A DNA stretch of 32,015 nucleotides from the IMG/VR virus record IMGVR_UViG_3300033076_000385, positions 1-32,015 of that record; one strand, written 5' to 3'. Made by a program: the position numbers and the translations under genes. The DNA is from a virus (taxonomy: Duplodnaviria; Caudoviricetes). The notes under the pieces are model-generated. The model saw only the letters and a list, made by a program, of their open reading frames with translations, searched no databases and was not told where the DNA came from. Each line of letters begins with the position of its first letter. Positions within the stretch are counted from its first letter, which is position 1. Below are positions 1-32,015 of this stretch, in pieces.

Positions 1-515
1 CCTGATGTAGTAATTGATGTACCCGAACTACCTGAAGTTCCACTTACACCACTCGTACCAGAAGAACCACTCGATCCTGAAGTTCCTGAAGAACCAGATG
101 TACCACTTACACCACTTGTCCCTGAACTACCTGAACTACCTGATGTTCCACTTGTTCCAGAAGAACCACTAGAACCTGAAGTTCCTGAAGAACCATTAGA
201 TCCCGAAGAACCAGATGTTCCTGAAGAACCACTAGAACCCGATGTACCACTAGAACCTGAAGAACCTGAAGTACCTGATGTTCCACTACTTCCCGATGTT
301 CCAGAAGAACCTGAAGAACCACTAGAACCCGATGTACCACTTGTACCACTAGACCCATTAGAACCCGAACTACCCGAAGTTCCACTACTTCCTGAACTAC
401 CTGATGATCCAGATGTTCCCGAACTACCTGATGTTCCCGAACTACCACTTGAACCCGAGCTTCCTGATGTGCCGCTAGAACCACTAGAACCCGACGTACC
501 ACTTGAACCTGAAGT
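1..515 (-). repeat. 9-bp-period coding repeat, tract B (G-S/T-S triplets, truncated by the window edge)
   Basis: Same unit types as tract A; shares a 52-bp identical segment with it. Confidence 0.9.
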
Positions 516-1736
516 CGCGGCGGTATATTGTGTTCCGTTTATAAATAATTCAGGAACTCTTAATGATTTATTAGTGTTCCAACTATCATTTGCACTTGTG
601 TATGTAATTGTTGCAGGTGTTGTTGGACCTACTACCTCAATACCAGCACCGTTAGCAGCCGCGGCGGTTAAAGAACCACTCGCTAATGTTATTGTTTTAT
701 CCTCAATATATAATTGAGTAACTTGTAAATTTGTATTTGCACCTTGAACTAATAAATTGTTTGTAATTAACACGTCACCTGTTACAGTTAACGTTGTACC
801 GTCAAATGTTAAATTAGTCTCTGCTGTTACGTTTGGAGAAGAACCGTTCAATGTTAATACACCATTATCTTGTGCTCCTGTCATTGTTACAGTACCACTT
901 GAACCTGAAGAACCACTAGAACCTGATGTTCCTGAAGTTCCTGATGTACCACTTGAACCATTTGACCCTGACGAACCCGATGTTCCAGAAGAACCTGAAG
1001 TACCCGCGGTTCCTGAAGTTCCTGAAGAACCATTAGATCCCGAAGAACCAGATGTTCCTGAAGAACCGCTAGAACCAGAAGTTCCTGATGTACCTGATGT
1101 TCCTGAACTACCTGATGTTCCACTACTTCCTGAACTACCCGATGAACCCGATGTTCCAGAAGAACCCGAAGAACCACTAGAACCTGATGTTCCACTACTT
1201 CCCGAACTACCCGATGAACCCGATGTTCCAGAAGAACCCGAAGAACCACTAGAACCTGACGTACCAGATGAACCACTAGAACCTGATGTTCCACTTGTTC
1301 CAGAAGAACCACTTGATCCACTTGATCCACTAGAACCTGAAGACCCCGAACTACCCGATGTTCCACTAGAACCTGAAGTTCCTGAAGAACCATTAGATCC
1401 CGAAGAACCAGATGTTCCTGAAGTTCCTGACGATGCTGCAGTATATTGTGTTCCGTTTATGAACAAATCACCATCTATTTTAACTGAACCTGTAACAATT
1501 TGGTCAGCTTTAAAGATGTTACTTCCTGTTATAGCAAATTCTGAGGAATCTTTTCCGTCTAATAATTGTGAGTTAAGAGATACTGATGATGTTGCTGCAT
1601 AAGAGGAACTAATCGCATTTGATGTAGTTCCACTAATGGTAGCATTAATCGTACCTAATACTGTTAAATCTTGTTGTACATTTACAGAACCCGATACTGA
1701 AAGGGATCCCGTTATAAATGGCTCAAATATTTTCAT
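1..1736 (-). CDS. Collagen-like (Gly-Ser/Thr-Ser)n repeat protein, probable phage tail fibre/virion surface protein; 3' end runs off the window
   Basis: Not in the ORF track. Manual translation from ATG at 1736: MKIFEPFITGSLSVSGSVNVQQDLTVLGTINATISGTTSNA...LFINGTQYTAASSGTSGTSGSSGSNGSSGTSG... I saw no stop before position 1. Gly occurs at every third residue in two tracts separated by a beta-strand-rich spacer. Confidence 0.85.
   Translation of the reverse strand, partial: MKIFEPFITGSLSVSGSVNVQQDLTVLGTINATISGTTSNAISSSYAATSSVSLNSQLLDGKDSSEFAITGSNIFKADQIVTGSVKIDGDLFINGTQYTAASSGTSGTSGSSGSNGSSGTSGSSGTSGSSGSSGSSGSSGSSGSSGTSGTSGSSGSSGTSGSSGSSGSSGTSGSSGSSGSSGTSGSSGSSGSSGTSGSSGSSGSSGTSGSSGTSGTSGTSGSSGSSGTSGSSGSNGSSGTSGTAGTSGSSGTSGSSGSNGSSGTSGTSGTSGSSGSSGSSGTVTMTGAQDNGVLTLNGSSPNVTAETNLTFDGTTLTVTGDVLITNNLLVQGANTNLQVTQLYIEDKTITLASGSLTAAAANGAGIEVVGPTTPATITYTSANDSWNTNKSLRVPELFINGTQYTAATSGSSGTSGSSGSSGTSGSSGSSGSSGTSGSSGTSGSSGSSGSSGTSGSSGSNGSSGTSGTSGSSGSSGSSGTSGSSGTSGTSGSSGSSGTSGSSGSSGTSGSSGSNGSSGTSGSSGSSGTSGTSGSSGSSGTSGVSGTSGSSGTSGSSGSSGTSGVSGTSGSSGTSITTS
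894..1433 (-). repeat. 9-bp-period coding repeat, tract A (about 60 G-S/T-S triplets)
   Basis: Units such as cctgaagaa/cctgatgtt/ccactagaa on the + strand; includes a 72-bp tandem duplication, 1111-1182 and 1183-1254, with 1 mismatch. Confidence 0.9.
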
Positions 1737-1739
1737 CTA

Positions 1740-1791
1740 GATATAAAATTTTATATCCTATAAATACTTAGCATTTACGTTCAAGTGTCAA
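1740..1791 (-). promoter_or_regulatory. Upstream control region of the fibre gene: TTGACA (1791-1786), TATTTATA (1766-1759) and a perfect 18-bp palindrome GATATAAAATTTTATATC (1740-1757)
   Basis: Read directly from the 1737-1803 intergenic region; function inferred. Confidence 0.45.
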
Positions 1792-1803
1792 ATATTTACA
1801 ATC

Positions 1804-3921
1804 TTAAAAGAATTTTTCTAGTTTTTTTATTACATCTTCGGGTAAAATCTCTTTTGAACACTCAAATTCTCTTTCTGTCTTTTCATGAATTGGACACCAA
1901 TTCCAATTTCCGGGATCAAATTTGTGTGTATGCCAACAACCGTTACATACATTTTTGTTAATTATCCTTTCAACATTGTCAAATGGTTCGAGATAAATGT
2001 CTGTAAATCCGGAGATTAGAACAACAGGAATATTTGCCGACCAAGCTAACCAACTAAGACCACTACTAATACCAATAAAGAATTCGGATTCTTGTAAAAC
2101 TCCTAAAATTTCTTTAGTTGTACTTGGGGGTTGTAGTTTAACACCTTTAGGGTTTCTATTTCCCATGAATCCATCTTCTTCTCTTGATAGAAGTCTAACT
2201 TCGTACCCTTTTGACTTGATAAATTCAACAACCTTTTGCCAACCATCTGGATTATTCCAATACTTACATTGGGAGGTTGAGTGGATAGCAATACACACTC
2301 TTTTTCTCTTATGACCACCAACCGATGGTACTAATGGTTTTATTTCTTTATAATCTAATCCTAAAATATCTGAGGCAATCTTTTGTAATGGTTCTTTTAA
2401 CGGGTCATATGGGTGTCTTTCATAATTAACCACATCGTCTTGATAAAATAACCCTAATCTATATAAACCAATAATTCCATTAACATTTGTTCCCGGTTTT
2501 ACGAATTCAATTTCAGGATATTGTCCTTCAAATAATTCGTTATGAAATGTTGAACAGACCACCTTACAGTTTCTTTGTTTCCTAAATTCCTCAACGTATG
2601 GAATAAATGCTAATGTGTCACCTAAAGATTTGGATTCAAACGGAATATAAAATTTATTATTTTCAGTTATTAAATCATATGTTGCAACAAAATCGTTGTC
2701 GACGCCCGTGATTCTAATTTGCCAATCAACATAATATTTGATAGATGGTCTTGTCCATTGGTTACTACCCAACATGGTTTGGTAAACAACAGAACCGTTC
2801 TTTTTATTTATGAATTGTACATTATATTTGTATGGTAACGTGTCTAAAATCTCAACGAATGGTCCATCTACGAAGTGTACATTAACTACTCTATTTGATT
2901 TCTTATTGGCCCAATCTAAAATATTTTTTCTTTTAAATGTTTCTAAATCCTCTTTTAATTGTTGTGTGAAAATCTCAACTCCTTGGTAAAAAACTCTAAC
3001 AGTTTCATTTTGATTATAATCACCTAACAATTCTAAATGATATTGTCCTTTCTTGACTGTGTAGAAAAATTTCCTATCACCGTAATTAACTTCACACAAA
3101 TAGTCCGTCTCCGCAGGTTTCTCAGTAAATCCCGAGATAAAATGTATGTGGAGTTTATTTGTGTGATCTACCGCCAGATATGTTTGAAAAATGGCACCAT
3201 TTTTAAGTATACCATTTCTATTCCAAGCGGCAAAGATGTTTAATTCGTTATCATTTGGAATGTATTTTGAAACGAATACGTTGTTAGTCACACTTTTAAG
3301 TGTTTGGAAGAAAACCTTTTCTAATTGCCATCTGTTTGGTTTTCCTTTAAAATATTCTTCTTTAGTGTTAATTTGGTTTACAACAGATAATGCCGTGTCG
3401 GTCTTAATTGAAAATATATATGTTGATGAGTAGGGTGATTCTTCACTGGTTGACCCTTTCATATATTCGTATACAACCGCATCATGATTTCTAACATATT
3501 CCATAAAGGCTTGTCTATATTGAACCTCGTCAGGGATGTTATCATATTCTAAGAAATGGATGTATTTTTTGTTAAGTTGTTTTGCCAAATTAAAAGCGTT
3601 TTTCATCGTTAACCATATTGCATAGTCATGATGAAAGTCGACTTTATTAAACACTTTGTAGTCGTTCATTATTGTCCATCTATCACTAACCACCCCATAC
3701 TCTTCGAAATCCTTTTCTAATAATATGTCATTATTTTTATCATAGATAAAATAATCAACTTGTTTTTGGATTTCAGGTTTGACCGGATAATGTCCACACA
3801 AAATGATTGGGATATTAAAAACTTTTATTTTATCTAATAAACTTAATAAAGTTTTTTCCTTTTCTTCTGTATCTAACCAACAGTCTACAACAAATATATC
3901 TTCGTTAAAATTGTATGCCAT
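1804..3921 (-). CDS. Two-domain glycosyltransferase: N-terminal GT-like domain plus C-terminal Aah/TibC-like (autotransporter O-heptosyltransferase, GT9-related) domain
   Basis: C-terminal motifs ESKSLGDTLAFIPY, FFIGISSGLSWLAW, VVLISGFT, and CNGCW...WCP.H...FEC (Cys pattern like the Fe-binding site of Aah/TibC). Start moved from 3984 to ATG 3921, which makes a TAATG overlap with the upstream stop. Confidence 0.8.
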   Translation of the reverse strand: MAYNFNEDIFVVDCWLDTEEKEKTLLSLLDKIKVFNIPIILCGHYPVKPEIQKQVDYFIYDKNNDILLEKDFEEYGVVSDRWTIMNDYKVFNKVDFHHDYAIWLTMKNAFNLAKQLNKKYIHFLEYDNIPDEVQYRQAFMEYVRNHDAVVYEYMKGSTSEESPYSSTYIFSIKTDTALSVVNQINTKEEYFKGKPNRWQLEKVFFQTLKSVTNNVFVSKYIPNDNELNIFAAWNRNGILKNGAIFQTYLAVDHTNKLHIHFISGFTEKPAETDYLCEVNYGDRKFFYTVKKGQYHLELLGDYNQNETVRVFYQGVEIFTQQLKEDLETFKRKNILDWANKKSNRVVNVHFVDGPFVEILDTLPYKYNVQFINKKNGSVVYQTMLGSNQWTRPSIKYYVDWQIRITGVDNDFVATYDLITENNKFYIPFESKSLGDTLAFIPYVEEFRKQRNCKVVCSTFHNELFEGQYPEIEFVKPGTNVNGIIGLYRLGLFYQDDVVNYERHPYDPLKEPLQKIASDILGLDYKEIKPLVPSVGGHKRKRVCIAIHSTSQCKYWNNPDGWQKVVEFIKSKGYEVRLLSREEDGFMGNRNPKGVKLQPPSTTKEILGVLQESEFFIGISSGLSWLAWSANIPVVLISGFTDIYLEPFDNVERIINKNVCNGCWHTHKFDPGNWNWCPIHEKTEREFECSKEILPEDVIKKLEKFF

Positions 3922-4580
3922 TATCTCTTTGTTAAAATAATAATTCCATTTAAAAAATTTATGGATTCGATATCCACTAAACAACCTGGTTGTGTTCTTT
4001 TTGACAAATCAACTAACCAATCTTCTCTTCTTCCATGAACATTAGGTGCATCGAAATTCATTAACCCTCTAAAATTAACATCATCCGCTAATGATTTGAA
4101 TACTTCAATACTTGTAGTTGGTTTCAAATATCCACCTTCATAATCTTCCCAATATGCCGTTCCACAATCTTCAACGATATAGACTCCTCCTGATTTCAAA
4201 CTATTCCATAAGTGTTGAAATGAAAACACAACGTGTGAATTCATATGTGAACCGTCATCCAATATCATGTCAAATGGTCCATACTGTTGTTTTATTTTGG
4301 TTAAGAAATCCGCATCGGCTTGTGAACCGATTTCAACAGAAATTCTTTCTTCTCTATATTGTTCACAATCGGGATTGATATCAATACCTAATATGTTTGA
4401 GCGGTAGAAATATTCTTTCCACGTTTTTAATGACTTACCATTTAGAATTCCAATTTCTAAAATGTTTAAATTATCATATCTATTAAATGGTAGATACTTT
4501 TCATACTTTACACAATAATTGTGTATATCAGAACTCTTATCGGTTCCGTAGGATTGTGCTATTTTGTTTAATGTACTCAT
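3921..4580 (-). CDS. Class I SAM-dependent methyltransferase (MycE/TylE-like sugar O-methyltransferase type)
   Basis: YGTDK..HNY, ILEIGI, GIDI, GSQAD and FDMILDDGSH motifs. Confidence 0.8.
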   Translation of the reverse strand: MSTLNKIAQSYGTDKSSDIHNYCVKYEKYLPFNRYDNLNILEIGILNGKSLKTWKEYFYRSNILGIDINPDCEQYREERISVEIGSQADADFLTKIKQQYGPFDMILDDGSHMNSHVVFSFQHLWNSLKSGGVYIVEDCGTAYWEDYEGGYLKPTTSIEVFKSLADDVNFRGLMNFDAPNVHGRREDWLVDLSKRTQPGCLVDIESINFLNGIIILTKR

Positions 4581-7303
4581 CTTGTAAAATATATCATTTG
4601 TAATGCGTTATTTGAACCCATGAACATTAGGTAAGAATTAAATCCTAACATTAACATTCTGGTTATCATTCTTTGTCTTAATTCTTCATCGTAATTAAAG
4701 TGTGAATGGTGATACTCCATTGAAATCGTTTTAACTTTCATTAAATTCTCATCACTAATTCCTGCCAATGCGTGATGTTCAGCACCTTCGATATCTATTT
4801 TAAGAAAATCGATTTTGTCAACTAATCCCGTCTCAAAAAGATAATCTAATGTATATGTTCTAACTTTATATGATTTAGATTCAGGTTGTGCTCCAAATAA
4901 ATTTGAACCTCCTAAATGTGTACTTTCATATAAATTAAGTTCACCAATTTCATTACTAGCCGCAGCATTGAACAATATCGATCTTGGGTCCGCGTTTAAA
5001 GATAGTAATTTAAAATATCTACTATCAGGTTCAAATGAAATTACTTTACTTGCACCTTCACTATATGCCCATCTATTAAAGACTCCGATGTTTCCACCCA
5101 AATCTACTACAACATCACCATCATGAATTCTTTTTTCTCTATTTCTATAGTAATCTCTTAAATTAAAGATTTCATGAAATATTGCAGGTGCCCAACCAAA
5201 TTTTTCAGCAACTTCCATGGTACTACCTTCGTACTCATATAAATTTTCAAAATTCTCTAATTTGTAAACGTCGGTGTAAAAACATTTTGATTTATAAAAT
5301 GATTTATCTCTTTGAAGTTTGATGAACTCAATCATTTTATCAGATATCTCGGCGTTTTTATTACCGTGGAAATAAATGATTTTAGATTTATCTTTTGGGA
5401 TATATTGATAACCAAATATTCTATTGAAATTTTGTGGTCCATCTTCGTTCCAAAATTTATAGAATTGGTGAAGTGTTTTATCGATGAATCCAGCGTCTCC
5501 GTCATATGATGAAGTGTCAAAGTTTAATAACGGTAGATGGTCTTTGTGACCGTATTTCCATCTCATTGCATTATCAATACCTTCATCGTTCCATAAAAAC
5601 AATCTTTTGTATTCCTTACCACCATCTTTCATTATGTTTTGATAATGTTCGATGATTTCTAACAAAAAATCTTTACAATGTTTATTATAGACAAAGAAAC
5701 AAATGTGCATGTATGGGTTTGATTTACTAATACCCCATTCATTAGCCAATTGTTCGTTGAATAGTTGTGATTTAGTACCATTATCGTACATACCGAAAAA
5801 TTCCTCTTGTACATGAATATCCGCCAATGGGTAGTTCGTTACTTTATTAAAGTACTGTCTAACATCATCTATGTTATGATTTACTACAACATCCCCATCA
5901 ATCCAAACAAAATTATCATACCCTTCGTCTAATGCAGCAACACAAGCATGTTGTTTCCAATACCACTTATCATGTTCAGAAATTTTTGGGGGGTTGATTG
6001 TTCTTTTTATTACATTTGGATAATCGAATGGTACTTCACAATCGACACCATAAACTATTATTTTTTCATTTGAAAATTCCAATAAAGATTGGACCAATTT
6101 TTCAATAACCGGCATGTAACCTAAATTACCTGTGGTAACAAATGCAAATGGTTTTTTATTTCTCATTAATATTTCCGATGCCCCTTTGGCAACAGTATCC
6201 CAATTAAAGTTTTTATGAATTTCTTTCGCTTCTTCTCTTGATTTAATTAGAATTGCCGTGTTATAATCATACGCTTGTCTCATTTGAATTTTTAGGTGAT
6301 TCCAATCGGGTTCACAATATTCACCTGGCCATTCTTTATGTTCAATATTTGCTGGTCTTAATCCCTTAATATCAACAGGAATTCCTTTACCTTCAGCAAA
6401 TTGTAATTGACCACCCCAATTAGAATATATCGATGGAGTACCACAAGACATCGCCTCAATCAACGGTAGATTCCAACCCTCACTTCTCGCACACGAAACA
6501 AATACATTAGCAGTTTGTAGGTGTTTAACGTATTCATCTCTTGGTGGGAACTTTAAAAAGGTAATGTTTTTAGTGTCAATGTTATAATGATTCACTCTCT
6601 CATCTGTGGTACTTAAACCATCATATGGGTATGGATTTTCAACAGACGCCAATAGTTCAACATCATCTTGATCTTTAAATTCTTCTGCAAATGCCTGTAA
6701 AATTTCTGTAGTACCTTTTCTATAATCCCATCTACCAAAATGAACAAATCTAAATTTATCTCTTTTTGGAAATTTCTTTATGGGTTTAAAAGTGTCGACG
6801 TCCACACCTTCAGGGACAATGAAAATTTTTTCTTTAGGATACCCTTGTTCAACTAAACAATCTAATTGCCATTGTGTTGGGACCCAAACCTCATCAAAAT
6901 AAAATAATCTATTAAAGAAGTTATCGGGATATCTGGTTGATTCCCAAACGTTATACGCAATTTTATAACCTTCGTAATCTTCATAAAAATAATGATTATT
7001 AGTTTCCATTAGTACAATGTGTACATCGGGAACAAAATCACCTTTATAATCATACATGGGTTCATCAATACGACCGTTACCATCTGCACGATGTAATGTC
7101 TGTAGAATCAACATGTCACCAATTTCTTTTGTGAAATATGATTCACCATCATGTGGTCGATTGTTCATTCCTTTCCAACTATTACCAATAGTTAGATTTC
7201 GAATTTTAACTGTGTGGTACTTGTTTAATGCTGTGAAAAATGATCTAGCGTGGTTTGCGTAACCTGTTGTACCAATAAACGGGGCGTGTCCTAATATTTT
7301 CAT
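4577..7303 (-). CDS. Three-domain fusion: GT4 glycosyltransferase + GT-A (DxD) domain + FkbM-family methyltransferase
   Basis: GT4: TTGYANHAR, GRWDYRKG, RSEGWNLPLIEAMSCG. Middle domain: WIDGD. C-terminus: VVDLGGNIG, FEP, IDFLKIDIEGAE. The second ATG (7303) is preferred over 7306 from promoter spacing. Confidence 0.85.
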   Translation of the reverse strand: MKILGHAPFIGTTGYANHARSFFTALNKYHTVKIRNLTIGNSWKGMNNRPHDGESYFTKEIGDMLILQTLHRADGNGRIDEPMYDYKGDFVPDVHIVLMETNNHYFYEDYEGYKIAYNVWESTRYPDNFFNRLFYFDEVWVPTQWQLDCLVEQGYPKEKIFIVPEGVDVDTFKPIKKFPKRDKFRFVHFGRWDYRKGTTEILQAFAEEFKDQDDVELLASVENPYPYDGLSTTDERVNHYNIDTKNITFLKFPPRDEYVKHLQTANVFVSCARSEGWNLPLIEAMSCGTPSIYSNWGGQLQFAEGKGIPVDIKGLRPANIEHKEWPGEYCEPDWNHLKIQMRQAYDYNTAILIKSREEAKEIHKNFNWDTVAKGASEILMRNKKPFAFVTTGNLGYMPVIEKLVQSLLEFSNEKIIVYGVDCEVPFDYPNVIKRTINPPKISEHDKWYWKQHACVAALDEGYDNFVWIDGDVVVNHNIDDVRQYFNKVTNYPLADIHVQEEFFGMYDNGTKSQLFNEQLANEWGISKSNPYMHICFFVYNKHCKDFLLEIIEHYQNIMKDGGKEYKRLFLWNDEGIDNAMRWKYGHKDHLPLLNFDTSSYDGDAGFIDKTLHQFYKFWNEDGPQNFNRIFGYQYIPKDKSKIIYFHGNKNAEISDKMIEFIKLQRDKSFYKSKCFYTDVYKLENFENLYEYEGSTMEVAEKFGWAPAIFHEIFNLRDYYRNREKRIHDGDVVVDLGGNIGVFNRWAYSEGASKVISFEPDSRYFKLLSLNADPRSILFNAAASNEIGELNLYESTHLGGSNLFGAQPESKSYKVRTYTLDYLFETGLVDKIDFLKIDIEGAEHHALAGISDENLMKVKTISMEYHHSHFNYDEELRQRMITRMLMLGFNSYLMFMGSNNALQMIYFTR

Positions 7304-7310
7304 CATTTAA

Positions 7311-7339
7311 ATTATAACGAAAATATATTTAAAAATCAA
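7311..7339 (-). promoter_or_regulatory. sigma70-type promoter TTGATT-17-TATAAT, probably producing a leaderless mRNA
   Basis: -35 at 7339-7334, -10 at 7316-7311, then 7 nt to ATG 7303. Confidence 0.6.
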
Positions 7340-7354
7340 ACAAATATGTGGTTT

Positions 7355-8062
7355 TTATAGTAAATCTTTTGGAAAAAGTTGTGGATATTTTTCTCTAATA
7401 TTCGTTTGTTTTTCTTGACTGAAGTATTTGATTTTAAAGTCTTTGTCGGGTCTATATTGTGGATTGAAATATACGATATGAAGTTTACCTGACATTAGTA
7501 AATCGTATATGTAATCTTCAAATTTTATATTAGGTATCTCAGTACCTACCCCCTTTATTTGATATAGTATTCCTTGTTCTTGATTATGAACAATTGCTAC
7601 ATGTGAAAATCCGTTACCCCTCTCATCTATCTCCCTCAACTCAATTAAATTATCCTCATAATTACATCTACCACAATTATCCATTCTTACAATCATTTCC
7701 ATTGAGTGGTGTCTCTTTAAATCCACCCAATAATAACCGACTCCATTTACTCTGTAATCTAAAATGATTTCATTGGTTTCTATGTAATTTTTTGATGTGT
7801 AATTTTTAGAATATTCAGAAATCGAGTTCTTCCATAAATCTTCAATTTCCAACACGGTCTTCTCATTCAATATTGAATAGTCGGAATTGTTAATATTTTC
7901 AACATAATTTGCGACATTATATAATATAACAGATAAAGTGAAATCAGAACTCTTTCTTATCGATGGGTATGATGCTTGTATTTTACTTAATGTTAACTCA
8001 GCATTTTTTAACCCCACTACTTTTATTGTTAATTTTAATTGGTCTAAATAAGAAGATGCCAT
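7355..8062 (-). CDS. Hypothetical protein
   Basis: 235-aa ORF coupled by TAATG to the upstream gene; contains CGRC and YQIKG; no family recognised with confidence. Confidence 0.7.
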   Translation of the reverse strand: MASSYLDQLKLTIKVVGLKNAELTLSKIQASYPSIRKSSDFTLSVILYNVANYVENINNSDYSILNEKTVLEIEDLWKNSISEYSKNYTSKNYIETNEIILDYRVNGVGYYWVDLKRHHSMEMIVRMDNCGRCNYEDNLIELREIDERGNGFSHVAIVHNQEQGILYQIKGVGTEIPNIKFEDYIYDLLMSGKLHIVYFNPQYRPDKDFKIKYFSQEKQTNIREKYPQLFPKDLL

Positions 8063-8550
8063 TATATTAAAGTCTTGTTTATATCTTTTTTATTTCCTAA
8101 TCTTAATCTATTTTCACTGTTTGGGTCGAATATATCTTCATAATATGTTATGGGTACATTCAATATCTTTGATAAACTATGGATTTCATCATTCCATTTA
8201 ATAATGTCGTCATATGCTATCTGATCTATGGGTGTCTCTTCCCAAAAATATTGTTGGTTAGAATTAAATCCTTTAGAACTGTTATGTACTCTATATGAGT
8301 GACTTTCTGCACATGCCTTTAGGTCTCTCCTACTTAATAAAATAATCTCGTCAAACCTTTCAGATAATTTAACATTATCGTCATGTTGACATATTATAGT
8401 TTTGACTACAGAATTATCTTCATTATTATAAATCACTCTACCACTACCATCAAATGGTTCAAAATAAGGTTTAAGATTCTTTTCTTTTGATATTTTATGT
8501 AATAAAGAAGTTGACCCCGTTCTTGGTAATGATATGATTAAAATCTTCAT
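8062..8550 (-). CDS. Small sulfotransferase-like protein (P-loop/Stf0-like)
   Basis: N-terminal ILIISLPRTGSTSL (5'-PSB-like loop), FEPF, ILLSRRD, ITYYED. Confidence 0.7.
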   Translation of the reverse strand: MKILIISLPRTGSTSLLHKISKEKNLKPYFEPFDGSGRVIYNNEDNSVVKTIICQHDDNVKLSERFDEIILLSRRDLKACAESHSYRVHNSSKGFNSNQQYFWEETPIDQIAYDDIIKWNDEIHSLSKILNVPITYYEDIFDPNSENRLRLGNKKDINKTLI

Positions 8551-9071
8551 ATTAATTTCTTAGTGTCATCTAATTTATGATAAATAAAATTAGTATCGTT
8601 CATCCATATGTTGAGAGATTGTCTAATTCCTATATTAACAGGCATTACTCCATGAAAAATTTTATTACCTTCGAATGTTACACCCTCACCCATTTTTAAA
8701 TCTAATTTAATTTTACCATTTTCTAATTCAGTATCAAAATTTGATAATACGAATCTACCGTCTTTATAGTTAGTAGTTAATGGTATTACGGTGGTGTAAT
8801 TGGATGTTTTATCAAGATGTAAATCTAACCTCCTACCATCATAATATTGGGTGAAACTTACATTTATATTCCTTATATTAAAAGAATCAAAAGATTGTAC
8901 ATCTAATATAGACTTTAAAATTTTAGATTTAAATTCTTCATTATATATTCTTTTACAATCCCAATTATCATTGGGGTTATATGAAAATTGGTCACCGTTT
9001 TTTAAACAAAATTCAATGATTTCATTACATTCTTCTTGATTGAAGTATTGATTGATTTTGTATTGAATCAT
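8547..9071 (-). CDS. 2OG-Fe(II) oxygenase (prolyl-hydroxylase-like)
   Basis: HLD...FHGVMPV..GIRQSL (HxD...H...R). Confidence 0.85.
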   Translation of the reverse strand: MIQYKINQYFNQEECNEIIEFCLKNGDQFSYNPNDNWDCKRIYNEEFKSKILKSILDVQSFDSFNIRNINVSFTQYYDGRRLDLHLDKTSNYTTVIPLTTNYKDGRFVLSNFDTELENGKIKLDLKMGEGVTFEGNKIFHGVMPVNIGIRQSLNIWMNDTNFIYHKLDDTKKLI

Positions 9072-9886
9072 AATAAATTAGTTTTTACATTATCGAAATT
9101 CTCTTCCAATAAATTATGATTAATAATCCATTCATAAATTAGGCCGGAAAGTATTTCATACCCATTTTTATTTGGGTGTTTTCCAAATGTATTTATCCAC
9201 AAAGAATTATCTTCCCAAACATCTTTTCTATTCGTTTCTGTTAACAAATCTTTCATTGTTTTTTGACCGAAATGCATGTAATGATTTTTATTAATTAGAT
9301 GTGTTTTATCAATTGTATTATTTGGGTTGTTAACCATTAAATCAAACGCATCACAAAATAAAAATTTAACACCCATTCTTTGAAACATAAACTGTAAGTA
9401 TAAAATGTAATTTTGATTTACTATTTGGTAATAGGTTTCATCATACAATTCATTAAAAAAATATGTTTTATATTCTTTTTTAAAAAATGAATAATCTTTA
9501 TTTTTTGATTCTTTTATGTTATCGAATATGAATTTATATAGATGTTGTTTAGAGGTGTATCTTTGACCCCAAAAATGCCACTCATCCTTCGGGAAAAATG
9601 GGACCTCATCTCTTAATGATGAACTCCACATTATGACCACTAAATCGTTAGTTTTAATCTTATCCGTTTCTAAAAACGAACAAACGGCATCGAAGATTGT
9701 CTTATTAGAACAACCACCGATGCCGTTATTTTGAAATTGTATATATAGTTTTTCTGCCAATTTTGTTGGCCAACTATGAAGATGTCTAATTTTTGTTTTC
9801 TCTACGTAGTCATCGACTTTATTTTCTTCAGTCAAATCCGATCCAACTCCCTCAGTCCAACTATCACCAAACGTAAATAACTTCAT
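9068..9886 (-). CDS. SGNH/GDSL hydrolase-fold protein
   Basis: FGDSWTEG, GIGGCSN, C-terminal KHPNKNGY. Confidence 0.75.
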   Translation of the reverse strand: MKLFTFGDSWTEGVGSDLTEENKVDDYVEKTKIRHLHSWPTKLAEKLYIQFQNNGIGGCSNKTIFDAVCSFLETDKIKTNDLVVIMWSSSLRDEVPFFPKDEWHFWGQRYTSKQHLYKFIFDNIKESKNKDYSFFKKEYKTYFFNELYDETYYQIVNQNYILYLQFMFQRMGVKFLFCDAFDLMVNNPNNTIDKTHLINKNHYMHFGQKTMKDLLTETNRKDVWEDNSLWINTFGKHPNKNGYEILSGLIYEWIINHNLLEENFDNVKTNLL

Positions 9887-9897
9887 AAATCATAAAC

Positions 9898-10026
9898 TTA
9901 TGATAAATGTTTTGTTTTAATTTTATTTACAACTTCCTGTACCGCCGATGCAATTTTAGTTTTTTTATCTGCAGTTAATGGTGTAATGTTTACTTTAATT
10001 ACACTATTTGGTCTTTCTATTTTCAT
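9898..10026 (-). CDS. Small basic 42-aa protein
   Basis: MKIERPNSVIKVNITPLTADKKTKIASAVQEVVNKIKTKHLS. ATG 10026 follows an A-rich leader and fills the gap between neighbouring genes; the track's 10110 start would overlap the upstream gene. Confidence 0.65.
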   Translation of the reverse strand: MKIERPNSVIKVNITPLTADKKTKIASAVQEVVNKIKTKHLS

Positions 10027-10048
10027 TTTATTTTGTTTTATTTTTTTA

Positions 10049-11536
10049 TTAGAGTTTTGAATATCCACCAAAACAACCTGGACAATAATAACTGTTGCAA
10101 TAGTGACCACAATAATTCCACGGACACCAACAAGAGTTGTGCATTACCCCATAATCACCGTCACCAAAATCAACTAAGAAAAGGTCAGATGGTTCAAAAT
10201 CTAAACTATAAATGGTCATATTGGCATGCTCCATTTCTAATCCGGTGATTTCTAATGTTGTTAATTGTTGAGTATTTGAATCAGTAACAATTAATTTATC
10301 ACCAATAACCAATTTATTTAACTTTTCAAAACGAGTTGCGGTAGAATTAACCTCTTCTATATAATACGTACAAGACGGAGCATCTACCCAACTTTTACCG
10401 TCTGCAGTTGTAATTCTAATGTAAATTGTATCAACTAAAGAACCAACTATACCATTTAATGTTGATCCTGTTGTTGTTAATGTTTCATTTGAAAGTGCAA
10501 CCGTTCCTTCCCAACCAAATAATTCTAACTTTTCTCTTTCAAATTTTCCACCATGATTACCATGTGAATCGACAAAATCAATAGATTTAATCATGTCCCC
10601 TATTTGTATGGTGTCCACATCTTTTAAAGTCCCATCAAATGATAATATCATTGAATCTTGGTCGGTGTGATAATCTTTACTAGCAAAATTACCTAATTCT
10701 TTTGTGATATATTTGTACCTACTTTTTTGATTTAATTTAAAAGTATTTTCTACGTATTCATCAGCACTAAAAGTAACAGGAATAATGGTTGATTGTTTAT
10801 ATCCACCCATATTAATAACATCTAAATTACCACCATAAATGATATCGATACTTCTAATGATTGCATATCTACCATCAACCAAATTGTCCGAAGAATATAC
10901 AAATTCTTGTAATAAAACAGAGTCAGTCTGGTTTAATTTTAACGTCTCAAGGTCACCAATAGTTGGTACTGTGTATATTTCAGGATATAGTTTTTGGTCA
11001 TATTCAGGATTTCTTGGTTTTACCAATAGATTTGGGTGAGTCAAATCACTCAAATCAACCGAAGTTAACGTATCCATAGATAAACTTGTGGAGTTGAAGT
11101 ACGTATTGGGGATATATGTTGATCCGCTCATTAAATTGAAAAATTCGAATTTATCAGCACAATATGTTTCATCCACCAACGCAGTTGTGTCAAATGATTG
11201 TCTTAAAATGAATTTGTTCGGTGCATCCTCAACAAATGGAACAGTAACAGAACCTCTAGGTACAGTATATTCGGAAAATGTGATATTATTTTCACCACAT
11301 TTTTGTTCTAAAATTTGTTTAAATCTAAATGTTTGGTTAAGTGGTTTATATGAGTCAGATTCTGTCCATATGAAATGGAATTCAGTTATCGAATTATTCA
11401 CCAACATGGTAAATAACGAATCATAATCCAAAAAATCCGCACCATCATTGTAAATGGTGGTATTTGTGTTAATTTCAAGTATTTTAACGTCCCCGTTTTG
11501 TTCTAGAAGGTCAGTTCCAATTATTGTACCTTTCAT
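10049..11536 (-). CDS. Circularly permuted ATP-grasp-like domain + Hint (intein-like) domain + C-terminal Cys/aromatic-rich peptide
   Basis: GTDLL..GDVKILEINTN at the N-terminus, then LLVKP and LLQEFV (ATP-grasp elements in permuted order). Hint-like N block SMILSFDGTLKDVDTIQIGDMIKSID; C block TIYSLDFEPSDLFLV...VMHN|S; then SCWCPWNYCGHYCNSYYCPGCFGGYSKL. Confidence 0.7.
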   Translation of the reverse strand: MKGTIIGTDLLEQNGDVKILEINTNTTIYNDGADFLDYDSLFTMLVNNSITEFHFIWTESDSYKPLNQTFRFKQILEQKCGENNITFSEYTVPRGSVTVPFVEDAPNKFILRQSFDTTALVDETYCADKFEFFNLMSGSTYIPNTYFNSTSLSMDTLTSVDLSDLTHPNLLVKPRNPEYDQKLYPEIYTVPTIGDLETLKLNQTDSVLLQEFVYSSDNLVDGRYAIIRSIDIIYGGNLDVINMGGYKQSTIIPVTFSADEYVENTFKLNQKSRYKYITKELGNFASKDYHTDQDSMILSFDGTLKDVDTIQIGDMIKSIDFVDSHGNHGGKFEREKLELFGWEGTVALSNETLTTTGSTLNGIVGSLVDTIYIRITTADGKSWVDAPSCTYYIEEVNSTATRFEKLNKLVIGDKLIVTDSNTQQLTTLEITGLEMEHANMTIYSLDFEPSDLFLVDFGDGDYGVMHNSCWCPWNYCGHYCNSYYCPGCFGGYSKL

Positions 11537-11561
11537 AATTTTTTATATATTTCTTTTATAA

Positions 11562-11575
11562 TATAAATATAAATA
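11562..11575 (-). promoter_or_regulatory. Two overlapping TATTTATA motifs upstream of the ATP-grasp/Hint gene (possible phage promoter)
   Basis: TATAAATA on the + strand at 11562-11569 and 11568-11575; the same motif lies upstream of the fibre gene. Confidence 0.35.
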
Positions 11576-11578
11576 TTC

Positions 11579-11875
11579 TTAAATTAAAGTTTTATCGATT
11601 TTATCCTCTAAAATATCCATGTGTTTTGAATCCACCTCTTTCCATAGTTTTAAAGGACAACTATTGTATAATTTTGAAAATATTTTCTTATTTATTGGAC
11701 AACTACATTTTCCACAGTATGCGGACCACATGTTGTTTTTTATTAATTCATTCCTGAATTCACAACCGAGACACACTTCTAACCTTTCATTTGCCAATTT
11801 TTTTTGAGTTTCGTTTGGTTTAAAAGATGTGACCCATGAATCGAATATATCTTTATAATTTGGTTTCTCTATCAT
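11579..11875 (-). CDS. Small Cys-rich putative metal-binding protein (DUF6171-like)
   Basis: RLEVCLGC...CGKCSC...K......CPLKLW pattern. Confidence 0.65.
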   Translation of the reverse strand: MIEKPNYKDIFDSWVTSFKPNETQKKLANERLEVCLGCEFRNELIKNNMWSAYCGKCSCPINKKIFSKLYNSCPLKLWKEVDSKHMDILEDKIDKTLI

Positions 11876-12633
11876 ATTAATGTCACCTCTTTTTTGGGGA
11901 TATCGTAAAAATCGTATATATTATTATAATTTTTAATAAATTCATCATCCATGTGTACCTTACAGTCTATATGACTACTAGAATTTACATTTTTTATTTT
12001 AAATGGTTTGTTAGTAATATTTGAAATCCATTCTTCCATTTTTGACAACTCATTAATATTGAACCATATTATGTCCTTATTATGGTTATGCCAAACGGAA
12101 GATGGTGTTAATAATATATCAATTATGTTTATCACGTATTCATCTGGATTCATCGACATTTTGTTGGGTATTTGTACCTTTTTATTGATTAACCCATTTT
12201 CATATAAGTAGTTAGATATGGTATCCCATCTACTTTTTTTAGTTACCAAATCATCCGTTTTCCAAAAGAATAGCTCATTAGTTGTTAGATTGGATAAATG
12301 TTTAGATATTTCACTATAACCTGTCCTATTCAAATCAAAGATTACATGTTTAAATAATGAATAAAAAACCTCATGTCTATCTCTATACACTGCTATGATT
12401 GGGTATGTGGTACCAAATTTTTCTTGTAATTCGATTAAGGGGACATGTCCGTGTACTATATGATTCATTATATTTGATTCATCTATATTTTTAAAATCTA
12501 TTTTAGAATTTTCAATATCAGAATAATCCCCTGTATTTTTTATATCCAAATTATATAGTATACAGGAATAATGAAAAGATGTCGATCCTCTTCTAGGTAA
12601 TGATATATATATGAATTTATTATCTATTAACAT
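11872..12633 (-). CDS. Sulfotransferase-like protein (sulfotransferase family 2-like)
   Basis: FIYISLPRRGSTSF, HGH, AVYRDRHEVFYSLF (3'-PB-like); paralog of 12633-13355. Confidence 0.65.
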   Translation of the reverse strand: MLIDNKFIYISLPRRGSTSFHYSCILYNLDIKNTGDYSDIENSKIDFKNIDESNIMNHIVHGHVPLIELQEKFGTTYPIIAVYRDRHEVFYSLFKHVIFDLNRTGYSEISKHLSNLTTNELFFWKTDDLVTKKSRWDTISNYLYENGLINKKVQIPNKMSMNPDEYVINIIDILLTPSSVWHNHNKDIIWFNINELSKMEEWISNITNKPFKIKNVNSSSHIDCKVHMDDEFIKNYNNIYDFYDIPKKEVTLI

Positions 12634-13355
12634 TATATAATTGTATTTTGTTTTTTAAAAGTTTCATACGTACCATAAATTGATTCATATTTTTGTTTGA
12701 AGTTGTCGTCATTGACGATATTCGAACAATACTCTTTACTCGAACCAAAATTTTCTAATTTAAAATTTATTCCGCAAGTTTTTGAAACCCATCTTTCTAA
12801 TTCAATTAAGTTTTCAAAATCGAACCATATTATATTAGAATCATTTGTATGATAATAGGATAAAGGGGCAAAAATTGGCATAAGTAATTCATTCAATTTC
12901 GGATTATAATAATCGACCCCAAGTTTTTTTAAAAATTTTGGGATGTGTCGTTCTATCATAACTTTAGATATCACTGTTTCCTTTTTATAATCCATCAATT
13001 CATCGGTGGTCACATTTTTAAATTTATTATAAAGTTCGATTTCCCCCATTTTATATAATTGTCCAATTACATGATTAAAATAAGAAATGAATCTTTCGTA
13101 TTTGTCTCTTTTTACTGATATAACTGGGTAATTGTAACCAAATACCGCTTTTATATCCGTTAATTGCTCATGAATATGTTTAATTCTATAAACTAAATCT
13201 ATGTTTGGTATATTTGAAATATCATAATCAAATACAGTATCGTATTTTATTTGGGTGTGTTCTACTGTTAAGTTATTTCTAAAACAACTTAAATGAAATG
13301 ATGTGGATGCACATCTGGGTAAACATAAAAATATAAATTTATTATCTACCAACAT
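12633..13355 (-). CDS. Sulfotransferase-like protein (sulfotransferase family 2-like)
   Basis: FIFLCLPRCASTSF, SVKRDKYERFISYF. Confidence 0.7.
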   Translation of the reverse strand: MLVDNKFIFLCLPRCASTSFHLSCFRNNLTVEHTQIKYDTVFDYDISNIPNIDLVYRIKHIHEQLTDIKAVFGYNYPVISVKRDKYERFISYFNHVIGQLYKMGEIELYNKFKNVTTDELMDYKKETVISKVMIERHIPKFLKKLGVDYYNPKLNELLMPIFAPLSYYHTNDSNIIWFDFENLIELERWVSKTCGINFKLENFGSSKEYCSNIVNDDNFKQKYESIYGTYETFKKQNTII

Positions 13356-14005
13356 TAGAATAAACTTTTTTCTTTTTTAATTAATTCAAACCCAACGTTT
13401 CCAGCCATAACGATTCTATCTACTGTTGATTTTGGTGCGTTCATTGGTGCATGTGGCATCCAACCCGGCATCACCACTAAATCATCTTCTTCGGGTCTAA
13501 TCCAATGTTCTTTCCCATTATCACCTTTAAAATATAAAACACCATCCTCACCCTCCATTACATCCGGCATTTGAATATAGTAAACATACGTATAGTGTGG
13601 GGTAAACGAACCCATTTCTTTATTTATATCAGTATGGATGTGATATTTTTGGTCGGTATGAAAATTTGATTGTACGGGATTTTGAGATCGAACCATATTC
13701 ACCCACGCATCGGTATTAATTTTATTATACGGATTTTTAATTTCCTCCTCCCAAATTTCTTTACATTTATCAATACCCGATTGACAAATCAAATCTAATT
13801 TATTTATTATTTCAAATTGTCCGTTGAAATTTATATCATTGGTCCATTCTTTTTTATAACCATATCCGTCGGTTTCCGCCGCTCGTTGTCCTTCGTAACT
13901 TTTAATTAATTTTTTTGATTCAATCAAAAGTTCTTCTTTAATATCGGTTAAATTTAATTTACCAACCCAAATGTATGTTGAGTCATCAAATTGTATTTTT
14001 TTCAT
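13355..14005 (-). CDS. 2OG-Fe(II) oxygenase-like protein (TIGR02466-type)
   Basis: AWVN, HIH, YVYYI, PGWMPHAP, DRIVMAGN. Confidence 0.75.
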   Translation of the reverse strand: MKKIQFDDSTYIWVGKLNLTDIKEELLIESKKLIKSYEGQRAAETDGYGYKKEWTNDINFNGQFEIINKLDLICQSGIDKCKEIWEEEIKNPYNKINTDAWVNMVRSQNPVQSNFHTDQKYHIHTDINKEMGSFTPHYTYVYYIQMPDVMEGEDGVLYFKGDNGKEHWIRPEEDDLVVMPGWMPHAPMNAPKSTVDRIVMAGNVGFELIKKEKSLF

Positions 14006-14334
14006 AGTAAATGTTTTAAAATTATATACGAACTAATGCCAATCCAAATCGTATTAAAGAGAATAAGTGTTGGTAAACTCTTTCTCATGGATGCCCAAAT
14101 TAAAAGTGAGGATGTTATTAAAGTCACAAAATGCATCCACCATATTTCAACACCAAAAACCAAACCAGGTATTATTATAATAGCCTTTGCCATCCATGCC
14201 GATAATTCAATTGTGTTATAATTTGTCCAATAATTCTCATCCTTGAACATCATGTATTTTTCAATTATAAAATCCCACCCAACTACAGTATATAGTAACC
14301 CCGTTATCGTTAAAAATGTAAGTAACCAAATCAT
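14002..14334 (-). CDS. Small multi-pass membrane protein
   Basis: 110 aa with 3-4 hydrophobic segments. Confidence 0.7.
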   Translation of the reverse strand: MIWLLTFLTITGLLYTVVGWDFIIEKYMMFKDENYWTNYNTIELSAWMAKAIIIIPGLVFGVEIWWMHFVTLITSSLLIWASMRKSLPTLILFNTIWIGISSYIILKHLL

Positions 14335-15572
14335 ATTAATTTTTTTTCTAATTGTTTTTTATTTTTACCAAAAACTAACTGATAATTACCAATAAAAAAA
14401 GTTAGTTCATTTATTTTAGTTTCAGTTAATTCGAATGAATTTATTAATTCAAAATCGTTATGAATTTTTATTGATCCGTCATCGTTTAATATTTTTTGTA
14501 ATTTTTCGGGTATCGGCATGTTCACACAATCTTTCCAAAATTCGGTGTCGTTTCTTTCACAGAGATAGTGATATCTAACAAACAACATATTTTGTTCGTT
14601 TATTTCACTACACCATTTGTTGTAACTGTCTCTATATGTTTCATCAAAATTCACATCGATTAATCGTTTCAATTGCATAACAACAGTCATTAACGATGTT
14701 GCTTCTAACGGTTCTAAAAAACTATAAGATAAACCTATTGCAACACTATTTTTAATCCAACTATGTTTGTATGTACCTGGTTTAAAATCAAATACTTTTT
14801 GTATTTTAATTTCGTGTCCTAAATGTTCCTCAATTTCTTTTTTAGCATCGTCTACCGAAACATACGAATCATTGAACACATAACCACATCCCCATCTATG
14901 TTGTAATGGTACTTTCCACATCCACCCGCAATTCATAGATGTTAATTCGGTTGTTGTTTTTTCTTCAAACTTATATTTGTTTGATTGGGGTAGGAAGAAT
15001 CCAAATGCTTTGTTAAGTAATAGATATTTTGAATAACTTACCCAATCATCATTATGAATTTTATTAAAAATTATCCTTGAGAAACCACTACAATCAAAAA
15101 TGAAATCCAAATCTATTACATCTGAATTATCTAATACAATTGAATTGATTTCACCATCATTATGATTTATGGTTTCCACTATACCATCGATGTGATTAAT
15201 TCCTCTTTCTAATGCTATTGATTTTAAATAACTCGCGGTTAATTTTGCATCAAAGTGAAATGCATAACCTGTTTTACTTTTGGCATCCTCACCTAACATT
15301 ATATGGTAAAATGTATTATTTTGATTTGTCCAATTAATAAGTTCCAATCCCTTTTTAACTGTTGCACCTGTCTTTTCAAAAAAATCGCGTTGGTCAATAT
15401 CTAATAACATTAACATTTTTCCAAAATTAGATGTAGAACCTTCTCCGGCACCTAATATACCAATTTTAGAACTTTCGATTACTGTGACGTTGGTGTCTTT
15501 CCAAAACTTTTGAACAACCAACGCAGTTAACCAACCCGCAGTTCCTCCACCAACTATGACCACTTTTTTCAT
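14331..15572 (-). CDS. Flavin-dependent tryptophan halogenase family protein
   Basis: VVIVGGGTAGW, GAGEGST, ATVKKG (catalytic Lys position), FDCSGF, WMWKVP (WxWxIP-like), FLEPLEAT. Confidence 0.88.
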   Translation of the reverse strand: MKKVVIVGGGTAGWLTALVVQKFWKDTNVTVIESSKIGILGAGEGSTSNFGKMLMLLDIDQRDFFEKTGATVKKGLELINWTNQNNTFYHIMLGEDAKSKTGYAFHFDAKLTASYLKSIALERGINHIDGIVETINHNDGEINSIVLDNSDVIDLDFIFDCSGFSRIIFNKIHNDDWVSYSKYLLLNKAFGFFLPQSNKYKFEEKTTTELTSMNCGWMWKVPLQHRWGCGYVFNDSYVSVDDAKKEIEEHLGHEIKIQKVFDFKPGTYKHSWIKNSVAIGLSYSFLEPLEATSLMTVVMQLKRLIDVNFDETYRDSYNKWCSEINEQNMLFVRYHYLCERNDTEFWKDCVNMPIPEKLQKILNDDGSIKIHNDFELINSFELTETKINELTFFIGNYQLVFGKNKKQLEKKLI

Positions 15573-16138
15573 ATTAAACTAATTTTCTTTGTGGAACTTG
15601 GCCAAACATTTAATGAATATCTCTTACCCGATTTTATTTTATCTACGGAATGTAAAATATTTGAATCGAAAATGAATACACTTCCTTTTATTTTTGGTAC
15701 ATCATATTCCACACCTTCTAACATATATTTTACAAGTCCATCTTCATAATCATCATTTAATTGAATAATATATGTAATGGTTGCACCGTTTATAATTTCA
15801 TGTCTGTCTTCGTGCCATTCTAAAAAATCACTGTCCCCATATCTATTAAAAGAGTATTTGGGAATTCTAACATATTCAACGGAATTAAATGGTTTTATTT
15901 CATTAGAAAGGTCAATTATTCTTTTTGAGATATTAACTAAAAGTGGATCCATTAAAAATTCATCGGTAAAATAACAACCTGACCTTTTATTACCTGAATA
16001 TGATATATTCTCCTCCACAACTTTACCATTAACAATACGAGACGATTTCATTTGATTTAACCCAAACGATTCACCCATCTCAATTATCAAATCACATTCT
16101 TCTTCGGTAAGAAAATTTTTAACGAATTTTGTAAACAT
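15569..16138 (-). CDS. 2OG-Fe(II) oxygenase (prolyl-hydroxylase-like)
   Basis: FLTEEEC, WHED, HSVDKIKSGKRYSL. Confidence 0.88.
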   Translation of the reverse strand: MFTKFVKNFLTEEECDLIIEMGESFGLNQMKSSRIVNGKVVEENISYSGNKRSGCYFTDEFLMDPLLVNISKRIIDLSNEIKPFNSVEYVRIPKYSFNRYGDSDFLEWHEDRHEIINGATITYIIQLNDDYEDGLVKYMLEGVEYDVPKIKGSVFIFDSNILHSVDKIKSGKRYSLNVWPSSTKKISLI

Positions 16139-16350
16139 TATTCTTTTTTTAAACCAAATTTAATCCACTTATACCATATTCTTTCGTGTATATAATATTG
16201 AATGGGTTTATATACTAATTCGGCAACTCCAAAAGCTGCTCCGACCTTTACCGATCCACTTATCCACCACATAATCGCAAAACCAATCAATGTACTAATA
16301 ATACGATATGAAATAGTTTTAGCTATGTGTCTTTTACGTTGTACTATCAT
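16138..16350 (-). CDS. DUF2061-family small membrane protein
   Basis: RHIAKTISYRIIST...YYIHERIW. Confidence 0.8.
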   Translation of the reverse strand: MIVQRKRHIAKTISYRIISTLIGFAIMWWISGSVKVGAAFGVAELVYKPIQYYIHERIWYKWIKFGLKKE

Positions 16351-16727
16351 TATCCCTTATTTTCATCATAAGTCATGGTTCCATCCGGTTTCATATGTCC
16401 GGTTCTAATTGCAGTCCCACTAATTGTTGCAATATCAGTTGGTGGCTCGTGATAGATTACATCATAACCCACACCTCTACCATAGTTCACACTTTCAATA
16501 TCAGGAATTACTGAAATAAATAACTTACCCGTTTGTAGTAAATCATGTAATTCAACTTTTAATTCATCAAATACTTGTTGTGCGGTTTTTGGATTGTTCT
16601 CATCCACTTGTACATCTCTAATTGCCAACCAAACATTTTTACCTTTGTTTAATTGTTGGTCTATCAACCATTGATGTCCTTTGTGCCAGTTTTGCCATCT
16701 TCCGATGTATAATGCATATTTTTTCAT
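16350..16727 (-). CDS. Cytidylyltransferase-like (HxGH) nucleotidyltransferase
   Basis: GRWQNWHKGH, ISGTAIR (SxT/SxxR-like). Confidence 0.8.
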   Translation of the reverse strand: MKKYALYIGRWQNWHKGHQWLIDQQLNKGKNVWLAIRDVQVDENNPKTAQQVFDELKVELHDLLQTGKLFISVIPDIESVNYGRGVGYDVIYHEPPTDIATISGTAIRTGHMKPDGTMTYDENKG

Positions 16728-17161
16728 AGGTCTATCATTTTTAAAATTTCAATAAAAGATTCATCTTCTCTTCTATCTGTTGTATTAATGTTTAAATAAT
16801 TTTCCAATGGGGGTTCATAATCTTTGACGTGAAAAGATTCCCTTCCTCTTTCATCGGTAGTGTTAACATATATCTCAGTAACACTGTTTTCTTTTTTAAA
16901 TTGTTCTCTTTGTTCTCTATAGGGAGATACAAGTGAGACAACAACAGAGTGTCCTTTGGAATTCATAAATCGGGCAATATCTTGTGCCCTTTCTATGTTT
17001 CTTTTTCTACCGTTTTCGGAATAGTCTTGATTATTAAAAATGTCCCTTAAGTCATCACCATCTATATGGATGACCTTTTCCGTATTGCTCAAATACGAAA
17101 TTAAATGTTTTGCTAGTGTGGTCTTACCTGCACCAGGTTGACCTGTAAACCAATATATCAT
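16724..17161 (-). CDS. cysC: Adenylyl-sulfate (APS) kinase
   Basis: WFTGQPGAGKTT, IDGDDLR, R..NI.R, VSLVSPY, YEPP. Start moved from 17197 to ATG 17161. Confidence 0.85.
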   Translation of the reverse strand: MIYWFTGQPGAGKTTLAKHLISYLSNTEKVIHIDGDDLRDIFNNQDYSENGRKRNIERAQDIARFMNSKGHSVVVSLVSPYREQREQFKKENSVTEIYVNTTDERGRESFHVKDYEPPLENYLNINTTDRREDESFIEILKMIDL

Positions 17162-17168
17162 AAGTAAT

Positions 17169-17197
17169 AATATAATGGTTTTTTTTGAAAAAATCAA
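17169..17197 (-). promoter_or_regulatory. sigma70-type promoter TTGATT-17-TATATT, probably producing a leaderless cysC mRNA
   Basis: -35 at 17197-17192, -10 at 17174-17169, then 7 nt to ATG 17161. Confidence 0.55.
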
Positions 17198-18123
17198 ATG
17201 ATTTTTGGTATGAGTGAAATCAATTCTTCTTTTAAAAGATTAACATTTTTTTCCCTAAACTCTATATCTGTTTTATAGTAATATTTGTCCAACCAAACAT
17301 GATAATAATCAATTTTTTCTGTGTGGTCAACTCTATCGGGGTCCTTTACCCAAAACAAACCTTTTCCACAATGTTTTGGTCCTAAAACAGGTAATTCGGG
17401 ATAAGATAAGTATAATCTATCCTCCACAGTTTCAACCTTACAATCTAATTTACGGGCAGAATATCCCATAATTCCTTGATCTGCAAGTAACCATAACCAT
17501 TCGGGAACTTCTTTATATTCTCGAGTAATTAAGTCCAAATGACTTTCTAAGTATAAATCCCTTAATTTTTCGTTGTTCATTAATATGAAAGACGTATTAG
17601 GCATCATCATATTTTGGACAAAGTTTTGAATACCACCTATCTGTTCTAATTGATATTCGAACACGAAAAACTCCCCTCTTTGTATCTCCCATTGAGTATG
17701 GACTAAATCGTAATCATTGGTCCATTTTGGTAGGGGGCTCCTCAATATAAAATCTAAATCCAAAAATAGATATGGTACAGGTTCTTTACCAATAACAATT
17801 GATTTACCCGTTGTCCAAAAACGACCCGGATTAACGTGAGAATATTCTTTGTTAAATGTTTCCAATGTCTCAACATCTATTTCATCCCACAACTTTAATA
17901 AACCCTTCTTTTTATAGAATTCATAACCAACGTTATCGGTGTATAATTTTGTTTTACCTATATACTTTTTAGCGGCCCTTACACTTACCTCTTGTATTAG
18001 TAATTCATAATCAACTACATCATATTCAACATCAGATAGTTCTGACATTTTTAATTTATTATATCCCTGTGCATCCTTTTTATGAAAAAATGGTGCCGTC
18101 CAATTTACAAATATTGCTTTCAT
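17194..18123 (-). CDS. GT-A-fold glycosyltransferase-like protein (DUF6734-like)
   Basis: KLYTD, FWTTGK, PYLFLDLD, PNTSF, ADQ; resembles 24103-25140. Confidence 0.6.
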   Translation of the reverse strand: MKAIFVNWTAPFFHKKDAQGYNKLKMSELSDVEYDVVDYELLIQEVSVRAAKKYIGKTKLYTDNVGYEFYKKKGLLKLWDEIDVETLETFNKEYSHVNPGRFWTTGKSIVIGKEPVPYLFLDLDFILRSPLPKWTNDYDLVHTQWEIQRGEFFVFEYQLEQIGGIQNFVQNMMMPNTSFILMNNEKLRDLYLESHLDLITREYKEVPEWLWLLADQGIMGYSARKLDCKVETVEDRLYLSYPELPVLGPKHCGKGLFWVKDPDRVDHTEKIDYYHVWLDKYYYKTDIEFREKNVNLLKEELISLIPKII

Positions 18124-18896
18124 ATGTGTTGAAAATATATATCTTTTTTCATTAATTGTGAAATATGTTGATTCAATTCTCGTTGATTGAAATGATTTTC
18201 TAATTTAGCATTACATACAATAGGTTCATATCTTTTTATATACTCATCCAAACTACTACATCTCCTTTTTGTAAATTCTACGAATGACATTTCTTCTGAT
18301 GCGATTCCAATCTTTTGTGTTGTGTTAATATCTATTAACTCATCTATTACATCAACACTTGAACAATATATGAAACCAGCGTTTGGTGTGACAAAGGAAT
18401 TATTCCAATCGTAATGGTATTTTTCTAAAAATTCTTGTTGTTTAATCACATAATCCTTTTCTTTCGGTGGTATATCTTTCCATTCATTTAAAACGAGTTC
18501 CGAATAATTCTTAGGATAGATGTAAAGTGGCATTTGTATCTTTAAATCTTTGGTTTCTATATGTTCGTAAAACCAATTATCAATCGGTTTTACTTGTAGA
18601 CAATCCCAATCTAAAAAAATCACCTCATGATATAATTTAATACCTTCTTTGATTGCAACCAGTTTATGAATCATGTATTGATTTGAATCGTACAAATAAT
18701 CTGAACCATATTGTGTTGATTCGTTTGATAATAATACACATTCAAAACCCAAAGACTTTATAAAATTATAATTTTCAGTGCCCCAAACAAAAACAACTTC
18801 ATACAATGATTTATTTTTTGACACTTCAATTATTTCTTTCTTATGTCTTTGGTTAAAGTTATTTAAATCTCCCCAAAAAGATCGTATGAATTTCAT
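18120..18896 (-). CDS. DxD glycosyltransferase-like protein
   Basis: HKL, VIFLDWDC, TPNAGFIYC; tandem paralog of 18893-19660. Confidence 0.6.
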   Translation of the reverse strand: MKFIRSFWGDLNNFNQRHKKEIIEVSKNKSLYEVVFVWGTENYNFIKSLGFECVLLSNESTQYGSDYLYDSNQYMIHKLVAIKEGIKLYHEVIFLDWDCLQVKPIDNWFYEHIETKDLKIQMPLYIYPKNYSELVLNEWKDIPPKEKDYVIKQQEFLEKYHYDWNNSFVTPNAGFIYCSSVDVIDELIDINTTQKIGIASEEMSFVEFTKRRCSSLDEYIKRYEPIVCNAKLENHFNQRELNQHISQLMKKDIYFQHI

Positions 18897-19660
18897 AGAT
18901 GTTTAAAATAAATTTCTTTTTCTATCTTCCTATTTTTATATTCGGTAAAAACCGCTTCCATGTTATTCCACCAATCGTATCCGTGTTCTTTCCCATCCAC
19001 AACTAAAGGTTCTATTTTTTCAATATAACCATCCAACCCTAAGTTTTTGGTATATAGAAATACCGATAACTCATCGGGAACAGTTTGTAAATCGTGTTGA
19101 ACTATAAGTTTTATTAATTCTACGATTATATCTTTATTAGAACAATATATGAATCCGGTGTTTGGGATTATAAAACTATTTCCATATTTGAAGGAGTAGT
19201 TTGTTATATATGTTTGTAATTTTTTAAAGAAGTTTATCATGATGTCATCTTTAACATCACTAATCATTCTATCGAATGCAAACATTGGGTATGTGTATAG
19301 AGGTACTTGAAAATCAGAATTTCTGTTTCTAATTAAACTATAAAAATTATCATCAATTTCTTTTACTTTTCTACAATCCCAATCAACAAACACTATCTCT
19401 TCGTGTTGGTGTAGAGCATGTCCGAGTCCAATTATTTTGTGGATTAAACTTTTGTGATTTACAAATGTGTGATTATCTGCAATTGTATAATCATACGGGT
19501 CATCACTTATTAAAACACAATCATATCCCAAGTTTTTTAAATTGTTATAGTTGTCTTTTCCCCACACATAAACAACCTCATTAAGATTGTCACTTTTGGC
19601 ATCAATTATTTGATTTTGGTATCGATTAAAATCTCCCCACAATATTCTTACGAATTTCAT
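18893..19660 (-). CDS. DxD glycosyltransferase-like protein
   Basis: HKI, IVFVDWDC, IPNTGFIYC. Confidence 0.6.
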   Translation of the reverse strand: MKFVRILWGDFNRYQNQIIDAKSDNLNEVVYVWGKDNYNNLKNLGYDCVLISDDPYDYTIADNHTFVNHKSLIHKIIGLGHALHQHEEIVFVDWDCRKVKEIDDNFYSLIRNRNSDFQVPLYTYPMFAFDRMISDVKDDIMINFFKKLQTYITNYSFKYGNSFIIPNTGFIYCSNKDIIVELIKLIVQHDLQTVPDELSVFLYTKNLGLDGYIEKIEPLVVDGKEHGYDWWNNMEAVFTEYKNRKIEKEIYFKHL

Positions 19661-20364
19661 ATTAACTTATTTTTATTTATTTTTAAACTAATCAAATCAC
19701 TCAATAATTTATGTGCAATATGATTTGGGTGTTTATCTTGTGGGTCCACATCATTTCTACTATCACTTAATGTGATTTTACTTTCTGTTGCCCATCTCAT
19801 AATTGATGGTGTGTATTCATTTGATGGTAATAGAAAAGTAACTGTTTTATCGTTATCAATAAATTCATGAAAATTATCATCCAAAAACAGATAAACATAC
19901 CTAATACCAATAGTCTTTTCTAAAAATTTTAAAGTGTCGTTAACTCTATTAAACTTATAGAATAAGGTTTCTTTTGACCAATCATTTACAAAAGACATTA
20001 ATGATAATATTTTATCATCGGTGAACGGATATTTTTCTCTTCCTCCACCCCATTGATTCATTACTCTGACAGTATCTTCCAACGTCTCCCCAATCCCCGC
20101 GCTTGAATAATAAAACGAATTGTTAACCATAAACCCTTCTCGATTACCCGCAGTGAATTGGTAGATTATTAAATCATCTTTTTTAAATGTATTAATATCC
20201 GATAATAAACGATGAAAAATCTCATTGTGACATAATGCTGGAAAAGACCTATTATTATATTCACAACCCATATATTTCGCCAATAAATAAGTAAATGATT
20301 CTTCTTCGTTAATCCAAAACGGAAAAGAGAATGAACAACCATATGTGTGTATTTTTTTCATCAT
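19657..20364 (-). CDS. SGNH hydrolase-fold protein
   Basis: YGCSFS, C-terminal DKHPNHIAH. Confidence 0.65.
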   Translation of the reverse strand: MMKKIHTYGCSFSFPFWINEEESFTYLLAKYMGCEYNNRSFPALCHNEIFHRLLSDINTFKKDDLIIYQFTAGNREGFMVNNSFYYSSAGIGETLEDTVRVMNQWGGGREKYPFTDDKILSLMSFVNDWSKETLFYKFNRVNDTLKFLEKTIGIRYVYLFLDDNFHEFIDNDKTVTFLLPSNEYTPSIMRWATESKITLSDSRNDVDPQDKHPNHIAHKLLSDLISLKINKNKLI

Positions 20365-21014
20365 AATAAGGTTAATAAATGTTTTGCAAACATTAAATGA
20401 GATTGCTCACTGAAATGTAAATCATTTATTAGATTGTTTGTTTCATTTTTTATTGACCCATGTGTATCGATGAAATAATCGTAGATATTTTTTCCGTTAT
20501 ACGTTAACATATATTTTGACTGTATGTTCATTCCCCAAAAAAACAACTTACATTTTCTCATTTTACAAAACTCATTAATCAATGTGTAATGATTATTAAC
20601 TTCGTCCACAAATAAATGATTAGTTCTATTTAAAATAGTATCTTTAATTGTTTGGGTAGACATACCTAAATCATTTAAATTTTTCAATTCTTGAATTAAA
20701 TCAGGATGGTCTATATGTTGAAATAAAACGTTATACCACTTATCACCGGCAACTCTAAATCTAGATGTTTCGGTCCAATTGATGATGACGATGTCATTTT
20801 CTTTTATTTGATTAGAACACTTTGAGAAGTTCTCCATTATCTGTGGATTATTGGTTCCCGATATGGCGTGATTTTCTAATTCGTAATTAATATCTCTACT
20901 TAAAATTTCACTCCATGTATCTATCTGATACCCTTTCCATTTGACATAATCTTCTCTGTCTTTGGGTTGTCTTTCATCCGAAATCGAACACCCAAATATC
21001 CATAATTTATTCAT
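20361..21014 (-). CDS. SGNH hydrolase-fold protein
   Basis: FGCSIS, NHAISGTNN, WTETSR, DLHFSEQSH. Confidence 0.7.
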   Translation of the reverse strand: MNKLWIFGCSISDERQPKDREDYVKWKGYQIDTWSEILSRDINYELENHAISGTNNPQIMENFSKCSNQIKENDIVIINWTETSRFRVAGDKWYNVLFQHIDHPDLIQELKNLNDLGMSTQTIKDTILNRTNHLFVDEVNNHYTLINEFCKMRKCKLFFWGMNIQSKYMLTYNGKNIYDYFIDTHGSIKNETNNLINDLHFSEQSHLMFAKHLLTLL

Positions 21015-21592
21015 TAATATTCAATTTTGTGGTCTTGTGGTAAAGTTAAACTTTGTCCAACGATGACATCTCTTTCGCCACTAACAGTTTGGGTTACGAA
21101 ATGAGGATGTGTAATTCCTCCGGGAAAAACTATAACATCTCCTTTGTTTAATTTTACACTTATACCTTGTCTAGGAAATGTGAGTACACCACCAACATAA
21201 TTGTCATTTAGACAACCAACAGTAGTTATCCCACTAAAATCCCAATGTACATTGTTTTCAGAATTACCCGAATTTTTTGGTGAATAATGAAGAAGAAAAA
21301 CATCTCTCCACTTTGCTGACACATAATTTTTAATGTCTTTAATTGTTTGTTCACTAACATTAAAACCTTTACCACTTTGGACATCATATATTTTAAAATA
21401 ATCATCCATCATGGGGGTTTCAATTTTATTTAACCAAAAATCATTAAACTCCAACAACAAATCTTTATTGTGTTCATGAATATTAATTCTATCTATGTTA
21501 TTAGAATCTTTTCTCAGTTGAATTAATTTTTCAATTAATTCATGGGGGATAATTTCTGTAAATAAAAATATATCAGATCCTAAATTTCTCAT
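21014..21592 (-). CDS. 2OG-Fe(II) oxygenase (lysyl/prolyl-hydroxylase-like)
   Basis: HWD, LNDNYVGG, FPGGITHPH, SGERDV. Confidence 0.85.
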   Translation of the reverse strand: MRNLGSDIFLFTEIIPHELIEKLIQLRKDSNNIDRINIHEHNKDLLLEFNDFWLNKIETPMMDDYFKIYDVQSGKGFNVSEQTIKDIKNYVSAKWRDVFLLHYSPKNSGNSENNVHWDFSGITTVGCLNDNYVGGVLTFPRQGISVKLNKGDVIVFPGGITHPHFVTQTVSGERDVIVGQSLTLPQDHKIEY

Positions 21593-22326
21593 ATTAAATT
21601 AGTTGGTTTCACTCCATCATCTTGAATGTTGAAATTTATGACACATCTATGTGATTTACCGTAGAAAGGTTTCACCGAATGTACAATGTCATATGGCCAT
21701 ATTAATAACATACCCTTCTTAGGTCTAATAAAATGTGACATTCCTCTTAAATGGAATGTGAATACTCCACTATACTGATGGTCTAATAATGGGTCACCAT
21801 CTGATAGATAATAACCGCCAACAAAACTTAATGGTCTAGCCTCATCGGGACTCCATCTACAATGATTATGCATGTTGTGTCCACGACCTTTATATGGATG
21901 ATAATATTGAATCCAACTCTCAGTGATATTTGGTTCTCCTTGAGGTTTCTTATTAATCATTTCTAATAATTCCAAATAACCGTCAGTACATCTTTTTTTT
22001 ATTTCTTTTACGATGTCTTCGTTTCTATTTAAAAAGTTATTTGGTGGAACTGAAAATCTACTACCTATTGGGTTATATTCGGTAGGTTCCACCCACTGAT
22101 CCCAACGATAATAATCAACATTATAGTTATCCTGTCTATTAAAATCATATTGTTCAGGTAATTCTTGTCCCATTTGTTTTTCCTTTTCGGTCAATTCATT
22201 AAATCCAAGATTAAACACTTCATCGTGAAAATCATGGTCATGAAATTCTTTATATAAAACAGGTATGGGTGCCAAATAGAATAAATTTTCTTTTCCTGAT
22301 GGCATCAATGGTTTTTCAAAGTACAT
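21589..22326 (-). CDS. 2OG-Fe(II) oxygenase-like protein (TIGR02466-type)
   Basis: ESWIQ, HNMHNH, GGYYL, HSVKPF, RCVINFN. Confidence 0.8.
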   Translation of the reverse strand: MYFEKPLMPSGKENLFYLAPIPVLYKEFHDHDFHDEVFNLGFNELTEKEKQMGQELPEQYDFNRQDNYNVDYYRWDQWVEPTEYNPIGSRFSVPPNNFLNRNEDIVKEIKKRCTDGYLELLEMINKKPQGEPNITESWIQYYHPYKGRGHNMHNHCRWSPDEARPLSFVGGYYLSDGDPLLDHQYSGVFTFHLRGMSHFIRPKKGMLLIWPYDIVHSVKPFYGKSHRCVINFNIQDDGVKPTNLI

Positions 22327-22341
22327 TGTATTTTTTTTATA

Positions 22342-22461
22342 TTAATGTTTATAGATAAACGGATCACGTTTTCTTAATTCTTCTAATTTTTTTTGAAATT
22401 CTTTTTTCTTTTTTCTTTGAGCTAATTTATTCTTAACCCAATTTATAAGGTTCTTTATCAT
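22342..22461 (-). CDS. Small basic 39-aa protein ending RKRDPFIYKH
   Basis: Not in the track (too short). Manual translation MIKNLINWVKNKLAQRKKKKEFQKKLEELRKRDPFIYKH; fills the gap after the carbamoyltransferase. Confidence 0.75.
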   Translation of the reverse strand: MIKNLINWVKNKLAQRKKKKEFQKKLEELRKRDPFIYKH

Positions 22462-22465
22462 AATT

Positions 22466-24094
22466 TTATTTTTTATACACTATGTAATTTCCCATAACTA
22501 AAATATCCATTTCGGTATCTAAAAATGTTATAACAGCATCTTCAGGTGTTAAGACCATAGTCTTATCTTTAACATTAAATGATGTGTTCAACAAAATTGG
22601 AAAACCCGATAAGGATTCAAACTTTTTTATTAAGGAATATATTTGATTATGTGGTGTAACTGATTGAATTCTTGCAGTACCGTCGACGTGTGTTACTGCG
22701 GGTAATTTTGGGCCGTACTCTTCTTTTACTTTAACAACTTGATTCATATAAGGAACAAATTCTTTTGATTTAAAAAACCTTTGTTGATCTTCGTATGATA
22801 CCATAGGTGCAAATGGTCTAAAACCTTCTCTTTTTTTAATAACTCTATTGATTGTGTCCTTCATGTTTGGGTCGGTTGGATTAGCCAGAATTGACCTGTT
22901 ACCTAATGCTCTTGCACCAAATTCAATTCTACCTTGAAACCATCCAATAACCCTATTAAGGAATATATGTTTAGCAACTTTCTTCAATAATGTTTGATAA
23001 TCAACATGTTCATAATGAACAAGTAGTTCGTATTTTTTTAATACTTTTTTAATTTCCTCATTGGTAAAACTCGGACCTAAGAATGGATTATTAGGTAATT
23101 TCTTTTTAATTTTCTTTTCTTTTGCTAAGTAATAAAGACAACTACCAATAGCATTTCCTGCATCTGATGGTGCGGGTGGTATCCATAATTGTTCGAATAA
23201 TCCCGACACAACAATTTTACCATTTGCGGTCCCATTATATGCACAACCACCACCTAAACATAAATTTTTGGAGTCGTATAATGTTTTCGAATACTCCAAC
23301 AATTCAAACAACACTTGTTCATATCTTTCTTGGACCGCGGCTGCAATATTTTTATGATATGGTTCAATTCCACTATTTTGATATCTGGGTTCAACTCCTA
23401 ACAAATCTTCCAGATTATAATTAAACATCGATATATCTGAGTTATTCCATGAAAAATAATCCATGTTACAAATCACAGTACCGTTTTCAAATCTAATTAA
23501 TTCTGATATCTCTTTTCTATAATCTTCAGGTTCACCATAAGAAGCTAAACCCATTACTTTATACTCCCCTTCATTTGGTTTAAACCCCAAAAATGCGGTC
23601 ATTGCTGAATAAAACAGACCAAGAGAGTGTGGATATTCTACTGTTCTTATTTGTTCAACAATACCATTTTTACCAATTCCGATTGACACACTAGAAGTTT
23701 CACCAACACCATCAACAGAAACTACCAAAGATTCTTTATATGGTGATGACGCAAAAGAATACATCATATGTGACATATGATGAGGTGTGTAAAATATTTT
23801 ATTACTGATTTTTTTAAGATTAAACCATACTTTTGTGTTAGTGATTAATGAATATAAAAAAGACTTTTTTCTTTTAAATCTAAGTTTTGGGTCTTCGTAA
23901 TAACAAACACACTCAATGTCACTTTTACTTAGTTTATATGTTTTAAAAATATATTCTATTGTTTTTTTAGGAAAGGATGCATCGTGTTTAATTCCTGTAA
24001 ATTTTTCTTCTTCACAGGCAAAAACTAAAACACCATCTTTAAAAAGACATGCGGAAGAATCGTGATAATAAGCGGATACTCCAATGGTATACAT
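22466..24094 (-). CDS. Carbamoyltransferase (NodU/CmcH family)
   Basis: YYHDSSAC, EEEKFTGIKH, HHMSH, DGVGE, EYKVMGLASYG, GGCAYN, EFGARALGNRS, KKREGFRPFAP, HVDGTARIQ, LNTSFN. Confidence 0.95.
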   Translation of the reverse strand: MYTIGVSAYYHDSSACLFKDGVLVFACEEEKFTGIKHDASFPKKTIEYIFKTYKLSKSDIECVCYYEDPKLRFKRKKSFLYSLITNTKVWFNLKKISNKIFYTPHHMSHMMYSFASSPYKESLVVSVDGVGETSSVSIGIGKNGIVEQIRTVEYPHSLGLFYSAMTAFLGFKPNEGEYKVMGLASYGEPEDYRKEISELIRFENGTVICNMDYFSWNNSDISMFNYNLEDLLGVEPRYQNSGIEPYHKNIAAAVQERYEQVLFELLEYSKTLYDSKNLCLGGGCAYNGTANGKIVVSGLFEQLWIPPAPSDAGNAIGSCLYYLAKEKKIKKKLPNNPFLGPSFTNEEIKKVLKKYELLVHYEHVDYQTLLKKVAKHIFLNRVIGWFQGRIEFGARALGNRSILANPTDPNMKDTINRVIKKREGFRPFAPMVSYEDQQRFFKSKEFVPYMNQVVKVKEEYGPKLPAVTHVDGTARIQSVTPHNQIYSLIKKFESLSGFPILLNTSFNVKDKTMVLTPEDAVITFLDTEMDILVMGNYIVYKK

Positions 24095-24102
24095 ACTAAT
24101 AA

Positions 24103-25140
24103 CTATATTACTTTAAAATTTTTATTTTTGACATTATTTAAATTTTCAATTTGTTTATTTAAATAAATCAAATAATCATTCGACATTTTTGAACAATTCC
24201 CCACTTCATTGAATTTAGAATCAATCTTAATAACTTCATTAATCATGTCAAAATCTTGGATTAATTTTTGTTTAATGATGAACATAATCTCTTCGTATGT
24301 TTTGTAACCATTTAAATGTAGAAATCCATTAAAATTATACGATATATTTCTGAATATGTCCATCTTATTTGCAACAAACAATTTCTTCTCGTTATTCTCA
24401 AATAATAGTGGATAAGTTAACCCTTCTCCTGATGACCTAATCCATGTTGGGTTGTCATTAAAGAAGAACGAAAATAACTCTCTGTCAGGTCTTCTTGGTC
24501 TGGAGAACATTCTAACAGCCGCAGGTATAAATAACTGTTCAATTATGCATGAATTATAGTAATCCGAATCAAAGAATTGTTTATTGTTTTCATATATATC
24601 CAAACAATATTTTGTTGCCTGTTTTATTGCATCGGTGTTATAACCACCAAAGACACACATGTTCATTATATCTCTGAACTTAACAAACTCCAAAAATTCT
24701 TCAGGTACATCATTTTGTATTTTAAATGCCCCTTGAATGTAGGTTGTGTAGAAATTAGTACCATTTTTTGTGTACGATACGTATTCACCCGAACCTTCAG
24801 CATAACAACCCCATACGGTATTTCTATCTAGTTCAGGTAACTTATCAAAAAGGAAAGTGTCCAAATCGATGTGTAAAAATGGTTCATCTTGATTTGCATA
24901 CACAATTAATTTTGGAATTGCAAATGTGTCAACTGTGACACCATTCAATAATTCAGTATTAATTGATGTGTATGGTATACCAATTTCTTTGACGATTTGT
25001 GATATTTCATCGTTACAATACAATTCAACTTTATCATAGTGTTTTTTTGCCAATAAAACAGATAACAACATACAATATGCAGTATATTCGTTAAAATCTG
25101 ATCCGTTTTTTGTATTAATGAATGTGTGTACTATTTTCAT
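24103..25140 (-). CDS. GT-A-fold glycosyltransferase-like protein (DUF6734-like)
   Basis: VELYCND, FAIPKL, EPFLHIDLD, NMCVFGG, IIEQ. Start moved from 25215 to ATG 25140 to remove a long overlap. Confidence 0.65.
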   Translation of the reverse strand: MKIVHTFINTKNGSDFNEYTAYCMLLSVLLAKKHYDKVELYCNDEISQIVKEIGIPYTSINTELLNGVTVDTFAIPKLIVYANQDEPFLHIDLDTFLFDKLPELDRNTVWGCYAEGSGEYVSYTKNGTNFYTTYIQGAFKIQNDVPEEFLEFVKFRDIMNMCVFGGYNTDAIKQATKYCLDIYENNKQFFDSDYYNSCIIEQLFIPAAVRMFSRPRRPDRELFSFFFNDNPTWIRSSGEGLTYPLLFENNEKKLFVANKMDIFRNISYNFNGFLHLNGYKTYEEIMFIIKQKLIQDFDMINEVIKIDSKFNEVGNCSKMSNDYLIYLNKQIENLNNVKNKNFKVI

Positions 25141-25141
25141 A

Positions 25142-25669
25142 TTATGAATTATATAATTCAGGATATTCTGCCATAACATGTATACCTCCATTTTGAATTG
25201 CGTTGGTATATGCAATGTCTACGTCTTTTGAATCCTTTATCTCCCAAAAAATAATGTTTGGGCACATTGTTTTGAATTGTTCTAAATAATTATTTTTATG
25301 TTGGTGACCCGGGTCAATTGGTTTATCTGAACCTTTACCCACTCGGATAATCATATTAGGTTTCCACTCACCATTACTCATCAAACCAATTTTATCCACG
25401 TGATTAACCAACTGATTAGTTGCACAAATTAAAAAGTCCCATCTCGGATAAAATGTAATAACCGTTTTACCACTCATGGCTAAACCTAAAGACATACCCA
25501 TTTGAGTATCTTCCATAACAGGTACTTCAATTAATTTATCAACAGGAACATTTGAAACTGTCGAACTCATTGGGTTACCTTGCCATTTAATTTGTTGGCC
25601 GATGAAGATTGTGTCTTCCCTTTCACCCAATTCGGTCATATATTTTGTTAATGTATCTTTATATGTCAT
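25142..25669 (-). CDS. TPP-dependent enzyme beta subunit (pyrimidine-binding domain of transketolase/E1-beta only)
   Basis: IFIGQ, EVPVMEDTQMGMSLGLAMSG, DFLICATNQLVNH, GHQH. Confidence 0.85.
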   Translation of the reverse strand: MTYKDTLTKYMTELGEREDTIFIGQQIKWQGNPMSSTVSNVPVDKLIEVPVMEDTQMGMSLGLAMSGKTVITFYPRWDFLICATNQLVNHVDKIGLMSNGEWKPNMIIRVGKGSDKPIDPGHQHKNNYLEQFKTMCPNIIFWEIKDSKDVDIAYTNAIQNGGIHVMAEYPELYNS

Positions 25670-25681
25670 AATATCATAATT

Positions 25682-26311
25682 TTAAAATACCACCCACTTA
25701 CCTGTTCCATAATGTGGCCATTGTTTTTCGTATTCATACCAAATAACATCGTTCGGTATGTCGGATTTTTTATTCCATGTTTCAACTGTTGGTGTATTAG
25801 TGGAAACTCCATTATCTTCAACAACAAATGTTATAGGTAAATCGAAATTTTTAACGTATTTGTAATTCTCCATAAAGGTTCCTGTTTCAAAAGTCATATC
25901 ACCCACAAAACACCAAACCCTGTCGTTAATTCCATTTCTCTTATTTGCCATTGCAACACCTACCGCAATAGGTATGATACCACCAACAATTGCTGAGCTA
26001 TAAAATTTTTCTTCTTTGTTGATGATTGTTATTGATCTACCATCCAATATTTCTTGTTCAACCCACTCTGATGGTAAACCTTTTAATAAAGCATGATAAT
26101 GTGATCTCCATGTTGAGAACACCCAATCAGTACTTTTAATTCTTTTAAAAATTTCAATTAACTGTTCTTCATTACCACCACTTAAATGCACTGGTCCTCT
26201 TATTCTTCCGGACTCCCAATGGTCTGCCATTTTTTTCTCAAACCCAATAAGTCCATGTGTGTCCCATAGTGGTTGATTAACTATTGGGAAATTTTCTAAA
26301 TTTTTTATCAT
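25682..26311 (-). CDS. TPP-dependent enzyme alpha subunit (short E1-alpha-like)
   Basis: GPVHLSGGNE, STWRSHYHALLKG, AIVGG, GDMTFETG...EDN (TPP-binding motif). Confidence 0.88.
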   Translation of the reverse strand: MIKNLENFPIVNQPLWDTHGLIGFEKKMADHWESGRIRGPVHLSGGNEEQLIEIFKRIKSTDWVFSTWRSHYHALLKGLPSEWVEQEILDGRSITIINKEEKFYSSAIVGGIIPIAVGVAMANKRNGINDRVWCFVGDMTFETGTFMENYKYVKNFDLPITFVVEDNGVSTNTPTVETWNKKSDIPNDVIWYEYEKQWPHYGTGKWVVF

Positions 26312-26862
26312 CTATCTCTTTTTTGTAAAATTGGTTTATCTGTTGGCCATTCGATATTATACTTCTCATCATTCCATTTAATCACTCCTTGTTTGTGTTC
26401 ATCAACATATTCACCTTTGTAAAAATAATTGTAATAAAACATACAATCGGTCACCGCATAATGTCCGTTTGCAAATCCTGGTGGTATTAAAATTTGGTCT
26501 CTTGTTTTATCTGAAAGTAAATAAGATTCCCATTTACCAAATGTTATTGAGTGTTTTCGATTATCTAATACAACTAAATAAATTTCACCAACAATTGCTT
26601 GTATTAGTTTCCAACTCTTTTCGTCATAATGTAGTCCTCTTAAAACTCCTTGATGTGATTTTGAGAACTTGGTGTGAAAATTAATTTCATTAATATCATA
26701 ATGGATATTATCCAATACTGGATGTTTTTCTGAATGAAATGTTGAGAAGATTTCACCTCTATATTCTCGATAGATTGATGGTGTAAATATTGGGACCTCA
26801 CATCCAAATGTATTTAGATATGATACTTCCCATTCATCCCATTTTTTATCTTTATAACTCAT
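26308..26862 (-). CDS. rmlC: dTDP-4-dehydrorhamnose 3,5-epimerase family (cupin)
   Basis: RGEIF, S.S..GVLRGLHY, IPPGFANGH, IKWND, I.WP. Confidence 0.85.
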   Translation of the reverse strand: MSYKDKKWDEWEVSYLNTFGCEVPIFTPSIYREYRGEIFSTFHSEKHPVLDNIHYDINEINFHTKFSKSHQGVLRGLHYDEKSWKLIQAIVGEIYLVVLDNRKHSITFGKWESYLLSDKTRDQILIPPGFANGHYAVTDCMFYYNYFYKGEYVDEHKQGVIKWNDEKYNIEWPTDKPILQKRDR

Positions 26863-26863
26863 A

Positions 26864-27490
26864 CTACTTATTAAATGACACTATACTGAATCTTGGATTT
26901 TTAGCAAAATGTTGTACAGTACTTACAAAATGTGGTTGTCTAAAAACTTGGTTGTTCAATAGTACAACTCTATTAAATTTTGGAAAAATTTGTTTATTGT
27001 ATTCAATATCAACATCAGAACAAATGTTTAATATTCCACCCCAATCCCAAACCCATTCTTTGTTCACATAATAAATCGCATTGATTTTACCTGCATAATC
27101 ATCCATATGAACTCTATAGTGGTCGTTATAATCTAATTTATAACATCTAACATCAAAATCATTTAATAAAAAAGGTGAAACCTCATTCAATAACTTAATA
27201 AAATGTTTTTGGAAAATATTAACAACCTCTTGATTCTTTTCTAAATCTTCTGACCTATTAAATGACGCACTATATTCTTCATTTTCATGTGGGAGGTTTG
27301 GTGAATTGGTTTTAAATACATGTGAGTAATGACCTGATTTATTTTGAATCATTCTTTCCCAATTATCGTTTTCCACAAATAAATTATGTAATTTATTTGC
27401 ATCATCAATCGGTAAAAAATCGTCTACCACCGAATAACCAACAGTTAATAGTTCTTCTTTAATATTTTCCATATTTCTATTTATTACCAA
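26864..27490 (-). CDS. 2OG-Fe(II) oxygenase
   Basis: HMD, YYVNKEW.WDWGG, PKFNRVV, PHFVS, PRFSI; the start may be the internal MENIKEE. Confidence 0.85.
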
Positions 27491-27891
27491 CTGATTCCCC
27501 AGTCTTTAAATTCTGACGCTAAACAATCAGTTTTATAATCTTTTCTACCTCCAACAACTTCTTGAATTTTATTTTTAGCAGTATTTCTAACACCATTTAG
27601 ACCGTGTGTTAATTCTAAATTTGTATCTTCAGTTTTACCGTATTTTCTGTAGTTTGATTCATTGTGCCAAATATGTAAATTCGTTTGTGCCAATACAACA
27701 ATTGCCCTAATCGTTTCTGCGGTTATTAATTCATCACTGTTTTTTAATATTAAATCAATATCATGTTTAATATCTTTAATTTCCTGAGCATACTCTTCTT
27801 TATGTTCAGGTATGAATTGTTCCTTTAATTGGGAAATACTCATTCTGTCAATTAATTCTGCTAATGTTGGTAAGTACTTACGTTCTGACAT
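27484..27891 (-). CDS. Helical hypothetical protein (DUF4254/DUF6165-like)
   Basis: [25 protein letters not shown] pattern. Confidence 0.55.
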
Positions 27892-27895
27892 TATT

Positions 27896-28903
27896 TTATC
27901 TGTTTAAAAATTTACGACCATTATTTATTCTTAATCTCCAATAATCCAATAGGTCGTCCATTGTTTTATTAAATGGGATTTGTGGTTCCCATCCGGTTAA
28001 TTCTTTAAATTTACTTGTATCAGGTATTTGTAAATCTGCATCAATTGGTCTCAATCTACTTGGGTCTATTACAATCTCAATGTTCTTTACTGTAGATTTT
28101 GAAATTAGATAATTTAAGGTATCACCCACTTTACATGTATATGTTCCACCTATGTTGTAGTATGCACCTGGTGAGGGATTAATGTTAAGTAACATCCAAT
28201 ACGCTCTTACCGCATCTCTAACATCAGCATAAGTTCTTAATGATTCCAAATTACCAACCAATATCTTAGGTTCTTGAAGACCCTTCTCAATCATCGCTAT
28301 TTGTTTGGCAAATGTTGACTCGTGAAACACATCACCTCTTCTCGGTCCTGTATGTGTAAACATTCTCGTCGTCATTACCATCATTTTATATGCTTCACCA
28401 TAATAACGACCAATTAAATCTGTTCCAACTTTTGATATTGCATATGGTGATGCGGGATGTAAAGAACATTCTTCATTAATTGGTAATTTGTCTTGTGTGA
28501 CTCTACCAAATATTTCACTAGATGCACATACATGTATCATTGCATCTTTATATGGTGATTTTCTAAGTGCTTCTAATAAATTGGCGGTACCTAAAATATT
28601 TGTTTGTAGAGTCTCTAATGGAGAATCGAAACTTGTTTGTGGGTATGACTGAGCACCTAAATGAAAAACATAATCGGGTTTTGAAATCTCGATTGCATTA
28701 ACGATTGATGCATAATCATTTAAATCACCATAAATTAATTCAATTCTTTCTTTTTTATTTATGATGTCTGTAAGATGTTCAATGTTATCCATTGATTCGT
28801 TCCATCTACAAACCCCATAAATTTTAATTGATGGTTTTTCTAATAAGAAATCCATCATATGTGAACCAACCATTCCTAAAACACCTGTTATTAATACGTT
28901 CAT
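27896..28903 (-). CDS. gmd: GDP-mannose 4,6-dehydratase family SDR
   Basis: LITGVLGMVGSH, YGDLND, HLGAQSY..SF, ASSE, SPYAISK, FTHTGPRRG, RPID. Confidence 0.85.
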   Translation of the reverse strand: MNVLITGVLGMVGSHMMDFLLEKPSIKIYGVCRWNESMDNIEHLTDIINKKERIELIYGDLNDYASIVNAIEISKPDYVFHLGAQSYPQTSFDSPLETLQTNILGTANLLEALRKSPYKDAMIHVCASSEIFGRVTQDKLPINEECSLHPASPYAISKVGTDLIGRYYGEAYKMMVMTTRMFTHTGPRRGDVFHESTFAKQIAMIEKGLQEPKILVGNLESLRTYADVRDAVRAYWMLLNINPSPGAYYNIGGTYTCKVGDTLNYLISKSTVKNIEIVIDPSRLRPIDADLQIPDTSKFKELTGWEPQIPFNKTMDDLLDYWRLRINNGRKFLNR

Positions 28904-30045
28904 AAATAAATTTCTTTAAATATATTATGGGTTAAATACCATTTTTCATCTTGATTAAGTGTTCCTGACATGACCGAATTAAAATCCCTTAAATTATGAT
29001 GATATTCGTACATATTTTCTTTAATTAATGTTTTTAACATATCAGGTATATAGTCATCATTATAAACAATATTTGTTGCAATATCAATATTTGATTCCAC
29101 CGAACTACGAACACTTTCAAACATTTCGTTATAATTTCTATCTTTTAATCCATATAGATTATCGATAATCCCTAAACATCTGGTTTGTATATTTTCATAT
29201 TCATCAAAATCGTAATTTAAAATATAATCAAATTTTTGAAATCCAATTTTAAATAAACTACGGTGTTGATTTTTGGCTCCCAATATAATAAAAGGTTTAC
29301 CTAATAAAATTGTTCTATATGTTTTTTCGGTATGAAAAATATATTCAACACCTTTTCGATTATATGGAAATGTTTCGGTAACCGTATCAATAACACTATC
29401 AATTCTTAATAAATTTTTTGAGTAGACTTCATGTATATATTCTTTATCGGAATAATCATCTATCCTTAAATTTCTTGGTTTAAAATATTTAAAATCCCAT
29501 GTTGAGTTTTCAAATCTCCAAGTATTAACACCCTTTTCAAACAAATCAAATTTACATAGATAATCCATAAACATACATCTATGGTTTCTATCTTTATTAT
29601 TAAGATTCATATATAATTGTTTGAAGTCTCTATTGGGATTGAATAGGTTTTTTGGTGTATCTCCGTATGCACCAACTATTCCATAGTATGTGTAATGTAA
29701 TAATGCTGTGGGCCAAAATAATACATCAAAATTCTTTATCGGTTTTATATCAAGATTTTTATATGCAACATTTCTATCGCACCCAACTAAAAGAAAACAT
29801 CTTATGTTATTTTTTGTTAGTACATCTTCAAACTTTTGTATGTTTTCATGATGATTTGGATTTTCGTCATAATCGTGTTCCAAATATTCTAAAAATCTGT
29901 GATCGGTCTCTTCAAAAGGTTGCCAAATCATTACATGGTCATCGGGTTTAATTTTTTCAATTAATTCCGTTATGTTAACAATTGATTTATCCAACGGTGT
30001 TGGTAAAATTAAAAGAACATTTTTTTTAAACTTATAATTAACCAT
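28900..30045 (-). CDS. Putative glycosyltransferase-like protein (TEKT...KPF family)
   Basis: LNNKDRNHR, VTET, HTEKTYRTILLGKPFIILG, GFQKFD..NYDFD. Confidence 0.5.
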   Translation of the reverse strand: MVNYKFKKNVLLILPTPLDKSIVNITELIEKIKPDDHVMIWQPFEETDHRFLEYLEHDYDENPNHHENIQKFEDVLTKNNIRCFLLVGCDRNVAYKNLDIKPIKNFDVLFWPTALLHYTYYGIVGAYGDTPKNLFNPNRDFKQLYMNLNNKDRNHRCMFMDYLCKFDLFEKGVNTWRFENSTWDFKYFKPRNLRIDDYSDKEYIHEVYSKNLLRIDSVIDTVTETFPYNRKGVEYIFHTEKTYRTILLGKPFIILGAKNQHRSLFKIGFQKFDYILNYDFDEYENIQTRCLGIIDNLYGLKDRNYNEMFESVRSSVESNIDIATNIVYNDDYIPDMLKTLIKENMYEYHHNLRDFNSVMSGTLNQDEKWYLTHNIFKEIYL

Positions 30046-30991
30046 TTGTTAAAAACCAATTTATAGTCTCTCTTATTCCTTCTTCAAATGTATATGTTGG
30101 TTCAAACCCCAATTCATTTTTAATTCTTTCCGTATTAACCGCCCTAAATGGTATTGTTGTTGGTTTACTGTCATCCCAAACAATTTCAGGTGTCTTTTCG
30201 GTTACTTTCAATATGGTATCTAAAATTTCACCAATGGTTATCCCACCACCATAACCTAAATTATATGGTTTCATCGATTGACCTTTTTCAAGAATTAACA
30301 GTGCACCTTTAACTACATCTTTAACATACAAAAAATCTCTTACCACATCAGGACTACCCCACGCAGTAAATGGGTCTTCATCATCTAACACCCGTTTTAT
30401 TAATGCAGGTACGACATGACATGTTTTAGTGTCGAAATTATCGTGTGGTCCAAATATGGCAGTACATCTTGCTAATGCAATTTTTAATCCTGAAAATTTA
30501 GATACATGTTCCATTAATTTTTCTCTATATCTTCTCATCCAACCATATCCGTAATATGATTTATACGGTTCATCTGTCCAATATTCATCTTCGGTCAATG
30601 GTCTTCTAATATCAGGATAACCAGTTGAACTATTTAAATCCAAAAATTTCTTTACTTTATTTTTGGCACAGGCGTCAAGTACATTACCAATTAAATTAAG
30701 TTGTTTAAGTGAGATTTGAATATCAGTTGGTACCGTAGATGGGTGAGCCACCTCACCGGCACAATGGATAACATAATCAGCACCTTCAGTTAATTTAATA
30801 CAATCATCAATCTTTAATAAATCAATGTTATGAAATATCTGAATGTGTTTGTGTACAAATTGTAATGGTGTTTTGTGTGTATGTGTTCTAACATATGCAC
30901 CTCTTTCGACTAATTCCATTAAAAAATGTGTGCCGATGAATCCTGAACCACCGGTAACAACCACTCTTTTACCTTTTAAAAAATCTTCCAT
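30038..30991 (-). CDS. NAD-dependent epimerase/reductase, GDP-L-fucose synthase-like
   Basis: VVTGGSGFIG, SSTGYP, YGYGWMRR, FGPHDNF, HVVPALI, RDFLYVKD. Confidence 0.85.
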   Translation of the reverse strand: MEDFLKGKRVVVTGGSGFIGTHFLMELVERGAYVRTHTHKTPLQFVHKHIQIFHNIDLLKIDDCIKLTEGADYVIHCAGEVAHPSTVPTDIQISLKQLNLIGNVLDACAKNKVKKFLDLNSSTGYPDIRRPLTEDEYWTDEPYKSYYGYGWMRRYREKLMEHVSKFSGLKIALARCTAIFGPHDNFDTKTCHVVPALIKRVLDDEDPFTAWGSPDVVRDFLYVKDVVKGALLILEKGQSMKPYNLGYGGGITIGEILDTILKVTEKTPEIVWDDSKPTTIPFRAVNTERIKNELGFEPTYTFEEGIRETINWFLTNG

Positions 30992-30992
30992 A

Positions 30993-31973
30993 CTAATGAT
31001 TTACAAACGGGTTATACCTTTTATCTAACATGTCTTTATTATCCAAATACCATTTAGTTGTGAGTTTAATTCCTTCTTCTAAATTAATTAATGGTTTAAT
31101 TCCATATGATTCCGCACGTGTTGTGTCAAATAATCTTATGTCATCACCTTTATAAATTTGTCCTGATATGTTAGACCAACTAACTAAATTTTCTCTATTA
31201 GAATTATTTGTAACAAGTTCAACTACTTCTTTTATTGATTTACCCAATCCTGAACCCAAGTTAATTGGTTCGGTGATTTTTTTCTCAACCGTCATAATCA
31301 TTCCTCTTGCAACATCATCACAATAAATAAAATCCCTAATTGCAGAACCATCACCCATCACCTCTAAAACATTGTTTTCATTTGCCTTTCTAATTAATGA
31401 CGGTACAACCATTGCATTTTCCGGATTGAAGTTATCATATGGTCCGTAGACGTTTGCGGGTCTAACTATTGAGAACCTATCAAATCCATATTGTTTTTTA
31501 TATGTCTCTGTTTGTAATTCGCCAATTCGTTTTGCCCAACCAGCATATTTGTCGTTTGGTGATGGGAAAGTTTCCCATACCGTATCTTCTTTAAAAAGAT
31601 TTGATGGTGAATAAACACCAACAGAACTCGTATATAAAAACCATTCAACGTTAGATTCAAACGCCGCTTGTATCATATTAGTATTGAACTGTAACATAGG
31701 GACCATAAAATCCACCGGTTGTTCGATACACATTTTTGGCGATCCCTTAACACCCGCTAAATGAAAAATAAAATCTTTTCCTTTACAGATTCTTAAACAA
31801 TTATCAAAATATCTTAAATCGATTTGATTGTATTCAACATTATCAAACATGTCGTATGGTGTTGACAAATCGGCTATTGTTATTGTTGTACCCAAATCCA
31901 ATAGTTGTTTTGTTAATGATCTTCCAATCATTCCTCCACCACCTGTTATTAAAACTTTTTTATTTTTAAACAT
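30993..31973 (-). CDS. NAD-dependent epimerase/reductase (extended SDR; Fcl/GME-like)
   Basis: LITGGGGMIG, HLAG, TSSVGVY, YAGWAKR, RPANVYGPYDNF, RDFIY. Confidence 0.85.
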   Translation of the reverse strand: MFKNKKVLITGGGGMIGRSLTKQLLDLGTTITIADLSTPYDMFDNVEYNQIDLRYFDNCLRICKGKDFIFHLAGVKGSPKMCIEQPVDFMVPMLQFNTNMIQAAFESNVEWFLYTSSVGVYSPSNLFKEDTVWETFPSPNDKYAGWAKRIGELQTETYKKQYGFDRFSIVRPANVYGPYDNFNPENAMVVPSLIRKANENNVLEVMGDGSAIRDFIYCDDVARGMIMTVEKKITEPINLGSGLGKSIKEVVELVTNNSNRENLVSWSNISGQIYKGDDIRLFDTTRAESYGIKPLINLEEGIKLTTKWYLDNKDMLDKRYNPFVNH

Positions 31974-32015
31974 TGTTTAGTTGTTTACAAAGATTGATTA
32001 TTTGTTCGTCAGTTA
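31966..32015 (-). CDS. 3' end of an upstream gene (...TDEQIINLCKQLNNV*), possibly a DegT/DnrJ-family PLP enzyme
   Basis: Open frame ending in TAA at 31968-31966 and overlapping the next ATG. Only 15 residues are visible, so the family call is weak. Confidence 0.35.
   Translation of the reverse strand, partial: TDEQIINLCKQLNNV

Follow-up and report, generated by a model that had tools for sequence, protein, structure and literature searches.

A shared C-terminal K-[TSK]-L-I tail on unrelated phage modifying enzymes clusters around a putative ATP-grasp–Hint ligase gene

We analysed a 32,015-nucleotide stretch of phage DNA (the window), in which positions 7355 to 22326 hold an island of modifying-enzyme genes, a gene for a 495-aa protein (the ligase gene) and a 42-aa small ORF. 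A sequence-only reading had listed 13 C-termini here as one lysine-rich x-x-L-I tail, and all of them are present at the genes named. The features are given below, with fractions counting tagged members of each family.

7355..8062, minus strand: 235-aa protein of no known family, tail PKDLL; 12/13 of the family end [LI][LIF]
8062..8550, minus strand: 162-aa sulfotransferase-like protein (N-terminal motif only, no family match), tail NKTLI; 52/52
8547..9071, minus strand: 2OG-Fe(II) oxygenase (PF13640), tail TKKLI; 103/105
9068..9886, minus strand: SGNH/DUF6071 protein, tail KTNLL; 38/49
9898..10026, minus strand: 42-aa small ORF, untagged, with an extended segment and a predicted amphipathic helix
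10049..11536, minus strand: 495-aa hub candidate, untagged, with GspS/YgiC-type ATP-grasp, Hint and Cys-rich extension
10052..10135, minus strand: six-Cys extension of 28 residues after His-Asn, variable among relatives
10136..10669, minus strand: Hint domain, residues 290-467, ending in an invariant His-Asn; structure match to BIL2 6tmm
10691..11536, minus strand: ATP-grasp domain, residues 1-282, with invariant D9, E21, N23, R112 and K173
11563..11576, minus strand: two overlapping copies of ATATTTAT, a putative late promoter upstream of the ligase start
11579..11875, minus strand: 98-aa Cys-rich protein (phrog_13558), tail DKTLI; 39/48
11872..12633, minus strand: 253-aa sulfotransferase-like protein (Atlas feature matches of 0.95-0.96 to sulfotransferase/NKWYS clusters), tail EVTLI; 55/55
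12633..13355, minus strand: 240-aa paralogue of the 253-aa protein, tail QNTII
13355..14005, minus strand: 2OG-Fe(II) oxygenase (PF13640), tail EKSLF; 39/44
14331..15572, minus strand: flavin-dependent (tryptophan) halogenase (PF04820, E 4e-89), tail EKKLI; 119/120 homologues among the matches listed end [LI][LI]
15569..16138, minus strand: 2OG-Fe(II) oxygenase (PF13640), tail KISLI
16138..17197, minus strand: DUF2061, nucleotidyltransferase-like and APS kinase genes, the untagged internal control (0/31, 0/27 and 0/18)
17194..18123, minus strand: DUF6734-like protein ending IPKII, a doubtful member
19657..20364, minus strand: 235-aa SGNH-like protein (N-terminal motif, no family match), tail KNKLI
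21589..22326, minus strand: 2OG-Fe(II) oxygenase-like protein (PF13759 below the curated cut-off), tail PTNLI; 3/4

Fourteen of the 23 genes between 7355 and 22326 end in [LI][LI], and one further gene ends LF. In the rest of the window, none of the 15 complete genes ends in [LI][LI] (Fisher p about 1e-4; with 4% as background, binomial p about 1e-14). The same ending has a background of 3-5% outside the island in related phage genomes (12/342 genes in G001 and 11/241 in G003), and G004, a complete relative with no island, carries it in 8/263 genes. This plain pattern also catches non-tags, such as an NT5C family (6/6), which occurs in G004 as well. The tails follow the consensus K-[TSK]-L-I; the fourth-last residue is Lys in about 57%, and the third-last is T or S in 58% of 728 tails from clade A and in 24% from clade B. 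Its carriers fall into ~35 sequence clusters, including 2OG oxygenases, halogenase, sulfotransferase-like, SGNH, radical SAM, SET and GT2 proteins; the tail is real, and common to some thirty families of unrelated modifying enzymes in large uncultured freshwater phages. Cellular halogenases lack it (1/94 tagged), a comparison of the kind that the earlier reading had proposed, and among cultured-phage neighbours 1/39 genes is tagged. Within the original list, IPKII at 17194 is doubtful, its family ending [LI][LI] in only 2/8 members; two genes absent from that list (14002 and 20361) end LL, both ambiguous.

Such tails could be a by-product of DNA, set by an A/T-rich start context at overlaps, by a promoter or by a recombination site where genes end: GC content is about 30%, TTAATA-TGA holds the next ATG, and an ATGA overlap requires A as the final letter of the last codon. 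The tail is, however, as frequent without overlap. Tagged families carried it at 68/73 far, 112/120 short-gap, 144/151 ATGA and 79/88 TRATG junctions (182/199, 149/159, 176/200 and 100/118 in a second count), pooled fractions that describe and do not test these families, since they were picked after the tails were seen. Nor is the motif equally common in all overlapping genes, with ATGA-junction genes outside the island tagged in only 2/20 and 0/14 cases. The information lies in second codon positions, where T stands in 97% of the last two codons; Leu codon use in the tails equals internal Leu codon use, synonymous codons vary freely, all three stop codons are in use after the tails, and no motif lies 3′ of the stop. 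The linker ahead of the tail varies in length, with the tail remaining at the extreme C-terminus. These junction and codon counts largely refute both an overlap or start-context artefact and a DNA recombination site, making an origin in the DNA highly improbable, and they support selection of the tail as protein, independent of gene overlap, as first proposed. One argument for that proposal was wrong: ATGA and TAATG overlaps are not different frames, but the same relative frame one codon apart (the A of the next start is at codon position 3). Protein selection still stands because tagged families retain the tail at non-overlapping junctions.

Tag frequency decreased with distance from the ligase gene. 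Over 107 distinct ligase loci, successive 2-kb bins contained 542/695, 238/451, 89/396, 39/283 and 29/270 tagged genes, a fall from 78% in the nearest 2 kb to 11% at 8-10 kb, on gene calls from a simple ORF caller that may have erred on some starts and small genes. Halogenase-seeded loci (at least 10 kb, picked regardless of ligase) comprised 23 tagged with ligase, 2 tagged without, 0 untagged with and 25 untagged without, a table holding few independent events because a quick tree places the tagged halogenases mostly in one broad clade (4 changes, 2 forced); the untagged loci are probably from other phage groups with other hosts. The same tag stands beside ligase clades at 22-31% identity with differing enzyme sets, and minimal islands (L433, L436) consist of ligase, peptide and 3-4 tagged genes at different genome positions. 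G004, which has neither ligase nor island, shows background-level tails, and same-fold 2OG enzymes elsewhere in G001 and the window are untagged. Association with the ligase has exceptions: SGNH and radical SAM genes of G001 are tagged far from it, the ligase was not found in the tag-bearing fragments G009 (42% complete) and G005 (45% complete), several SGNH enzymes adjoining clade B ligases are untagged, and the L464 island is tagged in 0/10 genes. Clustering around the ligase shows a functional module, and is not proof of who reads the tag. Co-evolution of tag and ligase clade is seen only as a hint, with Phe as last residue in 4/10 tails at two loci.

The AF2 model of the 495-aa protein (pLDDT 85.7, pTM 0.79; an earlier fold from 44 close sequences was poor, pLDDT 59.9) gave Foldseek matches to YjfC (E 9e-6) and YgiC (1e-5). 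By way of this model, the predicted ATP-grasp domain aligned with YgiC 7uka (Z 10.0, rmsd 4.2, 203 aligned) and GspS 2io7 (Z 9.2), and the predicted Hint domain with BIL2 6tmm (Z 15.8, rmsd 2.0, 142 aligned). D9, E21, N23 and K173, which may correspond to the metal/ATP-binding D, E-x-N and K residues of GspS, are invariant in 127 ligase sequences, with Gly where Arg is expected before D9. H466 and N467 are invariant in the same number of sequences; the first Hint position, aligned to intein residue 1, is H290 rather than Cys/Ser, and the residue after the Hint Asn varies (S, T, G, A, P, K, F, V). The domain lacks the marks of a splicing intein, with neither Cys/Ser at position 1 nor a constant nucleophile after Asn; the modelled fold and terminal His-Asn are those of C-cleaving BIL-type domains, and cleavage is putative. 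No family in Pfam, PHROGs or NCBIfam matched the protein, no ligase relatives were found in species genomes (two sequence patterns) or among annotated phages, and a BFVD search matched the Hint part only.

What follows the Hint domain differs widely. The 284 distinct extensions comprise 176 Cys-rich, 73 with a second Hint, 28 short, 3 S74 and 4 other, with Lys in every one except 6 inter-Hint peptides, and in L459 the extension is two residues long with tagged enzymes still present. Because extensions vary and tags persist with two residues, the Cys-rich extension is ruled out as universal substrate, general acceptor or reader. A small helical ORF follows the ligase gene in 106/106 distinct loci with enough flank (97 detected by pattern, 9 by profile or inspection, five of those weak), and could be the tailoring substrate. 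The constants across clades at 22-31% identity are thus the ligase–Hint protein, the small helical ORF and the tag. The ATATTTAT motif lies within 70 nt upstream of 87/101 ligase genes, and also precedes the sheath, tube and baseplate genes and two tagged genes of G001, a phage that is T4-like and encodes bS21, gp23, a portal and a sheath. We infer that the ligase gene is expressed late, and the product is then probably virion-related.

The reading to which we give somewhat better than an even chance is that the ligase–Hint/small-peptide hub reads the K-[TSK]-L-I-COOH tail and recruits the enzymes, the binding itself being putative. The hub would grip the tail by its free carboxylate end and its Leu-Ile pair, and the interchangeable modifying enzymes gathered in one place would share one peptide or protein as acceptor. 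Also in favour of this reading, the transferases and oxygenases are tagged and the donor-supply genes (16138..17197, likely supplying the sulfate donor) are not, and the closest ligase fold, YgiC, is reported to be a peptide–polyamine ligase (passages of PMC12568646). Non-covalent docking is its likelier form, possible if short of an even chance; covalent ligation of the tag carboxylate to an amine is fairly unlikely. In the latter form, itself not probable, the putative ATP-grasp ligase would activate the K-x-L-I carboxylate for sortase-like, plug-and-play anchoring of some thirty interchangeable enzymes, the amine being supplied by the small helical peptide, by an extension that the Hint domain releases, by a polyamine or by a virion protein. 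The suggestion that the tag recruits enzymes to a shared partner is the best-supported reading, with the tag tracking two of the three candidates named, the 495-aa gene and the 42-aa ORF; the PDZ route is not supported. Class I PDZ ligands follow the consensus S/T-x-hydrophobic-COOH; PF00595 was found in 0/3 related phage genomes (control 12/14), and no PDZ, TPR or S41 match was found among 331 G001 proteins.

A minority prospect is that the tail acts as a degron, limiting enzyme lifetime or level through a host AAA+ protease (of the ClpXP C-motif-2 type) or through a tail-specific protease. The tail resembles MuA RRKKAI in its basic residues before a hydrophobic dipeptide (passages of PMC8138137 and PMC12723719), and hydrophobic last residues are reported to lower expression, possibly via degradation (part of PMC7246954). 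ClpP is encoded by G002 and G003, but the complete, tag-bearing G001 lacks it. The tag is almost unchanged between ligase clades at 25% identity, a pattern that a conserved host reader would also give; a host degron should, however, turn up on unrelated genes, regulatory or early, whereas the tag is limited to one enzyme set, fades with ligase distance, and spares both same-fold 2OG enzymes elsewhere and the donor-supply enzymes of the same operon. Slightly less probable again is a signal for loading or localisation, whose reader would be a structural protein or a compartment (the head, the tail or an assembly site) with the ligase as co-passenger, for which T4 capsid-targeting and encapsulin cargo peptides are analogues. 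Consistent with it are the putative late promoter shared by the ligase and two tagged G001 genes, the place of the island next to fibre genes, both in the window and in G003, and one ligase whose S74-like end matches virion-protein families. Against it, G004 has the same structural module, with a capsid protein at 72% identity, yet no tags, the ligase and peptide are themselves untagged, and these enzyme types need cytoplasmic co-substrates.

Large freshwater phages hold many oxygenases, halogenases and sulfotransferases without known targets; a four-residue tag singles out those that work jointly and directs attention to a single hub. Should the hub read it, tailoring pathways of variable make-up would be assembled in an undescribed way, one that inverts the leader recognition of peptide natural products and might yield a portable tool for tagging or ligation; a degron would be a known principle put to new use by a phage, of less interest. 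The article texts surveyed contain no description of the tag or the ligase–Hint module; gene families of related phages are listed in the supplements of PMC9723584.

Among known systems, cyanophage clusters (passages of PMC2938197 and PMC7824862) likewise place tandem 2OG oxygenases and halogenases, with a carbamoyltransferase, in T4-like phages, but carry the tag in 1/39 genes, and no annotated phage record matches the ligase. The CIA targeting complex recognises a tripeptide, [LIM]-[DES]-[WF]-COO- (part of PMC10245660), which is similarly a short C-terminal signal on unrelated clients, sufficient to recruit them to one machine; that system is eukaryotic with Fe-S clients, whereas phage modifying enzymes carry the tag here, and the [TSK]-L-I consensus excludes the CIA class. 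The ClpX C-motif 2 of MuA, RRKKAI (PMC8138137 and PMC12723719, in part), shares basic residues before a hydrophobic terminal dipeptide, but here Leu-Ile is preceded by Thr/Ser/Lys and limited to one gene island. GspS-like ligases (E. coli YgiC/YjfC and glutathionylspermidine synthetase) have a fold in common with residues 1-282; identity to the window protein is 13-16%, and that protein lacks about 90 N-terminal YgiC residues, is fused to a Hint domain and always has the small ORF after it. BIL and hedgehog Hint domains are alike in fold (Z 15-16) and terminal His-Asn, while the window protein has no Cys/Ser at position 1, and the extension among relatives may be as short as two residues or as long as a second Hint or an S74 domain. 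Peroxisomal PTS1, [SAC]-[KRH]-[LM], operates in eukaryotic hosts with PEX5 and is excluded by its sequence and by the T4-like nature of G001. RiPP clusters, which use leader/RRE recognition, likewise surround a peptide-bearing gene with many tailoring enzymes that can be exchanged; here the candidate core peptide is not constant and the logic is reversed, with the short motif carried on the enzymes.

The window is a complete 32-kb virus record with its genes on the minus strand, comprising a Ser/Gly-repeat fibre-like gene, glycosyl- and methyltransferases, an enzyme island and NDP-sugar genes. With the 495-aa island protein as query, 75 related loci were found, on viral contigs of up to 316 kb; the complete 289-kb relative G001 is a T4-like myophage (bS21, gp23, portal, sheath and tube genes). 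G001 agrees with freshwater bS21 phages, whose predicted hosts are Bacteroidetes (PMC9723584), and because of this match the window's phage probably infects Bacteroidetes. The features concerned are as follows:

3-1736 (-): fibre-like gene that runs off the window edge and carries long Ser/Gly/Thr repeats; GT4-FkbM, methyltransferase and GT9 genes, none of them tagged, immediately precede it
7355-22326: enzyme island carrying the C-terminal tag
9898-10026 (-): 42-aa small ORF
10049-11536 (-): 495-aa ligase-Hint protein
11563-11576: ATA[TC]TTAT motif
22342-22461 (-): Lys-rich 39-aa ORF between carbamoyltransferase and 2OG genes, no family match
24103-25215 (-): DUF6734 protein just beyond the island, with a tag-like K-x-K-V-I end (S-L-I in some relatives)

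All 13 C-terminal tails listed in the sequence-only reading are present, but the member at 17194 is doubtful (2/8 in its family). Terminal [LI][LI] pairs end 14 of the 23 island genes, plus one LF end, and 0/15 complete window genes elsewhere. Background outside the island was 12/342 in G001 and 11/241 in the related genome G003; G004, a complete genome sharing the capsid protein at 72% and having no ligase, island or tags, gave 8/263.

The earlier argument that ATGA and TAATG overlaps place the tail in different frames is wrong, both overlap types being one frame. Splitting genes by junction type nevertheless revealed independence from overlap: in eleven families chosen for their tails, the tail was kept at 144/151 ATGA, 79/88 TRATG, 112/120 short-gap and 68/73 distant junctions, whereas ATGA-junction genes outside the island carried it in only 2/20 and 0/14. 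Among 318 non-overlapping genes, the final two codons each had T as their second base in 97%, with first and third positions varying; Leu codons of the tail followed internal usage, all three stops were used, and no conservation was seen 3' of the stop codon. The motif ended 528 of 676 proteins (vs 0.8% of internal positions), preceded by a Lys/Asn-rich linker of variable length. Judged from these sequence patterns (junction independence, codon pattern, terminal position and variable linker length), the tail is a terminal protein signal, K-[TSK]-L-I-COOH, within a Lys/Asn-rich linker.

Of the sequence clusters with at least three members at 107 distinct ligase loci, 35 were mostly tagged, a count that omits three clusters with hydrophobic-pair ends of other cause and in which not every cluster is a fold of its own. 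They include 2OG oxygenases, halogenase, sulfotransferase-like, SGNH, radical SAM, SET-domain, FkbM and GT2 proteins and a P-loop kinase. Island SET-domain proteins, part of them tagged (L419:4877-5311 and L294:16855-17238), point to a peptide or protein acceptor. Untagged within the island were APS kinase (0/18), a nucleotidyltransferase-like gene (0/27) and DUF2061 (0/31). The NDP-sugar enzymes were untagged too, as were the fibre-adjacent transferases, which likely form a separate glycosylation pathway serving the fibre. The halogenases closest to the window's were tagged in 119/120 cases among the matches listed; among 94 cellular halogenases, 1 carried the tail.

Of the genes lying no more than 2 kb from the ligase, 542/695 were tagged; at 8-10 kb the share had dropped to 29/270. 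Among halogenase-seeded loci of at least 10 kb, those with a ligase comprised 23 tagged and 0 untagged, and those without one 2 tagged and 25 untagged (25, 0, 12 and 28, in this order, at all lengths); this co-occurrence reflects few independent events, because a quick tree placed most tagged halogenases in one broad clade. Against a strict link, some tagged genes in G001 are distant from the ligase, two fragments without detected ligase carry tagged genes (G009 and G005), SGNH genes adjoining clade B ligases are untagged, and the related locus L464 has the tag in 0/10. Single tagged enzymes lie dispersed among unrelated genes at L340 (G009) and G005:29094-29633; the minimal islands L433 and L436 consist of ligase, peptide and 3-4 tagged genes, with tails frequently Leu-Phe.

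A 495-aa model built on 115 sequences (pLDDT 85.7, pTM 0.79) matched YgiC (Z 10.0), GspS (Z 9.2) and glutathione synthetases over residues 1-282, and BIL, intein and hedgehog Hint domains (Z up to 15.8) over residues 290-467. A divergent ligase beside a halogenase led to further ligase clades (22-31% identity); no family in Pfam, PHROGs or NCBIfam covers either the ligase or the peptide. The Hint domain has an invariant His-Asn and His at position 1, so it is predicted to cleave at its C-terminal end but not to splice. Among 284 distinct extensions beyond His-Asn, 176 were Cys-rich, 73 a second Hint, 28 at most 10 residues long, 3 S74 and 4 of other kinds; at L459 the extension is Lys-Asn only, and tagged enzymes are still there. 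A helical ORF of 24-53 aa follows the ligase gene in 106/106 loci. Because the extension is exchangeable while the small ORF was present at all these loci, what stays constant is the ligase-Hint protein, the small ORF and the tag. The S74-like chaperone module ending the ligase-Hint protein L432:7632-9269 matches virion-protein PHROGs. The ligases L457:9001-10854, P0256 and relatives hold two Hint domains either side of a peptide of 2-10 residues; as the second Hint begins with Cys and in most cases misses His-Asn, the peptide could be released at one end, with thioester activation at its other end.

ATP-grasp enzymes activate carboxylates for amide formation. YgiC/YjfC are cited as peptide-polyamine ligases (PMC12568646); given this chemistry and role, the island's one untagged constant enzyme belongs to a family acting on peptide C-termini, and all tagged neighbours present one common C-terminus. 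We favour, with modest confidence, a hub that reads the tag; docking is a tentative form of this, and covalent ligation a rather doubtful one. Possible roles of the small ORF are completion of the ligase fold, service as a leader, or that of the acceptor.

That the tag is a degron, also proposed earlier, draws on its resemblance to MuA RRKKAI, on the effect of hydrophobic C-terminal ends on expression, and on ClpP encoded in two of three genomes (G003:C1:170671-171195 and G002:C1:111931-112452; missing from complete G001), but fits poorly with restriction of the tag to one enzyme set, and we consider it unlikely. ATA[TC]TTAT, found upstream of 87/101 ligase genes and 44/364 G001 genes (sheath, tube and baseplate among them), about 20-30 nt 5' of structural genes and ligase, is a candidate late promoter of the phage group; a virion-loading signal would be consistent with the late expression predicted from this motif, and seems improbable.

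Literature searches, with thin coverage of subscription journals, retrieved no paper that describes the tag or the ligase-Hint module. Of 39 genes selected from six clusters of cultured cyanophages and pelagiphages, 1 was tagged, and cyanophage clusters of related kind are described without a tag (PMC2938197, PMC7824862).

Follow-up and report, generated by a model that had tools for sequence, protein, structure and literature searches.

The window analyzed here, meaning the whole stretch of 32,015 nucleotides, is an entire viral contig (IMG/VR record IMGVR_UViG_3300033076_000385) with a G+C content of 31%. A minus-strand ORF (11536-10049) encodes a 495-aa protein that combines, from N- to C-terminus, an amide-ligase fold driven by ATP, a self-cutting Hint fold, and a short peptide with six Cys and one Lys (Table 1). 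The ORF and its protein sequence are those given in a first-pass annotation of this DNA, as is the composition of the 28-aa tail (residues 468-495, 10135-10052), with 6 Cys, 2 Trp, and 5 Tyr. The tail also lacks Asp and Glu. Three features described below were absent from that annotation: an obligate 42-aa partner gene, a C-terminal tag on neighboring proteins, and relatives without a Cys tail.

Table 1. Features of the ligase-Hint-peptide locus, in window coordinates.
Feature	Coordinates	Strand	Basis or remark
Six-Cys aromatic tail, residues 468-495, with single Lys494 (10055-10057)	10052..10135	-	Predicted released cargo
Circularly permuted ATP-grasp amide-ligase domain, residues 1-281	10694..11536	-	Model, fold matches, conservation
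Hint domain, residues 290-467	10136..10669	-	Full model, fold matches, profile match, conservation
42-aa basic amphipathic partner gene, directly downstream	9898..10026	-	Synteny; likely ligase-Hint subunit
98-aa Cys-rich protein, phrog_13558 (function unassigned), tagged	11579..11875	-	Accompanies Cys-rich cargo
Two sulfotransferase-like genes, tagged	11872..13355	-	PR-x-x-ST motif
2OG-Fe(II) oxygenase, 110-aa hydrophobic protein, Trp-halogenase-family enzyme, 2OG-Fe(II) oxygenase	13355..16138	-	Pfam; all tagged
SGNH/GDSL-like, 2OG oxygenase, sulfotransferase-like, 235-aa protein of no known kind	7355..9886	-	All tagged
Supply genes: 70-aa protein, HxGH nucleotidyltransferase-like protein, APS kinase	16138..17197	-	Untagged

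The tag consists of two large hydrophobic C-terminal residues (Leu/Ile), often in the form K-x-L-I. It is found on 16 of the 37 window genes, including every one of the 11 flanking genes from 7355 to 16138, and it ends 15 genes of unrelated folds across 7355-22326 (minus strand). The APS kinase, cofactor-supply, and sugar-enzyme genes of the window do not have it. We considered whether the tag might be an artifact of overlapping stop and start codons and rejected this explanation, since the ending persists where there is no overlap (180 of 187 family genes versus 27 of 305 other genes) and is written with mixed, synonymous codons. The families were chosen for having the tag, so these counts exclude only the overlap artifact.

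Among the untagged supply genes, the APS kinase is well matched (APS_kinase, E 1.8e-20) and the HxGH motif was read from the sequence; the APS kinase block is likely to supply PAPS. A member of the sulfotransferase-like family matches Sulfotransfer_2 at E 6e-4, which is below the cut-off. Further away, a minus-strand block at 22466-31973 holds a carbamoyltransferase, a split TPP-dependent E1-like pair, and RmlC-like and epimerase-like genes; it is an untagged sugar/cofactor block whose last gene groups were named from motifs only. DUF6734 and related paralogs (17194-19660 and 24103-25215, minus strand) carry the tag in only some cases. A low-complexity repeat region at 1-1800 (minus strand), with long repetitive frames on both strands, is possibly a Ser/Gly/Thr-rich fiber gene and could be an alternative substrate of the enzymes.

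Searches of Pfam, PHROGs, and NCBIfam with the 495-aa protein matched no family, and neither GSP_synth nor any other Pfam family was reached at E ≤ 0.1. Sequence searches of the PDB and of 50,697 GenBank phage records gave no match. One scan of GTDB with one pattern returned 14 candidate stretches and no relative, which is weak evidence of absence from cells. The ligase-Hint family is large, with members found in viral contigs only. Among 6710 candidates, 584 homologs had E ≤ 0.001, and the best 120 of these 584 were used for comparisons among close relatives. Further searching gave 76 longer homologs and 259 clusters at E < 1e-30, of which the best 150 were listed. Single-sequence locus scans yielded 0 loci with P0149 as the query and 1 locus with P0185. 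Conservation was counted in 311 unique full-length proteins, plus 144 new 50%-cluster representatives. The viral contigs that carry relatives reach 334 kb, so the source is likely a large phage. The ligase-Hint-peptide feature is real and widespread in viral contigs.

The ligase domain was modeled with high confidence (pLDDT 95.3 for residues 1-285). In this predicted model, residues 1..281 align to residues 94..378 of YgiC (Z 10.4, rmsd 4.0, 214 aligned). YjfC (Z 9.9), GSP synthetase (Z 9.0-9.2), and the yeast and plant glutathione synthetases (Z 10.2-10.4) also match from residue 1, and Foldseek agrees with a permuted ATP-grasp fold (best E 6.4e-6). The unpermuted enzymes RimK and TTL align only from about residue 50 onwards, a sign that permutation has moved the D..E-x-N strands to the front, in line with the circular permutation that the first-pass annotation had read at the N-terminus. 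In the 144 representatives, D9, E21, N23, R112, D122, K173, and R228 are almost invariant (D9 in 137, E21 in 138, N23 in 139, K173 in 140, and R228 in 139, the remainder being mostly gaps). The metal and ATP roles of D9, E21, N23, K173, and R228 are presumed from general ATP-grasp chemistry. Of the motifs called earlier, QEF is weaker than implied, with poor conservation family-wide (Q210 in 72/144, E211 in 70/144). At the Arg position of the YjfC R-x-D motif (R-M-D), the family has G, S, A, or T, in a register taken from a weak hhalign match (E 0.11); hhalign found no significant match to YjfC. Modeled fold and conserved residues together identify the domain as a GSP-synthetase-like permuted ATP-grasp, for which amide ligation is predicted.

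A Hint fold is present over residues 290-467 of the full-protein model (pLDDT 87.4), where it had been proposed from motifs. The best match is BIL2 (Z 16.6, rmsd 1.9, 139 aligned), several inteins align end to end with residues 290..467 (2in0 1..440, for example, at Z 16.2), and the KlbA intein is matched by profile (E 6.4e-8). Position 1 is His290 and the terminal residues are His466-Asn467. The block-B His is absent, with D385-A-P-S388 at that site. Both the His at position 1 and the missing block-B motif had been recognized earlier by manual alignment. The F13 position is Asp451 by sequence alignment. F4 is Ser444, at a position that is variable in the family and where Cys is never among the commonest residues. 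Asn467 is kept in 311/311 unique full-length members and His466 in 306/311, so the His-Asn pair that the first-pass annotation had singled out for checking is close to invariant. Position 1 in the same 311 members is His in 249, Ser in 22, Lys in 20, and other residues in the rest. Because it is never Cys, splicing looks disabled, as had been suggested.

We compared these residues with the criteria for class 1-3 inteins in PMC4031507. Class 1 features are missing: there is no Cys/Ser1 and no block-B TxxH, and the +1 residue is non-nucleophilic (not Cys, Ser, or Thr) in 154 of the 280 tails described below. The class 2/3 features (B7 Thr, B10 His, F4 Asp with Cys+1, or F4 Cys) are likewise missing. 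As given in the consulted parts of PMC4031507, these criteria exclude class 1-3 splicing in the window's clade and leave Asn cyclization. The protein resembles a Type A BIL in its C-terminal His-Asn without a required +1 nucleophile; the thioester-forming Cys1 is lacking in the first Hint and present in relatives' second Hints. The window's Hint is therefore predicted to cut at its C-terminus only, and we regard Asn467-dependent cleavage as probable. The same parts of PMC4031507 describe an F13 His that assists Asn cyclization, where the window's Hint has Asp, and a reduction of C-terminal cleavage in KlbA when the block-B His is lost. His290 was rejected as a family-wide catalyst, as His occupies this position in only 30 of the 144 representatives. 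A His at position 1 and one at B10 are nearly mutually exclusive, on few clades. In one clade (L149-L177; cargo of 64-100 aa, mostly with S74), Ser1 and the B10 His occur together (16/22), so this clade may cut at both ends.

The tail lies outside the confident part of the model (pLDDT <50 for residues 470-495). After removal of duplicates and 9 rows (4 mis-parsed, 4 of 151-162 aa, and 1 empty), we had 280 tails of 23-109 aa, of which 194 end at the stop codon, 61 precede an S74 chaperone, and 25 precede a second Hint. The number of Cys is even in 279/280 tails and in 66/67 spacing patterns, with a range of 4-14. In the representative set, where 12/144 rows were not placeable, it is even in 74/74 tails of 15-110 aa (a set that overlaps the 280 tails in part) and odd in 5 of the 11 tails longer than 110 aa. 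Even Cys counts fit disulfide formation. A check of tail variability had been proposed, and a hypervariable tail among close relatives was rejected: in the best 120 of the 584 homologs, the tail core is 75% identical, compared with 70% (ligase) and 72% (Hint), and only the last seven residues are variable (37%). This conservation would count against a fast-evolving effector.

Lys is the residue that stays constant downstream of the Asn. It is present in 194/194 stop-type and 61/61 S74-type tails, and exactly one Lys is found in 179 of the 194. In the second-Hint type it is absent from 25/25 tails and is placed after the second Hint instead. The representatives agree, with Lys in 90/90 stop types; by comparison, Arg is missing from 39/74 and Glu from 36/74 representative tails, and Asp and Gln are often missing too. 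A Poisson estimate for Lys in 74 tails, which ignores relatedness, is about 3e-8. Five representatives carry only a 5-7-residue Lys stub as a tail. Since Lys is kept even in such tail-less stubs, the constant core consists of ligase, Hint, Asn, and downstream Lys, and the distribution of tails identifies the Cys peptide as the apparent payload of one large family branch. We lean toward Lys as the acceptor of the ligase.

The domains fused behind the tail are themselves self-cutting, being either S74 or Hint domains with Cys1 and TxxH. In a FastTree tree of the representatives, these additions fall in several separate branches, and the fusions were gained several times. This bracketing of the tail by a second self-cutting domain agrees with tail release as its likely purpose, which the first-pass annotation had predicted. 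The Pfam cut-off for S74 was passed in 4/32 scanned proteins, with sub-threshold matches in others, and the S74 Ser-Lys dyad is not an independent count because it belonged to the search pattern. S74-type domains cut before Ser, according to the portion of PMC8326128 consulted. Each second Hint has Cys1, contains a TxxH-like motif, and ends in His-Asn, with a Lys no more than a few residues beyond (31 rows). A large clade consists of chains of Hints with short spacers, ending in a Lys segment in 52/60 cases and another Hint type in 7, with one cut off. Free-standing genes of these kinds are few in the flanks: there are 3 Hint matches, and the sole S74 match is a cut-off family member.

Two further arrangements were seen. 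Two or three extra tandem Cys1 Hints, with 1-12-residue spacers and Lys at the end, occur in L229 (7001 onwards), P0300, P0331, and P0334, where they resemble inserts that would be spliced from a short peptide. In L231, L241, L245, L256, L262, L271, and L294, the last Hint-like domain has no His-Asn and has a different conserved ending motif.

A gene for a helical protein of 24-50 aa lies directly behind the family gene in 138/138 de-duplicated loci, and such a partner is found in 57/60 short-cargo loci. This synteny makes the window's 42-aa protein a likely subunit of the ligase-Hint protein. In P0324, a partner-like helix is fused directly to a ligase domain with no Hint; this protein has Gln at E21 and may be a broken gene.

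The tailoring-enzyme context that had been anticipated takes the form of a conserved halogenase/oxygenase/sulfotransferase cassette, which places a ribosomal core in a cluster with tailoring enzymes, as is characteristic of RiPPs. No PqqD/RRE match was found among 29 scanned window proteins and there is no leader between Hint and core, although a remote RRE is possible. In loci with 5 kb on both sides, Cys cargo is accompanied by the 95-98-aa Cys-rich protein (65/68), ST1 (54/68), and the halogenase (34/68). The halogenase is found in 34/61 loci with a Trp-containing tail and in 0/7 without Trp; locus L220, with a halogenase and a Trp-free tail, is a counter-example. The halogenase, ST1, and the tagged Cys protein are found in 0/40 short-cargo loci, which keep 2OG oxygenases (34/40) and often SET-like domains (12/40). 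These enzyme-cargo correlations follow one or few clade splits. Tagged SET-domain proteins lie beside short-cargo members at L231:6416-6853, L246:11767-12183, and L255:4034-4420. Even where the cargo is just a few residues long, 51/60 loci have three or more tagged enzymes, which raises the possibility that the enzymes do not serve the tail.

The explanation that we favor, tentatively and as plausible rather than probable, is that the ligase-Hint-peptide fusion yields a self-releasing, tailored, lysine-coupled peptide and acts as a hub for decorating its own C-terminal peptide. The ligase-Hint part and the 42-aa helix would stand in for a leader peptide and would recruit enzymes through the C-terminal Leu/Ile tag. 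The halogenase, 2OG oxygenases, and sulfotransferases would then act on the Trp, Pro, and Tyr residues of the tail while it is tethered, and its Cys would pair as disulfides. The ligase would activate the C-terminal carboxylate of a protein, most likely of a tagged protein, and join it to the epsilon-amine of Lys494, much as YgiC/YjfC would join peptides to spermidine. Cyclization of Asn467 would free the product. We propose the ligase-tag-Lys step because the enzymes with the nearest folds are annotated as coupling a polyamine amine to a peptide carboxylate and the cassette offers a constant amine together with a constant class of C-termini. Several points count against this explanation: Asp at F13, no block-B His, no R-x-D Arg, the small number of clade splits, and the inability of a single Lys to hold 11 enzymes simultaneously. 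We hold more loosely, as a possibility that is on balance doubtful, the full inverted logic in which the tag is on the enzymes rather than the substrate, the ligase-Hint hub couples the tag to the single Lys and frees a halogenated, sulfated, disulfide-knotted peptide, and the virus-encoded peptides form a natural library of hundreds of frameworks.

The tag could also be read as the mark of a protein-labeling device, in which the ligase attaches Lys494 to tagged enzyme C-termini, the conjugate is set free by the Hint, and the peptide serves as an address label. In that case the enzymes would modify something else, such as virion fibers or the host surface. The tag does stand at the exact C-terminus of all 11 flanking proteins and persists with stub cargo, the ligase-Hint and helix genes are the only near-universal ones, and linking an amine to a peptide carboxylate is what the closest folds do. 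We nevertheless consider labeling unlikely, since the halogenase, ST1, and the Cys protein go together with Cys/aromatic cargo and even Cys counts suggest an oxidized, exported product over a cytoplasmic label. We give still less weight to a Hint that is an inert scaffold in an otherwise ordinary ligase, whose tail would stay attached and bind metal or form disulfides. Two Zn could be coordinated by the six Cys, close relatives share a conserved tail core, and the F13 and block-B His are absent, but Asn467 is invariant while the remaining Hint drifts, the even Cys counts of 4-16 are not multiples of four, and tails can shrink to the Lys stubs.

The two remaining alternatives concern what attacks what. 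In Hint-driven coupling as in Tetrahymena BUBL BIL2, Lys would attack a thioester or the Asn succinimide and the ligase would act elsewhere. BIL2 is the top fold match and, according to the consulted part of PMC8616854, forms Lys-epsilon isopeptides, and the family's extra Hints end in HN-K. This is improbable for the window's protein, whose Hint has no residue-1 nucleophile; Lys is also obligate in members without a second Hint. We give least credence to the version in the first-pass annotation, in which the ligase acts on the Ser newly exposed at the N-terminus of the released peptide, to cap or cyclize the peptide. An alpha-amine would become available on cleavage, and the +1 residue is Ser in 79 of the best 120 of the 584 homologs. 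Across the 280 tails, however, 17 different residues occur at +1, Pro being one of them (24 tails), and the last residue is variable too, which leaves Lys as the conserved handle.

A literature search, restricted to main texts and thin on subscription journals, found no description of a ligase-Hint-peptide fusion, and the parts consulted of the borosin, BIL, and cyanophage-cluster literature name no such fusion, partner, or tag. As far as this search reached, the system is undescribed. If our favored explanation is correct, large aquatic phages make heavily modified disulfide peptides without a leader peptide or separate protease, and they recruit unrelated enzymes through a short C-terminal tag, in a previously undescribed way of making modified peptides. 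It would supply the halogenase/oxygenase/sulfotransferase islands found in large phages with a substrate; the products of these islands have been only guessed at in the sources consulted. It would also offer diverse new disulfide scaffolds and a compact, genetically encoded tool for lysine ligation and self-release.

Among known peptide classes, graspetides have a core rich in Asp/Glu acceptor pairs and a RimK-type ligase. We rejected this assignment because the window's tail and 92/194 stop-type tails lack Asp/Glu and the ligase is permuted. Conotoxin-type peptides combine disulfide frameworks with halogenated Trp, hydroxy-Pro, and sulfo-Tyr; this product class would match the window's enzyme set, by analogy only. 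In polymorphic toxins, the PT-HINT domain releases a payload. YgiC/YjfC, GSP synthetase, and eukaryotic glutathione synthetase share the permuted ATP-grasp with D..E-x-N first (Z 9-10.4), and peptide-spermidine ligase activity of YgiC/YjfC is named in the E. coli annotation and in a cited title. Compared with the YgiC/YjfC group, the window's ligase is smaller (starting from YgiC residue 94), is 13-16% identical, lacks the R-x-D Arg, is viral, and is fused to a Hint and a Lys peptide. Type A BILs, BUBL BIL2, and PT-HINT share the Hint fold and the His-Asn end without a conserved +1 nucleophile (PMC4031507, in the parts consulted), whereas the window's clade lacks Cys1 and the block-B His and has a ligase upstream and a small Cys-peptide payload. 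Cyanophage clusters of the S-SSM6a type likewise contain a phage halogenase, 2OG oxygenases, and a carbamoyltransferase; the consulted portion of PMC7824862 proposes small-molecule or capsule products for them and names no ligase-Hint-peptide gene or shared tag. The borosin OphMA is, like the window's protein, an enzyme fused in frame to its own core, for which the enzyme acts as a very long leader (PMC8429565, in the part consulted). Here the fused enzyme is a predicted amide ligase, release is proposed to occur through a built-in Hint, and the tailoring enzymes carry a tag.
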